64,000 nt of DNA from the IMG/VR virus record IMGVR_UViG_3300042922_001473, one strand, 5' to 3'. The notes beneath the pieces are model-generated. The model worked only from the letters and a program-made list of their open reading frames with translations. It was not told where the DNA came from and did no database searches. This document shows positions 1-64,000 of this stretch, in pieces. The position numbers and the translations under genes are program-made. The number at the start of each line of letters is the position of its first letter. The stretch's first letter is position 1. This DNA comes from a virus (Duplodnaviria > Caudoviricetes).

Positions 1-168
1 TTACTTTATATTATTTTCAAATTTCTGATAATATTGACAATCTAAATAAGAACAACCTTGTCTTTCTTCGAAATTACATTTTTTTGGCTTATCTAATACA
101 GTATAATCACACTTATCATTTCCTGTAATATTATTGCACTTATTAATTTCTTTCTTATCATTATTCAT
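1..168 (-). CDS. Small Cys-rich hypothetical protein (55 aa; not in ORF track)
   Basis: ATG at 168 with AAGGAG RBS at 178-183; MNNDKKEINKCNNITGNDKC...; stop at 1-3. Confidence 0.55.
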   Translation of the reverse strand: MNNDKKEINKCNNITGNDKCDYTVLDKPKKCNFEERQGCSYLDCQYYQKFENNIK

Positions 169-241
169 ATTTAAAAGCTCCTTAATTCTTAGTATTTGAA
201 TATAATTAACTCTATTACATTTTACTATTTTTTAACTTCAA

Positions 242-293
242 AGTCAATAAAAAGTAAATTAAAATTGACTAAAAAATATAAATATGATATAAT
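242..293 (+). promoter_or_regulatory. sigma-A promoter of recD2 copy 1 with AGTCAA...TTGACT inverted motif
   Basis: TTGACT(265-270)-17 nt-TATAAT(288-293) with extended TG; AGTCAA at 242-247. Confidence 0.7.
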
Positions 294-437
294 AATTTAA
301 GCAAGAAGCATTTAATTTCTCAATATTCTATAAATGCCTGTTTTTTTTGATAATTAGCTTCTTTACGGAATAGAATAAATAAAATAACACACATCAGGTA
401 TTCATAAAGAATATTTACATAGGAGAGGAGTTTTAAA

Positions 438-2975
438 ATGTTTAACAATGGATTTTCTAAATTTCCATGTGACGATTTTGATAAAAGAGATAAATCAAAT
501 ATATTGGATACACATACACTAAATACAAAGGTAACAAAAACGATTATACCTACTTTTGAAATCACATATATGGAAAGCTCAGGATTTGGAGCATATATAG
601 TTGAAGATGAAAATGAAAATACTTTTTCTGTAAAAGGAACATTTATTTCCGAACTCATAATTGGTCAAACATATTCAGTAGAAGGCACTATTTGCGTTTA
701 TAAAGGCGAAAGACAAATTAATGTATCAACTATCAGAAATGTTAAACCAGTAAACAAAAAGGGTATTATAGCTTATTTGCAGACACTTAGAGGGCTAAAG
801 AGTAAAGCTTCCCTAATATACGACAAATTTGGTGATAAAAGCATACAAATATTAATTGATAATCCAATGCTTGTCTCTGAAACTGTTACTGGTATAGGTA
901 AAAAATCTGTAACTAAATGGAAAGAGCAGTTAGATAAAATGAAAGAATCTCAATATACTATTTCAAGTCTTCTTGGTTATGGGTTAAGTCCTAAACAAGC
1001 AAAGAAACTTTATGATAAGTATGGAGATGAAATTGTATCAAGAATTGAACAAAATCCTTACTTTTTATCTTCAGAGGTTAAAGGCTATGGTTTTGAAAAG
1101 TGTGACAGAATAGCAAGAAATGTTGGATTTAATCCTAAAAGTGAATTTAGAATACAAGAAGGCATTATACATGTACTTAATGAAGCATCTTCAAGTGGGC
1201 ATTGTTTTTTACCGCAGGAGGAACTTATTTCAAGAGCTATAAATCTATTAAAAATTAGTCTTACAGTTCAAGAAATGAATGGTTTTGCTTCGGAAAAGAT
1301 TGGACAAACTGAATTTGATTATGAAATAGGTACATATAAGTACCCTGTTAATTATAATGAAATGAGAAGTTCTCTTGACATGTATAGAAGAGAGAAAAAT
1401 AATAGAGAAAAAGAAAAACACAGACATACTGTAATTTCTTTTTTAGGTGAAGAAATACTTGACCAATTGATAGAAGTACAATGTCAACGAAGAATTGTCA
1501 TAGATAAAGACAAAGTTTATTTAAAACAACTATTCATAGAAGAAAGAGAAGTTGCTGAAAGAGTTTGTTGTTTAGCAGTTGAAAAGCCATTTAAAATCTC
1601 AATAGAGTTAGAAAGTGAACTTGATAAATTTATCAAGGAAAATAATATAACACTTGAAGATATGCAAAGAAAAGCTGTGATTGAGTTTTCTAAAAATAAT
1701 GGAGGCTTTTTTATATTAAATGGTAGTGCAGGTTGTGGAAAAACATTTACTTTGAAAATAATCTTAGAAATGTTAAAAAGACAATATAGTAATATGAATA
1801 AACCATTTCGTGTTAAAGTATTAGCTCCAACTGGAAAAGCTTCTAAGGTTGCGACCAAGGCGACAGGAAGAATATGTACGACTGTTCATAGAGGACTTGG
1901 ATATAATCCTCAGATTGGATTTGAGTATAATGAAGATAATCCATTGGAAGCTGATTGTGTGGTTGTAGATGAAAGCTCAATGCTTGACATTTCACTTGCT
2001 AAAAGCTTACTTGTTGCAATAAGTAATGGAACTAAAGTAATATTTATGGGAGATACAAAACAACTCCCATCAGTTGGCCCTGGCAATGTCTTAAATGATT
2101 TAATTAATAGCAATGTTGTAAAAGTCATTACTTTAAATGTAGTAAAAAGACAAGGAGAGCTTTCAGGTATAATAAAAAATGCAAATCGCATTATCAATAA
2201 TGAAGTTATAGAAAATTGCGAAAATACAAAAGACGCTTATGTGATTTTTAGAAGAACTGTAGAAGGTACTCAAAAAGCTATAATTGATTCAATTAAAAGA
2301 ATATTAAGCATGGATGGGTTTACTTTAGATGATATTCAACTATTATGTCCTCAGAAAAATGGACAAATTGGAACTTGGTATATGAATTATCTTTTACAAA
2401 AGGAATTTAATAAATCGGAAGAAGGATTAGCTGTTGTAAATAAGAATTTCCAGGTAACAAGCTATGATAAAGCACCAGAAATGATTACTCTTTACTTTAA
2501 AACAGGAGATAAAGTCATTCATATTAAGAATAATTATGATATGGAATGGTACACAAAAGGATTGTATGGTGGATACATCTTAGAAAAAGAAATGGTTGGA
2601 ATTACGAATGGAGAGTGTGGTACAATTGAAGAGATTGTAAAAGTTAGAATAGATGGTGAAACCACAACAAGAATTATTGTAAAATACGAAGATAAATATG
2701 TGTTTTATGATGACGGATATGATGAATTAGACCATTCTTATGCTCTTACAATTCATAAATCTCAGGGAAGTCAATGGAAAGCAATAATAATGCCTATAAT
2801 GAAGCAAAATTACATTATGCTTGACAATAATTTATTCTATACTGGTTATACAAGAGCAGAACTTTTTGAAGTAACCATTGGACAAATTGAAGCCATGACT
2901 TATGCTGTTAAAACACATAAAACAAGGGATAGATTTACTGCGTTAACTGATAGAATTTGCGAGTTAGTCGCTTAA
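438..2975 (+). CDS. recD2: RecD2/TraA-family SF1B DNA helicase, copy 1
   Basis: N-terminal OB-like region, HhH GIGKK, NPY..GFEKCD, Walker A GSAGCGKT, APTGKA, VVDESSM, GDTKQLPSVGPG, YALTIHKSQGS, YTGYTRA. Confidence 0.93.
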   Translation: MFNNGFSKFPCDDFDKRDKSNILDTHTLNTKVTKTIIPTFEITYMESSGFGAYIVEDENENTFSVKGTFISELIIGQTYSVEGTICVYKGERQINVSTIRNVKPVNKKGIIAYLQTLRGLKSKASLIYDKFGDKSIQILIDNPMLVSETVTGIGKKSVTKWKEQLDKMKESQYTISSLLGYGLSPKQAKKLYDKYGDEIVSRIEQNPYFLSSEVKGYGFEKCDRIARNVGFNPKSEFRIQEGIIHVLNEASSSGHCFLPQEELISRAINLLKISLTVQEMNGFASEKIGQTEFDYEIGTYKYPVNYNEMRSSLDMYRREKNNREKEKHRHTVISFLGEEILDQLIEVQCQRRIVIDKDKVYLKQLFIEEREVAERVCCLAVEKPFKISIELESELDKFIKENNITLEDMQRKAVIEFSKNNGGFFILNGSAGCGKTFTLKIILEMLKRQYSNMNKPFRVKVLAPTGKASKVATKATGRICTTVHRGLGYNPQIGFEYNEDNPLEADCVVVDESSMLDISLAKSLLVAISNGTKVIFMGDTKQLPSVGPGNVLNDLINSNVVKVITLNVVKRQGELSGIIKNANRIINNEVIENCENTKDAYVIFRRTVEGTQKAIIDSIKRILSMDGFTLDDIQLLCPQKNGQIGTWYMNYLLQKEFNKSEEGLAVVNKNFQVTSYDKAPEMITLYFKTGDKVIHIKNNYDMEWYTKGLYGGYILEKEMVGITNGECGTIEEIVKVRIDGETTTRIIVKYEDKYVFYDDGYDELDHSYALTIHKSQGSQWKAIIMPIMKQNYIMLDNNLFYTGYTRAELFEVTIGQIEAMTYAVKTHKTRDRFTALTDRICELVA

Positions 2976-2990
2976 TGAAAGGGTTAAAGA

Positions 2991-3272
2991 ATGGATATAA
3001 AGATTAATGAAATATTAAAATACAAAGATGAATATGGGATAATTAGTAGAGGAAAAGGTCTGAAAATAGCTAAAAATGAATTAGATAATCCTATTTCATA
3101 TGAGCAATATAAAAGAACACCTATATTTATACCTCTTGGATTAATAGGAAGAACATATTTTCATAATCCCATATATGATTTGACAGAAGAAATTATAAAA
3201 AATGAAATAAAAACTATTTCTGATAATGAAAAAGAAAAATTAAGAAAAATGTATTCTTTCATTGTGGAGTAA
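2991..3272 (+). CDS. Hypothetical protein
   Basis: ORF with RBS, co-oriented after recD2. Confidence 0.65.
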   Translation: MDIKINEILKYKDEYGIISRGKGLKIAKNELDNPISYEQYKRTPIFIPLGLIGRTYFHNPIYDLTEEIIKNEIKTISDNEKEKLRKMYSFIVE

Positions 3273-3291
3273 TAACAAGGAGAAATGACAA

Positions 3292-4029
3292 ATGAAAATT
3301 GAAAATGATATTTTAGGTATTTTGGATAATTGTGAAATAGAAGGAAATGTGTTATATTTACCTAATATAACACTTGACCGAAATATCTACCAAAAGGTGA
3401 ATAAAGTAATTGAAAATATTGGTGGTAAGTGGAATAGAAAAGTTAAAGGACATGTGTTTAAAGAATGTCCTATGAATATAATTAATAGTATTATGTTAAC
3501 AGGTGAAGTTACTGATTTAGTAAAAGAATTTCAATATTTTCCTACTCCAAAAAGTATTGCTTTAAAAATTATTGATATGGCAGAAATAAAATCCTCAGAC
3601 AAATTGTTAGAGCCTTCTGCTGGAGAAGGTGCTATTTTAGATTTGTTGCCTAAAGAAAATGAATGTATTGTTATTGAATTGAACTGTAGAAATGCTAAAG
3701 TCCTTAAAGATAAAGGATATAATGTTCAAAATAAAGACTTTTTAGAAATTGATAATATAAAAGTTGATAAGATAATAATGAATCCACCATTTCATAATCA
3801 ACAAGATATAGAGCATATTACACATGCTTTTAATATGTTAAATAAAGGAGGAATACTTATAAGTATTGTTTCAGAAAGTCCGTTTTTTGGGAAAAATAAA
3901 AAATCTTTAGAATTTAGAGATTTTTTGTCATTAAATAACGCAGAGATATTTGATTTACCAGTTGGAGCTTTTAAAGAATCAGGTACTTTAGTAAAAACAA
4001 GAATAATAAAGATTAAAAAAATGAGTTAA
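3292..4029 (+). CDS. SAM-dependent DNA N6-adenine methyltransferase
   Basis: FPTP, LEPSAGEG (motif I), MNPPF (motif IV), LP.GAFKESGT.V. Confidence 0.88.
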   Translation: MKIENDILGILDNCEIEGNVLYLPNITLDRNIYQKVNKVIENIGGKWNRKVKGHVFKECPMNIINSIMLTGEVTDLVKEFQYFPTPKSIALKIIDMAEIKSSDKLLEPSAGEGAILDLLPKENECIVIELNCRNAKVLKDKGYNVQNKDFLEIDNIKVDKIIMNPPFHNQQDIEHITHAFNMLNKGGILISIVSESPFFGKNKKSLEFRDFLSLNNAEIFDLPVGAFKESGTLVKTRIIKIKKMS

Positions 4030-4045
4030 TTAGGAAGTGCGATAA

Positions 4046-4324
4046 ATGTATAAATCAAAAGAACTAATGAGTGTTACTTTTACAGAAGAAGAAAATCAAT
4101 TACTTAGACTAAGCTCTAAGTATAATACTAAAAAGGGTGGAATAATCAATGAACTGCGATTTAAGGAGGCAGGATTTGATGAAAAGACTATAGCATATAC
4201 TGTAGACAAATTTAAACGATTTGGATTGATAGAGAATATTTTGTATTCTCCGAACAATGGTATAGCTTGCTATATTTCTGATTTTGGTTTACTTGTAAAT
4301 AGTACACTTGAAAAGACAAAATAA
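4046..4324 (+). CDS. Hypothetical protein (possible winged helix)
   Basis: ORF in operon, followed by hairpin terminator at about 4335-4378. Confidence 0.6.
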   Translation: MYKSKELMSVTFTEEENQLLRLSSKYNTKKGGIINELRFKEAGFDEKTIAYTVDKFKRFGLIENILYSPNNGIACYISDFGLLVNSTLEKTK

Positions 4325-4499
4325 TTAAAAGTAAAGCAGATATTAGTTGATTAATTCGACTTGGTATCTGCTTTTATTTTAACATAATAATTGACTATAA
4401 AATTTTAAAAGAAATATACTATTAATGGATTAGATAGTCTTGTAGAAAGTGGATATTAGTGAATATGTAGATACTCTATATTAACTAATTCTCAAATAC

Positions 4500-4781
4500 T
4501 CAATTCTTATTTTTTTCTTTTCTAAATAGAGCTTTTATACCATTAAAAATTGGCAGAACTATCTCTAACGGAGTAGCAAGATTTTCTAAATCTACAATTT
4601 CTTCTAAATCATCATATTTAATGTTAACAAATTTTCCATTTTCTCTTTTAAAGTTAATCATTCTATCTGCTTTCCATATATCATTTACTATTAATTTTTC
4701 ATCAGATTTTACTTCTTGGTCTTTGTAAATAAAATCTTTTTTTACTGTATAAGTTCCATATCCTATATACTTATATGCCAT
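4500..4781 (-). CDS. Hypothetical protein
   Basis: AAGGAG RBS, ATG start. Confidence 0.65.
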   Translation of the reverse strand: MAYKYIGYGTYTVKKDFIYKDQEVKSDEKLIVNDIWKADRMINFKRENGKFVNIKYDDLEEIVDLENLATPLEIVLPIFNGIKALFRKEKNKN

Positions 4782-5206
4782 TTAAATTAATCTCCTTTTA
4801 TATTTTTTTGCTCTACTGTTGAATTTTTCTACTTCTTTTTACTGAAAAACATATCATAATGTCTTATGTATGCTGTATATATAACATATCATAATATTAG
4901 AAAAATGTAAACTAAAATTTACAATAAATAATGTTTTACAAAATATAATATAGTAAAAAAAGAATAATTAAAAATTATTTATTACAGATAATTAACTAAT
5001 AAAGAATAGGAAATAGCAAAAAAAGGAATGGTTGTTCTGTTTTAAATATTAAAAAGAAAAACAGATAATTGAAATATTATAATTCGAGATTATATAAAAA
5101 AATTAGGAATATAAATGAAAATAAAAAAGTTATTAATATTTGCGATTTAATTAAAAAAACAAGACAGGTGTTTTTAATACAAGTATCTGCCTCGTTTTTA
5201 TTCTAT

Positions 5207-6013
5207 TTATTTTTTAACCTCATTAAACCTAAGTCTATATTTTACATTACTGTTTTGTGTTGGTTCTACACCTGTAATGATATAGTTTTCAGGTATGTCT
5301 TTAGTCCCAAATGTCACATTATATTCGTCATCTTCTAAATTAGCTAAATCTATTAACTTTAAATCACCTTTGCCTTTACCATTAGCCCAGTTACGAAGCT
5401 GTTTTTGATATTTTGAATTATTATCAATAAAGTTTTTATGTAACAGTTCTATATTTGCTAATATAGTAAAAGATTTTATATATTCTCTGGGTACAGCTCC
5501 TAAATAAGCAATAGTTCCATACATAGCATGACATTCAGAATAATTAATCTCTAAAGTTGTATTTCCCTTTTTTATCGCACTTTTTAATCTTTGTTTAATA
5601 TAATTCGAATGAAAGAAATCTTCATCAATTACGCAATACTTTGCTGGGACTTTACATTCAACATAACATGGTATATTAAGACTTCCTGTATCTATTTCGC
5701 TTTTGTTTAAGCTATTAAATGCGTTATAAGCGTAAAAATAATGCCACTTGTTAGTTAGATACACTAAGTTCTTATTTGAAGCAATTTCATTAGAATAATT
5801 GCCTATCCCAGTAGTATCTCTTGGCAGTATTCCTTTTAATAAAATATCATTTAAATAATAAAGACTTGTTCCATGATAAACTGTAATAGTTGAATCATCA
5901 TTATTATCGAATGTTTCATTTGTAATCATTTTATCAATTTTTCTAAAATGTTGTTCTTTTAACTGATTTGTAATTTCTTTAGTATAATCTATTATGGTTA
6001 GGTCAAATATCAT
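5207..6013 (-). CDS. ADP-ribosyltransferase-fold protein (H-Y class, Tpt1/KptA-like motifs)
   Basis: VYHGTS...I..GILP, VYLT, FYA, DEDF and C-terminal GAVPREYI, like the Tpt1 VPPEYI strand. Confidence 0.6.
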   Translation of the reverse strand: MIFDLTIIDYTKEITNQLKEQHFRKIDKMITNETFDNNDDSTITVYHGTSLYYLNDILLKGILPRDTTGIGNYSNEIASNKNLVYLTNKWHYFYAYNAFNSLNKSEIDTGSLNIPCYVECKVPAKYCVIDEDFFHSNYIKQRLKSAIKKGNTTLEINYSECHAMYGTIAYLGAVPREYIKSFTILANIELLHKNFIDNNSKYQKQLRNWANGKGKGDLKLIDLANLEDDEYNVTFGTKDIPENYIITGVEPTQNSNVKYRLRFNEVKK

Positions 6014-6084
6014 TTGATAACTCCTGTTTAATTTATAATTAAATTATACCATATAAATAGCTATTTATCAAGAATCTGATGATT

Positions 6085-6888
6085 TTAAAATAATTCATAT
6101 AATGGTGAAACTAACGTAACAATATAATCATTTATTTTGTTATTTACTATAAGTTCTCTTAAATCTACAAATTGTGGGTTATATTTGAAACTTAATTCAA
6201 TGGTATAGTTATTTTCTACTAAATATTTCGTAAAAAGTCTTAATTCTAATCTTTTTTTGGATTTATATATGGTTGTTTCTCCTATATTTTCATCAATAAA
6301 CCCATTAAGATGTAAATTAGTAGAGCTTGCATAGTTATATGACAGGTTTTTAATATTGTCTACATTTACATTAAATATACATATGTGAAAAACATTAAAC
6401 CCTTTTATTAAAAATATATAGTAAATCTTTGGGATATTATTTTCAGTAGTAATTTTAGCTAATTTATTGAATAAACTAAGTTTCCATTCTTCTACAATCT
6501 TTTGATATTCCTTTTCTTTAAACAAATAGTCTAATTGATTGCCACATTCTTTAAAGTTTTGCATTAAGGAAACCTCGTTTGAGAGATTTTTAGATAATAC
6601 GCCTTGACTGTTATACTTACATGTGACTGTTTTTACATCAGCTCCAAATTCTCCTGGTTTCACAATGTCAATTGGATAATTGCCAGAGCCAACTGGTTCT
6701 GCACCTATTGCCTGAACTAACCACTGTTCCATATGTTCTTTTGGTACTTGTATAGGGAATGGTGCTTGATTTTTCAATAGTTCTGGTTGAAAAAATAAAG
6801 ATTTATTTATATAGAATTTTAAAACGTCAATAGATGTTTTATCAAATATTAGATTTAATTCTTCTTTTGTAAGTGGTGTTAATACCAA
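6085..6888 (-). CDS. Putative PD-(D/E)XK type II restriction endonuclease-like protein
   Basis: E...GSGNYPID...ADVK motif; KSKKRLELR near C-terminus; GGAGG RBS with TTG start. Confidence 0.55.
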   Translation of the reverse strand: MVLTPLTKEELNLIFDKTSIDVLKFYINKSLFFQPELLKNQAPFPIQVPKEHMEQWLVQAIGAEPVGSGNYPIDIVKPGEFGADVKTVTCKYNSQGVLSKNLSNEVSLMQNFKECGNQLDYLFKEKEYQKIVEEWKLSLFNKLAKITTENNIPKIYYIFLIKGFNVFHICIFNVNVDNIKNLSYNYASSTNLHLNGFIDENIGETTIYKSKKRLELRLFTKYLVENNYTIELSFKYNPQFVDLRELIVNNKINDYIVTLVSPLYELF

Positions 6889-7170
6889 GGCTATGCCTCC
6901 TCTCTATAAAGTTTCTATATTATAGAAAGGAGACATAGTAATTTAATAATAATTTAGGTTCTAATGCTCTTTATGTTGCAAATTAAACCAGCTTATTCAC
7001 TTATATAAATAACATAATATAAAAGTATACCATATAAATCGCTAATATTAATAATTTACGCAATTTACTGATATTATTAAAATAATATTTGATTTTATAG
7101 TATATAATTATATGAAATATAAAAATAAGGTATTAAAATTTTAATATATTAATTAGGGAGGATTATATCT

Positions 7171-7536
7171 ATGAATAAATATTTACTATATGGAGATAAG
7201 TTGATAAAGAATGACAATACAATAAAGGATTTTGCAAAATCCCTATGTAATGGAGTTCCTACCGAAAATTTAAGCAAAGATAATTTTAAAGATGAATTTA
7301 TGGATTTAATAACAGAAATTCTAAAAGATGATATAAGTAGGACAGACATTAATTATGAAGATTTAATGTATAAATATCGTTCAGAATTAGGGGCTTTACT
7401 CTATGAAATTGAGAACCATGGTCACTATATGCCTTTAATTAAATTCTTTGGTGAAGAGGCAAGAGAAAGTTTTAATTATATAATTAATGAGTATATTGAT
7501 ATTCATTTTGAAGAATTAGCAGGTCAACAAAAATAA
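7171..7536 (+). CDS. Hypothetical protein
   Basis: GGAGG RBS; terminator at about 7570-7605. Confidence 0.7.
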   Translation: MNKYLLYGDKLIKNDNTIKDFAKSLCNGVPTENLSKDNFKDEFMDLITEILKDDISRTDINYEDLMYKYRSELGALLYEIENHGHYMPLIKFFGEEARESFNYIINEYIDIHFEELAGQQK

Positions 7537-7824
7537 TATTTGTATATTTACTAAAACAAGAATAGTACTGATAAACAGCATTGATGAAATTCAATGCTGT
7601 TTATTTTATTTTAATTATTTTACAAATTTTTTACAACAAGATAAGCTAAACAATAAGTTCTATTTAAGTTATAACAAATCCTTTTAGTTAAAATATATAA
7701 TAAATATAGGAATCTTTATATAATCCAAATTAAACGAGCTTATTCTCTTATTTTCTTATTCATTTACAAAAATAACATAATATAAAAGAACAGATAAAAT
7801 GAATGAAATGAAAGGAGAATTGAT

Positions 7825-10374
7825 ATGAGCGATGAATATAATATAGATGAACTTCCAGATGGTGGGTTTAATTTTGGTGTAGTAAATAAAAAAGCAAATA
7901 GCTTAGACGATTATAAAATAAACAGTCAAATTACAAAGAAAGTAATCCCAAATGCCCAATTAGTATATAAAGAAGACTCAGGGTATGGTGTTTATGATTG
8001 CCAAGACGAAGAAAAGAATGATATTAAAGTTTCTGGTGTATTTTTAAATCCATTAACAGTGGGACAAACCTATGAAGTTATGGGTAAGGTAATTTCTTAT
8101 AGGGGAGAAAGACAGCTTCAATCAGAAGTTGTTAAAAATGTAAGACCTGTTAATATGACGGGGATTGTTTCTTATTTAAAAACACTAAGAGGAATAGACG
8201 AAATAAAAGCTAATCTTATATATGAGATATTTGGAGACCAAAGCCTTGATGTTTTATCCACTAATCCAATGAAAGTTGCTAATGAGATTAAAGGAATTGG
8301 TAAAAAATCAGTTGAATCGTGGCAGGAACAACTTGAAAAATTAAAAGATAATCAACAGACAATGACTGTTTTACTAAGTTATGGACTTACTGTTAAACAA
8401 GCAAAGTTTCTTTTTGACATATATAAAGAAGGAATAGTATATAAAATAGAGCAAAATCCATATATGTTGTCAGGGGAATTAGATGGTTTTAGCTTTAGTA
8501 AGTGCGATGCAATAGCACATGAAATGGGTTATGACCCAAAGGGTATGTTTAGAATACAAGAGGGAATTATGAATATTTTAAAAGATTCCTCATTTGAAGG
8601 CAATTGCTATTTACCGTTAAGTGAAATTGTAAGACTTACAAAAGAATTATTGGATATAAAATTAGGTGTTCTTGAAATGAAAAAAATATTGTCTGACCAC
8701 AAGGAAGATAAAGATTTTAAATATTCTTACGGTCAATACAGTTATGAAGTAAATTACAATGAGTTATATAATATATATAAAGCTTACTACAACGAAAGTA
8801 ATACTGCAAATCGTGAAAATTTTAGATATACTTTAGTAGCAATTGACAAAACTGATATATTAAAAGAATTAGATAATCTTGCTCAGGTAAATAAGATAAT
8901 TTATGAAGATAATAAAATATACCTACCTCAAATATATGAAGCTGAAAAGAAAGTTGCAGAGCTTATAAGTGAATTAAATAAAACTGCTACTAATAATTTT
9001 AGTAATGTAGAAGAAGACCTTGAAGAATTGTGTAAAGAAAAAAACATAATACTTGAGGAGAAACAAAAAGAAGCAGTTATTGAGTTTAATAGAGGAAAGG
9101 GTGGATTCTATATTCTTAATGGTAGTGCAGGATGTGGTAAAACATTTACGCTTAATATTATCCTTGAAATACTTGAAAAACAATATAAAAAAGAGGGTTA
9201 TAACTGTAAAATAAAAGTATTTGCACCTACGGGAAAAGCTTCTAAGGTTGCTTCTAAAGCTACGGGAAGGGATTGTATAACAGTTCATAGAGGTTTGAAA
9301 TTTAATCCACAAAAAGGATTCGAACATAATGAAAATTTACCTATTGAAGCTGATTGCATAGTAGTAGACGAAAGTTCAATGCTTGACGTTCAACTTACAA
9401 GAAGTTTACTTGTTGCTGTTGATGATAATACTAAGGTAATTTTTCTTGGTGATACTAAGCAGTTACCATCTGTTGGTGCAGGTAATATTCTCCATGATAT
9501 TATTAATAGTGAAGCAGTTAAAATAGTTACTCTTAATGTCGTAAAAAGACAAGGAAAAGAATCAGGTATTGTGCGAAATGCAAATAACATTATTAACACA
9601 AGAATGATTTCAAGCTGTAAAGATACAAAAGACGCTTATGTTATAAAAACTGATACACCAACAAATGCTCAGAACAGAATTTTAAAATCTATTCATGAAA
9701 TAATTAGAGGATTTAATTACCCAATGGAAGATATTCAAGTTTTATGTCCACAAAAGACAAGTTTAGTTGGAACTGATGTCATGAATTATATGATACAGCA
9801 AGAGTTTAATAAAGAAGATGACGGTATTACTGTGCTCAATAAAAGAATTAAAATTTTAAACCCTGAAACTAATGAAGAAGAGAGAGTGAATCTTTACTTC
9901 AAAAAGGGGGATAAAGTTATTCATATGAAAAACAATTATTCTATGCCTTGGTATTTTAAAGGTCAATATTGGGGCTATCAAGAAGACCTTGAATTTGTAG
10001 GTATAACTAATGGGGAAATGGGGGTTATTGAAGAAATAGTAAAAGAAGAGAGTTTTGATAAAGTCAAAACAAGAATAATTGTAAGATATGACGATAAATA
10101 TGTGTTTTACGATGATAATTTCAGCGAATTGGAACACGCCTATGCTTTAACTATTCACAAATCTCAGGGTAGTCAGTGGAAAGCTGTAATAATCCCATTA
10201 ATGAAACAGAATTTTAATATGCTTGACAATAATCTTTTTTATACTGGATACACACGAGCACAGAAGTTTTGCGTTGTTGTTGGTCAAGAAGATGCTATAG
10301 CTTATGCAATAAGAACACATAAATCAAGAGAAAGATATACAGGATTAGCTGAAATGCTAAAAAGCATATCATAA
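7825..10374 (+). CDS. recD2: RecD2/TraA-family SF1B DNA helicase, copy 2
   Basis: Same motif set as 438..2975 and collinear with it end to end. Confidence 0.93.
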   Translation: MSDEYNIDELPDGGFNFGVVNKKANSLDDYKINSQITKKVIPNAQLVYKEDSGYGVYDCQDEEKNDIKVSGVFLNPLTVGQTYEVMGKVISYRGERQLQSEVVKNVRPVNMTGIVSYLKTLRGIDEIKANLIYEIFGDQSLDVLSTNPMKVANEIKGIGKKSVESWQEQLEKLKDNQQTMTVLLSYGLTVKQAKFLFDIYKEGIVYKIEQNPYMLSGELDGFSFSKCDAIAHEMGYDPKGMFRIQEGIMNILKDSSFEGNCYLPLSEIVRLTKELLDIKLGVLEMKKILSDHKEDKDFKYSYGQYSYEVNYNELYNIYKAYYNESNTANRENFRYTLVAIDKTDILKELDNLAQVNKIIYEDNKIYLPQIYEAEKKVAELISELNKTATNNFSNVEEDLEELCKEKNIILEEKQKEAVIEFNRGKGGFYILNGSAGCGKTFTLNIILEILEKQYKKEGYNCKIKVFAPTGKASKVASKATGRDCITVHRGLKFNPQKGFEHNENLPIEADCIVVDESSMLDVQLTRSLLVAVDDNTKVIFLGDTKQLPSVGAGNILHDIINSEAVKIVTLNVVKRQGKESGIVRNANNIINTRMISSCKDTKDAYVIKTDTPTNAQNRILKSIHEIIRGFNYPMEDIQVLCPQKTSLVGTDVMNYMIQQEFNKEDDGITVLNKRIKILNPETNEEERVNLYFKKGDKVIHMKNNYSMPWYFKGQYWGYQEDLEFVGITNGEMGVIEEIVKEESFDKVKTRIIVRYDDKYVFYDDNFSELEHAYALTIHKSQGSQWKAVIIPLMKQNFNMLDNNLFYTGYTRAQKFCVVVGQEDAIAYAIRTHKSRERYTGLAEMLKSIS

Positions 10375-10501
10375 AAATAAAAACTATCCTTTGAAAAACA
10401 AAAGGATAGAATACATATATTAAATGAAAATTAAATTAATATAATATAAAAGATAACATATAACTGGTTAAGTTTTTTTAATTTATATAGGAGGAGGAAA
10501 T

Positions 10502-11368
10502 ATGAAAACATTAGAGTGTTCATTGCTGGGCGATAAAAACTTTTCTTCACATTATGCAAAGGTAAAAGTATCAGGCATAGTTGATACAATAGAAAGACAT
10601 TATCAATTATGTAAAAGGTTTGTAACTGAAGAAGGTATATTTGCACCCCAAAAAGAAGAATATTCATATGGGAAAGAACCAGATTTTTTCATTATAAACG
10701 AAATAGAATTTCCTAAAGAATATCTTCATTATTTTTATACAATGCTTTGGGTTAAGTACTTTAGCAGTAATCCTGATTTAATATCATATGCTTCTAATTA
10801 TAAATATTTTTCAGATGCAAGTAATGAGGATGAATTAAATATTAAGTTAGATATAATTGAGAAGTATGTAAAAAAAGGCAGAAGTTCTTTAATTGAAGAT
10901 TGTGAACCATTTTTAAAGGTTTTAAGAAATGAAACAATGGCGGTTGAAATACATAGCGATATATTTAATTCAAATAAAAACATTATCGTTAATTTAGTTA
11001 ATTGTAAAGGTATTATGGATGATGAATTTTCTTTGGAAATAAAAAAGAAAAACCCAACAGTTTATGAAGATTATTTCTTTTTATGTAAACAATATAACTA
11101 TGGTCGTTACAACATGGGAGTATGTCAGCTAATTAAAATAGATAATATCAGTTATATTGCCAATTTATTTATAAAAGAAGAAAATAAATATTCCATTATT
11201 GAATATACTTATTTAGAAAAAGCATTAAGAAAATTAAAAGAAGAGGCTAAATCTAAATATCTATCTATTGCAATAGCTAAAGTAATTTTCACATCAGAGA
11301 ACTGGGATACATCAAAGAGTATCATTGAAGAAATTTTTAATGATTACCCAGTTACAATATTTAAATAA
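10502..11368 (+). CDS. NADAR-like N-terminal domain fused to DarG/TARG1-like macrodomain (both with altered motifs)
   Basis: N-term LECS..GDKNFS..YAKV..TIE.HYQLCKRF..LW.KY..NPDL; C-term SDIF..IVNLVNCKG.M..IK...P..Y..Y..IANLFIK..LEKAL..SIAI..W...IIEEIF. Confidence 0.65.
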   Translation: MKTLECSLLGDKNFSSHYAKVKVSGIVDTIERHYQLCKRFVTEEGIFAPQKEEYSYGKEPDFFIINEIEFPKEYLHYFYTMLWVKYFSSNPDLISYASNYKYFSDASNEDELNIKLDIIEKYVKKGRSSLIEDCEPFLKVLRNETMAVEIHSDIFNSNKNIIVNLVNCKGIMDDEFSLEIKKKNPTVYEDYFFLCKQYNYGRYNMGVCQLIKIDNISYIANLFIKEENKYSIIEYTYLEKALRKLKEEAKSKYLSIAIAKVIFTSENWDTSKSIIEEIFNDYPVTIFK

Positions 11369-11523
11369 TAGTAGTAAAAAGTTCTTTAGATTATTAAAGA
11401 ACTTTTTTTTGTAAGAAAGTGTAAGGCATCATTTTCCTTATATTTTTAGAATGTAAAAATATAATATATAAGATTTAAAATACATAATAAAAAAAATTAT
11501 AAAAATATAAGGGGGAAATAGAG

Positions 11524-11739
11524 ATGGATGAAAAAGAGATTATAAGAGTAGCATTAAGTAAGGAGCATATAGGATATACTTTAGCAAAGGATATATATAG
11601 AGTTGACGACATATTAATACTTAATGAAGGTACGGAATTATCAGAAACAAAAATTGAGAGACTTCTAAGATTAGAAATAAATTATGTATATGTATATAAG
11701 GATAAAGAAAATTTAAATGATAAAATAGTTAAATGCTAA
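11524..11739 (+). CDS. Stand-alone N-terminal module of HD-GYP phosphodiesterases
   Basis: G..LAKDIY..ILILNEGTELSETKIERL..LEINYVYV matches the N-terminal module of clostridial HD-GYP proteins; no HD domain. Confidence 0.55.
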   Translation: MDEKEIIRVALSKEHIGYTLAKDIYRVDDILILNEGTELSETKIERLLRLEINYVYVYKDKENLNDKIVKC

Positions 11740-11811
11740 TAAAAAAAAGAAAGCCTAAGCTTTCTTTTTTTATAGATTTACCAGTGCTATTCAAATGTAA
11801 TTTAAGTGTTG

Positions 11812-11988
11812 TTACCCAATGAAATGATACCCTTTTTTCATCGGAATTTCAGATAACTCAATATCGTCACTATTACCTTCAGGCATCAATGATTTTGCTT
11901 CATCTTCCGAGTCTGCAAATATAACTCCACAAGTTACAACCGTATCACCAAACAGTTCAAATTTTTCTCTATATCCAAATGCTTTCAT
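11812..11988 (-). CDS. Small hypothetical protein (58 aa; not in ORF track)
   Basis: MKAFGYREKFELFGDTVVTCGVIFADSEDEAK...; directly downstream of thyA. Confidence 0.55.
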   Translation of the reverse strand: MKAFGYREKFELFGDTVVTCGVIFADSEDEAKSLMPEGNSDDIELSEIPMKKGYHFIG

Positions 11989-12014
11989 TCTTCACCCATT
12001 AGTTCCTAATGTTT

Positions 12015-12869
12015 TTAAATTGCAATAGGAATGTTTTTAATTTGTGCTCCTTTTTCATATCCTTCAAGTTTAAAGTCATCTACTGTGAAATCATAGAAGT
12101 TTTTAACATCAGGATTGATAATTAATTTTGGAGCACTATACTCAGGTCTTTCTATTAATTCCTTCACATAATCAATATGTCTATCATAAATATGTGCGTC
12201 TACTATTTTATGAACAAGTTCTCCTACTTGAAGACCACTTGAAATAGCAAACATATGAACCAAAATTGCATATTGAACAACATTTATTCCATTGGCCGCA
12301 AGCATATCTTGTGAGCGTTGATTAAGAACAGCATTTAATTTACCGTTTTTTACATTAAACTCCATACCATATGCACAAGGGTATAAAGCCATTTCATTTA
12401 AATCATGATGGTTAAATATAGAAGTAACCATTCTTCTGTTATGAGGACTGTTTTTTAAGTCAAATAACACTCTATCTACTTGGTCAAACCATCCTTCTTT
12501 ATACTTATGTTTTACTCCTAACTGATATCCATAAGCTTTACCTATTGTACCGTCTTCTTTTTTCCATTCATCCCATATATGGCTATTTAAATCACTTACT
12601 TTATTTGATTTTTTCTGCCATATCCATAGTATTTCATCTATTGCAAGTTTAAGTGGAACTGGTCTGACAGTCAATATAGGAAATTCTTTAGATAAATCAT
12701 ATCTGTTTATTACACAAAATTTCCCTAAAGCTTTTGCAGGTGTGCCATCTTCCCAAACTGCATAAGTCATATTCCCATTTTTATCCAATCCTCTTTCACA
12801 AGGATACCATTCACCTGTTTCTAAAATTTCATTTACTGTTTGCTTAAATATTTTATCTGCGTTTGACAT
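12015..12869 (-). CDS. thyA: Thymidylate synthase
   Basis: EILW, YGYQ, RRM, MALYPC (catalytic Cys), QRSQD, DAHIY. Confidence 0.96.
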   Translation of the reverse strand: MSNADKIFKQTVNEILETGEWYPCERGLDKNGNMTYAVWEDGTPAKALGKFCVINRYDLSKEFPILTVRPVPLKLAIDEILWIWQKKSNKVSDLNSHIWDEWKKEDGTIGKAYGYQLGVKHKYKEGWFDQVDRVLFDLKNSPHNRRMVTSIFNHHDLNEMALYPCAYGMEFNVKNGKLNAVLNQRSQDMLAANGINVVQYAILVHMFAISSGLQVGELVHKIVDAHIYDRHIDYVKELIERPEYSAPKLIINPDVKNFYDFTVDDFKLEGYEKGAQIKNIPIAI

Positions 12870-12986
12870 TTTACTCTCCTTTTATAGTTATATACTTTTA
12901 CAATATAATAGCATTTTATTTCCTAATTTTTAACTATTATAAAATTATAGTAATAAAAGCTTCAATTTATAATTTAACACACAATG

Positions 12987-13022
12987 TTGACTAATGTCAA
13001 TATATATGATACAATGACTATA
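12987..13022 (+). promoter_or_regulatory. cheX promoter with TTGAC-N4-GTCAA palindrome over -35 and TGACTATA near +1
   Basis: TTGACTAATGTCAA; TTGACT-17 nt-TACAAT with TG. Confidence 0.7.
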
Positions 13023-13046
13023 AATAAAGAAAGGAAGGTTTTTTCA

Positions 13047-13511
13047 ATGAATTCTAAATATGTTAATATATTTCTTAAAGGAACTCAAAATATTTTTAAA
13101 CAAGTAGCTCAAATGGACTTAAATCTGAGTGGGATAAGTGCAAAAACCAGTCCAATAGCATCTAAGAACGTTGTTGTAATGGTAGGTATTACTGGAAAGT
13201 TAAAAGGAACAGTTGCTATAAATATGGATACAGAATTAGCAAAAAACATAGCTTCAAACATGATGGGCGGTATGCCTGTTGAGGAACTTGATGAAATGTC
13301 AAAAAGTGCTATTTGTGAACTTGCAAATATGATTATGGGTACAGTAACAACAGAGCTTTCTGGTATGGGGGTAAATACAGACATAACTCCTCCAACTATT
13401 TTAACAGGTAATAATATAGTCCTTACTATTGCTCAAATGCCATTATTATCTGCAAATTATAAATATGATAATTATGAAGTTGATTTAGACATTTCAATAA
13501 AAGAGCAATAA
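13047..13511 (+). CDS. cheX: Chemotaxis phosphatase CheX
   Basis: VGITG.LKG, MMGG, SAICELANMI.G (E-x2-N), ITPPT; start moved to the ATG after the GAAAGGAAGG RBS. Confidence 0.88.
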   Translation: MNSKYVNIFLKGTQNIFKQVAQMDLNLSGISAKTSPIASKNVVVMVGITGKLKGTVAINMDTELAKNIASNMMGGMPVEELDEMSKSAICELANMIMGTVTTELSGMGVNTDITPPTILTGNNIVLTIAQMPLLSANYKYDNYEVDLDISIKEQ

Positions 13512-13538
13512 AAAAGGACTTGAATAGTCCTTTTTATT

Positions 13539-14204
13539 TTACACAAGTTGCTCTTGAATTTGTTCTATATAGATAAATGGCTCTTTGCAATCTGGTATTT
13601 CACCACTTGGGCTTTCTAACTCCCAATCAAAATACTTACAAATACCATTAGAACTAAAGTAACATTTTCTTTTACACTTAAATTCTCCATCTGTATCTTC
13701 TTGAATACATGGAGTTGGCATCTGTGCATTTTTTTGCTCTTCAACCTTACCATTATGATAAATTATGTCTTTTCTTGAAATTTCTTTAAAAGAAATATCT
13801 TTATCTTCATTAAAGTATTCAAATTTTGCAATATACTTGTTAAAATTAGCTACAAGAATATGTTGTTCTATCTCAATTTCTTTAGCATCTGGATACATTT
13901 TTTCAAATGCTTTAATAACTGAAAGTTCTGCAACATAATCACGTACTTGCCAGTATCTATTTTCCTTAAATTCAAAGAGAATTCTTCCTTCTGAATTTTC
14001 AATGCTTAATATATCACCATTTTTAGAATTCCAAATGTCGTAAACTCCAAAAAAGTATTTACCTAAATTCCATATATTTAAAAAACACTGTTTTGTTTTT
14101 AATTCTTTACATTTTTGATAATTTATTTTTTTACCAAATCTATCATTTTTTATTAAAGAATCTTCACCATTTATGTATAATTTAATAACTTCCAATGTCA
14201 TCAC
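13539..14204 (-). CDS. Hypothetical protein with Cys-rich C-terminus
   Basis: AAGGAG RBS, 221 aa. Confidence 0.7.
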   Translation of the reverse strand: MMTLEVIKLYINGEDSLIKNDRFGKKINYQKCKELKTKQCFLNIWNLGKYFFGVYDIWNSKNGDILSIENSEGRILFEFKENRYWQVRDYVAELSVIKAFEKMYPDAKEIEIEQHILVANFNKYIAKFEYFNEDKDISFKEISRKDIIYHNGKVEEQKNAQMPTPCIQEDTDGEFKCKRKCYFSSNGICKYFDWELESPSGEIPDCKEPFIYIEQIQEQLV

Positions 14205-14376
14205 TCCTTTAAAAATGTTTATAAAATAAACTCCTAATACAAATATTATTAACCTATTATATTTTATAACCTTTTACTTCTTTTTATAATTATTAAAGTT
14301 TTGTTTAGAGACAAATATAAGAAAAAAATGAACCATTCGGTTAATCCGAATAGTTCACTTCATATCTAAGTAAAAA

Positions 14377-14595
14377 TTAATTTACTTTAACTTCATCAAG
14401 TTCAACAATTTGTGAGTTAGAATCTGTTGTTGGTGCTTCAACTTGTATCTGTGCAGGTTGGTTTACCTGTACTCTGCTATGGTTTTTATTATATGCAAAT
14501 ACAGAAACTAACAACATAATAACTAATAATGGATACATTATTAATCTGCTCTTTTTACTCATAGTTATAATCCTCCTTTTACTGTCATTATTCAT
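14377..14595 (-). CDS. Small membrane-anchored or secreted protein
   Basis: AGGAGG RBS before MSKKSR; one hydrophobic segment. Confidence 0.6.
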   Translation of the reverse strand: MNNDSKRRIITMSKKSRLIMYPLLVIMLLVSVFAYNKNHSRVQVNQPAQIQVEAPTTDSNSQIVELDEVKVN

Positions 14596-14971
14596 TATTA
14601 AGCTAAAATTATATCAATTTCAATCTTTATCAATTATTATATTCTAACAAAACTTATTTATAAATATAAAATAGCTTAATGACATCTTACCTAATTAATG
14701 GTAAAAAAGACACTAAAACATTTTTTTAAATTACTCTTCAGAATTCAAATCAAGACTAACACCTTTTACAAGATTATGAAAAATTCCTTTCTTGTTGAAA
14801 TTCTTATATTAGTTATACTTTTGAATTATCAGACAGTTTTAAGAATTATAGTTTCATTATTAAATGAATAAAATAGTAAAAATCAATATATCGGAGTTTA
14901 TTGAAACAAATTACCATATTAGAAAAAAATTAAAAGTATGAAAGACTTTATAGGCTTAAGTGGAGGTAAGA

Positions 14972-15427
14972 ATGTATAAGGAAATAGACTTATTTCTTAA
15001 TGGGATTAAACCTGCTATATTATTTCAAAATATAGGTAGAAAAGAAGAAGTTAAAAAATCTATAATTGATAAATTTAGTAGTATGGGTTTTTATGTTAAA
15101 GAAATAGGAGATTCACTTTTAGTAGTAAGAGATATGAAGCAACTTGAAGAAAAAAGATTGGGCGTAATATTAGGATACTACCCAAAAGCAGTCGATGCTT
15201 TCATGAGTGGGAAAAGACGAGATTCAAAAACTGGAAAATCTGTCCTAATTAATTACTGTGGAATACAATTTAATACTTATGATTATTTTGAAGAATCTTT
15301 AGCTTGGTGTAATGAGGCATATGGCGAAAAAATAAAGAAGATTTTTGGTAAAATAAGTGTTGATAAAATGACTTCGTATTTAAAAGAAGACGGAAAAGTT
15401 GATTTTAATATTGAAGAAATTGTTTAA
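14972..15427 (+). CDS. Hypothetical protein
   Basis: GGAGG RBS; GVILGYYP motif. Confidence 0.7.
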   Translation: MYKEIDLFLNGIKPAILFQNIGRKEEVKKSIIDKFSSMGFYVKEIGDSLLVVRDMKQLEEKRLGVILGYYPKAVDAFMSGKRRDSKTGKSVLINYCGIQFNTYDYFEESLAWCNEAYGEKIKKIFGKISVDKMTSYLKEDGKVDFNIEEIV

Positions 15428-15473
15428 TTTATTAAAAAAGAAGGAATTATATCCTTCTTTTTTAATAGAAATC

Positions 15474-15980
15474 TTAATAATTTAATATTCTTTCACAGTT
15501 ACCCAGTCTTTCACCACAATTTCCACAAGTCTTACCAGCAGTGTCACCCTGAAGATTTTCCTTTTTATAGTCACCATTTTCAAATGTCCATTTAATGTCA
15601 TCATATTGTGTTTCGTTAATAATTTTAACTTCAGTACAACAGTTTTCACAAACTATCATATTATTAATTGAAATAGGTACTTCATAAGCTTCAAAGTAAA
15701 ACCCAAGCATATCTTCAGCCATAATTAATTGGTCAACTCCAGTGCCATTAAGGTGTGGATATAATTCATCCAGATTTTCAGGTTCTTCGAAATCAACATA
15801 AATATCTAAAATATCTTCATTTTCAGTTTCCTTATCTTTACCATATTTTATATCTGAAATTACACCTCTTAATTTTGCATAATCATTATTATCTAAAGCT
15901 AATACACATTGACCTATTTCGATATTACTTAATAATGGATACTTTTTTATTTCTTCATCTGTAAATTTAATATTATTCAT
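15474..15980 (-). CDS. Hypothetical protein with C-terminal Zn ribbon
   Basis: CENC...CGNC. Confidence 0.7.
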   Translation of the reverse strand: MNNIKFTDEEIKKYPLLSNIEIGQCVLALDNNDYAKLRGVISDIKYGKDKETENEDILDIYVDFEEPENLDELYPHLNGTGVDQLIMAEDMLGFYFEAYEVPISINNMIVCENCCTEVKIINETQYDDIKWTFENGDYKKENLQGDTAGKTCGNCGERLGNCERILNY

Positions 15981-16172
15981 ATATATCTCCTTGTTATATA
16001 AAGTTACAATATTATATTAAAAATTTCAGCAAATAATAATTATAGTCTAATTAATATAATTTTTCATTTTAAATTTATTTATTATATTATTAAATCATTT
16101 AATGATATTTTACTTTTGTATTTTTAATATAACTATAGGTTTATGTATTCCGAAAGTTGATTAACTCTATTT

Positions 16173-16643
16173 TTAAGCTATTCGCTTGTTTTCCCTAATC
16201 AACTTATCATTATATATTGATTTTTTATATTCTTCTAAAATTCCAAACATATTAGCATATTTCTCTCCATATTCATCTGCAATATTTTCTAATAAACAAC
16301 TACATTTGTACGCCTCATACTTATCAGTAACATCTAAATGTGCAAATTCATATAAATATTTATAATCAGGAGCATCTTTGCAAGAATGTTCCCAGTGTCC
16401 GAGTTCATGTGCAATAGTTATAAGAGCTTCTAAATAATTTTTAACATAAGTCATATTAATAATTATTTTATTATTCATTTTATTATCGTTATAAATGTAA
16501 AAGCCATAAGCTCCTTGATAATATTCATAATTATAACTTAATTTTAATTCTGGTTTATTTAAAAGATTAAGAGAATTATATTTAGTATATATTTTGTTTT
16601 TATCAGTAAATAAATCTATTAGTAAATTATTTAATATTTTCAT
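16173..16643 (-). CDS. ImmA/IrrE-like zinc metallopeptidase
   Basis: TIAHELGH (HExxH) and E..AD.YG. Confidence 0.65.
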   Translation of the reverse strand: MKILNNLLIDLFTDKNKIYTKYNSLNLLNKPELKLSYNYEYYQGAYGFYIYNDNKMNNKIIINMTYVKNYLEALITIAHELGHWEHSCKDAPDYKYLYEFAHLDVTDKYEAYKCSCLLENIADEYGEKYANMFGILEEYKKSIYNDKLIRENKRIA

Positions 16644-16831
16644 ATATTTATTGCCTTTCTATATATTTTGTTATATACTTTTAATAGTCAATATTAATTA
16701 TAACATTGACTATAGGCAATGTAAATGCTAAATATAATTTCATTGTTATTTATACCAATAAATTTACGTATAATATTTATTATAAAAAAGAATTAAAGGT
16801 GAATAATATTCATTTAAAAAGGAGAGAGCAT

Positions 16832-17110
16832 ATGTATGTTACCGAAAAAGAAAATAAAACAAAAAGAGAAACATTGAAAATATTAACAGTTAAATATGAT
16901 ACTAAGGATGGATTTATAGATATTGATTCAGGGCTTAATGATTTTTGCTTAAGTTATGGGAATGGATATAATGGACATGGCTTACAATGTGTATTTTCTG
17001 GTGAAGATACAAGACACAAAGTAATTTTAGATTTATTAGATGAAGTCTCTGATAAAATTAAAAAGATTTATCAGATTTCAGAAGAAGGTCGAAAAATTTT
17101 TGATAAATAA
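16832..17110 (+). CDS. Hypothetical protein
   Basis: AAGGAG RBS before ATG 16832. Confidence 0.65.
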   Translation: MYVTEKENKTKRETLKILTVKYDTKDGFIDIDSGLNDFCLSYGNGYNGHGLQCVFSGEDTRHKVILDLLDEVSDKIKKIYQISEEGRKIFDK

Positions 17111-17292
17111 CGGGTTTTCTTTAGAAATGTAAACTAAATAATTTCAACAAATATGAGTATGCAGATTTATAATAAACACTGCATACTTTTTATTTTTAGA
17201 ATAAAATTACTATATATGTATAAATGTAATTAATTTGTAATTCATGTAATGTAAAATGTAAAAATCGTTTAAATTTAATTTTATAAATAAAT

Positions 17293-17321
17293 TTGACAAT
17301 AGTCAAGTTTAGAATTATAAT
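17293..17321 (+). promoter_or_regulatory. sigma-A promoter with TTGACAATAGTCAA palindrome
   Basis: TTGACA-17 nt-TATAAT; palindrome covers -35. Confidence 0.75.
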
Positions 17322-17370
17322 ATTTAGGGAACGATTGCCAATTTATCGTTATTAGGAGACTTATACAAAA

Positions 17371-18447
17371 ATGAATGGATTATATTACAAACTAAAATTG
17401 ACTGACTTGTATCCTGATAAAAAAGTAGCAAACTTAAAAAAAGACAACCCAAGGCTTTATAGGGATTTGAGAAGTGAGTGTATTTATAAAGGTATTACTA
17501 TTAATCAATTTTTAGCTAATATTGGATTTGAGTGTATAGATTGTGTAGATTTTACTAATTACGAAGAACAATATAATATACAAAATATAACTTCAAATGT
17601 ATCAATTAACCCCATTAGTGAGGAAGAAGTTGTTTCTGAACTTTTAAAGTTATATCCTCAAAAAGAAGTTTTTATGTTAAAACAACTCGATGAATCATTA
17701 TATTATCAAATATTAAAAAAATGTCAAAAAAATAAAATTAAAACGAATGAATATTTAACAACTTTAGGATTTCGAGTATTAAAAACAAAAGACGAAGCTG
17801 TAAAATCTATTGGAGAAGGTAACTTAAATAATTGTAAATATATTGCAGAAAAGATATTAAAAAATTGTAAAAGTTGCAAAATAGATGAAGAAGTAAAAAA
17901 TCTATTCACATTATTTCAATCGTTAGGAGTTAATATTGAAAAATGCCAGTTCATAACTCCCTTATATAATATTGTTGTAAAAAGAGCCAATGAATTAAAT
18001 ATGGAATTAAACGATTATATAGAAAGTTTAGGTTTTAAAGTCCCTAATACATGGTGTTTCCCTACATTAATAGAACAAATTAGAGAACTTTATCCTGATA
18101 ATATAATAACTGATTTTTCTGCTAATCATGCACTCTATCGAAGAACCTATAATAAAGCTAAAAAAGAAGATATGACTATAGAAGAATATTGTGAGAGCTT
18201 AGGTTTTAAAATATTTCTTAAGTATCCTGGACAATTGAAAAATATGTTATCAAATAAAAATGAGCAAGAAGTAAAAGAATTGGAAATAAAATTGTATAAC
18301 CAAATAGTAGAATTATATCCTGATAAAATTTTGAAAAATATTGAAGAAAGTCAAGTATATCCAGATTTAATTGTATTGTCAGTTCAAAAAAAACAATCAA
18401 TTCAAACTTTGCTTAAAGATTTCGGATTTAATCTTCTGTATGTATAA
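17371..18447 (+). CDS. Tandem-repeat protein (about 5 repeats of ~45 aa, LYP..LY..LGF)
   Basis: Repeats visible in the translation. Confidence 0.75.
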   Translation: MNGLYYKLKLTDLYPDKKVANLKKDNPRLYRDLRSECIYKGITINQFLANIGFECIDCVDFTNYEEQYNIQNITSNVSINPISEEEVVSELLKLYPQKEVFMLKQLDESLYYQILKKCQKNKIKTNEYLTTLGFRVLKTKDEAVKSIGEGNLNNCKYIAEKILKNCKSCKIDEEVKNLFTLFQSLGVNIEKCQFITPLYNIVVKRANELNMELNDYIESLGFKVPNTWCFPTLIEQIRELYPDNIITDFSANHALYRRTYNKAKKEDMTIEEYCESLGFKIFLKYPGQLKNMLSNKNEQEVKELEIKLYNQIVELYPDKILKNIEESQVYPDLIVLSVQKKQSIQTLLKDFGFNLLYV

Positions 18448-18474
18448 AGAGAGTGTAACTCTCTTTTTTTTTAC

Positions 18475-18563
18475 GTGAATAGCCACACTTATGTTAATGC
18501 TTATATATGAGTTCACATGATGTTTAAATTAAGAAGCATGTCTTAATTAGCACAGTATTTGAA
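18475..18563 (-). mobile_element. Orphan, decayed IS200/IS605 right end / omegaRNA
   Basis: Minus strand ...TAAGCATTAACATAAGTGTGGCTATTCAC aligns with ...TAAGCGTTAGTGTAAGTGGTGAGGGTATTCAC ending at 63169. Confidence 0.65.
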
Positions 18564-18638
18564 CATAAAAGAGTTATTTTAAATTATTGATTTCTATATA
18601 ATACATAATGTTAATAGTTTATAATGGAGGGTTGATAT

Positions 18639-19187
18639 ATGGATATAGATGTAACAAATAAGAAAAATTTATGCATCGGAATGTTAGTTGATATAATAGC
18701 TGATGAAGATAGAAATACGCAAAATATTACAAGAGGATATATTACAGAAATAATTACTAAAGATAATAGAGCAAAGAAAATTTCAGTTATTCTTAATAAT
18801 GGAAGGAAAGGAATAGTAAATCACATCATTACTAAAGATGAATTAAAAACAGAAAATTTTAAATTTTACAATTTGTTTTTTTACGATAAAAATATTTATT
18901 CAATTTGGGATAAAAAAGCTAATAAATATTTAGTTATTGAACGTGTGAATAAGAGGTTGGGTAATATAGAAAGAGTAGCGTTTTTATTCAATAACGATTT
19001 AATTGCGAAAGAAATACTTGGAGTTTTAGACAATAAAGATTATATGATAAAAACAATAAATAGAAAAAAACCTATTATTGAAAATTTTAAAACACTTAAA
19101 ATAGATTTTTTTAATATTAATAAAGATAGACGATTGTCTTATGACCGTTTAATAGAATGGGAAAATAAATTTAAATCCATGTGCTAA
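18639..19187 (+). CDS. YwbE/DUF2196-like N-terminal domain protein
   Basis: GMLVDII..ED.....TRGYI.EI.TK...V.L.NG.KG.V. Confidence 0.6.
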   Translation: MDIDVTNKKNLCIGMLVDIIADEDRNTQNITRGYITEIITKDNRAKKISVILNNGRKGIVNHIITKDELKTENFKFYNLFFYDKNIYSIWDKKANKYLVIERVNKRLGNIERVAFLFNNDLIAKEILGVLDNKDYMIKTINRKKPIIENFKTLKIDFFNINKDRRLSYDRLIEWENKFKSMC

Positions 19188-19287
19188 TATATAAGAAAGT
19201 ATAGAACAATTATTGTATTTTAACTTTTCATTAATTATATTACAATTGTCGATGACAGTAAAAATATGAGATTCTGAGGAGGAAAAA

Positions 19288-19872
19288 ATGAGTTTAATAC
19301 CTGTAGTCGTGGAAAAAGAAAAGGGTGGAGAAAGGTCTTGGGACTTATATTCAAGATTATTGAAAGATAGAATTATATTTGTAACAGGAGAAATTGAAGA
19401 TAATATGGCAAGTGTAATAGTTGCTCAACTATTATATTTAGATTCCGAAAATGACAATGCAGATATATATTTGTATGTAAATTCTCCTGGTGGAAGTGTT
19501 ACTGCTGGAATGGCAATTATTGATACAATAAATGTAATAAAATCACCAGTATCAACGATTGGTGTTGGCATGTGTGCATCAATGGGAGCTATGATATTGT
19601 CCCAAGGTGAAAAAGGAAAAAGATATGTATTACCAAATGCAGAAGTAATGATACATCAGCCACTGGGAGGAACAAAAGGACAAGCTACTGATATTAGTAT
19701 TTATGCTAATAATATACTTAAAACAAAAGAAAAATTAGCTAAAATGATTGCAGATAGCTGTGGTAGGCCAATAGATAGCGTCAGACAAGATATGGAAAGA
19801 GATAATTACATGGAAGCAGAAGAAGCTTTAAATTACGGAATTGTTGACCATATTATGAAAAATAAAAAGTAA
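19288..19872 (+). CDS. clpP: ATP-dependent Clp protease proteolytic subunit
   Basis: [21 protein letters not shown] (Ser), MIHQP (His), ERD (Asp). Confidence 0.97.
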
Positions 19873-19901
19873 AACAAAAAAAGAGTTGTTTAAACTCTTT
19901 T

Positions 19902-20225
19902 TTAATTATTTGTATTAACTTTCAGTAATGCCAGTTTATATTCAGTATCAAACATGTTCTTACCATTATATATCCAATAAAATCCGTTAGGTGCACTCGT
20001 TATTCCAACTTTTATTTTCCACCCTTCGGGCATCTCATTACATATCCACAGTTTAACAAACATAGTGTTATTTTTTTGCATTTCGAAGAATAACACTGGT
20101 GCTAATAATATAGGTTCTTTTGTAATTATTTCATTATTATCCTTATCTACAAATTTTATTTTTTCTGCTTGCTTATAATCTTCTATTTCCATTAATTCTT
20201 TTACAGTAAATAAAATTCCTTTCAT
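19902..20225 (-). CDS. Hypothetical protein
   Basis: GGAGG RBS before ATG 20225; P.GW...SAPNGF.WI.NG motif. Confidence 0.65.
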   Translation of the reverse strand: MKGILFTVKELMEIEDYKQAEKIKFVDKDNNEIITKEPILLAPVLFFEMQKNNTMFVKLWICNEMPEGWKIKVGITSAPNGFYWIYNGKNMFDTEYKLALLKVNTNN

Positions 20226-20502
20226 ATGTTTACCTCCACTAAATTTTAATTTATACAAATTTATTTAAATTTCAATATACTGTTTAGAAGAAAACTGTAT
20301 TACAAGTTTCTTTGTCTTCTATTAATGAATTAATGATTGTGTGCAATTCATCGCAACTAACTGATTGTAAATATTCTTGACTTTTCTTCATAAAATTCTC
20401 CTTATTAATATGTAATTTAACACCTTTTCTATATTTATAATATATTTTACTAAAATGTTGTTTAAATTATAAATATTAAATTATGGAAATGTTAAATAAT
20501 AC

Positions 20503-20542
20503 TTGATGTTATAGTCGATACATGATATAATATCGACTATAA
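20503..20542 (+). promoter_or_regulatory. Promoter with 12-bp inverted repeat TTATAGTCGATA-N10-TATCGACTATAA around -10
   Basis: TTGATG-17 nt-TATAAT; perfect IR at 20509-20520 / 20531-20542. Confidence 0.7.
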
Positions 20543-20572
20543 GCAACACTAATAGACTACTTGGGAGTTATA

Positions 20573-21121
20573 ATGAAAACAGAGGAAACTAAAAAATTAG
20601 AGAAAGATATATGGTTTACAACTCATAAAATAGGTGTGTACGGGTGCTTTGAAGTAACAATTTGTGCTAACGATTCAACTGAACGGGTTGACTATATGAC
20701 ATTTGATACCAAAAATATTTGGCGTTGTTACGAAATAAAAGTTTCAAAACACGATTTTTATTCAAATGCTAAAAAAACCTTCTTAGGTCATTATAATTAT
20801 TATGTTTTGACTAAAGAACTTTACGAACAAATAAAAGATGAAATACCACATAATATTGGAGTATATGTTGGCAAGAAGTGTGTAAAAAAAGCCAAAAAGC
20901 AAGTATTAGGCATTGATGAAGAAATTTTAAAAAAATCAATGATACGTTCATTGTACCGTTATTTTGTAAAAGATGTGGAAAGTAATTCAGTCTCAACCAT
21001 AGAAAATTTAAAAAGGCAATTATCACAATGTCGTAATCAAAAAGATAAATATTATCATGATTATTGGAATTTAAGAAGAGAAGTAGAATCTTTATATGGG
21101 ACAAGATGGGATAAAAAGTAA
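20573..21121 (+). CDS. MmcB-like PD-(D/E)XK nuclease
   Basis: EV...RVD...CYEIKVSK.DF..GHYNYYV. Confidence 0.7.
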   Translation: MKTEETKKLEKDIWFTTHKIGVYGCFEVTICANDSTERVDYMTFDTKNIWRCYEIKVSKHDFYSNAKKTFLGHYNYYVLTKELYEQIKDEIPHNIGVYVGKKCVKKAKKQVLGIDEEILKKSMIRSLYRYFVKDVESNSVSTIENLKRQLSQCRNQKDKYYHDYWNLRREVESLYGTRWDKK

Positions 21122-21153
21122 TAAGATAAAATATTTAAGAAAGGAGTAATTAT

Positions 21154-21417
21154 ATGAATTTACTATTGTATGGGTTAATAGCATTAGTAGTTATGTTAGT
21201 ATCAAGTGTGTGGGAAATATATGAGAATGGGTACGTTATGTATGCTGTCTTATTCGGTGTAATTTGGCCTCTTACATTGTTTGGATTATCTATAATGTTA
21301 ATACTACTTGCTATATTCGCTGTATTTGCTACTTTAACAGAGTGTTTAGAGTTTGTAGCAATAAAAATAGCAAAAGCATTTAAAATATCTAAAAATAATA
21401 ATATCGAACAAATATAA
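21154..21417 (+). CDS. Small membrane protein
   Basis: Two hydrophobic segments, AAGGAG RBS. Confidence 0.65.
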   Translation: MNLLLYGLIALVVMLVSSVWEIYENGYVMYAVLFGVIWPLTLFGLSIMLILLAIFAVFATLTECLEFVAIKIAKAFKISKNNNIEQI

Positions 21418-21452
21418 AAAGTTTAATCTTTAAAGTTAAAAAGGAGACAGAT

Positions 21453-21809
21453 ATGTTTAATCAGAAAGTTTTACAAGAAATAATTAGTATTCATGAGGTA
21501 ACAGAAGAATTAGTAGAAAATTGGGTAGTACAGTTTTACGGAGAACATGGAGATTTGAGAAAATTATTAAAATCGAAAGAAGAATGTATAGAGTTTATAA
21601 AAAGTAAAAAAGCAAGAATTGAAGAGTTAAGGCAAATTGGGAAAGCATCGCATAAGAGACATAAAATAATATATGAAGAACCTATACCTGTTGTAAAATC
21701 AGTTATGTGTAAAATAGGAGATTATCTAATAAATAATAGAGTTATAGTAAAAAAAGAAGAACTTGAGGAATATATATTACAATCTCAATTCCGTAGTTAT
21801 TGTGTTTAA
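21453..21809 (+). CDS. Hypothetical protein
   Basis: AAGGAG RBS. Confidence 0.65.
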   Translation: MFNQKVLQEIISIHEVTEELVENWVVQFYGEHGDLRKLLKSKEECIEFIKSKKARIEELRQIGKASHKRHKIIYEEPIPVVKSVMCKIGDYLINNRVIVKKEELEEYILQSQFRSYCV

Positions 21810-21883
21810 CAAAAGAGTTAAGGACTCATGAAAATTGTGGTGAATATAACTTTAATTATCTAATATAGGAGGAAAATAAAGTT

Positions 21884-22144
21884 ATGAATAGGAATATAAA
21901 ATTATCTAAACATTTAACCAATTCAGGTTGTAGCAATAATAAAGTATTATTAATCGGACAATATGGCAGTGGAATTAAAACTATGTTCCTAAATCACAAC
22001 ATAAAAAACTTAAATAAAATAGCTGTATATCAATCTTGTGCAGATTTTAAATATAAAAAGAATAGTGATAACAGATATTCTGATATTTTAAAACCAGAAT
22101 TTGATATGGACTTTATGAAATGTTCAACAGATACTATTTATTGA
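21884..22144 (+). CDS. Short protein resembling the Walker-A region of VirD4/TraG coupling proteins
   Basis: NNKVLLIGQYGSGIKTMFLNHNI versus the recalled N.NVLVIG.SGSGKT.FF..PN; AGGAGG RBS. Confidence 0.4.
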   Translation: MNRNIKLSKHLTNSGCSNNKVLLIGQYGSGIKTMFLNHNIKNLNKIAVYQSCADFKYKKNSDNRYSDILKPEFDMDFMKCSTDTIY

Positions 22145-22518
22145 AAGTTTTGGATGTATTATATTGTTTTCATTTGACATAAATCCATATTGGAAAGAGT
22201 TTATGCTTAAAAATATCATAAAAACAGAAAAGCCATTAATGTATTATTATCCTGATAGTAACCTTCCTACTGATGAATGTATTATTTATAAACATTTAAA
22301 AGATGGATGGCATAGCTATCGTGATAAAAAGATGAATTTCAAAAATATATAAAAAAATTAAGAATACGGATGTTTTGAAACTTACGATAGTTTGTCACTT
22401 TTAGAAACCCAGCGACTAAATCATTAAAACCAGCTTAATCAATGTTAATATTTATGTTTTGATATAAATAATTAGTTTTGCATAATATATTTTATATTAT
22501 AAAAGGGAGGGGTAAATT

Positions 22519-22893
22519 GTGTCAATTATTATAAATAATGAAGATGGAAATATCGAAATATCGTATTCTACAATTAAAACTATTGCAGGAGTAGCAGTAA
22601 TGGAAATTCCAGGTGTTGTAGGTATGACATCTGTTGATATGAAAAGTGGTTTATTAGAACTATTAAAAAAAGAAAATCTACAAAAAGGAGTTAAGGCTTC
22701 TGGCGAAGTAGATTCTTTAATTATAGAAGTTTATATTATAGTGGAATATGGTGTAAATATTAGTGAAGTAGGAAAAAACGTACAAAAGAAAATTGTTTAT
22801 GCTTTAGATACTATGACGGATTTAAAATGTTCTGCAATAAACGTGTTGGTTCAAGACATTAGAGTACAAAAGAATATCAACGATAATATATAA
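22519..22893 (+). CDS. Asp23/Gls24 family (YloU-like) protein
   Basis: G.I.IS..I..IAG.A..E..GVVGM..KGV..IIVEYGV.I..V..NVQ..NV.V. Confidence 0.9.
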   Translation: MSIIINNEDGNIEISYSTIKTIAGVAVMEIPGVVGMTSVDMKSGLLELLKKENLQKGVKASGEVDSLIIEVYIIVEYGVNISEVGKNVQKKIVYALDTMTDLKCSAINVLVQDIRVQKNINDNI

Positions 22894-23046
22894 AATTAAT
22901 AATAGGACAATAAACATTATTGTCCTATTATATTATTTTATATTTGCAGTTAAACATTATCAAAATATTTGAGATTATAGTTAATTCACATAATTGGTAA
23001 AATATATAGATTAATAAATAAATATATGAAAGGAGAAACAAAAGTT

Positions 23047-24525
23047 ATGTATGAAGAAAAGGAAAAAAACAAGTATAAGATATTTTCTGACATATACCAG
23101 TCCAAAGAAATGAAGACTATATTAAAACATGCTATTCCTCTTAAAGACGAATGTAAAATTATGCGAACATTAACTATAGTTTCATTAGTGCTTGGTATTG
23201 TTTCATCTGGTTTGCTTGCAAGTGTTGACATACAACCTGAATTACTAAGATTTGTTCCAGTTTCAATAGGAATTATTATTTTTATAATGTATAACGGTAG
23301 AACAAAGTTGTTTGAAATATATTACACAAAAACAATTATTCCATTTTTAAGTGAAGAATTAAAATTGAAAATGTCTTATATGAATACTGCAGAAGGACTG
23401 AGAAAGTACAGTTTAACTCCATTAGCAAAACTACACAATTGGAATAAAGGAAGGTGTTGGAGAGCTATAAAAGTTAAATTTATAGACAAAAAATTAGTAG
23501 ATGACGTATATATTGGACAATTTGAGCTATTTCAAAGAAGTTCAGGAGATAAAAACAATTCTACAAAAACAACATTTAAGGGTATGGCAATGCATATACC
23601 TATGGACTTAAATTTAGAATATGATGTTAGTATTAAATATGATTCGAAGATTGGTAGTTTTATTGAAAAAACAGGTAGAACAATAAATAAACAAAAGAAG
23701 ATATTTGAATTTACAAATTCAGTTTTAGAAAAATATTTTGATTGTGAAATAACGGATTGTGATATAAATGATTATATGCACTACCAAGGCAATGAAGATA
23801 ATTTTACTGAAAAAAAATATAATGAAATGCGTAAAAAAGAAGAAATTAGTAAAATAATTGTGCGAAGCAGAAAACAAAATGAAGAAGATAAAGCTAAATA
23901 TGGAGATGAAACATATTTTCAAAAGTTTGAAAGAAGAAGTAATGAGCGTGAATCAAATCATTTTGAATATGACAAAGCACATTTACTTGCACAAGACTTC
24001 TTATCAGCATCTATGGAAGAATTTCTGTTTTTTATCTTTGAAACATATGGTCCTTTTAATCTTTTAATAAGAAGAAGTGGGATATATATAGAACTTTTTA
24101 AAGAATTAAAAGTTGATAAAATACCAAACGTTGAGATTAATGGTGTTAATGTTGGCTTTATTGCAAACATTGTTATGAGAATATTTAAAGATACCTCATA
24201 TAAAAATTTCAATAGAGACGGAGTTGGTAATCAATCAGTAAACTTTATTAGCCCAGGTTTATTTGAAGATTCTTTAAAATTTAGTGCAATGAATGATAAC
24301 TTTGAAATATTTAGCTTAGTTAACATTATTGTTACTTACTTTGAAAGAGTTTATAAAAACGAAGGGTATGAAGGCTACGAGGAAGAGCTTGAATATTTTG
24401 AAAGTATAAAAGAATTAAAAAAACTGAAACCAAAAGAAATAAATAAAGAATTTGAAGATTATTATAATTCTGTTGCCGAAGAAGGTAGCTTAGAATATAA
24501 AAATAATAAAGAGAAAGGGGAGTAA
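23047..24525 (+). CDS. Membrane protein with 2 TM and DUF3137-like soluble domain (LemA partner)
   Basis: Two N-terminal TM, T.FKG motif, directly upstream of lemA. Confidence 0.55.
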   Translation: MYEEKEKNKYKIFSDIYQSKEMKTILKHAIPLKDECKIMRTLTIVSLVLGIVSSGLLASVDIQPELLRFVPVSIGIIIFIMYNGRTKLFEIYYTKTIIPFLSEELKLKMSYMNTAEGLRKYSLTPLAKLHNWNKGRCWRAIKVKFIDKKLVDDVYIGQFELFQRSSGDKNNSTKTTFKGMAMHIPMDLNLEYDVSIKYDSKIGSFIEKTGRTINKQKKIFEFTNSVLEKYFDCEITDCDINDYMHYQGNEDNFTEKKYNEMRKKEEISKIIVRSRKQNEEDKAKYGDETYFQKFERRSNERESNHFEYDKAHLLAQDFLSASMEEFLFFIFETYGPFNLLIRRSGIYIELFKELKVDKIPNVEINGVNVGFIANIVMRIFKDTSYKNFNRDGVGNQSVNFISPGLFEDSLKFSAMNDNFEIFSLVNIIVTYFERVYKNEGYEGYEEELEYFESIKELKKLKPKEINKEFEDYYNSVAEEGSLEYKNNKEKGE

Positions 24526-24531
24526 TAAATA

Positions 24532-25176
24532 ATGAGTGAAGTATTAATGTTTTTAATGGTTGCGATTGTAGTAATATTTGTAGGATATATATTAATGGGT
24601 AATACCCTTGTAGGTCTGAAAAATGCTGTTGAAAAAGCAACTGCAAATATTGATGTATATCTACAACAAAGATTAGATTTAATGGAAAATTTATTTCAAG
24701 AACTTGAAAGAGGTTTAGAGCATGAGGAAAATGTTCTAAATAGTGTAACTGCTATGAGGTCAAGACTTACTAATATAAAAAATGGTCATGATAGCTCTTC
24801 ATCTACTTCTATAGTGAAAACGGATATGGAAGTGGGAGGTCTTATAAGAGAATTTAATGCTACAAGAGAAGCTTATCCTGTTATTGAAGGAATGGGTTTA
24901 GTAAAGAAAGTAATGGATGAAAACTCAAGAGTTGAAAGAGAAATTACATCTGCAAGAAGAACATATAATACAAATGTGACTGCCTATAGAAATGCTATAA
25001 AAATGTTTCCATCAAGCTTCATAGCAAGCATGAAAGGATTTACAGATGAATATGAATTATACCAAGCGGATGCTCAGGCTCGCCAAAGAGTAAAACCAAT
25101 GTGGGAAGATAAATATAGAGATAAATACAAAGCAGATAATAAACCAGTTGAAAATGAACAAAATGATATTCAATAG
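24532..25176 (+). CDS. lemA: LemA family protein
   Basis: N.LV..N.V..A.ANIDV.L.QR.DL, E.YP, ARR.YN..V..Y..I..FPSS.IA. Confidence 0.9.
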   Translation: MSEVLMFLMVAIVVIFVGYILMGNTLVGLKNAVEKATANIDVYLQQRLDLMENLFQELERGLEHEENVLNSVTAMRSRLTNIKNGHDSSSSTSIVKTDMEVGGLIREFNATREAYPVIEGMGLVKKVMDENSRVEREITSARRTYNTNVTAYRNAIKMFPSSFIASMKGFTDEYELYQADAQARQRVKPMWEDKYRDKYKADNKPVENEQNDIQ

Positions 25177-25353
25177 AGTTTAATTCAAAACACAGTTGGT
25201 GTAGCTAACTGTGTTTTATGTTATTCATTAAATTGTACATATGATAAATGAAACATGTTAAGAATATAATTTATTAAATAAATTTAAAAGGGATTTTAAT
25301 AATACCTGATAAAAGTTATAATGAAATTAAAAATAATCATGGGAGACTTAGAG

Positions 25354-25608
25354 ATGGATATATTTGAAAAACTTGAAGAATTAGCTAAAAAAGGATACTC
25401 AATTGAACATACAACAGTTGACCAATATGATAATGGTTATGGGAAAGATGTTGAAAAAGGATTAATACCTCCTGTAACCTATACTGTAAATGTCATAAGG
25501 TTAAGTGATTGCGAAATACTTTATAATCTTTCTTGTAATCATATTAAAGAATGCTTTGATGAAGGAATTAAATATGTAGAAAACTTAATCAAAAATGGAG
25601 GCGTGTAA
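25354..25608 (+). CDS. Hypothetical protein
   Basis: GGGAG RBS; first of a 4-gene run. Confidence 0.6.
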   Translation: MDIFEKLEELAKKGYSIEHTTVDQYDNGYGKDVEKGLIPPVTYTVNVIRLSDCEILYNLSCNHIKECFDEGIKYVENLIKNGGV

Positions 25609-25810
25609 TATAGAACTTTGTAAAGGTAATCATAAATTAGTAAGTATTTATACAGATGGAAGATATAGTGAATGTGCTGTTGTTAGGTGGTGCAAAGTTT
25701 GTGGGGCTATTGTTATAGACGTTGACGCAGATGGAAGGACTTATCCAGGAAGACTTATGGAAATGAAATTGCCTAAAATAGCTCAGAATAATTTAAATAA
25801 GAAGGAGTGA
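25595..25810 (+). CDS. Small Zn-ribbon protein
   Basis: H...VVRWCKVCGA. Confidence 0.55.
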   Translation: MEACNIELCKGNHKLVSIYTDGRYSECAVVRWCKVCGAIVIDVDADGRTYPGRLMEMKLPKIAQNNLNKKE

Positions 25811-26229
25811 TATTTATGTTTGAAAAAACTAAAAAAATCTTAGATTCAATGACAACAGAAGAATTGACTGATTGTTTGATACAAAATGGATTTGAATTTA
25901 CTGACAATAATGAATTAGATGAAAATAATGATAATAACTTAATTTCTAATTCGTATCCGATATGTAATACAAAACCAACGTGCCCTTATTGTGGACAAGT
26001 ACATTCAACGTTATATATACCAGAATCATGTGGAGATGGCGATGAATTTTATATTAAATGTGAAGATAAGAATTGTAGAGAAACTTTTACTGTTGACGTA
26101 ATCTTTGATTGTGAATATGTTGACGAATTTCCAGAAGCTACATATTCCCAATGCTTAAATGCTAACTGTGTTATGTTTTTTAACTATAGGCAAGACGATG
26201 AAGTTCCTACAGTAATATCACCAGAATAA
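25807..26229 (+). CDS. Zn-finger hypothetical protein
   Basis: CPYC...CEDKNC...CLNANC. Confidence 0.65.
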   Translation: MIFMFEKTKKILDSMTTEELTDCLIQNGFEFTDNNELDENNDNNLISNSYPICNTKPTCPYCGQVHSTLYIPESCGDGDEFYIKCEDKNCRETFTVDVIFDCEYVDEFPEATYSQCLNANCVMFFNYRQDDEVPTVISPE

Positions 26230-26233
26230 GGAT

Positions 26234-26854
26234 GTGGGTGATATTATGATTGACATATCTGGTTTAAAGATAGACTTTAAAAATAGAGAAAATTGGGTAG
26301 CTATAATTGGTAGCAGAAATGCCTCAGATAAAGAAAAAGAAATAGCATATAAACTTGGTAGAAAATGTGCTAAGGAAGGAAAAATTGTAGTGAGTGGTTT
26401 AGCCCTGGGAATTGATTCATTTGGGCACTTAGGTTGTATTGATGGAGGAGGAAAGACTATCGCTTTAGTACATACTCCAATATCAGTTCCTATTTATCCT
26501 AAAGAAAATCATGAACTTGCAGAAAAAATAAGAAAGAACGGGTGCATAATTCATCCGTTTAAGACTAAGGCGAAATTTGAGAAAAATGGGATGTCTCAAT
26601 CCTCTAAAAGACTTATTGAAAGAAGTATTTTAAATGCTTATGTTTGTCCAAACATTGTAGTTGTTAAGGAAAGCCCGTCTATTATAACAGGGGGAACAAA
26701 ATGGGCTACAAAATATGGCACAGATATAAGTCATAATGTTTTTAGATTAGATAGTGATTTCAAATTTCACAAAAATCCAGTCGTTGAGGATTGCAAAACC
26801 TGGTGGATTAGAGAATTAAATCTTGATATATTTTTAAAAGAATTAGGTAATTAG
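26234..26854 (+). CDS. DprA/Smf (SLOG) family protein, core domain only
   Basis: VAIIGSR, VVSGLALGIDS.GH.G, IYPKEN..L, GGT. Confidence 0.85.
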   Translation: MGDIMIDISGLKIDFKNRENWVAIIGSRNASDKEKEIAYKLGRKCAKEGKIVVSGLALGIDSFGHLGCIDGGGKTIALVHTPISVPIYPKENHELAEKIRKNGCIIHPFKTKAKFEKNGMSQSSKRLIERSILNAYVCPNIVVVKESPSIITGGTKWATKYGTDISHNVFRLDSDFKFHKNPVVEDCKTWWIRELNLDIFLKELGN

Positions 26855-26949
26855 TGTTAAAAAGAGCCATTATGGTTCTTTTTCTTTTTCAACACTTTAT
26901 TAATTTTAGTAAAAATAAAAAAGCACAAAAATTTTGTGCTTTTTGGATT

Positions 26950-27279
26950 TTACATAGTTAATTCTGCATTGTCTTCGACTGCAGATACACTTTCAATATA
27001 AAAATCCCATTCATCATGATGATATGCTATTATTTCAACTTCTACATTTACGGGCATTATGATAATTGCCTGCTTAAAATAAGGAAACCCATCATCATCA
27101 AAACCAAATTTACTTTCTAACGCAAGAAAATCTATTTCGTCAAAATCAAATTCATTTTCTGATAAAAAGTTTTTAAGTTCTTCAACTGTATTTGGATATT
27201 GATTACTTGAAATTTCATCATCTCCAATATATTTATTTATTAAATCCATAATTTCTTGTTGTGAGTATTTTTTTTTCAT
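26950..27279 (-). CDS. Acidic hypothetical protein
   Basis: AAGGAG RBS; very D/E-rich. Confidence 0.65.
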   Translation of the reverse strand: MKKKYSQQEIMDLINKYIGDDEISSNQYPNTVEELKNFLSENEFDFDEIDFLALESKFGFDDDGFPYFKQAIIIMPVNVEVEIIAYHHDEWDFYIESVSAVEDNAELTM

Positions 27280-27458
27280 TAATAAATCTCCTTTTAATAT
27301 ATAATTCTCTTATTGAGCACCTAATTTATAAATATATATATATTATATACTTATTATTGTTAAAAAATCAATCCAGACACCCTAAACACTCACAATAATT
27401 ATAATTCTAATCTCTATTTAATATAGTAAAAGATAATAATATTAAAGGAGAGGAAAAA

Positions 27459-28355
27459 TTGAAAATATTAGCAAAATCAATAATAGATAAAAATAACATA
27501 ATAGATAAAGTTAGAAAAGGGTGCAATAACCTTGAGATACAGTTGTTTTCAGATTTTATTAATAAAAATAATGACGAATTAGTTGAAGAAATTAAATCGG
27601 TTTGTTGTAATGTATTTGCTGTACACATGCCCTTAATTGATTCAGAAGAAGTGAATTTAGAATATTTTACAAACGATAGATATGAAGAATTGTTTTTTAA
27701 AGTATGTGAATTTTCTCAAATGCTTGCTGATTGCTACAAGCATGAAATAACAATTATTATACATAATGGCTTTTCGTTGCCTATGTATGAAAAAATACCA
27801 GAACTGTTTTATACTTTGATTGAAATTTTTGATACTGCAATTGATGAATATAAAAATATTAATTTTGCGTTTGAAAACATATTACCATTTATTATAAAAA
27901 AAGATATTCCACTTATAAGTAGAAGTGGGTTTCTTAATGAAAATGCTATTATAGCAAAATTTTTCAATGAAAATTGTATAAAATCTGTATTTGGTACAGT
28001 ATTAGACACTTGTCACGCAATGATTACAATGCGAATACTAAATAAACTATTTGATGAAGAACCTGTAGTAAAAGATAAAAAGTATGATTTAGAATATTAT
28101 TTTCGAGAAAATAAAGATACTATTAAAGTTATACATTTAGCAAATGTGGAGGAACTTGGATATAAGCCTTTACAACATGGAGCACCATTCCTGGAACAAG
28201 ATATAAATATTTTGAAAGAAATAATGAACTTGTATGAGAAATATAGTTATGAATGCTTTATTACAATAGAAGTTTTTGAAAAAGACTATTTAAATAGTGT
28301 TAACTTTCTAAAAACCAAAGAAAATTTAGAAAGGGTATTTTATAAATTCTATTAG
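27459..28355 (+). CDS. Xylose-isomerase/AP-endonuclease-2 TIM-barrel protein
   Basis: EIQ, VHMP, IIH, FEN, LDTCH, IHLAN, H, IEV. Confidence 0.75.
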   Translation: MKILAKSIIDKNNIIDKVRKGCNNLEIQLFSDFINKNNDELVEEIKSVCCNVFAVHMPLIDSEEVNLEYFTNDRYEELFFKVCEFSQMLADCYKHEITIIIHNGFSLPMYEKIPELFYTLIEIFDTAIDEYKNINFAFENILPFIIKKDIPLISRSGFLNENAIIAKFFNENCIKSVFGTVLDTCHAMITMRILNKLFDEEPVVKDKKYDLEYYFRENKDTIKVIHLANVEELGYKPLQHGAPFLEQDINILKEIMNLYEKYSYECFITIEVFEKDYLNSVNFLKTKENLERVFYKFY

Positions 28356-28426
28356 TAGATAAATAATTATTTTGACCAATAAAAAAAACAAAGACTATGT
28401 TTTGTACATAGTCTTTGTTTGCATCT

Positions 28427-28813
28427 TTAAATGATTTGCTTTAAATTAGAAAAGAAATCGTTTCCGCAAAAACATTCCTCAAAACCAAAAGGGGTAATTG
28501 TATCTACCCATTCAGGAATACATTCAGCGTAATATGTTACTTTTACATCTAAGAAACATTCTTCTGTTGAATACTTTTTTACCAAATCAAATATTTTTAT
28601 TGTATTACAGTCATTCTTTTCTTTCATAATAGATAATTCATTAGAACAACCTTCACATTCTGCACAGGTAGATTTATTAAGTATTAATAATAAATCAATA
28701 TCTTTTGGATTATCTTTAAAAAGAGCACTTCCAAATACGTAAGCCTCTTTCACCCCTAAAAATGATATTGCAGTTAAAAAACCGTTAATTTGTATTTCTA
28801 TATTAGCGTTCAT
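28427..28813 (-). CDS. Minimal nucleotidyltransferase (MNT) with Cys insert
   Basis: YVFGSA...DIDLL...LDV; CAECEGC insert. Confidence 0.75.
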   Translation of the reverse strand: MNANIEIQINGFLTAISFLGVKEAYVFGSALFKDNPKDIDLLLILNKSTCAECEGCSNELSIMKEKNDCNTIKIFDLVKKYSTEECFLDVKVTYYAECIPEWVDTITPFGFEECFCGNDFFSNLKQII

Positions 28814-28821
28814 GTTTCAAT

Positions 28822-29151
28822 CTATTCCCCTATGGACATTATCACCATATATTCAATTCCATTATGTTCAAATAAATATTCTCCCAAAATTTCTTCAGAT
28901 ATTTCAAGAACGCAAACTTGATTACCGTTTTTATCAAATAACAAGCTGTCAACATATGGAGTATCTCCATTACATATTTTAATATCTGCAAAGAAACCAT
29001 TATCAAACTTAACAGTATAAGTTTTTAAAATATCATTAGACTCTTCATATCTGCCTTCTGCTATATTAAGTATGTCTTGAATTTCCGTAGCTTCCTTTTG
29101 AGAAATTGTTATTGTAGCCTGTTTTATATTGTTTTTTAATTGTGTTGTCAT
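28822..29151 (-). CDS. Hypothetical protein
   Basis: AAGGAG RBS; upstream of the MNT gene. Confidence 0.7.
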   Translation of the reverse strand: MTTQLKNNIKQATITISQKEATEIQDILNIAEGRYEESNDILKTYTVKFDNGFFADIKICNGDTPYVDSLLFDKNGNQVCVLEISEEILGEYLFEHNGIEYMVIMSIGE

Positions 29152-29313
29152 ATAAACTCCTTATTTTTTAATTTATATATCATATTCAAATTTCATTTAA
29201 AATATCGCTTATAGAATAATTTGAAATTTGAAATCTAAAATATAAAAGTATCAAAAATAAGGATTTTACATAAAAAAATTTAAAAGGCGATTTTACTTAA
29301 AAAGGAGAAAATT

Positions 29314-31359
29314 ATGAACAAAATTAAAAGTGTTAAAATTAATGAGGTAGTAGTATATGGCTTTAAAGGTTATGAAGAACAACATATTTTTTCATTTGAA
29401 GAATTAAAGAATATTATTATAGGGGATAATGGAAAAGGCAAGTCAAGTATTGGAGAAGCTATAGTTTGGTGTTTTACTGGTAGGAACATTGAAGGAAATC
29501 AGAAAGATTTAAATGTGATTAACAATAAGAGTAAGACAGCTTATGTTTCTGTTACTTTTGATGATGAAAATGGACAAACTCATGTATTAGAAAGAAAAGC
29601 TAACTCTGTTATTACAATTAAATTTGATTCTATTCAAACAAGCCAGGAAAAGCTAAAAGAAATCATTGATACTGATTTATTTCTTTTGATATTTAATCCG
29701 TTATATTTTCAATCTCTTGATGCAAATAATGCAAGAAAGACGATATTTACAACAATGCCACAAATATCTAAATCAGATATATTCGCTACAATGGATAAAG
29801 TGGATAGTGAGATATTAGAAAATGAGACTTTTAACGAAACAGATACTAATGAGTATTTAAAAAGTCAAAGAAAAAGATTAAAAGAAATAGAAGATAATAA
29901 AAAACATATCAATGGGTATATGGAAAAACTTCAGCAAACATTTGATATACCTGAAGAAGTAAAATTCGATAATTCTAAAATAACAGATATTGAAAATGAA
30001 TTAGAAGTTCTTAATACTAAAAAGCCACAGCTCATTAATATCGATGATTTACTAATTAAAAAAGCAGGTATTGAAAAACAAATTTTAGAAATAAAAAGCA
30101 AAAAATTTGAAAGCGAAATAGCTGTGATTGAACTTAGAAATCAAAAAAATCTTTTGGAGCAAAAACTTAGAAGTGTTATTGCTAAAGAGTATACAGGTAC
30201 AGATGTTTCTGAATATGAAAAAAAAGCAGAAATACTACGTGTAGAATATAGTGCAGTTACTTCTGCAAGCAAAGGTCTTGAGGTTGAGAAGAAGAAATTA
30301 GAAGATAAAAAAGTTGATTTTAAAGAGGGGGATATATGTCCTCTTTGTAAACAATTAATTTCTGCTCATAGTGTTAATACTTTAAATACAGAGTTACGAA
30401 AGGAAGTTACTAAATCTAAAAATGAAATAACAGAAAAACAATTAGAAAAAAGAAAAACACTTGCCCAATTAGCAAAAGAGGGACAAGAATTTGTCGAATT
30501 AATTTCAAAAGCTAAAAAAGCAGATGATGAAGCAAAAAAGAAATTTGAAGAAAGTAAAGAATCTAAGATAAATTCAATTAAGGCTGAAATAGCAGTGATT
30601 GATAAAAAGCTTGGAAATTTAAATAAACTTGGAGAAGATTTTAACAATAAAAAACAAGAAGAAATTAATCCATTGCTTTTAGCGATAAAAAATCTTACAT
30701 TAGATGAAATTGAAACTAAAAACAATGAGCTTCAAAAAATATTTGATGCTGAAATTCTTAAAAAGAAAACTTTGTTGCAGGATGGATTAATTGTTTTAAG
30801 AAAAGAAAAAGAAGCAGTTATTTCTAATGAAGCAAAAAGATTAAGCTTGATAAAAAGTTTAGAAGAAAACAACAAAGAAATTGAGTCAAAGAACAAAGAA
30901 TTAGCACAATTAGTAGAAGAAGAAAATAATACTAATAATCTAATTAGTGCAATGAAAAGTTTCAATGCTCAAAAAACTGCTCTGCTAAATAAAACCATAT
31001 CAAAATATTTAACAAATGTATCTTTAAAGCTTGAAAAACTTGTAGAATCAACAGGCGAAGTTAAAGATGTGTTCGATATTCTGTATAATGAAAAAGACTT
31101 GAAAGTTTGTTCAAAATCGGAGTGTATAAAGGCTGGCTTAGAACTTTCTAAAATGATAAGCGAATTATCAGGATGCAATTTCCCTGTTTTTGTTGATAAT
31201 GGGGAATCAATCACTTCATATGATGATATGTCATTACAAATAATTGAAACAAGAGTTGTAGAAGGTTCAAAACTTGTTGCTATTAAAAAAGACGGAACAC
31301 GTTTAGAAGTTGAAGTAACTCCAATACCAACTCAAAGAAGAACTAAAGAAGTAGCATAA
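29314..31359 (+). CDS. SMC/Rad50(SbcC)-like ATPase with Zn hook
   Basis: GFKG, GDNGKGKS, long coiled coil, CPLC hook, signature-like SKSE, VFVDNGES. Confidence 0.85.
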   Translation: MNKIKSVKINEVVVYGFKGYEEQHIFSFEELKNIIIGDNGKGKSSIGEAIVWCFTGRNIEGNQKDLNVINNKSKTAYVSVTFDDENGQTHVLERKANSVITIKFDSIQTSQEKLKEIIDTDLFLLIFNPLYFQSLDANNARKTIFTTMPQISKSDIFATMDKVDSEILENETFNETDTNEYLKSQRKRLKEIEDNKKHINGYMEKLQQTFDIPEEVKFDNSKITDIENELEVLNTKKPQLINIDDLLIKKAGIEKQILEIKSKKFESEIAVIELRNQKNLLEQKLRSVIAKEYTGTDVSEYEKKAEILRVEYSAVTSASKGLEVEKKKLEDKKVDFKEGDICPLCKQLISAHSVNTLNTELRKEVTKSKNEITEKQLEKRKTLAQLAKEGQEFVELISKAKKADDEAKKKFEESKESKINSIKAEIAVIDKKLGNLNKLGEDFNNKKQEEINPLLLAIKNLTLDEIETKNNELQKIFDAEILKKKTLLQDGLIVLRKEKEAVISNEAKRLSLIKSLEENNKEIESKNKELAQLVEEENNTNNLISAMKSFNAQKTALLNKTISKYLTNVSLKLEKLVESTGEVKDVFDILYNEKDLKVCSKSECIKAGLELSKMISELSGCNFPVFVDNGESITSYDDMSLQIIETRVVEGSKLVAIKKDGTRLEVEVTPIPTQRRTKEVA

Positions 31360-31398
31360 CATAAAAAACGATAGGGTTTCCTATCGTTTTTTATGTTG
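31358..31398. terminator. Bidirectional intrinsic terminator
   Basis: AACATAAAAAACGATAGG-GTTT-CCTATCGTTTTTTATGTT. Confidence 0.75.
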
Positions 31399-31584
31399 GT
31401 ATTTTTCATTTATAATTGGGATATTTGTGTGTAATGAATTTCTAATAATTAAAAAAAATTTTCTTAAATTTTTAAATATAGTTTACATTTTTATTAATAA
31501 TGTTGTTCTTATTAGTATAAGGTTAAATTTTTATGAAACTAAAAATTATCCTTATAAATTTAAATATGAAAGGAGGATATAAAT

Positions 31585-31989
31585 ATGGCATGGATTGAAT
31601 TACAACCAGTATCAAAATTATATACACCAGCACAAATAGCTGTGATACAGGCTACAAGAGATAATACAAGTTACGCAGATTTAGCAGAAGCAATAGCTCT
31701 TGCTGGAATATCTGTTGTTACTTCAAGTTTGTTTAACAGTTATGTCTTAACAATGAAATCAACTGTTCAAAATGTTCTTGGAGCAATAGGAATATATGCT
31801 TCTTTATCACAAGTTGATACCATGATGAAGCAAGATTTTGACTCTGAGGCGTTAATTGGCCCTTTAAATATGGCCGCTACTACTGGTGGAACTGTGTTGA
31901 TTACAACAAGAACGTATCAATATGATACAGGTAGTGGTAATAGTTCTACTTGGAAAGTAGAAACAGAATATAAATATAATAGATATTAA
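31585..31989 (+). CDS. Hypothetical protein with central hydrophobic helices (bacteriocin/toxin-like?)
   Basis: AAGGAGG RBS; Ala/Thr/Ser-rich and Lys-poor, unlike its neighbours. Confidence 0.75.
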   Translation: MAWIELQPVSKLYTPAQIAVIQATRDNTSYADLAEAIALAGISVVTSSLFNSYVLTMKSTVQNVLGAIGIYASLSQVDTMMKQDFDSEALIGPLNMAATTGGTVLITTRTYQYDTGSGNSSTWKVETEYKYNRY

Positions 31990-32046
31990 ATAAAATTTTA
32001 TATTTATTAAATAACGCCTTATGATTCAAACCATAAGGCGTTATTT

Positions 32047-32334
32047 TCATCTAAGAAATGATAAAGAAATAATCATTGATATTATAATACAAGGAATGAA
32101 TATAACGTCTAAAACTTTACTTTTAATGTTTAAAATTTTATTTTTAAAAAACAAAGAAGTAGATAATATGACTGCGACATTCATAAATAGAAACATAATA
32201 CTTAATTTTGGGATATTATATTTTATAAATGCAATCGTTCCAATTATCTGAAAAATAATTACTTGTATTATTATATAAATACATGCAGGATTCTGTTTAA
32301 TGTTATTCATAATTACTTCTTTTTTTATTTTCAA
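32047..32334 (-). CDS. Small 3-TM membrane protein (immunity-like?)
   Basis: GAGGGG RBS, three hydrophobic segments, convergent with 31585 over a shared hairpin at about 32008-32046. Confidence 0.6.
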   Translation of the reverse strand: MKIKKEVIMNNIKQNPACIYIIIQVIIFQIIGTIAFIKYNIPKLSIMFLFMNVAVILSTSLFFKNKILNIKSKVLDVIFIPCIIISMIISLSFLR

Positions 32335-32490
32335 ATTTCATTCCCCCTCTTTAGTAAAGTATACTTACTCATATTATATATTATTACCATATTTTAGTAA
32401 AGTAATTTTACAAACTGTTGTAATATAAAATATAATTTACAAATTAAATTAACTATGATATAATATAATAAATATATTTAGGAGGTCTTT

Positions 32491-33129
32491 ATGAGTTTAA
32501 CAAGTAAAATAATTAAAGAGTTTTCAATTAACATAGAGAAATTACTTATTATTATGTTCGGTGATACTTATGATTCAGAAGGAAATAAATATCAGGAGGT
32601 GTATGCATATGAACTGAGTTCATTCTTTTCAAGTTTAGAAAGAAGTTTAGGGGCATTAGAGGATAATAAAGTAGAAATTAATAGAGAAGTTTTAAAGTCT
32701 CATTTAATTACGAAGTGGTTTAACATTTTAGACAGATGCGATATGAATAGTTTAAATGATTATTTATTAGATATATTAACTGTTTCTAAAATAAATGTAA
32801 CTGCAGAAGAAAGTCTCAGATTAACTGAGGAAGATAATAATTATCTTCGTAAAATAATCAGGGAAGAAATGAATAGAAATATGAATATATTAATAAACCT
32901 ATCATTGAAAAATGAGACACAAATGACACAAATACTTTTAGATTTCAAAAAGAATGACAATGCTCATTATGAACACTTGATTTATACTTTTAAACAGGCT
33001 TATATAAGGGGTGCAAATTTACTGTATATGCTTTACAAAGAACAGCCGAAAGACTGGAGTACGGGTTTATCATTGCATGAAACTGTATGTAGAGACTTTG
33101 ATATTAAAAGAGAAGAATTCTTGTTTTAA
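32491..33129 (+). CDS. Hypothetical protein
   Basis: AGGAGG RBS, TGnTATAAT promoter. Confidence 0.75.
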   Translation: MSLTSKIIKEFSINIEKLLIIMFGDTYDSEGNKYQEVYAYELSSFFSSLERSLGALEDNKVEINREVLKSHLITKWFNILDRCDMNSLNDYLLDILTVSKINVTAEESLRLTEEDNNYLRKIIREEMNRNMNILINLSLKNETQMTQILLDFKKNDNAHYEHLIYTFKQAYIRGANLLYMLYKEQPKDWSTGLSLHETVCRDFDIKREEFLF

Positions 33130-33145
33130 AAGAGAATAGTGATGT

Positions 33146-33889
33146 TTGAAATTAAGGAGGTTTAAATTGAAGGAAAAAGAACTTATTTACAAAGCTATTG
33201 AAGATAAAAAACAGAATATGATAAGTGAATACAATAAAATGATTGATAAGGTTATGGAAGAACAAAACTTGCCAGAATTATATTATTTATTAGCTCAAAT
33301 TTTTCATAATACGAAGGAGCAGGGTGAATTAGGAATTACATTATTAAAAAGTCAACTTAAAAATGATTTCTTTAAAAAATTAAATTCTCATAACGATGCA
33401 AACTTCATTACATTTTCTAATGATGATTTCATGATTTCATTTTCCAAATCATTATCAAAGGAAATTCAAGTAAAATTTAAAAAAGGCACAATTTCAGGAG
33501 ATTATTACCCATCTATAAATAAATCAATTCTGGAATTAAAAGAATTATTAGAAATTTATCTTAATGAGAAAACTTTTAAGAATTTCAAAAATTTAGCTGA
33601 TTTTAACTGCAAAAATTATCATAATAATATCATTGCAACAGTATCAAAATATTATACCACTTATAAGACTTGTAATGAAAAACTTCTTGAAGAAATAAAT
33701 AAAAGACAGGAATTAGATAATAAAAATAAAGTAAACTTTGAAAAAAGAAAAAAAGAGTATGAAGATATGCAAACTTATGCAAAGGATATAATTGCAAGTC
33801 TAACTGACCTGGAAGAGTTTAAGAAAAAAGGTTGGCATGTAAGATATATCGGAATAGAAGACGAAAGAGGATGTATTACATTTGCTTAG
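33146..33889 (+). CDS. Hypothetical protein
   Basis: Long ORF; true start probably the TTG after the internal AAGGAGG. Confidence 0.7.
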   Translation: MKLRRFKLKEKELIYKAIEDKKQNMISEYNKMIDKVMEEQNLPELYYLLAQIFHNTKEQGELGITLLKSQLKNDFFKKLNSHNDANFITFSNDDFMISFSKSLSKEIQVKFKKGTISGDYYPSINKSILELKELLEIYLNEKTFKNFKNLADFNCKNYHNNIIATVSKYYTTYKTCNEKLLEEINKRQELDNKNKVNFEKRKKEYEDMQTYAKDIIASLTDLEEFKKKGWHVRYIGIEDERGCITFA

Positions 33890-34063
33890 TAATGAATTAA
33901 ATATTATTCAAGAATGAAGGTTTAATTTAATTATATTAACGCTTACTAATAAAGAATATTAGAAAATATTTTAATAAAGCTAATGAAATAATTATAAAAA
34001 TAATTTTGACATTATAAATTGATTAATTGTCAAAAAATATAAATAAATGTGAGGAAATTAATA

Positions 34064-34804
34064 ATGTATAAAAACTTGCCAGATGTTTGCGAAAGTAAAC
34101 TTATCCCTAAAAATTTTGGTCATATAGGTCATTTGTGGGGAAGTAAAATGTTAGATAATGAAGACAAGCTTCTTAGTGAAGTTGAACAACGCAAATATAC
34201 AGTTAGCAAAAGAAATAAAAGTGATGTTGTAATTATCACTGAAAAAATAGATGGTATGAACGCAGGTGTGGTAAAAAAGAATGGAAATCTATACCCAATC
34301 AATAGAAAAGGGTATGATACACGCATTATGGGCATGGTGCAAAAGGAACTTGAATTACTTGGTAAGGAATGGGCAATATGGGTAGATAATCACTATTCAT
34401 TATATAATTCTATTCTAAATGAAGGAGAAAGACTGGTGTTTGAAAATTGCATTCTCCAACATACACTTAAGTATTGTTTTAAGCATGAACCAGTATTTTT
34501 ATTAGCAAAATATAATTCTAATAACATGAGAATTAATTATAAAGAATTATCTGAGTTGGCGTTTAAAAATAATATTCAACAACCTCCTTTATTAAATGTT
34601 GGTATAGCATTGCCTGCCCAGATGATTATTGAACAATATCCGAAGGGATTAGTAGGGGTAAAAGGAAATATCGAAGGTATAGTATATAATTATGAACATA
34701 ATGGAAAACATGAATCATGTGCTAAATTTGTTAGTAATTCAATTATGGGAACATTTGAATGTATCCCTCAATATTATAATAAAATTGCCTCTCTCTCCAC
34801 TTAA
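34064..34804 (+). CDS. Rnl2-type ATP-dependent RNA ligase family protein
   Basis: Motif I TEKIDGMN, NRKG, FEN, EGIV, AKFV. Confidence 0.8.
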   Translation: MYKNLPDVCESKLIPKNFGHIGHLWGSKMLDNEDKLLSEVEQRKYTVSKRNKSDVVIITEKIDGMNAGVVKKNGNLYPINRKGYDTRIMGMVQKELELLGKEWAIWVDNHYSLYNSILNEGERLVFENCILQHTLKYCFKHEPVFLLAKYNSNNMRINYKELSELAFKNNIQQPPLLNVGIALPAQMIIEQYPKGLVGVKGNIEGIVYNYEHNGKHESCAKFVSNSIMGTFECIPQYYNKIASLST

Positions 34805-34843
34805 AAAGGTGGAGATTTCTTTTTGAAGAAAGGAGTGAAAAAT

Positions 34844-35036
34844 GTGAAAATTAGAATTAGTAGTGACACTCATGGTAAAATTGATTTTATTCAAAAATAA
34901 AATGATTGTGATTATATTATTGTTTTAGGCGATTGAATATGAACATTGGTATTTTGGACATCATCATGTAGGTATGAGAAAAGATAAATTTATCGGTGTT
35001 TGGGAAAGAGAACATTTCTTAAATATAAGTACATAA
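34844..35036 (+). pseudogene. Internally deleted metallophosphoesterase remnant
   Basis: AAGGAG RBS; VKIRISSDTHG..* NDCDYIIVLGD* then frameshifted EHWYFGHHH; middle motifs (GNH) missing. Confidence 0.75.
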
Positions 35037-35166
35037 GGAAATTATTTTATTATTTTTACAATATAATAAAAGAGTAAATATAAACAAGGAATAGATAATT
35101 CTCTATTACATAAGTATAACTTAAAAAAGTGCCCTTAAGAAGATACCCCATTGGTATTACTTTAAA

Positions 35167-35532
35167 ATGACAAGAAAGTATAAGTTAAAGGAGATAAGAA
35201 TGGTAAAAAAATTGATAAATTTCATAATTGACGATGAAAGAAAAAAATCAAAAAATATTAGATATCAAGAATTTGAACACAATTTAAGAAATTTGCTATC
35301 TGAGCTAAATGATAAAACAGATAGGGAAGATGATTTTCTTTTAGATAATATTAAACAAGCAATAATTGTTTATCTAATAAAAAATGAATCAGGAGAAAAT
35401 AGTAAGATATTTTTGGCTAACATGAAGGAAAATTATTATATATCAACTAAAGAATTAGTCAATAAACATCCTGACTTAGAAATAGAAATATTAAAAATGA
35501 ATCTGTTTGTTGAAGATTATGTTTGGAGTTAA
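35167..35532 (+). CDS. Hypothetical protein
   Basis: ORF with an internal AAGGAG RBS. Confidence 0.6.
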   Translation: MTRKYKLKEIRMVKKLINFIIDDERKKSKNIRYQEFEHNLRNLLSELNDKTDREDDFLLDNIKQAIIVYLIKNESGENSKIFLANMKENYYISTKELVNKHPDLEIEILKMNLFVEDYVWS

Positions 35533-35591
35533 AATAAGTGATATAAATAGAAAAATTACAAATCATTTACTATAGTAGGGAGGAAACTATT

Positions 35592-35831
35592 ATGTTTTTA
35601 CAAATTGAAGGGAAAAGAGGAACTGGATTTAAAGAAATAGGAGAAAAGGGTGCTGTAATTGTCAATATGACTTCTAACATATATGATAAGAAATATATAT
35701 GCGTAGAAGCTTTTGAAGGCAGAGGTGATATGTATAAGGAAAGAGAAACTCCTGCAATTATTATTCAAAATGGAAATGAAAGATTTGAATTTAAAAGCCT
35801 TGATGAATTAATAGTACAACTAAAAAAATAG
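35592..35831 (+). CDS. Hypothetical protein
   Basis: GGAGG RBS; terminator downstream. Confidence 0.65.
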   Translation: MFLQIEGKRGTGFKEIGEKGAVIVNMTSNIYDKKYICVEAFEGRGDMYKERETPAIIIQNGNERFEFKSLDELIVQLKK

Positions 35832-36185
35832 TAAAATTATGCTTAAAAACAACATTAATATTATATGATGTTGTTTTTTTATGTGCCGAATTTATATGAT
35901 AAATAATTATTATTAAAAGATGTGGATTTTCTTTTCTTCTTTAGATAAAGTATTCAAAATTAATGAAGAAAAATTAGTATATATCTAAGATAATTAGAAT
36001 TTAAAGAGAGGGATTTCCCCTTTCTTTTTATTTTAGTCAATAATTAGTTAGACGTTGACTATAAACATTGACAAGCTGATTTTAATTTGCTACAATATAA
36101 GAGTAAGAAAGTAAAAAATTACAACTTCAGAACAGTTTTTACTATATTTACTATAATTAAACTAAGAAAATAAATTGACTACAAA

Positions 36186-37469
36186 ATGAGGGTTAAAATG
36201 AAACTATTAAATAATTTCTTTAAAGAAAATAAATCTGATATTGCAATAGAAAAGGTTCAAAAATTAAGTAATAAATTAATACATGGATTAAGTACAGAAA
36301 ATGACATTGCAGAATGGGAAGCAAATCTTGAATTAATTGAGATGTTTAAAGAAAAATTCAATAAACTATTTTTGATGTATCTATTAAAACATTATCCAAA
36401 CGATAAAAGGTTAAATGAAAAATATCATGACGGTGACAGTATTAATGATGCTAAGGATGCAATGTACAGAGAGGTTCTTTTGCAAATAGTAGGAGATGCT
36501 TTATATATGTTAAAGTACAAAAGGAAGGATTTTTTATTTATAGGCGAGGGGAGATGCAAATATTTAATTGATAAAATAGAAGAATATGTTTACTTTGAAA
36601 AGAAAAATAAAGAGATACTTTTGATAAAAAAGAATGATATATCAAAAAGTTTATTAGAACAGGAATTAGAATATATTCTGAATGCCTTGAAAGATTCATA
36701 TGCCTTAATACCATGCAAAACATTAGAACAAAAAGAATGGTATGTTAGAGCAAATCATATAGATTCGTTCAAATATTTGGAACATGACGTAGAAAGCATT
36801 TTTAGTAAAAGATACAAATTAGGGTTAAAACATGGCTTTTTATTAGGTGATATTGGTAGTGGTAAAACGAGAGCTGTTCAAAAAGAGATTGAACTTATTC
36901 TTAAAAATACAAATGATGATATTATTGTAATTGATAATGATGGAATGTATGAGGAGTTTTGTCATAAAAATAACGGAGAATATATAAATGCGATTAAAGA
37001 CTATATTTTTTTCGACAATAAAGCGACTGTTATTAATAACCGACTTATAATATTGGATATTCATAGCCTTAACAACGCAATAAAATTTGAATATGCATCA
37101 AAGGCTTTGAAATATGCTTATAAAAGGATAAATGAACAATCAGAATATTCAAAAATCACATGGCTTTACATAGAAGAAGCAAATGACCTGATATTTGATG
37201 ATTACTTTCTTACGTTTATGAGTCGTTGTATAAGAAAAGGAGTAATAACCATTGTAACGAACAGAGTAACTGACATTATAGAAAACCCTAATATATGTAA
37301 ACATTTTTCGAAAAGTTCGTATATTCGCTTATTTAGACAATCACCAAATTATAGAAAAAGCCTTGCAAAGTTTCTTTCTATTGATTCAGATAAGCTGGAA
37401 TTTTATAACATTGAAACAAGTTGGGCTATTATAGGAAGTAAACTCATAAAAATTAAAGATAAACTTTAG
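36186..37469 (+). CDS. Protein with C-terminal compact VirB4/HerA-FtsK-like P-loop ATPase
   Basis: HGFLLGDIGSGKT, IVID..G.Y, WLYIEEA, R..RK.G. Confidence 0.6.
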   Translation: MRVKMKLLNNFFKENKSDIAIEKVQKLSNKLIHGLSTENDIAEWEANLELIEMFKEKFNKLFLMYLLKHYPNDKRLNEKYHDGDSINDAKDAMYREVLLQIVGDALYMLKYKRKDFLFIGEGRCKYLIDKIEEYVYFEKKNKEILLIKKNDISKSLLEQELEYILNALKDSYALIPCKTLEQKEWYVRANHIDSFKYLEHDVESIFSKRYKLGLKHGFLLGDIGSGKTRAVQKEIELILKNTNDDIIVIDNDGMYEEFCHKNNGEYINAIKDYIFFDNKATVINNRLIILDIHSLNNAIKFEYASKALKYAYKRINEQSEYSKITWLYIEEANDLIFDDYFLTFMSRCIRKGVITIVTNRVTDIIENPNICKHFSKSSYIRLFRQSPNYRKSLAKFLSIDSDKLEFYNIETSWAIIGSKLIKIKDKL

Positions 37470-37509
37470 TGGATATATATTAATCTCTCAAAATATGAGT
37501 TTTTAAATT

Positions 37510-37565
37510 CATATTTTTTTTGATATTTATATTGACTATAAACAACATTTAGAATAATTTGACTA
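37510..37565 (+). repeat. Promoter/operator module, copy 1
   Basis: Gapless 56-bp match (45/56) to 38348-38403. Confidence 0.75.
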
Positions 37566-37588
37566 CATCAAGAGAAGGAGTAAATGCA

Positions 37589-38392
37589 TTGGATATATAT
37601 GAAAATAAAATAGATGAAAGTAAGTTTCGGTCAACTAACTACATATGGAATGAATTAAAATTAAATAGTCCTTGGGCAGTAGGATATGTAACGACATTGA
37701 TAGAATCAAAGGAATTTAAATGCAGGGAAGATTGGAAAGATTTTTACTATAAATCAGGTAAAGATAGATTAGATGAAATAATTAAGCTAAACCCGAAAGA
37801 AGCTAATATTTTGCGTAATTTTAGTATTAAAGATAATACATTGCCTTATGAATTAAAGAATTTAAACTATTCTTATGGAAGAACAGAAAATGATTTAATT
37901 AAATTAGCTAAATGTATGTATAAAAAGATACTTGAAGAAGGAAACCCTAACAAGATTGACTTAGGAGAGTGCGTTTATATGGTTAAATATAGAGTTTTGG
38001 GTGAGACGTGGAACGGAGTAAGGGTAAGAGAAATAAATACGGTAAAAGAGCTAAATAAGGCATTCCCAGACGTATCTTTTGTTAAAACAGCAGGGGATAT
38101 AGATTATAAGTATGGTGTAGACTATGAACTTTATCATGAGGATAAAAGACTATGTGCTATACAAATAAAACCTTCAAGCTACAGAAATGGAAAGTCCATT
38201 GAAATACAAAAAGCTAAGAAGGCAAACGAGTTTAAAAACAAACTATATGAGGATGATTTTTCCGCAAAGGTTTTATATGTATATTCAAGTAGTAATGGGA
38301 TTATAGAAAATAAAGAAGTTATATCTCAAATTAGGAGTTTTAAAAAACATATTTTTTTTGATAATCAAATTGACTATAAACAATGCGTATAA
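37589..38392 (+). CDS. MjaI-family restriction endonuclease-like protein
   Basis: P..VG..T.LI..W..FYY, TWNG..RE, ID..YGVD...AIQIKP.SY; TTG start after AAGGAG. Confidence 0.75.
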   Translation: MDIYENKIDESKFRSTNYIWNELKLNSPWAVGYVTTLIESKEFKCREDWKDFYYKSGKDRLDEIIKLNPKEANILRNFSIKDNTLPYELKNLNYSYGRTENDLIKLAKCMYKKILEEGNPNKIDLGECVYMVKYRVLGETWNGVRVREINTVKELNKAFPDVSFVKTAGDIDYKYGVDYELYHEDKRLCAIQIKPSSYRNGKSIEIQKAKKANEFKNKLYEDDFSAKVLYVYSSSNGIIENKEVISQIRSFKKHIFFDNQIDYKQCV

Positions 38393-38403
38393 AATATTGA
38401 CTA
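38348..38403 (+). repeat. Promoter/operator module, copy 2
   Basis: See copy 1; overlaps the last codons of the MjaI-like gene. Confidence 0.75.
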
Positions 38404-38417
38404 ACTATATAAAGAGG

Positions 38418-38690
38418 ATGCTTTTATTGAATACTTACACAACGAAAAACACTTGAAGTAGCTAAAATAACTTCAAAGTAATAAAGGAATTTTTAAAAAT
38501 AAAACCCGAAATAATTGAAGTTATAAATGTAGAAAATGATTTAGATTATAGAAAGAAAGATATAGATTTACTGAAAAGAAATTACCTTCTGCAGTTGAGA
38601 ATGGGTGATATTATTTTACAGGTAGTCTTGTGGCAAAAAGGATTTTAAATCATGAAATAAAAGGTGCGAAAAACAAAATATTAAATTAAT
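38418..38690 (+). pseudogene. Decayed nuclease-like gene remnant
   Basis: Fragment IKEFLKIKPEIIEVINVENDLDYRKKDIDLL amid stops and frameshifts, behind its own promoter and RBS. Confidence 0.45.
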
Positions 38691-38713
38691 AATTTTTAAA
38701 TTGGAGAGATTAA

Positions 38714-38923
38714 ATGAAAATAATTAAAGAAATTCTAAAAGAATCTTTGTGTGCTTTGATTGCATTATTCATTACTGATTTGATTTTTGCTATATTCCCA
38801 TTATGTAAAGATAATATATTTTTACCTTTCTCAAAATGGACTACAGATACAGTTAAATCAATTATATCTATATCAATTATATTTGGTTTTTATGGATGGT
38901 ATTTTAAGAAGAATAAATATTAA
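38714..38923 (+). CDS. Small 2-TM membrane protein
   Basis: GGAG RBS, two hydrophobic segments. Confidence 0.55.
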   Translation: MKIIKEILKESLCALIALFITDLIFAIFPLCKDNIFLPFSKWTTDTVKSIISISIIFGFYGWYFKKNKY

Positions 38924-38959
38924 AACCAGAAAGATTAGAATACTTTTATGGTTTTAATA

Positions 38960-40303
38960 TTATTTTTTATATACTTTCTTCTCAAATGGTCTTACAAATG
39001 TTTCGTTTTTTCCCAATAAATAATGATATTCTTGTGCCAGTGCAATTGCTTCATCAGATGCTTTAGCTCCTACTGGAAGTTTTCTAATATAAGGGTGTAT
39101 TCTTATAGTTTCTTCACTATATTTTGTCTTATCAAAAAATCTAATTTCATTTTTTTCTTTTTCATTAGTGTTGTTCTTATTTTGTTGATACGAGAATACA
39201 ACAGAAGGTAAATCAGAATTAATTTCATCAGTTTTAGAACGAATAACATGTAATCTTTTTACTAATGAATCATTATATTTATATTCAATATCAGTAGTTA
39301 AACAGCAATAAACTTCTAATATAAAATTCTCAATATTTCCTACTATATTTTTACCTTCATTTGTATCAGTCCATGGACAATAGAAAAATTCTAACTTATT
39401 ATCATATAATCCACTAAATTCTTTCTCATTAGTTGCAGTCACCTTATATAAGAGCATAAATCTATCTTCTGTAAATATTTCTTGAAAGAATATTTTAGAA
39501 AATTGATTTGAGTTTTTAAATTCTGCTAAAACGCCACTTGAAGGTAAGTGATATCTTTTTTCATGAAGCAATTCTTTGTATTGGTTTGTAGACGTAATTA
39601 TATTTGGTGCGTAAAACATTTCTGTAATGCGATAGTAATTTTGTGGAACGATATTTTCTGTATCTTCACTTATAAAATTTGATAACACATAAAACATATT
39701 AGTTATTAATTGGTCGTTTGAGTTATAAATCATATAATCTTCAATTGATTTGATATTATACCCAAGTTTTTTGTATTCAGTAAATATAGTTTTCATTGTA
39801 TGTTCATTAGGTTTACTTTTTGAAGCATTAATAAAAGGCAAATCTAAATAAGGATATGGTTCTAATTTAGTTAATAATTTGTTATTCGCCTCTATGCCAT
39901 ATAATATCTGAGGTGTGTTGACTAAATAACAAAATTGTTGACACAAAATATTTATATAGCAAGAAAATGCATCTTCATTAATAACTTTTTTTGAGTGTAA
40001 TGTGGAAAAAATAAAATAAAAAAAAGATAAAAACTCTTTGTATAGCTTATTTTTTTTAATGAAAAAAGCAGTGTCTTTGTAAAAACCATTAAGGTTCTCT
40101 TTAAACTTATCTGGGTTTTCTATGGAAAGAAACAATTGATATTCATATTTAGTTATTAATTCTTTAGCTATGGGACTTTCTGTATAGACAAATATGTCAG
40201 TAATTAAGGAGTTAAAATCAATATTTTTAACAGATTCTAAAATAGCAAAAGCTGTTGCTTCTGTTCGTTTTTTAAGTATTTTATTTCTGGTTGTTACATC
40301 CAT
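38960..40303 (-). CDS. Hypothetical protein (447 aa)
   Basis: GGAGG RBS; C-terminal IHPYIRKLP..AS.EA..ETFVRPF. Confidence 0.8.
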   Translation of the reverse strand: MDVTTRNKILKKRTEATAFAILESVKNIDFNSLITDIFVYTESPIAKELITKYEYQLFLSIENPDKFKENLNGFYKDTAFFIKKNKLYKEFLSFFYFIFSTLHSKKVINEDAFSCYINILCQQFCYLVNTPQILYGIEANNKLLTKLEPYPYLDLPFINASKSKPNEHTMKTIFTEYKKLGYNIKSIEDYMIYNSNDQLITNMFYVLSNFISEDTENIVPQNYYRITEMFYAPNIITSTNQYKELLHEKRYHLPSSGVLAEFKNSNQFSKIFFQEIFTEDRFMLLYKVTATNEKEFSGLYDNKLEFFYCPWTDTNEGKNIVGNIENFILEVYCCLTTDIEYKYNDSLVKRLHVIRSKTDEINSDLPSVVFSYQQNKNNTNEKEKNEIRFFDKTKYSEETIRIHPYIRKLPVGAKASDEAIALAQEYHYLLGKNETFVRPFEKKVYKK

Positions 40304-40459
40304 TAATTAAATTACCTCCAAAAGTGTATTTGTAATTAATTATATCAAAATAATTAACTTAAGTATAGTTTGATTTTTTAGACATTCGCTTGTATATAAT
40401 ATAATAATTTTATATAAAAGGAGTTTTTTGAATATTTTTAAAAGGTTCGGGAGGAAACA

Positions 40460-40840
40460 ATGAAAAGTATTAGAACTATTGACGTTCATGAAATGGATAG
40501 GGAAGTGGCAATATTGGTTTATAAAAATAAAATATATGAAGATGCAAATCACCAATATGCTTTAGAAATAGCTTTGTCAGAAAATGGAAAATGCTTAGAA
40601 ATAAACTTAGAAAAAGATTTAGATAAAGCCATTGATTTAACTTATGATATGAGTAAAAATAATGAAATATACGCATTTGATTTATATAATGACGGTATTA
40701 ATCCAATGTACTTAATAAGTCACTTTAAAAGCAATTTAGAGGCTTGCTATGAACTAATAAGGGAATACGCATTAAAACACAATTATACTTTGGGTTCATT
40801 TGGGGAAAGTATGGGTAAATATTGTGAGATTTATATTTAA
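40460..40840 (+). CDS. Hypothetical protein
   Basis: GGAGG RBS. Confidence 0.7.
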   Translation: MKSIRTIDVHEMDREVAILVYKNKIYEDANHQYALEIALSENGKCLEINLEKDLDKAIDLTYDMSKNNEIYAFDLYNDGINPMYLISHFKSNLEACYELIREYALKHNYTLGSFGESMGKYCEIYI

Positions 40841-40846
40841 GCAAAC

Positions 40847-40878
40847 AAAAATAACACTGATTAATCAGTGTTATTTTT
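40847..40878. terminator. Bidirectional terminator (perfect 32-bp palindrome)
   Basis: AAAAATAACACTGATT|AATCAGTGTTATTTTT between convergent genes. Confidence 0.75.
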
Positions 40879-40978
40879 TATATAAAAAGATGTAATTCAT
40901 AATATCCAAGCATCCTGAAAAGGTAGCAATTCAATTAATTCATACATCTTACACTTTATTTATTCTATATTTTTATTC

Positions 40979-41677
40979 TTAGCTTATAACATAACCGTAT
41001 TTCTTTAAATAAGTATAAAATTTCTTTTCAGGTTCTAACCCGACTGACATTTTAGCAAGTCCGTCAGCAATTTCATTAAAATCATCACCTGTATGAGCGT
41101 CAACTTTACAAAAATGTACTTTCATATTTTCATTGTTTTTTAAGAATTTTTGCATCCATTGGTAATATTCTTCTGAAAATGCATTATCTCTTTTCCAAAA
41201 TCCAGTACCATGATAACATGTCCCGACATAATCATGAAATAATACTACTTCTTTAAAGCCATTCTTTTTAGCATAAACAAGTGCTTTCATAGCACCCAAA
41301 AGTTCGCCACCAATTTGTTGCATTGATATTGCACCTTCATTATTACCAGAACCTTTATCATGACCTATTATTTTATTGTCTTTGACCAAGAGTAGTCCAA
41401 ATCCATAATTATGAACATTTTCATTAAAACTACCATCAATATAACAATGTAGGCAGTCTTTTGGAAATAAATTTTCTGATTTATACATTAATGGGTCTTT
41501 AGTACCCAGGTAATCCTCAGCTTCAGGTAAAGTAGCAAATCCAGAATATACTGAACCGCTAACACCTTTAACACACTTTTCAGTTTCAGACCATGTTTTC
41601 TTTATAACGTTTTCAATAGGATTTTTTGTTATTGGGTCAATCCCAAACTTAATTGCGTAATAATTTTTTTTAGCCAT
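40979..41677 (-). CDS. rnhA: Ribonuclease HI with N-terminal viroplasmin hybrid-binding domain
   Basis: YYAIK.G...W.E..V.G.SG..Y.GF...EA; YIDGS, GEL, HDY.G, KV.AHTG..FNE.AD.LAK. Confidence 0.92.
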   Translation of the reverse strand: MAKKNYYAIKFGIDPITKNPIENVIKKTWSETEKCVKGVSGSVYSGFATLPEAEDYLGTKDPLMYKSENLFPKDCLHCYIDGSFNENVHNYGFGLLLVKDNKIIGHDKGSGNNEGAISMQQIGGELLGAMKALVYAKKNGFKEVVLFHDYVGTCYHGTGFWKRDNAFSEEYYQWMQKFLKNNENMKVHFCKVDAHTGDDFNEIADGLAKMSVGLEPEKKFYTYLKKYGYVIS

Positions 41678-41826
41678 ATTTTTTATCCTTTCTAATTTTT
41701 TATTTATGTAATATCAAAGGAAAGAGAAATTCTCTTTCCTGAAATATTTAATTTACCCAATTCGCTTTTGATAATTTTCTTCTCTTTTCTTTGCTAATTC
41801 TTTTCTTGCAAATGCCTCAGCTTTGT

Positions 41827-42186
41827 CTATTTCTTTTTTGTTACTATTCCTTTTTGAAAAAGAAGCAACGCTAATCCCTTATTATCCTCGTAAAAAGTTA
41901 ATGACCTCGCAAATTTTTTTAGCTCTAAATCATTAGGTAATGTCAGATTTGCATTTAGATTGGTATTTATATCATTTATTGCTCTACTTAATAAATCTTC
42001 TCCGCAAAAATATCTTAATTCTTCATTTTTAATACCTGTTGTAGCTATTGCCAATTCAAATGCTTCTTTTGTAATATTTACCACAGCATTTATAATTCTT
42101 TCAGAACCACAATCAGTATCACCAAATTTAGGATGTTCAATTTGATATAAATTTTCTGATATTACTTTTGTAAATTTTTCTATCAA
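41827..42186 (-). CDS. Hypothetical protein; C-terminus may extend to 41753 in the -1 frame
   Basis: A AAA AAG heptamer just before the stop; open -1 frame of 26 codons. Confidence 0.55.
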   Translation of the reverse strand: MIEKFTKVISENLYQIEHPKFGDTDCGSERIINAVVNITKEAFELAIATTGIKNEELRYFCGEDLLSRAINDINTNLNANLTLPNDLELKKFARSLTFYEDNKGLALLLFQKGIVTKKK

Positions 42187-42242
42187 ATCCTTATTTACGG
42201 GTATATGGATTTAGATGTGGCATTCCATAACTGAATTTTAGT

Positions 42243-42410
42243 TTAATGTAGTTTCATTAATATTTCTTCTTGCTCTTTTAAATTTTCAATTCTATTTTTT
42301 ATTATTCGTATCTGTTCTTCATCATCATTACCATAAGCTTGTAATAAATCATCTTCAAGACAATCTATTTCTGCTCTAATTTCATATATATCCATCATTT
42401 CTATATCCAT
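42243..42410 (-). CDS. Small acidic coiled-coil protein (not in ORF track)
   Basis: GAGGAG RBS; MDIEMMDIYEIRAEIDCLEDDLLQAYG... Confidence 0.55.
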   Translation of the reverse strand: MDIEMMDIYEIRAEIDCLEDDLLQAYGNDDEEQIRIIKNRIENLKEQEEILMKLH

Positions 42411-42566
42411 CATTTTTCACTCCTCACCTAAATATTAATTAATACCACAATTTATACCTATTTCTTTTTATTTATTGATTTATGCCAATACTACACCTAA
42501 TTCCTCGTACCCTTATTTACTTCTGAATTTCTTTACATTTTCTCCTTCGAGTAATACAGTTATTTT

Positions 42567-43868
42567 CTAAACTCTTTTAAACTCAATAATATATTTGATT
42601 TTTACTTGACTTTCATTGTAAACAATATATTCGTTGTGTACTAACGTTCTACCTTTTTTACCCATTACTGAATTATATCCTCTTGGTGCATGAGTAAGTT
42701 GTGGTTGACCATCTTCATATTCTTTGATTTTGCCAGTTGCAACTTCACAAACAAACATGAAGTTTGTATCAAGTCCAGCATTGCTTGCTGTTCCAAAACC
42801 ATTCGCATAATTTCCTGATTTTGTTGAACAATCCGCAAAATATATGCCTGTCCCAAACAAACTACCTGTATGAACTGCAGAAGCAGGCTTTATTTTTAAT
42901 CCACTTTGCATTATAGAAAGCATGTTTTCATTTCTTGTTCCATGAAAAAGTGTTGAAGTTGTTACATTGTAAGGATTAAATTTATCATAACCAACCATAT
43001 CTTTAAATTCATAGATATCTTTAATATCGAACCCAAAATGGTGATTATGTCCTCTTGTAGTATTAACCCAATTTACTAAATCTTTATATGCTTTTGTTCT
43101 TGAGGAAAGTGCTATAAGTTTGATATTTAAAGAATTGTATTTATCTTGAATTGATTTTTCAAGACTATCATGTGCTTTAACTATAGAACTCATTACACCA
43201 AGTAAGTCTTTATTTCTGTTAAGCTTATTGTAATTATCAATTATGAAACTTTTGTAATCAATATTTCCTGTTCCAAAAACAACTGGAATAACTGAATAAA
43301 AATCATTTGTATAACTTTCTAAAATAGAGCCAGTTCTACCACTATCAAGAAGTGATTCGATTGTGTTAAGTATTTCAATACCTTCAGCAACCTGTGAGGT
43401 AGATAATTTTCCAAGTGGGGTGTCAATACTTTTTACAAGGTAATCTGTAGCAGAACTATATAGCTTTCCAATAAGTCTTAAAACTTTGTCTGTAATTTTA
43501 GACAAATCTTCTGCTTTGTTTTTGGTTGATACTTTTACAGCTTTTGCTGAAAATGAGTAGTTATCTGCTACATCAACTTTTCTGTATCCCTTATTTTCTT
43601 TTTCCTTCATAATTCCTCTATATTCATCTTCTGCTAAATACCTGCTGGTGTAATATCTTCCTTCTTTTCTTGGAGTTCTTCCACCAACCCTGCCATATTC
43701 AGTAAAAATCCTATACGGATATTGTCCTGTACCTGACTGTAGTTCAATAATGTAAAATTTGTTTGAATGTTCTGAAATTGAAGCCATATTTAATATTTCT
43801 TTTTGTAATACGCTAAAATTTTGAAAAAGTGGTTCATCTACAGAACCTATTCTAATTACATTTGCCAT
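42567..43868 (-). CDS. PARP1-like poly(ADP-ribose) polymerase: WGR + regulatory + catalytic domains
   Basis: NKFYIIEL..EYGRVG..K..KGY (WGR); PLGKLS..Q..G..L..FYS.IP (regulatory); LFHGTR, LFG.GIYFAD..KS.NY, CEVA.G, NSVMG, HNEYIVY..Q...KY. Confidence 0.92.
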   Translation of the reverse strand: MANVIRIGSVDEPLFQNFSVLQKEILNMASISEHSNKFYIIELQSGTGQYPYRIFTEYGRVGGRTPRKEGRYYTSRYLAEDEYRGIMKEKENKGYRKVDVADNYSFSAKAVKVSTKNKAEDLSKITDKVLRLIGKLYSSATDYLVKSIDTPLGKLSTSQVAEGIEILNTIESLLDSGRTGSILESYTNDFYSVIPVVFGTGNIDYKSFIIDNYNKLNRNKDLLGVMSSIVKAHDSLEKSIQDKYNSLNIKLIALSSRTKAYKDLVNWVNTTRGHNHHFGFDIKDIYEFKDMVGYDKFNPYNVTTSTLFHGTRNENMLSIMQSGLKIKPASAVHTGSLFGTGIYFADCSTKSGNYANGFGTASNAGLDTNFMFVCEVATGKIKEYEDGQPQLTHAPRGYNSVMGKKGRTLVHNEYIVYNESQVKIKYIIEFKRV

Positions 43869-44040
43869 AATAAATATTCTCCTGTTAAAATAGTTTTTTA
43901 CTTCCTTTTTTAATAAATCTTTTTCATTATATGCACTTATTAAGATAAATAAAAAAGAGAATGGACAAATTGTTGCTATGTAAATTTTCTTTAAAAAAGA
44001 GTTAATGAATTTTCACATTAACCCTTTACAAGAATTTATT

Positions 44041-45825
44041 TTATATAAAAACTTTTTCGTTTTTATAGATTATTTCATCAAGTTCGTCTGCTGTAAGAGA
44101 TTCTTTTTCTATTAATACATTAGCTATTTTTTCAAGAATGTGTTTATTCTTAGTTAATAAATCAACAGTTTCATTATAAAGTTCTAAAGAAAGTTTAGAA
44201 GCTTCATCTAATACAGATTTATTATCAACACTCATTTGGGTAAGATTTAACATCCCGAATTTGTCATTCATTCCATATGTGGATATCATTTGCTTTATAA
44301 TATTTGTTGCTTGCAATATATCATTTGAAGCTCCCGTAGTTATTAAGTCTTCATTTCCAAGTAATAATAACTCACCAACTCTACCTGCGTATCTAACCTT
44401 TACTTCGTTTTCTAATTCTGTCTTAGATAGTAGCCCCAATTTCTTTGGAGTTATAAAGGTAACACCACCAGCACCTGAAGTAGAAGGAATTATAGTTACT
44501 TTTTGTACTTCATTTTCCGTAATAAGTTTAGAACAAAGTGCATGTCCAGCCTCATGCCAAGAAATGAGTTTTATTTCTTCATCTTTTCTACTTCTATTTT
44601 TCTTTTTATCACCTTGCATAACAATTTTGTAATATGCGTCATCAATATCTTCTTGGTCAACTGCTTCTTTATTTTTTGTTACAGCAAGTATAGTCGCTTC
44701 ATTGAGCAATGATTCAAGTCCTGCTCCTGAGAATCCAATAGTAAGCTTTGAAAGTTGTTCAAAATTTATCTCTGGTGAAAGCTTTTTATTTTTTGCATGT
44801 ACTTTTAATATTTCTAATCTATCATTACTGTCTGGTAAATTAATAGCAATACGCTTATCAAATCTTCCTGGTCTTATTAAAGCTTCATCAAGGTTTTCAA
44901 TTCGGTTCGTGGCCGCAATAACTAAGACACCTTTACTTTCATCAAAACCGTCAAGTTCTTTTAACAGGGCATTTATAGTTTGGTCTTTTTCGGAGTTTTG
45001 TCCTTCTCCTCTTTTTGTTCCAACAGCGTCTATTTCGTCAATAAATATAATACATGGAGATTTTTTTCTTGCATTGTCGAATAAGCTTCTAACTCTTTTT
45101 GCACCCATACCTACAAACATTTCAACAAAATCAGAACCGCTTATGCTGAAAAAAGGAACTTTTGCCTCTCCTGCGATAGCTTTTGCTGTTAAAGTTTTAC
45201 CTGTTCCAGGAGGACCATAAAGAATTACGCCTTTTGGCATTTCAGCTCCCATATTAGTAAATTTTGTAGGGTTTTTAAGAAATTCCACAAGCTCAACCAT
45301 TTCAGCTTTTGCTTCATTATTACCTGCAATATTATCAAAAGTTACATTCGGTATCTTTTCTTGAGCTTCTTCCATGTTTTTTTGTGAACCCATGTTTTGA
45401 GAATATCTTTTAAACATATATAACATTAAAGCAACCATAACAACTGTTCTTAATGTATACCATATAAAATCTTCAACTTGATTAGCAGAAGAAGATATTT
45501 CCTCAACCTTTACATTTTTTTCAAGTAAACTTCTTTTAAATCCCTCACTTTTAGGATTGTCAGTAATGTAAATATTTTCATTCTTGTCAAAGAATGTTAT
45601 TTTCGGTGAACCTACATCAATTAAAACTTTTTCTACCGACTGAGAATTAACCATTTGCATAAATTCATTAAATGTTATTTCATTTATAGTATCTGTAGTA
45701 GCTTTTGATAAACTATTTCCTATAATCATAGAAATTAGTAATATTGTAATTATTACTACATACCAACCATTCTTTTTTAGCCATTTTAAAATTTTGTCAT
45801 AATTATCTTTCAATTTTTCCTCCAA
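44041..45825 (-). CDS. ftsH: ATP-dependent zinc metalloprotease FtsH
   Basis: 2 TM, GPPGTGKT, IFIDEID, RPGRFD, HEAGH, TTGASND. Confidence 0.96.
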   Translation of the reverse strand: MEEKLKDNYDKILKWLKKNGWYVVIITILLISMIIGNSLSKATTDTINEITFNEFMQMVNSQSVEKVLIDVGSPKITFFDKNENIYITDNPKSEGFKRSLLEKNVKVEEISSSANQVEDFIWYTLRTVVMVALMLYMFKRYSQNMGSQKNMEEAQEKIPNVTFDNIAGNNEAKAEMVELVEFLKNPTKFTNMGAEMPKGVILYGPPGTGKTLTAKAIAGEAKVPFFSISGSDFVEMFVGMGAKRVRSLFDNARKKSPCIIFIDEIDAVGTKRGEGQNSEKDQTINALLKELDGFDESKGVLVIAATNRIENLDEALIRPGRFDKRIAINLPDSNDRLEILKVHAKNKKLSPEINFEQLSKLTIGFSGAGLESLLNEATILAVTKNKEAVDQEDIDDAYYKIVMQGDKKKNRSRKDEEIKLISWHEAGHALCSKLITENEVQKVTIIPSTSGAGGVTFITPKKLGLLSKTELENEVKVRYAGRVGELLLLGNEDLITTGASNDILQATNIIKQMISTYGMNDKFGMLNLTQMSVDNKSVLDEASKLSLELYNETVDLLTKNKHILEKIANVLIEKESLTADELDEIIYKNEKVFI

Positions 45826-45856
45826 TTCAATTATCTTTAATTTATTTGATAATAGT

Positions 45857-45886
45857 ATTATACACTATATCATTGACAATAGTCAA
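45857..45886 (-). promoter_or_regulatory. ftsH promoter with TTGACAATAGTCAA palindrome
   Basis: Palindrome at 45873-45886; minus-strand TTGACT-18 nt-TATAAT. Confidence 0.65.
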
Positions 45887-45962
45887 CATTAAATTATAAC
45901 AACATATAGTATTTAGAAAAACAAAAAAATAAAAGCACTTACAAGTACTTTTATTTTTAATA

Positions 45963-46541
45963 TTATGCAACTTTTACTCTATATAATCTATCAAATTGTT
46001 CCTTCGTACAGCCATAATCAAATAAATAAAATTTTCCGTCTGAGTAACCCCATGAAGATAATTTTAAAACATCTCCCTCTAATAAATCATAACCATAAAT
46101 TAAAGTGTAAATATCTCCATATAATTCACTATTTTCAACTTCATTAACTAATTTTTCAGGAACAATGTGCTTATATAAATATTTTTCTGTATAATATTTT
46201 TTAATATTATTAAAATGTTTTTTAAACCTTTTAATTTCTTTTTTATCTTCTTCTGAAATATTTTTCAGTTTGGTAAGCGGTGTTACTTTTTTCATTATAA
46301 GTATATTATCATTTTTCGAAATGTCAAAAATAGGACATAATATGTCAACATGGTCGCTTAAATTAGTATATATGTCAAATTCAGTACTGTTTTGCATTTC
46401 GCCTTTACTATTATTTATAGCATATTTAATTACTATTTCTCCTGCATCAAAAACTTTTCTACTTGAACCTTTACCAATAAAAGGGTATAACTTAGAAATT
46501 TTGCTCAATTTTTGACTATATAATCCTTCGTAACTATTCAT
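45963..46541 (-). CDS. Protein-kinase-like fold protein
   Basis: IGKGSSRKVF, VIK, QN..E, LIM, GD...SWG, DYG. Confidence 0.7.
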   Translation of the reverse strand: MNSYEGLYSQKLSKISKLYPFIGKGSSRKVFDAGEIVIKYAINNSKGEMQNSTEFDIYTNLSDHVDILCPIFDISKNDNILIMKKVTPLTKLKNISEEDKKEIKRFKKHFNNIKKYYTEKYLYKHIVPEKLVNEVENSELYGDIYTLIYGYDLLEGDVLKLSSWGYSDGKFYLFDYGCTKEQFDRLYRVKVA

Positions 46542-46778
46542 AATCTTCTCCTATGTAAAATAATTTTAAAATCACCTTTTATATAAATATGTAATATTTT
46601 ACTTTATCAGGGTTGAAATTATTCGAACTGTAAGTGAATATGACGTGATTGCAAGATTATAAGATTACATTAATTTACATATCATAAAACATAACCTTAT
46701 AAATATGTTTGGTGACTTAATTGTTATCTATACAAGGTTAAATACTTTATATAGTAAAGAAATTTTGGAGGAAAGATT

Positions 46779-46994
46779 ATGGGTATCGTATTGAGAGGTA
46801 TTGTAGATTTTGTAAGTCGTGCATTGTCAGGAGATAGAGATGTGTTGTTTGTTATAGAAGGAATTGTGCTCTTATTTGCAATTATCCTCATGGTATTTGT
46901 GTTTAAAACATTGGTTATTGATGGTATTTTAGTTCTGTTTGAAAGTATATCAGAATCAATAACAGAAGCTATGACTATCGAAATAGGATTATAA
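46779..46994 (+). CDS. Small membrane protein
   Basis: GGAGG RBS, hydrophobic segment, terminator after. Confidence 0.65.
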   Translation: MGIVLRGIVDFVSRALSGDRDVLFVIEGIVLLFAIILMVFVFKTLVIDGILVLFESISESITEAMTIEIGL

Positions 46995-47183
46995 GAGAGA
47001 AGTAGGGAAGGTAAAAAAGGGCGTAAGCTCTTTTTTAATACACTTATATTGGTTCTCGATTTTGTCTCATTTAAATAGCATATTGATATAAAAGCTTATT
47101 CTCAAATTGCGTTACAAAATAAGTAAAAAAATAGAGGACAAAATTATCCTCTATGAGCCTTATATGACGAACTAAAGTTTAGT

Positions 47184-47360
47184 TTAATTGCTTATTTGCC
47201 ATGTTAATATATTATTAATAGGTACAAATGTTCCTTTACCTTTTTCATCATAAAGAGTTTCATAATAAAGCTTATCCATACCCTGAGTATGGTCTTGCCA
47301 TACTATTTGTACATGTATATTGTTTACAGTTCTGTCTTTGAACATGATTGTTAGTTTCAT
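47184..47360 (-). CDS. Small hypothetical protein (58 aa; not in ORF track)
   Basis: AAGGGG RBS; MKLTIMFKDRTVNNIHVQIVWQ...; terminator at about 47130-47154. Confidence 0.6.
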   Translation of the reverse strand: MKLTIMFKDRTVNNIHVQIVWQDHTQGMDKLYYETLYDEKGKGTFVPINNILTWQISN

Positions 47361-47700
47361 ATAATTCCCCTTTCTTAACTACCTTAATATTAATTGATTT
47401 GCCTGTTAAAATTGTTCTATGCGAACAACAATATTTTTATTTACACTATATCATATACATTTGTGTTTTTCGTTATAACCGAGACAGTAGCCAGATTTAA
47501 TGCATTTATTATATATAGTTACAACAAGAAAAGCTAAAAATCAGAATATCAATATTTTAATTTCACCCATAAAACATTACCATATTCTTGAATTCAGAAT
47601 ATGGTAATGTTTTAATTAAATGGTTATGGTAGAAATAATTTATGTTTTCTTAATAACTTTAATATAATAATTATATATCAAAATAATGGAGGCGTTTTAA

Positions 47701-48015
47701 ATGGAACAAATGAAAGATATCAATGAATTAGGAAATATTTTAGAAAATAATAAAGTATCAGTAGTATTCTTTTCAGCAGAATGGTGTCATAATTGCAAAG
47801 CTTTAGAACCTACAAAAGAAGAACTTATATCAGAAATGAAAGATAAAGTTGCTTTTGCACAAGTTGGAGCTGATACAACACCAGATATTTGTAAAAAATA
47901 CAGAGTTATGGGACTTCCTACTACTTTAATTTTTAAAGACGGAGAAATGAAAGAGTCAATAGTTGGTATAAAAACAAAGGAATTTTTTACTGATAAAATT
48001 TCTGAACAATTCTAA
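47701..48015 (+). CDS. trxA: Thioredoxin
   Basis: F.AEWCHNCK, V.GLPT..IFKDG. Confidence 0.88.
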   Translation: MEQMKDINELGNILENNKVSVVFFSAEWCHNCKALEPTKEELISEMKDKVAFAQVGADTTPDICKKYRVMGLPTTLIFKDGEMKESIVGIKTKEFFTDKISEQF

Positions 48016-48451
48016 AATTTACTTAAAAGGTAGCTTAAAAAGAGAGAATATGATTAACTTTAACGAGGTAACAAAAAAAGCATGTAATTTTATAAAATTA
48101 CATGCTTTAAATTTATATTACTTTGTATAATATAATTTGAATTAGATAACCAAAAGTAATTTCCTTTTAGTAGAATTTGTGGTATAATGTAGAAAAGTGC
48201 AAACCAATCTAATGTATTATCTGAAATAGTTCTTCTGATAATTGCAGAATATTATTTTTTAAATATTATTTTAATTTTACACTTTTACCATTAAATGAAT
48301 AAAATAATCGCATAGATAAAAAAATAATATACTTATGGCATATTTATATAAATTAGAAAAATATCATGGAGATAAGATATAACAAAAAATTAAAATGTAA
48401 TTGGGTGGCACACTATTACTTTGAATTTTTAAATCTAAAGGAGGTAGTCTA

Positions 48452-49549
48452 ATGAATTATAATACAATAACTATTGTATTATTGGTAACTATTATAATAT
48501 TTTTAGTATTGAAATTAAAGAATATTAGTAAAGGACAAACACCAGGGCTATTTTTTATAGCTTTGGGTGGAGGATTAATTTCTTCTTCATTTCCAAGTTT
48601 AAGTGATAGAATAATAAATTTGGGAGAAAAAATTTTAGTTAGCAATAGTATACCAAATTTAAATGATACAAATTATACATCACTTATTAGTGGTTTTATA
48701 TTAATTGTTATAGGAATTTATTATAATCAAAATGTAAAGGACAGATTTTTTTTACTTAATATACTAAGCAAAGATAGAAGATTAATAAATGATAAGAATA
48801 CGATAAAAGAACTAAACGTATCCGATTTTAAATTAAAAGAATGTCAAATTGACGTAGTGACGATGTTTAATGATGCAAATAATATGACACAAAGTTCATG
48901 TAAATATATAGCTGAAGAAATAGAAGAAAAAACTAAGGACTTTATTAGTCAAAGCAATGATTTTAAAAAAGCTTTTACAGGCATGTTTTCAATCCCTTTT
49001 ACTATCTTGGCAGGTACTTATTTATCTGCAACTGGAATAGATGAATACTTTGAATATAATCGCAACAAGAATAAGTATTATTCTCTAAAAGTAAAAAAAT
49101 GGAGTATAAAAAAAGGAGGGTATCCATGTTTAAATATAACTACACAAAATACTAATGTTCAATCATCAGAAGTAATAGTTGCTATATCCATAACTAAGAA
49201 TGTAACTGATGGAGATTTGATACAGTTTGGAAATAAAGATTCCATAAAAATAGAGCTTCAATCCACAGGTGATAATGTAATAGAATATAGAGAGCAATTA
49301 GATGGTTATACAAAGCTAATAGTTGATACTATTGAGAATTTAAAGGCAACCTATTCCAATTTAGAAACAGTTCATTTGGTAGGGGCAATTCCAAGTTGTT
49401 TATCTATTGAATTGGGCAGAAGGATAAGTCTAAATAGGAATAGGTTGCCACAAATAATAAGTTATCATTTTAAGTATGGGAATACACCAAAATACAGTTT
49501 TGGATTAGTAGTTACTGAGAAAGATAAAGGAAAACTAATTGAAGTATAG
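48452..49549 (+). CDS. CBASS effector: transmembrane segments + SAVED domain
   Basis: N-terminal TM helices; SIPF...G, VAISIT..V, VHL..AIPS.L..ELGR, LP.I..Y.F, Y.FGL. Confidence 0.85.
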   Translation: MNYNTITIVLLVTIIIFLVLKLKNISKGQTPGLFFIALGGGLISSSFPSLSDRIINLGEKILVSNSIPNLNDTNYTSLISGFILIVIGIYYNQNVKDRFFLLNILSKDRRLINDKNTIKELNVSDFKLKECQIDVVTMFNDANNMTQSSCKYIAEEIEEKTKDFISQSNDFKKAFTGMFSIPFTILAGTYLSATGIDEYFEYNRNKNKYYSLKVKKWSIKKGGYPCLNITTQNTNVQSSEVIVAISITKNVTDGDLIQFGNKDSIKIELQSTGDNVIEYREQLDGYTKLIVDTIENLKATYSNLETVHLVGAIPSCLSIELGRRISLNRNRLPQIISYHFKYGNTPKYSFGLVVTEKDKGKLIEV

Positions 49550-49565
49550 GGGGACTTGAGAATTC

Positions 49566-50984
49566 ATGTATGATTTATCATTAGATTTTAAGAAATTTTA
49601 TTATAATAAAGTTGTATTACCCAAAGAAGAGAAAAACAATCTCAGGGAAAAGAAAAAACTAAATATTCAAAGACTTAGAGATGGTCTTGACGAATACAAT
49701 GCCCAAAATAAAACAAATTATAAAATTGCAGAAACATTAGAGCAAGGTAGCGTAGCGATGTCAACAGTAACTCAAAATGAAGAAAATGACTATGATATTG
49801 ATATTGCTATTGTATTTGATGATACAAATTTAGATGGATTAGGACACATTGCTGTTAAAAATGTAATAGTGGATGCACTAAAAAGAAAATGCATATGTTT
49901 TAAAACTCCACCAGAGGCAAAAACTAATTGTGTAAGAATAGTATATTCAGATAATTACCATATAGATTTTGCTATATATAGAAGAACGAAGAATGACGAT
50001 GACAGTTATAGCTACGAACATGCAGGAGGTAGTGCGTGGAGAGCAAGAGACCCAAGAGCAATTAACAATTGGTTTAAAGATGAAATAAAAATTCATGGTG
50101 AAAAATTAAGACAATCAATAAGACTTTCAAAGATGTTTTGCAAATCAAGAAGTAATTGGGAGATGCCAGGAGGATTAATTCAATCTGTATTAAATGATGA
50201 AAAGATTCAGAATTATGATAGGATAGATGAAATGTTCTATTATACAATGAAAGAAGTGTTGGAACGATTAGAAAATGATATAGAAGTTTATAATCCTACA
50301 AATACTGACCAAACACTGTTGTTAAAAAGTTCAGATAGAGATAAAATGAATAACTTAACTAATAGACTTAAAACTTATTTAAGTAAATTAGATATTTTAT
50401 TTGATGATAAATGTACTCTAAAAAAAGCTATTGAAGCATGGTATGAATTTTTTCAACATGATTTTTGGACTTATGATGAAGAAAATGAAAAAAGAGCTTA
50501 TGCTTTAGCTGAATCTTGTAATTTGAAAAAATCTTCTAATGTAGATTTAATTGAATTTGATGATACAGAAGAATTTATCAGAAACATAATGCCTGTAGAA
50601 GATAAATATTCTATAAAACTTGACTGTAGAGTCAAAGAATTTGAAGTTAAAAACAACAAAATAATTATTAAGCAAATAACAAAGTTATCAACGTTAAATA
50701 ATTTAGGTAAAAAAATTTCATTAGGAAGAAAGTTGGAATTTTATTTAGATATTAATAGAGTGCCATACCCTTATGAAGTTTATTGGAAAGTAAAAAATAA
50801 TGGATATGAGGCTGAAAAACTTAATTGTATTCGAGGTCAAATATTTAAAAATCCAAAAGCACCTTATGACATTTTAGAAGAGGAAAGTAGCTTTTGGGGC
50901 AACCATTATGTAGAATGTTATATTGTAAAAAATGGTATATGTGTAGCAAAAGATAGAGTTGAAGTGCCTATTGCAATTTATTAG
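49566..50984 (+). CDS. CBASS cGAS/DncV-like nucleotidyltransferase (SMODS) with C-terminal AGS-C domain
   Basis: QGSVAM.T..DYDID, CVRI.Y..HIDFAIY, W..RDP; AGS-C VP.PY..YWKVKN.G..RGQI..E...F.G.HYVECYIVK. Confidence 0.92.
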   Translation: MYDLSLDFKKFYYNKVVLPKEEKNNLREKKKLNIQRLRDGLDEYNAQNKTNYKIAETLEQGSVAMSTVTQNEENDYDIDIAIVFDDTNLDGLGHIAVKNVIVDALKRKCICFKTPPEAKTNCVRIVYSDNYHIDFAIYRRTKNDDDSYSYEHAGGSAWRARDPRAINNWFKDEIKIHGEKLRQSIRLSKMFCKSRSNWEMPGGLIQSVLNDEKIQNYDRIDEMFYYTMKEVLERLENDIEVYNPTNTDQTLLLKSSDRDKMNNLTNRLKTYLSKLDILFDDKCTLKKAIEAWYEFFQHDFWTYDEENEKRAYALAESCNLKKSSNVDLIEFDDTEEFIRNIMPVEDKYSIKLDCRVKEFEVKNNKIIIKQITKLSTLNNLGKKISLGRKLEFYLDINRVPYPYEVYWKVKNNGYEAEKLNCIRGQIFKNPKAPYDILEEESSFWGNHYVECYIVKNGICVAKDRVEVPIAIY

Positions 50985-51055
50985 CACTTAAAAGTAAATA
51001 ATAAAGAAAGACTTGTTAATTTAGTTATAACAGGTCTTTTTTATTTAATATTAAA

Positions 51056-51733
51056 TTAGTTGTTACTGTTATACTCATATGAAAGTATATCCCTTTTAAA
51101 AATTTTGCCGATAAAAGAATACATTTTTGTAAAAATACTTTCTTTTTCTGGTTGACTTGCAACTTCACAAACAAATTCATAAAATTCTTTCCAATCGTGA
51201 ATACGCTTATTATCTTCTAAATGCAAGTATTTTTCAGACAACATACGATTCCATGGTTGGTCAAATATTGTTGGATATTTACTTTTTGAAACCACAATAT
51301 TATGAAGACCATCATCTAATGCAATATCTGCAAATAATAAGTCTTTTCTTGATATTGGAATAATATTTTCCTCTGGAATAGTAGGATAACATTCTTTTAT
51401 ACATTCAATTTTATCAAGAATTGCACATACTGGGGAAGCAGTTGCTACAACAATATCATGTCCATCTTCAATTAATTTTGCAACATAATATTGAGAATCT
51501 GGCAATGGTTCTAAGTTTCTAAAGAACCCTTTTTCATTAAAATATTTATTCATATCAGTTCCTGGAAGTTGTACCTTTTTAAGATTTCCTGCTAAAATGT
51601 TTTCATATTTAATATCAGTACCATATTCTTTGTTGTACTTTTCTAATACTTTTTTCATGCAATCTAAAAGAACGCCATCGCTATCAAGTATTATATGTAA
51701 CTTTTTAAAATTCTTTTTATTTTTTAAAAACAT
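51056..51733 (-). CDS. 5'(3')-deoxyribonucleotidase (HAD, NT5C)
   Basis: LDSDGVL, FFRNL.P, ATAS, K, LDDG..N, PWN. Confidence 0.88.
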   Translation of the reverse strand: MFLKNKKNFKKLHIILDSDGVLLDCMKKVLEKYNKEYGTDIKYENILAGNLKKVQLPGTDMNKYFNEKGFFRNLEPLPDSQYYVAKLIEDGHDIVVATASPVCAILDKIECIKECYPTIPEENIIPISRKDLLFADIALDDGLHNIVVSKSKYPTIFDQPWNRMLSEKYLHLEDNKRIHDWKEFYEFVCEVASQPEKESIFTKMYSFIGKIFKRDILSYEYNSNN

Positions 51734-52070
51734 AACTTCATACTCCTAATTAATTTATTTATTTAAAATGCCTTGGTTGTAAATTTGTATATTATACTTG
51801 AAGTTTAATTAAAAAATTCAAATACTAAGAAGCTTTAATTTATTGACGAATCCAGTTTACTAACAAATTCTATACAGACAATAGACGACTAACAAAAGTA
51901 ATTATACTATAAACAATAAAATTTGTAAATATAGAATTTAAGTTTAACAAGGAATTAAAAAGCAATGAAACAACTAAAATATAAGAGTACATTTTAAACA
52001 AGGAATATAATATATATATTAGCTGGTTAGAAATAATAAAGTTAGGATTATCATAAGGGAGAGTGATACT

Positions 52071-53087
52071 ATGAAACAATTAATTTTTTGTGACCTTGAA
52101 TTAACACAAGGTTTAAAGCATCAAAGATATTTTAGTCCCGAAGTAATCCAGATAGGTGCAACTAAAGTAGATAAGGATTTTAAAGAAATAAGTAGATTTA
52201 ATAGATATGTTAAGCCTATTAGAAATCCATATTTAAATGAGTATCTTATGGCTAAAACGGGTATAAGTCAATATGTAATAAATCACGCAGACACTTTAAA
52301 TATAGTTTTAAAAGAATTTGAAGATTGGATAGGAGATATAAATAATACTTCCTTTATCTTTTGGGGTAAGGAAGATGTTAAAGTTCTTGGAGATGAAATT
52401 AGAGATAAAGGTTATAATGGCAATCTTTCTATCAATAAGTATTTTAACTTCCAAAGTTATCTTCAAAGTAAACTTGCAAGACCGATTTCTTTAAAAAATG
52501 GATTAGAAACTTTTAAAATACCAGTTGAAGGAACATTGCATGATGCATTATGGGATGCTATTAATATGAAAAATTTATATATTCAGACAATAATAGCTAC
52601 TGATAGTGTAAATAAACTATGGTTTGAGGGAAAAATTGTTTTTATTATTAAGCAATTTGAAGAAATAATTGAATATTTGAATAGCACAAATAATGTCTTT
52701 AGTATTGAAATAAAAAATCTAACTATCTTCATTAATAAATGCAGGTTACTACTTGAACTTATTAATAATTTCTCAGACGAAGAGAGAGAAGTAAAACTTA
52801 ATTCGTTAAGAAAAGAGATTGAATTTTTGACAAATGAGATGGAAGAATTAATAATATCTCAATTTAGAAAAGACACTATGGCTTTTCAGTTTGCAGTAAT
52901 TAAAAAACAAATACCTAAAAACTTCGAAAACAAAGGACAAATGGTACAGCAGTGGAGCATTATATCAAAAAAATATAAATATTTTTCTCAAAAGCGTTCA
53001 GGGACTTACGCAACTCACTTTTATAGGGTAAGAGACATGTATAAGAGAGTGGGAGATGGTGTTTATTCATTATGTAGACAAAATTAA
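52071..53087 (+). CDS. DEDDh 3'-5' exonuclease (ERI-1/KapD-like) with C-terminal extension
   Basis: DLE, IQIGA, TGI, WG.ED, HDAL.DA. Confidence 0.85.
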   Translation: MKQLIFCDLELTQGLKHQRYFSPEVIQIGATKVDKDFKEISRFNRYVKPIRNPYLNEYLMAKTGISQYVINHADTLNIVLKEFEDWIGDINNTSFIFWGKEDVKVLGDEIRDKGYNGNLSINKYFNFQSYLQSKLARPISLKNGLETFKIPVEGTLHDALWDAINMKNLYIQTIIATDSVNKLWFEGKIVFIIKQFEEIIEYLNSTNNVFSIEIKNLTIFINKCRLLLELINNFSDEEREVKLNSLRKEIEFLTNEMEELIISQFRKDTMAFQFAVIKKQIPKNFENKGQMVQQWSIISKKYKYFSQKRSGTYATHFYRVRDMYKRVGDGVYSLCRQN

Positions 53088-53232
53088 GATATTTATGCTT
53101 AGTAAAAATAGAAAACATATATAATTTTATATATGTTTTCTGATATTACAAAACTTAAATACTTTGCAAAATATAAAAATGGTGTATAATATAAATATAT
53201 GTATCAAAAATACATATAAAAAGGAGGTTTAA

Positions 53233-53796
53233 ATGAAAAATAGTATAAGTCTTTTAGTCATAACACTTAATTTAATAATAGTGCTACAATGTAATGTATT
53301 ATTAACAAATAATTATAGTTATGAAGCAGGCTCTATAGAAATTTTTCAAACAGCTAAATCATTTATAAAAAATAATATATTTCATCAATCAACTAACAAT
53401 GAGTTTAATTTTCCAAGTTTGGCAAGTCATAGTACAAGAAAAAGAATGGAATTTATTTGGAAAGCAAATGGTTATGTAAATAAAGATGAATTGAATTATA
53501 TTTATCTAATAACTGATTTTGGTCAAATAAAGGAAATTGAAGTTAATGGGAAGGTACATAGTTTAATTGATAATTACTTTATGAGGATTGAAGATTTTCA
53601 AACTATGGAACGATTTAAAAATATTTATGATTTAAAAAAACTTCCATTTTCATTGCAAATTGCAAATCTAAAATATACATTTGGAAAAAATGCAGGAGGA
53701 ATTTATTGGTTCGCACCAGATGGAACGTATTATGAATGGTTTGGCTCATATTACATGAGTGCTGAAAAGTTGTTAAAAGGAAATTATGGATTATAA
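53233..53796 (+). CDS. Divergent paralogue of the 55294/55872 lipoproteins
   Basis: YIYL....GQ..E..V.GKV.SL; T.G.NA.GIYWF.PDG.Y.EW.G.Y..S. Confidence 0.75.
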   Translation: MKNSISLLVITLNLIIVLQCNVLLTNNYSYEAGSIEIFQTAKSFIKNNIFHQSTNNEFNFPSLASHSTRKRMEFIWKANGYVNKDELNYIYLITDFGQIKEIEVNGKVHSLIDNYFMRIEDFQTMERFKNIYDLKKLPFSLQIANLKYTFGKNAGGIYWFAPDGTYYEWFGSYYMSAEKLLKGNYGL

Positions 53797-53962
53797 TAAA
53801 GAAGTAAAATAGAATAATAAAAAAGACACCTATCTTGGGTGTCTTTTTCTATGTGTGCGTGTTAAATTTCTAAGCTAAATATTAATGTAAGACAATATAA
53901 AACACATAACGCATTGCAATTAATAATTTTATAAAGTAAATTTATTAAAAAAAGGAGGGATT

Positions 53963-54700
53963 ATGGATAATTCTATGATAATGACAAATATAATAACTGC
54001 AGGGATAATTGAACTTTTCTATGATTTAATATTATATTGCAAAGATTTTATTATTTGTGCATCAAGTATAAGTGTTAAAAATATTGCTTTTTTATTATCT
54101 ATAATATCATTTATTATATTTTTAATTAAATCATATCGTGAAATTTCAATATATAATACTAATAATTTGTATGAAATGGAAAAAAATCAAGAAATTTTAA
54201 AGAATATAAAATTAGGTAAAATTAAAACAATAATAAAATTTATAGTTATAATAATTGTAATAAGTTTTTATGATGATATTTTAAATATTGCAATAAAGTT
54301 CTTAAATGAATTTATTAGTAAAGAATTTACAAGAAGCCTTTTAAAATATACTATATTTGAATGTATAATAAGTTTTTTTGCTATAATTGTAATGGTAAAA
54401 CTTATGTTAGATATAACTATTTCATATGTATCTCTTATAACCTCAACGTTGCAGATTATAATAAATAATGATTTATTGAATTTCTACAAATGCTTTGTTA
54501 TGATTTTTAGCCCGATAATACAAATATTTACAATATGGTTATTTAATATACTATTTATTGATGTGAATTTCCCTTTAATTAAATTAAGTATTTTTGTAAG
54601 TAGTAGTCTTGTAAGAAATTTGTTGTTTGATTTCTGTAAAACAGAAAAACCCATAATCCTGAAAAAAGAAAATAATTTAATAAAACAAGAAAAGAGCTAA
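53963..54700 (+). CDS. Polytopic membrane protein (weakly TrbL/VirB6-like)
   Basis: AAGGAGG RBS, five or more hydrophobic segments; family call weak. Confidence 0.55.
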   Translation: MDNSMIMTNIITAGIIELFYDLILYCKDFIICASSISVKNIAFLLSIISFIIFLIKSYREISIYNTNNLYEMEKNQEILKNIKLGKIKTIIKFIVIIIVISFYDDILNIAIKFLNEFISKEFTRSLLKYTIFECIISFFAIIVMVKLMLDITISYVSLITSTLQIIINNDLLNFYKCFVMIFSPIIQIFTIWLFNILFIDVNFPLIKLSIFVSSSLVRNLLFDFCKTEKPIILKKENNLIKQEKS

Positions 54701-54742
54701 AAGCTCTTTTTTATTATTTCAAAATAGACATTATAATTTATA

Positions 54743-54780
54743 TTGACAATAGTCAACGAATATAATATAATATGACTATA
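54743..54780 (+). promoter_or_regulatory. sigma-A promoter with TTGACAATAGTCAA palindrome and TGACTATA near +1
   Basis: TTGACA-17 nt-TATAAT(54766-54771). Confidence 0.75.
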
Positions 54781-54816
54781 GATTACGAAAATTACAAATC
54801 AGAGAGGAGATTTTAA

Positions 54817-55278
54817 ATGAAAAAAATATTTATTATTATAGGGTTAATCTTACTAATTCCATTATGTTTAGGTTTAAAAATTTTGTTGTTCCCAGTCAAT
54901 ACAATTAGTCAAAGCGTTGATACAAGTTATGGGGTAGTTAATAAAACGTTAGATGCTGATAACGCTATTTATAATTACGAATGGTTCAAAGAACAAGAAG
55001 CAACTATTAGAGTTAATTTAAAAAATGAAGAAATTGCGAAAGAAGAATGGGAATTATTTAAATCCGAACTTCCAGAAGATAGGGAAAAATGGAGTAGAGA
55101 AGACAAACAAGAGGAAAGTAGTTTAAGAAACAGTTATTACGCTTTACAAAAATTAACTAATTTATCTATGGAAGATTATAATGCAAAATCTGAAATGGCA
55201 AACAGGAGTATATTTAAAGACAACTTACCAAGTAATCTTAGTCGAGCTTTTTATGCAGGTCAAGAATTAACAAGATAG
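54817..55278 (+). CDS. Membrane-anchored helical protein
   Basis: N-terminal TM, NAIYNYEWF, YNA.S.M..R..F...LP. Confidence 0.75.
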   Translation: MKKIFIIIGLILLIPLCLGLKILLFPVNTISQSVDTSYGVVNKTLDADNAIYNYEWFKEQEATIRVNLKNEEIAKEEWELFKSELPEDREKWSREDKQEESSLRNSYYALQKLTNLSMEDYNAKSEMANRSIFKDNLPSNLSRAFYAGQELTR

Positions 55279-55293
55279 GAGGAATTTAAACTA

Positions 55294-55854
55294 ATGAAAA
55301 AGGTTATCTCGATAATATTAGTAACAATAACTTTATTTTCACTTGCAGGGTGCGTATCTATAAGTAGTATCCCTATAGAAGACAAATCAAGTTATGAAAC
55401 AAGTGCTAAAGCAAATGAAGAATCTGCAAAAGCTATTATAACTAATGATACTTTGCCAAAAATAACTAAAAGTTTAGAACGAGAGAATATAAAAAAAAGA
55501 GTTGAATTTATTAATCAATCAGATAGGATAGGGTATTTATACCTATTATCTAAATCTGGACAGCTAATAAAAGAAGTTCAAGTCCTTGGAAAAGTAAGTA
55601 ATTTGAATAGTTACCTAACACCAATGGAAGATATTCATATTGTAGATACCTCAACAAATTTTCGAACTGCAGAAAGCCCAGTTATTACACAAGCACCTGA
55701 CTTAGATGGAACTTATGGCTTAAATGCAGATGGCATATTCTGGTTTACACCTGAAGGGGTATATCAAGAGTGGAGTGGACAATATTTCTACAGTGCGGAT
55801 AGAATGTCGTTTACTACTCAACCATTATTAATGGAAATTCAAAAAACGGAATAG
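55294..55854 (+). CDS. Lipoprotein, paralogue A
   Basis: Lipobox LAGC; SLERENI..R, GKVS.LNSYLTP, PD.DGTYG. Confidence 0.82.
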   Translation: MKKVISIILVTITLFSLAGCVSISSIPIEDKSSYETSAKANEESAKAIITNDTLPKITKSLERENIKKRVEFINQSDRIGYLYLLSKSGQLIKEVQVLGKVSNLNSYLTPMEDIHIVDTSTNFRTAESPVITQAPDLDGTYGLNADGIFWFTPEGVYQEWSGQYFYSADRMSFTTQPLLMEIQKTE

Positions 55855-55871
55855 GAGGAATTAGAAAAATT

Positions 55872-56426
55872 ATGAAAAAAATTATATGTATATTATTAAT
55901 AGCAATGGTTTTATTATCGCTTGTTGGGTGCATGTCTACAAGTAGTATGCCAGTAGAGGATAATTCAAGTTATGAAGCAAGTTCTAAAGCAAATGAAGAA
56001 TCAGCTAAAGCAATTATGGCAAATGATACTTTGCCAAAAATAACAAAGAGTTTAGAAAGAGAAAATATTAAAAGAAGGATAGAATTTATTAACCAATCAG
56101 GAAGAATAGGTTATTTATATCTATTATCAGATGCAGGACAACTAATAAAGGAAGTTCAAGTCCTTGGAAAAGTTAGTAGTTTAAATAGCTACTTAACACC
56201 TATGGAAGAAATCCACACAATTGAACACGACATGGGAGAATATTGGGGGGAAACACCTGTTATAACACAAGCACCTGACTTAGATGGAACTTATGGATTA
56301 AATGCTGATGGTATATTCTGGTTCACTCCTGATGGGGTATATCAAGAATGGAGTGGACAATATTTCTACAGTGCAGATAGAATGTCATTTACTACTCAAC
56401 CATTATTGATGGAAATAACACAATAA
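55872..56426 (+). CDS. Lipoprotein, paralogue B
   Basis: Lipobox LVGC; near-identical to A except the signal peptide and one loop. Confidence 0.82.
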   Translation: MKKIICILLIAMVLLSLVGCMSTSSMPVEDNSSYEASSKANEESAKAIMANDTLPKITKSLERENIKRRIEFINQSGRIGYLYLLSDAGQLIKEVQVLGKVSSLNSYLTPMEEIHTIEHDMGEYWGETPVITQAPDLDGTYGLNADGIFWFTPDGVYQEWSGQYFYSADRMSFTTQPLLMEITQ

Positions 56427-56446
56427 AAAATGAAAGGAAGCTTGAA

Positions 56447-56743
56447 ATGAACGAAAATATAGTATCTAAATTATTAGAGGATGTTACAGTAAGTGATATC
56501 ATATTAAATCCAGAAGGTGAAATATTTTACGAAAAAGAAGGCAAAGTCTATAAGTACGGAGAAAATTTCAAAGATATAGAAGAACAAAAGCAAGTAATTA
56601 AAAATGTCTGCGGTAATGATAATGTATTTATAAATAATAGTTCTATAGGACAATATATTAATGAAAAATATAGAATAACGTTCATACAAAATAGCCCTGA
56701 ACAGCTTGGTTTTTACAACGTTGTAATTAGAAAGTATAAATAA
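56447..56743 (+). CDS. Stand-alone N-terminal domain of CpaF/TadA/VirB11 ATPase
   Basis: LLED.TVSDI..N....IFYEKEG ... RI ... IRKY, then a stop before any Walker A. Confidence 0.6.
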   Translation: MNENIVSKLLEDVTVSDIILNPEGEIFYEKEGKVYKYGENFKDIEEQKQVIKNVCGNDNVFINNSSIGQYINEKYRITFIQNSPEQLGFYNVVIRKYK

Positions 56744-56839
56744 TTAAACATTATAAAACTATACAATTTAAATAAAGAAGTTCAAGGCAATATTGTATCG
56801 CCTTGAACTTTAAAATATATTTTAAGAAAAAGGAGAATT

Positions 56840-57133
56840 ATGAATTTGTTAAATCAAATTCTTCTAACATTTTGGGTCTTAACTGCTATCATTTTTTACA
56901 GCATTGATTCTTACAATGTAGTAATTAAAAAGGAATATAAGACCTTTATATATATAGTAATTACAAATATCATAATAGCTATTAGTTATGTATCTGTATA
57001 TTATCAATTATATATTGTTCCATATAATAGTCCATTTTATTTTTATTCTACTGTGGTCATTTGTGCTATATTTGTCAAAACGAAAAGTATGCTAATGTCT
57101 GATGTTTTTATTAGTTATAAAAAAAGGGTATAA
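56840..57133 (+). CDS. Small 3-TM membrane protein
   Basis: AAGGAG RBS. Confidence 0.6.
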   Translation: MNLLNQILLTFWVLTAIIFYSIDSYNVVIKKEYKTFIYIVITNIIIAISYVSVYYQLYIVPYNSPFYFYSTVVICAIFVKTKSMLMSDVFISYKKRV

Positions 57134-57210
57134 AACTTTAATTGTGGAATAGTGAAACATTGAATATAGAAAAGAGTGTGTAAAATTAAAATTTATCTTA
57201 ACATGAGAGT

Positions 57211-57714
57211 ATGAAATATAATAAGGAGAGTACGAAAATGGAGATTTCTAAGTTATTTACAAGATGGTTTCCTAAACAAAACAAAGTTTTAAAAGAAGAA
57301 ATTAATGCCTTGATAAAACAGAATGAAGACTTACGAATAGATAACGAAGTTCTTAATGAAGAAATAAACACTTACAAGAATAAAGTAGATGGTATTAAAA
57401 ATGGCAAGTTAATACTAATTAACGAAGAAGAAAAGAAAAAACTTGAAAAAGAAGTGGAGAAAATTGAGAAAGCATATGACTTATTGCAAGACATGTTATC
57501 AGAAGAAGAGAATATGTCAGGAATATGCTATGATGGGCTAAGTGATTATTATTATGAAAGATATTATACGACTATAAAAGCCTTTAAAAATGCTTTGAAA
57601 GATAATTTTCAACTAAATATAAAACTTCCATCAGTAGAAGAGATAGAACGAACAAATAAAATCCAAGAGAATAAACTTACTGAAGACGCAATAAAACTTG
57701 GTCGTTATTCATAA
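57211..57714 (+). CDS. Coiled-coil hypothetical protein
   Basis: Internal AAGGAG RBS before MEISK. Confidence 0.7.
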   Translation: MKYNKESTKMEISKLFTRWFPKQNKVLKEEINALIKQNEDLRIDNEVLNEEINTYKNKVDGIKNGKLILINEEEKKKLEKEVEKIEKAYDLLQDMLSEEENMSGICYDGLSDYYYERYYTTIKAFKNALKDNFQLNIKLPSVEEIERTNKIQENKLTEDAIKLGRYS

Positions 57715-57873
57715 GGGTAGGATAGCATTTAGCACGTTGGAAAAATGCTATATTATAAATTAAAATTTAATTATATAACTTTTTAGTCGTGTATTAATAT
57801 TTCCACACTTAAACTCATATACCCTAAAAAAATACTTAAAGATAACAATTATCTTTAAGTATTTTTTTATACA

Positions 57874-58338
57874 TTATTTTTTTAATACTGGTGTATATTG
57901 CATTACTTTATCTGTATAGAGAATTCCATCTAAATGGTCTATCTCATGACATAGACATTTTGCCATGTCCCCAGTTCCATTAATTTTAATAGGTTTCCCA
58001 AATTCATTTAGAGCTTGAACAGTTACAGTTTTTGGTCTATTAAGTTTTCCGCTTTTACCAGGGATACTTAAACAACCCTCTATAACTTCTTGTGTTCCCT
58101 CTTTGTGAATAATTTTAGGATTAATCAGCTTTATTAACCCCTGTCCCATATCTATTACTACTATTCTTTTTAATATACCTATTTGTGGACAAGCTAAACC
58201 ACATGCATTTCCATTATGATACATTGTTTCTACCATATCATTAAGGATTTGTATTATTTTTTCATTAATAACTTCTACTTCTTTACTTTTTTTTCTTAAA
58301 ACTTCATCATTATTTAATCTTATCTGTCTTATCGCCAT
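57874..58338 (-). CDS. def: Peptide deformylase
   Basis: GLACPQIG, EGCLS, HEIDH; start moved to MAIRQ after AGGAG. Confidence 0.94.
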   Translation of the reverse strand: MAIRQIRLNNDEVLRKKSKEVEVINEKIIQILNDMVETMYHNGNACGLACPQIGILKRIVVIDMGQGLIKLINPKIIHKEGTQEVIEGCLSIPGKSGKLNRPKTVTVQALNEFGKPIKINGTGDMAKCLCHEIDHLDGILYTDKVMQYTPVLKK

Positions 58339-58354
58339 TTTAATATCTCCTATC

Positions 58355-59284
58355 CTATAGTTGACCAATATATGCAAAAGGGTTAAAACGTTCAATCTCG
58401 ATAACATATTCACTTATTAAAGACATACATTCGTCTAAATTTCTATAACAAAATGGTGCTTCTGTTTTAATTGAATCATTCGAAATAGAGTTTGGTATAT
58501 ATATTCTATTTCTTAGTTCTTCGTAATCGAAAATTTCAGCATACTTCTTAGCTTCGCCTCTACTCATAACTCTCCCTGTACCATGACTGATTGAATTAAG
58601 TGCATTATCTATGTTCTCTGTAGCTTTAATTAAAATCATTTCACCATCCATGTTGGAGGGGATTACGCTAATATCATTTTTATTTAATTTTACCGAACCT
58701 TTTCGTATAATGACTCCTTCATTTGTTTCTTCAAAAGAGTTATGAACGGTATCTAAAATTAACTGTGATTTACCAAAAACTTTATCAATTAATTCCTTTA
58801 TAGCTATTCGGTTTTCTTTAGCCCATTCAATAACATTTGAATATTCTCTATTGAAAGCAATAGGGTTATCTATTAAACTGTTTATCTCTTTACCTTCAAG
58901 TCGTGAACCTGTATGTATGAGAAAATAAACTTCTGAAGTATTAGAAGAATATGCAGTTAAAAAATGATTGCCAGAACCCAAGTGACCTTTAGAATTTGTG
59001 TTGTTTTTTAATAATGAATAAACACTATCCCAGTCCTTAGTTGTAAACTCAGTTTTATTAATTTTTGTCTTTATTAAAAGCATTCCGCATCCTATGTCAG
59101 ACAAAGTATACTTTCTCCAATCTTCTTGTTTTGTTAAAACTGTTGTTCCTGTTGGAAGAGGACTTTTACCAGGGCAAGCATCAGGGAAAAATACAATCTT
59201 TTCTGCTCTTAAATCATGTGGAAGCCAACTATATAACAATCCTTCATTAATGGAAGATAAGTTTAAAATATTCATATATTTCAC
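58355..59284 (-). CDS. rtcB: RtcB-family RNA ligase (compact)
   Basis: PDACPG, SDIGCGM, GSGNHF, HTGSR, HN, RKG, SHGTGR, EAP..Y. Confidence 0.9.
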   Translation of the reverse strand: MKYMNILNLSSINEGLLYSWLPHDLRAEKIVFFPDACPGKSPLPTGTTVLTKQEDWRKYTLSDIGCGMLLIKTKINKTEFTTKDWDSVYSLLKNNTNSKGHLGSGNHFLTAYSSNTSEVYFLIHTGSRLEGKEINSLIDNPIAFNREYSNVIEWAKENRIAIKELIDKVFGKSQLILDTVHNSFEETNEGVIIRKGSVKLNKNDISVIPSNMDGEMILIKATENIDNALNSISHGTGRVMSRGEAKKYAEIFDYEELRNRIYIPNSISNDSIKTEAPFCYRNLDECMSLISEYVIEIERFNPFAYIGQL

Positions 59285-59582
59285 CTTCTTTATGTTTATT
59301 TTGTATTATATAAAATTATTATATCATATTATTCGTAAAATAGCAAAAATAATTTACAAATTAAGCAAGATATTAATTATGCTTATAATGCGAACTTAAG
59401 TATTGGATTTTTATTATCTTTTATAATTTCAGGAAAAAATTAATATAATATATAAATTTATTAGAATAGGGGTTTTATTAACAAATTTAAAAGTAGAGGA
59501 ATTAAATTAGTGAAGATTTTAAAAGTATTCAAGTTAAAAGGTTAGAAGCTTAAATAATAAAAAAATATAACAGTAAAGAAAC

Positions 59583-59789
59583 TTGGAGGATTTCATGAAA
59601 AATTATGTAACTAAAAACAACACTTATACTATTAATGAAAATAATGAGATAAGTGGAGGAATTTTCGGCAATGAAGTTAAAAAAATATCTAAAATATTAG
59701 TTGCTGAAAAAAATTGTCCATTAATTCTTGAATTAGAAGATGGAAGATATGTAACAACAAGTGTAGTGCAAGAAATTAAAATTGCGTAA
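59583..59789 (+). CDS. Small beta-rich protein, paralogue 1
   Basis: Y.I.E..ISGG..G.E...PL....DG....TS. Confidence 0.7.
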   Translation: MEDFMKNYVTKNNTYTINENNEISGGIFGNEVKKISKILVAEKNCPLILELEDGRYVTTSVVQEIKIA

Positions 59790-59806
59790 AGCAGGAGGAT
59801 AAGAAA

Positions 59807-60091
59807 ATGCTAAAAAATATTATGGGGATTTTCAAAAAGAAAGAAGTAATAAAAAAGGCAGAATCTGTAGAAGTTGTAGCAAATCTAAGTAATATAAAGC
59901 TTTGCATAACTTCAAATGATAATATTTATAAGATTGATGAAGCTAATAAAAAAATTAGTGGTGGCATGATTGGTAAAGAACCGATGAAATATTCAGAAGT
60001 TCTATTAATGAAACAAGATATGCCTTTAATGGTTCATATGGCAGATGGTAGTATTTTTCAAACATCACGCATTAAATCACAACATCAATAA
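59807..60091 (+). CDS. Small beta-rich protein, paralogue 2
   Basis: Same motif as 59583; AGGAGG RBS. Confidence 0.7.
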   Translation: MLKNIMGIFKKKEVIKKAESVEVVANLSNIKLCITSNDNIYKIDEANKKISGGMIGKEPMKYSEVLLMKQDMPLMVHMADGSIFQTSRIKSQHQ

Positions 60092-60160
60092 AAATTTTTT
60101 ACATAGGAAAGTTTTAGAACACTTTGGGAAGTTAAAAAATTTCATAAGGAGGAAGATTAC

Positions 60161-60625
60161 ATGAAAAGTGTAATTAAATTTTTAAAAAGTGAACCAATGT
60201 ATAAAGAAGGTATAATTAGTATTTTACTTCCATTTTTAACAAAAGGGTTGATTAATAAAATGAATACATCCGATGCAGTAACTATTGCAAATGCAAGAAC
60301 TATAAAAAACATTGCAGTAGTTTTCGGAGAAGATACGTTTTTGACTAATCTAATAAGTAATAACTTTATTGCATTAGCTACATTTGCTATTTCTTTATTT
60401 TTTGTAGTGTTTATTATAGTTTTATATATGGCTATTAGAAACTGTAAACCATATGAACCTAAGTATGGGGAAGTAGAAAATAGTAAGACTCTAACTGCTA
60501 TTAACGTAATGTTATCAAGTTTTTTAACTATATTTGGCATTAATAGTACAGTAGTTTCTATTATAACATATACAATTATTTACTGGATTAAAGAAAAAAC
60601 AAAAGAAATGTTTGGCGAAAAATAA
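60161..60625 (+). CDS. Membrane protein
   Basis: AAGGAGG RBS, hydrophobic segments. Confidence 0.7.
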   Translation: MKSVIKFLKSEPMYKEGIISILLPFLTKGLINKMNTSDAVTIANARTIKNIAVVFGEDTFLTNLISNNFIALATFAISLFFVVFIIVLYMAIRNCKPYEPKYGEVENSKTLTAINVMLSSFLTIFGINSTVVSIITYTIIYWIKEKTKEMFGEK

Positions 60626-60959
60626 AATAAAACAGGAGAATATCATGACAAGTGAATTGAATTTAAAAGGTACAAAATCTAAAGGTAGATTAAAAAGTTG
60701 TTTAAAAAAAGGTTTCATAAGTTTTATGTTGTCATTTATAGTTAATTTTATGATTGAACAATATAGAAATCCAACAAGTGATTTTCACTTGATTTTAAAT
60801 TCTTTTGATGTTTTATTATCAAAGAATAGTCAAATGTTGGACATATTTGTTACTTTATGTATGACTTTATTTTTAATAACTTTTGTAGTTTTAGTAGTAA
60901 CAACAATTTATTATTTTCTTTCTTTCGTAAATAATATTCGCAAAAGAATTACAGAATAA
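60612..60959 (+). CDS. 2-TM membrane protein
   Basis: Internal AGGAG RBS before MTSEL; terminator after. Confidence 0.6.
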   Translation: MAKNKIKQENIMTSELNLKGTKSKGRLKSCLKKGFISFMLSFIVNFMIEQYRNPTSDFHLILNSFDVLLSKNSQMLDIFVTLCMTLFLITFVVLVVTTIYYFLSFVNNIRKRITE

Positions 60960-61046
60960 TAATTAAAAGAGGATGCAATTAATTTTGCATTCTTTTTTTG
61001 TTGAAAAATAGTTAATAAATTGATATAATGAGTATATAATCCATTT

Positions 61047-61550
61047 ATGGATAAAACGATAATGGTACTGAAAGGAGATTCTACATTTATGAGAGAAATT
61101 ACATATCTCCAAGATACTGAGATTTCTTGGAAAGCTAAAGGTTTATTAACGTATATGAATATATACTCAGAGCAGACAAATATTGAAGGTCTATTAAGTA
61201 AATCAACTGACGGTATATCAAGTGTTCAAAGTGGATTAAAGGAATTGACTATAAAAGGGTATTATCATAATTATCCTTTAAGAGATAATGAAGGAAAGTT
61301 TATAAAGTTTGTTCAAAAATTTAGAATGCATAGGAGAGTACCATATCTTTCTGCCGAGAAGGATATAATAAATGCTATTTTATTTCCGTCAAATCGGGCA
61401 TTAGAAACTGATAGTTTCTTTTTAAGAAGAGCTATTAGCATAGTAAAAGAGAGAAGTGTAGATTCATATAAGGAACTTATTTTAGAAGTTGAAGATTTGT
61501 ATAAATTAGGATATGATAGTGTAGCAAAAGTGAAACTATATCTTAAATAG
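61047..61550 (+). CDS. Winged-helix protein like the N-terminus of phage replisome organisers
   Basis: LQD..ISWKAKGLL.YM...STDG..SV.SGLKEL...GY. Confidence 0.65.
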   Translation: MDKTIMVLKGDSTFMREITYLQDTEISWKAKGLLTYMNIYSEQTNIEGLLSKSTDGISSVQSGLKELTIKGYYHNYPLRDNEGKFIKFVQKFRMHRRVPYLSAEKDIINAILFPSNRALETDSFFLRRAISIVKERSVDSYKELILEVEDLYKLGYDSVAKVKLYLK

Positions 61551-61696
61551 GGTTATCTATTAAACAGTATAAAACCTCCTGAATTACAATATTATAAAAA
61601 TACGGTTATATTTAGGAGGTTTTAAAAGAAATGTCATCTTTAGTATTCTTGATATGATTAAATATGTCAAGGGTATGAGGAATTTTATCTTTTTAT

Positions 61697-63169
61697 AGAA
61701 AAATACCCCCATCATCAAAAGTGGGGGATGAATTTTTACGTCTGATAAGACATTATATGTATTGAAATTTCATCATTTAGAAGGTATAATTAGAACATAA
61801 GTTCTTTTCCAAGGAGGTGAAGCATATATGCGATTATCTTTTAAATTTAAGCCACAGCTAAATAGTTTACAAGCTAACATTATTGAAGAATTGAGCTATC
61901 ATACTACAAATCTATACAACATAGCTAATTATGATAATTTAAACCTTGGTGTGAAATCATATTACAAAATGAATGAAATTTACACTTCTAATTGGCATAA
62001 AGAATTTCTTCATAGCCACAACTATCAGTATTGTTTAAAAGTATTAGACCAGAACTGGAAATGTTATTTCAAGTCAATTGCTGATTTTAAGAAAAACCCT
62101 TCAAAATACAAGGGTATACCTAAACCACCAAAGTATAAAAATTTAAATGATAGGAAAAATGAAATAATTTTTACATCTGCAGGAATAAGATTTAAAAATA
62201 ATACATTAATTCTATCACTTTCTAAAGCTATGCAATTAAAATATGGTGTAAATAGCCTTAATTTTGAAGTTTCTGACAAACTTCAAAGCCTATTTGATTG
62301 GAATAGTCTTCAACAAGCAAAGATTTGCTGGAATAGTTCTTTAAAAGAATGGTCAATAATTTTAGTATATCTAAAAGAAGAAGTAATTTTACCAAGTGAT
62401 TTCAGTAATATTTTGGCAATAGATTTAGGTCTTTCAAATCTTGCAACAATGACATTCTTAAACAATGAAGAAAGCTACATTATCAATGGGAAACCTCTTA
62501 AATCGGTAAATAGCCATATTAACAAGAAAATTGTACATTTGCAAAGAATTTCTATGCATATGGTTGGCAGTAAAAAACATAAAGACACTAAGGAAATAAC
62601 ACGTCTTAGAACTTATAGGGAAAACTATGTTAATAACTATATGCATAAAGCAAGCAAAATTGTTATTGAATTAGCACTAAAACATAAATGTGAAACAATA
62701 GTAATAGGCGATATCCATGGTATTAAACAAAACTTAAACTACAATAAGACATTTGTTCAAATACCAATACTTAAACTAAAAGAAATGATTAGCTATAAAG
62801 CAAAATTACAAGGTATAGAAGTAATACTTCAAAATGAAGCATATACTTCTGGTTGTAGTGCACTTGATTTGGAAGTTATTTCAAAATTACATTATAACAA
62901 AAAAAGAAGAATATGCAGAGGCATATTCCAAAGTAATAATAATTTTAAAATTAACTCAGATGTAAATGGAAGTCTAAATATTTTAAGGCTTCACACAAAA
63001 GACACATGTATTCCCAAGTTAATAGAATTATCAAGGGATAAGGGCTACGTGAATAGCCCAATAAAGCAAAGGGTGGCTTAGATAATTAACCTAAGTAGAA
63101 ACTTAAATACTACAGCTTTATAGAAGCCCCCCACTTCTAAGCGTTAGTGTAAGTGGTGAGGGTATTCAC
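61697..63169 (+). mobile_element. Non-autonomous IS200/IS605 (IS1341-type) element
   Basis: Left hairpin CCCCCA..TGGGGG-ATGAATT after TTTAT; tnpB only, no tnpA; right hairpin ending TTCAC. Confidence 0.8.
61828..63081 (+). CDS. tnpB: RNA-guided endonuclease TnpB
   Basis: LYN.ANY, P.PPKY, RuvC AIDLG..N, IGD, YKA...GI, EAYTS.CS.LD, RG.F, NSDVNGSLNI. Confidence 0.93.
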   Translation: MRLSFKFKPQLNSLQANIIEELSYHTTNLYNIANYDNLNLGVKSYYKMNEIYTSNWHKEFLHSHNYQYCLKVLDQNWKCYFKSIADFKKNPSKYKGIPKPPKYKNLNDRKNEIIFTSAGIRFKNNTLILSLSKAMQLKYGVNSLNFEVSDKLQSLFDWNSLQQAKICWNSSLKEWSIILVYLKEEVILPSDFSNILAIDLGLSNLATMTFLNNEESYIINGKPLKSVNSHINKKIVHLQRISMHMVGSKKHKDTKEITRLRTYRENYVNNYMHKASKIVIELALKHKCETIVIGDIHGIKQNLNYNKTFVQIPILKLKEMISYKAKLQGIEVILQNEAYTSGCSALDLEVISKLHYNKKRRICRGIFQSNNNFKINSDVNGSLNILRLHTKDTCIPKLIELSRDKGYVNSPIKQRVA

Positions 63170-63185
63170 TGAAGGAAAGTGGTAT
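63030..63185 (+). ncRNA. TnpB omegaRNA (scaffold plus flank-derived guide); 5' limit approximate
   Basis: Structured right end GAAGCCCCCCACTT..AAGTGGTGAGGGTATTCAC; by family rule the guide is the flank TGAAGGAAAGTGGTAT. Confidence 0.65.
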
Positions 63186-63187
63186 AT

Positions 63188-64000
63188 ATGAAAAAGAAAG
63201 TAAATGATATTATTTATGAACTTAATGCTGTTGATATATATAAAATGGTGCTTTCAGGTGAATTAAAAAGATTTCCTAATCACTACTGGGATTATAACCT
63301 TTCGCAAGAAGAATCAAAAAGAAATGCATCAAAAATTCTAAAATATTTAATCGAAGATATATTACATTGGGATAAAGAACAAGTAAAAGAATCTTTTAAT
63401 ACGTATATTGTTAGTAAATATAAACTTCAGGGAATGCTTGTTGTCCTTTTTAATGGAACAATTCATGATATGATTGAAAATGCATATCCCAATAAAATTA
63501 AACCTTGGGAATTAAAAAAAGCTCCAAATAGCTTTTGGAATTTAGAAACTTCAAAATTAGCAACAATATGGATGATTGAAGAAAAATTAAAATGGAGTCG
63601 TGAAGATATTTGTTCAAAACTAACCAAAAACACATTTATAGAATGTGGTCTTTTTGGAGCTATGGATATAGACGGTTTAGACGTAAGCCCATATAAAACA
63701 ATAAACAACGCTTATCCTGGCGAATTTAAACCTTGGGAACTAAAGATGTGTCCTATGGGGTTCTGGAACGAAAGAACAGCAGGAGAAGCTGTAAGATGGC
63801 TTGTTGAAGAAAAGTTAAAATTAAAAGAAGAAGAAATTGTAAATTTAAGGGAAAGAGATTTTTTTAATAATAGCATAAGAGGAGCTTTTGAAATTATGGG
63901 GGAAAGTATCGTTAAAACTCTTAATGCAGGTTATCCAGGAAAGTATATAAAAATAGGGAATATAATCTATACTGCAGATAAAAAATATAGAAAAAGTATA
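63188..64000 (+). CDS. DUF4046-like repeat protein (runs off the window; not in ORF track)
   Basis: IYKMVLSG.LKRFP..YW; repeated YP..KPWEL...P..FW...WLIEEKLK. Confidence 0.8.
   Translation, partial: MKKKVNDIIYELNAVDIYKMVLSGELKRFPNHYWDYNLSQEESKRNASKILKYLIEDILHWDKEQVKESFNTYIVSKYKLQGMLVVLFNGTIHDMIENAYPNKIKPWELKKAPNSFWNLETSKLATIWMIEEKLKWSREDICSKLTKNTFIECGLFGAMDIDGLDVSPYKTINNAYPGEFKPWELKMCPMGFWNERTAGEAVRWLVEEKLKLKEEEIVNLRERDFFNNSIRGAFEIMGESIVKTLNAGYPGKYIKIGNIIYTADKKYRKSI

Follow-up and report, generated by a model that had tools for sequence, protein, structure and literature searches.

What does a PARP-family enzyme do on a very large plasmid-like replicon? The question is raised by the open reading frame at 42567-43868 of the window (the whole 64,000-nt stretch of DNA analysed here), which an initial annotation had described as a compact, eukaryote-like PARP that might act in defence or host manipulation. 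PARPs of bacteria came to light in 2011-2018, and in vitro activity is established for two of them; a 2021 review still described both their targets and their function as unknown (PMC8120803). The word plasmid does not occur in the three bacterial-PARP papers searched here. On balance, we favour the reading that the window gene encodes a DNA-break-activated PARP, belongs to the backbone of its replicon and provides a reversible damage signal.

The minus strand encodes a PARP-family protein

The sole long open frame at this position lies on the minus strand and begins with ATG, while the plus-strand frame is riddled with stops. All of the motifs that had suggested a PARP were found in the 433-aa translation, namely EYGRVG (containing Y58-G59-R60), PLGKLS, FYSVIP, HGTR (H309), IYFAD (Y343) and HNEY (E413). 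The three Pfam families that the initial annotation had named for checking all scored above their cut-offs. HMMER analysis gave 41.4 bits for WGR (PF05406; cut-off 22; 1.6e-10; aa 25-98), 57.3 bits for PARP_reg (PF02877; cut-off 26.8; 2.4e-15; aa 147-244, profile positions 31-127 of 135) and 114.2 bits for PARP (PF00644; curated cut-off 26.7; 7.1e-33; aa 259-405 plus the C-terminal strand). With the H-Y-E triad invariant in 44 homologues, the proposed WGR-regulatory-catalytic core with an intact active site was borne out. A phmmer search of PDB sequences revealed matches to PARP2 (4.9e-32) and PARP1 (4.6e-29) over residues 25-407, and PARP3, PARP4 and the tankyrases were also among the matches; the H, Y and E positions lined up in the alignments. 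These data confirmed the PARP identification far above chance. No model for the PARP protein was found in NCBIfam. PARP1-type N-terminal zinc fingers or a BRCT domain were not found, as the WGR domain begins after 14 residues and Pfam reported no further domain above cut-off. We are highly confident that the gene encodes an intact enzyme of the PARP family and lies on a giant plasmid-like replicon.

Table 1. Features of the PARP locus, with positions in the window.
Feature	Position	Strand	Evidence or remark
PARP gene P0001, 433 aa	42567..43868	(-)	ORF list, translation, Pfam, PDB sequence search, AF2 model, Foldseek
Ribosome-binding site AGGAG, 10 nt 5' of the PARP ATG	43879..43883	(-)	Sequence read
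WGR domain, ~aa 15-98	43575..43826	(-)	Pfam, AF2 strands and helix, MAFFT, invariance
Disordered linker from WGR to helical domain, ~aa 99-127	43488..43574	(-)	pLDDT <50 at aa 102-116
Helical regulatory (HD / PARP_reg) domain, ~aa 128-246, six helices	43131..43487	(-)	Pfam, AF2 model
ART catalytic domain, ~aa 250-432	42573..43121	(-)	Pfam, invariant columns, eukaryote-like alignment
FtsH-type AAA metalloprotease, directly upstream of PARP, co-oriented	44041..45825	(-)	Pfam, NCBIfam, synteny; in three related replicons, orthologue <=7 kb from PARP
Best promoter-like site for ftsH(-PARP) (TTGACT, 18 nt, TATAAT)	45857..45886	(-)	Promoter scan
AT-rich 7-bp hairpin and T-run, between the ftsH stop and PARP	43993..44022	(-)	Sequence read
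56-aa acidic coiled-coil-like ORF, downstream of PARP	42243..42413	(-)	Strong RBS
119-aa ORF, TTG start	41827..42186	(-)	Function not assigned
Terminator-like hairpin after the 119-aa ORF	41718-41740		Terminator scan
RNase H1-like gene (hybrid-binding domain and RNase H)	40979..41677	(-)	Pfam

The domain architecture was examined in an AlphaFold2 (AF2) model built from an alignment of the 44 homologues (mean pLDDT 85.8, pTM 0.76). The model places a beta-rich WGR domain before the disordered linker, followed by six HD helices (aa 128-147, 157-175, 181-193, 205-208, 213-231 and 240-246) and then an ART fold. The top Foldseek matches were PARP1 and PARP2 chains that span WGR, HD and ART and are bound to DNA breaks (E ~1e-28), with a TM score of 0.73 against PARP1 on a DNA break (4dqy_C). 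For the HD and ART domains compared with PARP1/2 catalytic fragments, target-normalised TM scores were 0.67-0.75.

Residues that PARP2 needs for activation by DNA breaks are conserved

Among the 44 homologues, N36, K37, G59, R60, K90 and Y95 are invariant in the WGR domain, and H309, G310, Y343, K350, S351, Y354 and E413 are invariant in the ART domain. Residue equivalences were taken from a MAFFT alignment that included eukaryote-like representatives of the PARP1 and PARP2 types. The seven ART residues align with those of the triad and NAD+ site of PARP1/2. Within the WGR domain, N36 corresponds to PARP2 N116 at the WGR-HD interface, R60 to R140, and Y95 to Y188, a Tyr near the 5'-phosphate that is Phe in PARP1; Y58 takes the place of W138, so that an aromatic residue is retained. 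Each of these four PARP2 residues is needed for activation by 5'-phosphorylated breaks (Langelier et al., PMC4081085). The WGR-domain activation residues are thus present, three of them invariant as well as aligned (N36, R60 and Y95) and the fourth changed from Trp to Tyr. The W138A substitution abolishes PARP2 activation (PMC4081085), and the window PARP has Tyr at this position; this YGR form is the usual state among bacterial PARPs (PMC5966428).

The window PARP belongs to a clade on large Bacillota replicons

To place the protein among its relatives, a maximum-likelihood tree was inferred by quick search from 86 sequences. The window PARP fell in a clade of 24 proteins of ~418-443 aa, whose members with named records lie on large Bacillota replicons; in its sister group the proteins are 394-413 aa long. 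Far off in the tree lies a second clade (~445-471 aa), which is ~35% identical to the window clade. Both clades co-occur on an Aneurinibacillus plasmid and on a 739-kb contig of Bacillus sp. M6-12.

The protein had been called compact and rare in bacteria, and neither description stood. A length of 400-470 aa is the normal size for a bacterial PARP. Searched at E<=1e-3, a 50%-identity library yielded 4638 cluster representatives, a number that includes proteins of eukaryotic length; at E<=1e-30 it yielded 103. Among species-representative genomes, relatives are encoded at 272 loci or more, some of them on complete Capsulimonadaceae chromosomes, and many Myxococcota, Bacteroidota and Chloroflexota also carry them. 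The impression of rarity derives from counts made in 2014-2018, which listed 28 and 72 sequences (PMC4245714, PMC5966428).

We then compared the window PARP with known enzymes. CdPARP of Clostridioides difficile CD160 (UniProt T3DQ72), likewise of ~430-450 aa with the order WGR, PARP_reg, PARP_cat, shares its YGR motif, H-Y-E triad, short loop ahead of the catalytic Glu and Firmicute origin, and is active in vitro (Garcia-Saura et al. 2018, PMC5966428; PMC8120803, PMC4245714). Published numbering gives G58, H322, Y359 and E428 for CdPARP (PMC5966428). Its H-to-Y spacing is 37, which fits the second clade (~451 aa), compared with 34 in the window PARP; placed by this published residue numbering alone, CdPARP would belong with the second clade and not with the window clade. 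The window clade itself appears to be biochemically untouched.

HaPARP of Herpetosiphon aurantiacus (A9B244) is, as here, a minimal WGR, HD, ART enzyme, with a WGR of ~88 aa as its regulatory part. It is DNA-dependent and makes PAR (PMC8120803, PMC4245714), and its modification is reversed by bacterial PARG. In contrast to the window PARP it is encoded on a Chloroflexi chromosome, has no reported plasmid context and is a distant relative, as Chloroflexota matches are 24-28% identical.

Human PARP2 and PARP3 were the best matches by sequence and structure. They share with the window PARP the triad and the K, S and Y of the NAD+ site, and the equivalents of N116, R140 and Y188 are kept. However, identity is 22-26%, Tyr replaces the WGR Trp, and the window PARP is without the disordered basic N-terminal region. 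It also has ~30 fewer residues than eukaryotic PARP1/2 just before the catalytic Glu, and H411, two residues before E413, occupies the position of PARP1 Y986. Both of these features are common to the two bacterial clades. The Y-to-E spacing is 70 in the window PARP and 69 in CdPARP; since CdPARP is active, the short loop is compatible with an active enzyme. To our knowledge, bacteria provide no HPF1 or histone context. The H-Y-E triad is required for polymer synthesis but does not ensure it, as PARP3 makes mono-ADP-ribose only; the window PARP would probably form polymer.

The replicon is very large and plasmid-like

The longest contig that encodes the PARP protein is 534,699 bp, and an identical PARP occurs on four further contigs (one NCBI assembly, one JGI metagenome and two sequencing runs). 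The G+C content of the window is 22-30% throughout, without a compositional break at the PARP gene, and no tRNA genes were found in the 64 kb. A megablast search with 40000-47000 gave no match in plasmid and phage collections; the window thus corresponds to none of the sequenced plasmids or phages that they contain.

A tblastn search of PLSDB with the PARP protein identified full-length homologues only on plasmids of at least 360 kb, in Bacillota, Pseudomonas and Vibrio, and every one of these plasmids is typed as non-mobilizable. The class with 54-61% identity comprised an Aneurinibacillus plasmid (722 kb), Paenibacillus polymyxa pSC2 (510 kb) and plasmids of P. thiaminolyticus (360 kb), Brevibacillus (414 kb), Jeotgalibacillus (603 kb) and B. 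thuringiensis 407 (BTB_502p, 502 kb). The Pseudomonas and Vibrio homologues, on plasmids of 0.88-0.97 Mb, were ~26% identical. The closest named PARPs overall (54-61% identity) lie on Bacillota replicons of 360-740 kb. The window FtsH and the ORFan at 38960-40303 matched one common set of large Firmicute plasmids.

The relationship was examined by comparing 73 non-overlapping window ORFs of at least 80 aa with two whole plasmids. The 722-kb Aneurinibacillus plasmid carries homologues of 22 of the 73 (26-62% identity, coverage at least 0.6), largely colinear, with the order CheX, DUF2196, SbcC-like, RNase H1-like, PARP, FtsH retained over ~60 kb. Homologues of 16/73 were found on BTB_502p, a genuine megaplasmid present at ~1.8 copies per cell (PMC3569317). 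These shared, partly colinear gene sets assign the window to a giant-plasmid family of Bacillota, with PARP as one of its backbone genes. Thus, the replicon is very large (~535 kb), plasmid-like and from a low-GC Firmicute, as the initial annotation had allowed in speaking of a plasmid- or phage-like replicon, and PARP is a backbone gene, not an island gene. That homologues might be ordinary chromosomal genes holds for distant relatives such as those on Capsulimonadaceae chromosomes, but not for the window clade.

Large phages also encode PARPs. Full-length WGR-PARP homologues are present on the large mobile genomes of jumbo or large phages (Xanthomonas XacN1, Xoo-sp13, Klebsiella KP13-16 and Cellulophaga phi17:2), but these are only ~25-27% identical to the window PARP. 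With phage PARPs at ~26% identity and gene sets in common with plasmids, a jumbo-phage origin was set aside for now.

The neighbours of PARP vary by lineage

PARP lies within a co-oriented minus-strand run that comprises a 192-aa ORF, ftsH, PARP, the 56-aa and 119-aa ORFs and the RNase H1-like gene. The promoter-like site of ftsH overlaps an exact copy of an element-wide palindrome, TTGACAATAGTCAA, for which nine matches were found in the window compared with 3.0 expected. The hairpin between ftsH and PARP escaped the terminator scan, for which three or more G-C pairs are required. Judged by its sequence it may be a weak terminator, in which case PARP would depend on a weak promoter of its own or on read-through from ftsH.

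Conserved partners were sought by tblastn with 18 window proteins against 12 other clade loci and one sister locus. Within 8-10 kb of PARP at the 12 other clade loci, orthologues were detected for FtsH (3/12), the RNase H1-like protein (3/12), an MjaI-like protein (2/12) and the CBASS pair described below (1/12). RNase H1-like orthologues near PARP were 49-59% identical at three loci (L014, L098 and L099), and also occur on the Aneurinibacillus plasmid and BTB_502p. A block of FtsH, PARP, RNase H1-like and MjaI-like genes recurs on related replicons; however, no partner gene was conserved across the clade among the 12 clade loci and the sister locus. The 56-aa and 119-aa downstream ORFs had no homologues at the same 13 loci, and for five unassigned ORFs around PARP a Pfam search with a relaxed E-value brought no useful match. 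The loci that share the FtsH or RNase H1-like linkage are the nearest relatives of the window in the tree, which indicates inherited synteny and not an obligate operon. Elsewhere the neighbours of PARP are unrelated and include tmk, ssb, recombinases, an S24 peptidase, LigA, FEN and giant hypothetical proteins. Because neighbours vary by lineage, the context reveals no partner or target. The comparison of phylogeny and neighbourhoods that the initial annotation had proposed thus placed the clade on large Bacillota replicons, but it uncovered no neighbour conserved across the clade.

Enzymes that remove ADP-ribose occur on related plasmids

Five PARP-bearing plasmids were searched for ADP-ribose-removing enzymes. 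Macro domains were present in all five, ADP-ribosylglycohydrolase (ARH) in two of the five and microbial-type PARG in 2/5; in Bacillus sp. M6-12, an ARH gene lies 6 kb from PARP. Eukaryote-type PARG (PF05028) gave no match in the five plasmids, and none in control genomes either. The macrodomain, PARG and ARH genes of these related plasmids could act to remove ADP-ribose.

No PARG or ARH gene was found in the 64-kb window. Its one macrodomain candidate, at 10502-11368, belongs to a NADAR-DarT1 and macrodomain fusion family. Its homologues at 42-43% identity bear one of these Pfam domains or both, and the protein matches the NCBIfam DarG model at 2.6e-10. Both glycine-rich ADP-ribose loops are lost.

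A proposed reversible DNA-damage signal and its alternatives

We propose that the WGR domain would bind a DNA break, probably one with a 5'-phosphate, and that this contact would be relayed through the WGR-HD interface to destabilise the helical domain. NAD+ would then gain access to the ART site, and the enzyme would ADP-ribosylate itself and nearby targets, probably with polymer. Its working mode would most likely resemble that of PARP2/PARP3 and the Herpetosiphon enzyme. Activation by DNA breaks is the best-supported mechanism because the activation relay is conserved and HaPARP provides a precedent, and we consider it likely by homology and analogy. Against it stand the identity of only ~35% between the window clade and the clade whose spacing appears to fit CdPARP, and the loss of PARP2 activation by W138A, a position at which the window PARP has Tyr.

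As a vertically inherited backbone gene of plasmid-like Bacillota replicons of 0.2-0.75 Mb, PARP would provide a reversible DNA-damage signal for the giant replicon and its host and would not be a suicide effector. Related replicons carry their own DNA/RNA repair, nucleotide-metabolism, defence and ADP-ribose-removing genes. Reversible signalling is favoured by the co-residence of the removal enzymes and by the backbone position of PARP; against it, the window is without PARG or ARH and its sole macrodomain gene has lost the Gly-rich loops. The choice of a repair-signal role over its rivals is tentative, and the evidence for repair is no stronger than that for defence.

In the defence reading, which we regard as unlikely, the WGR domain would sense free phage DNA ends, and runaway PAR synthesis would drain NAD+ and halt the infected cell in an abortive infection. 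NAD+ depletion is a common outcome of defence. A type I CBASS (2TM-SAVED and a CD-NTase with AGS-C) lies 4.5 kb from the window PARP, a CBASS pair directly adjoins PARP on B. cereus-group megaplasmids, and MjaI-like and GmrSD-like nuclease genes are close by at several loci. However, PADLOC 2.0 matched PARP to no family at E<=1e-3, compared with 1.6e-180 and 2.2e-83 for the nearby CBASS pair, and the CBASS adjacency was seen at just one of the 12 other clade loci. The position of PARP in a colinear backbone, outside any variable island, the ADP-ribose-removing enzymes on the same replicons, which argue for reversibility, and the ordinary chromosomal location of distant relatives also weigh against this role.

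It is less probable still that the enzyme modifies nucleic-acid ends, whereby it would ADP-ribosylate phosphorylated DNA or RNA termini together with the products of RNase H1-like, RNA ligase, RtcB-like and exonuclease genes. PARP1-3 ADP-ribosylate DNA ends in vitro. The RNase H1-like gene recurs near PARP in four lineages, and the window encodes an RNA ligase, an RtcB fragment, an RNase T-like protein, an SbcC-like protein and two RecD2-like proteins. The replicon also carries fusions of the NADAR-DarT1 and DarG-like macrodomain families, members of which reverse DNA ADP-ribosylation. Nevertheless, the synteny follows phylogeny and is missing from most clade loci, so the shared backbone explains it, and no bacterial PARP is known to have nucleic-acid targets.

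Similarly improbable is a damage-independent regulator that would stabilise the low-copy replicon by modifying replication, partition, transcription or proteolysis factors, for example with FtsH: PARP is a backbone gene beside an ftsH that is itself under an element-wide palindromic promoter, BTB_502p is kept at ~1.8 copies per cell (PMC3569317) and full-length PARPs in PLSDB are confined to plasmids of at least 360 kb, but FtsH adjacency was seen in only 4/13 loci and all of the DNA-break relay residues, which such a regulator would not need, are conserved.

Returning to the reversible damage signal, the window gene falls within a known enzyme family, of which it is an unremarkable member, and adds no new enzyme type. 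What is new is an uncharacterised clade tied to the backbone of giant Bacillota plasmids, with a paralogous clade on the same replicons. As an orthologue (locus tag BTB_RS29805) is present on BTB_502p of the laboratory strain B. thuringiensis 407 Cry-, the role of a bacterial PARP is open to ordinary knockout. A broader proposal, in which WGR-PARPs would be a hallmark of giant-plasmid backbones and serve as a replicon-borne DNA-break alarm for the integrity of low-copy replicons, is speculative and we give it a small chance; if true, it would give a bacterial PARP an in vivo function for the first time. The hallmark proposal covers the Bacillota family, in which two paralogues often occur with macrodomain, PARG or ARH genes, and independently the Pseudomonas and Vibrio plasmids of ~0.9 Mb.

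ADP-ribose-related and CBASS genes carried with the PARP

Inspection of the window revealed a member of the NADAR-DarT1 + macrodomain fusion family. Homologues of its product at 42-43% identity carry a NADAR-DarT1 domain, a macrodomain, or both according to Pfam, and three PARP-bearing plasmids encode full-length relatives annotated as macrodomain proteins. The window copy has a conserved NADAR half, whereas both glycine-rich loops of its macrodomain have been lost. The window also contains a type I CBASS gene pair, with PADLOC scores of 2.2e-83 for the 2TM-SAVED effector and 1.6e-180 for the CD-NTase/AGS-C protein. The B. thuringiensis 407 megaplasmid BTB_502p possesses two orthologous pairs, one of which adjoins its PARP gene. 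On the 722-kb Aneurinibacillus plasmid, the orthologous pair is followed by two small genes and then by a TIGR02452 microbial PARG gene.

Features of the window and of two related PARP loci (L008 and L001)
Feature	Location	Strand	Remarks
RecD2-type helicase, first paralogue	window 438-2975	+	5 kb between paralogues
RecD2-type helicase, second paralogue	window 7825-10374	+	
NADAR-DarT1 + macrodomain fusion	window 10502-11368	+	288 aa
Palindrome TTGACAATAGTCAA, exact copies	window 17293-17306, 45873-45886, 54743-54756		
Plasmid-borne FtsH	window 44041-45825	-	
Type I CBASS, two genes	window 48452-50984	+	PADLOC; 2TM-SAVED effector, then CD-NTase with AGS-C tail
RtcB-like ORF	window 58355-59284	-	309 aa; adjoins peptide deformylase gene
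Short WGR(+PARP_reg)-only gene, Bacillus sp. M6-12	L008 7182-7844		directly upstream of full-length PARP
Short WGR(+PARP_reg)-only gene, Aneurinibacillus	L001 8590-8877		directly upstream of full-length PARP

The ftsH gene and its promoter region

Analysis of the FtsH protein identified homologues with 52-56% identity on many large Firmicute plasmids, including those of Alkaliphilus (436 kb) and of Clostridium botulinum and C. sporogenes (235-276 kb). This distribution suggests that ftsH is a backbone gene common to plasmids well outside the PARP-bearing set. The -35 element of the predicted ftsH promoter, which lies upstream of the PARP gene, is overlapped by the copy of the palindrome at 45873, an arrangement consistent with a proposed element-wide regulon. 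When up to two mismatches were allowed, nine matches to the palindrome were observed in the window compared with 3.0 expected.

PARP relatives in other genomic settings

We also examined PARP homologues at other loci. A PARP of the sister clade (43% identity) is encoded at 8001-9242 of a 608-kb ENA contig (L097), at the end of an array of RHS-toxin and immunity genes (SMI1/KNR4, SUFU and Imm33-like). Genes of the SocA-Panacea, TelA, NUDIX and isochorismatase families come next, and the products of the NUDIX and isochorismatase-family genes could recycle ADP-ribose and nicotinamide. Two homologues were binned with Woesearchaeota (L016; 36% identity) and Archaeoglobales (L034; 30% identity) MAGs, although PARPs were absent from archaea in a survey published in 2014 (PMC4245714). 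Since the respective contigs are only 2.4 and 5.3 kb in length, mis-binning is possible. Members of the 40-member Bacillus PARP cluster (P0055; B. cereus group) are located mostly on contigs of ~500 kb. A single contig reaches 6.03 Mb, which exceeds the size of the B. thuringiensis 407 chromosome (5.5 Mb), and may represent an integrated or mis-joined megaplasmid.

The short WGR(+PARP_reg) genes at L008 and L001 lack a catalytic domain, and several catalytic-less representatives of ~205-280 aa (P0125, P0162, P0221 and P0223) were present in the 50%-identity protein library. Such genes could act as decoys or regulators, or could be remnants of duplications.

Other genes in the window

On the Aneurinibacillus plasmid, the two RecD2-type helicases have separate best matches, at 62% and 55% identity, whereas on BTB_502p both match a single gene. 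The RtcB-like ORF aligns to the C-terminal part only of the RtcB RNA ligase profile (positions 241-412 of 426) and may represent a truncated gene or one piece of a split rtcB.
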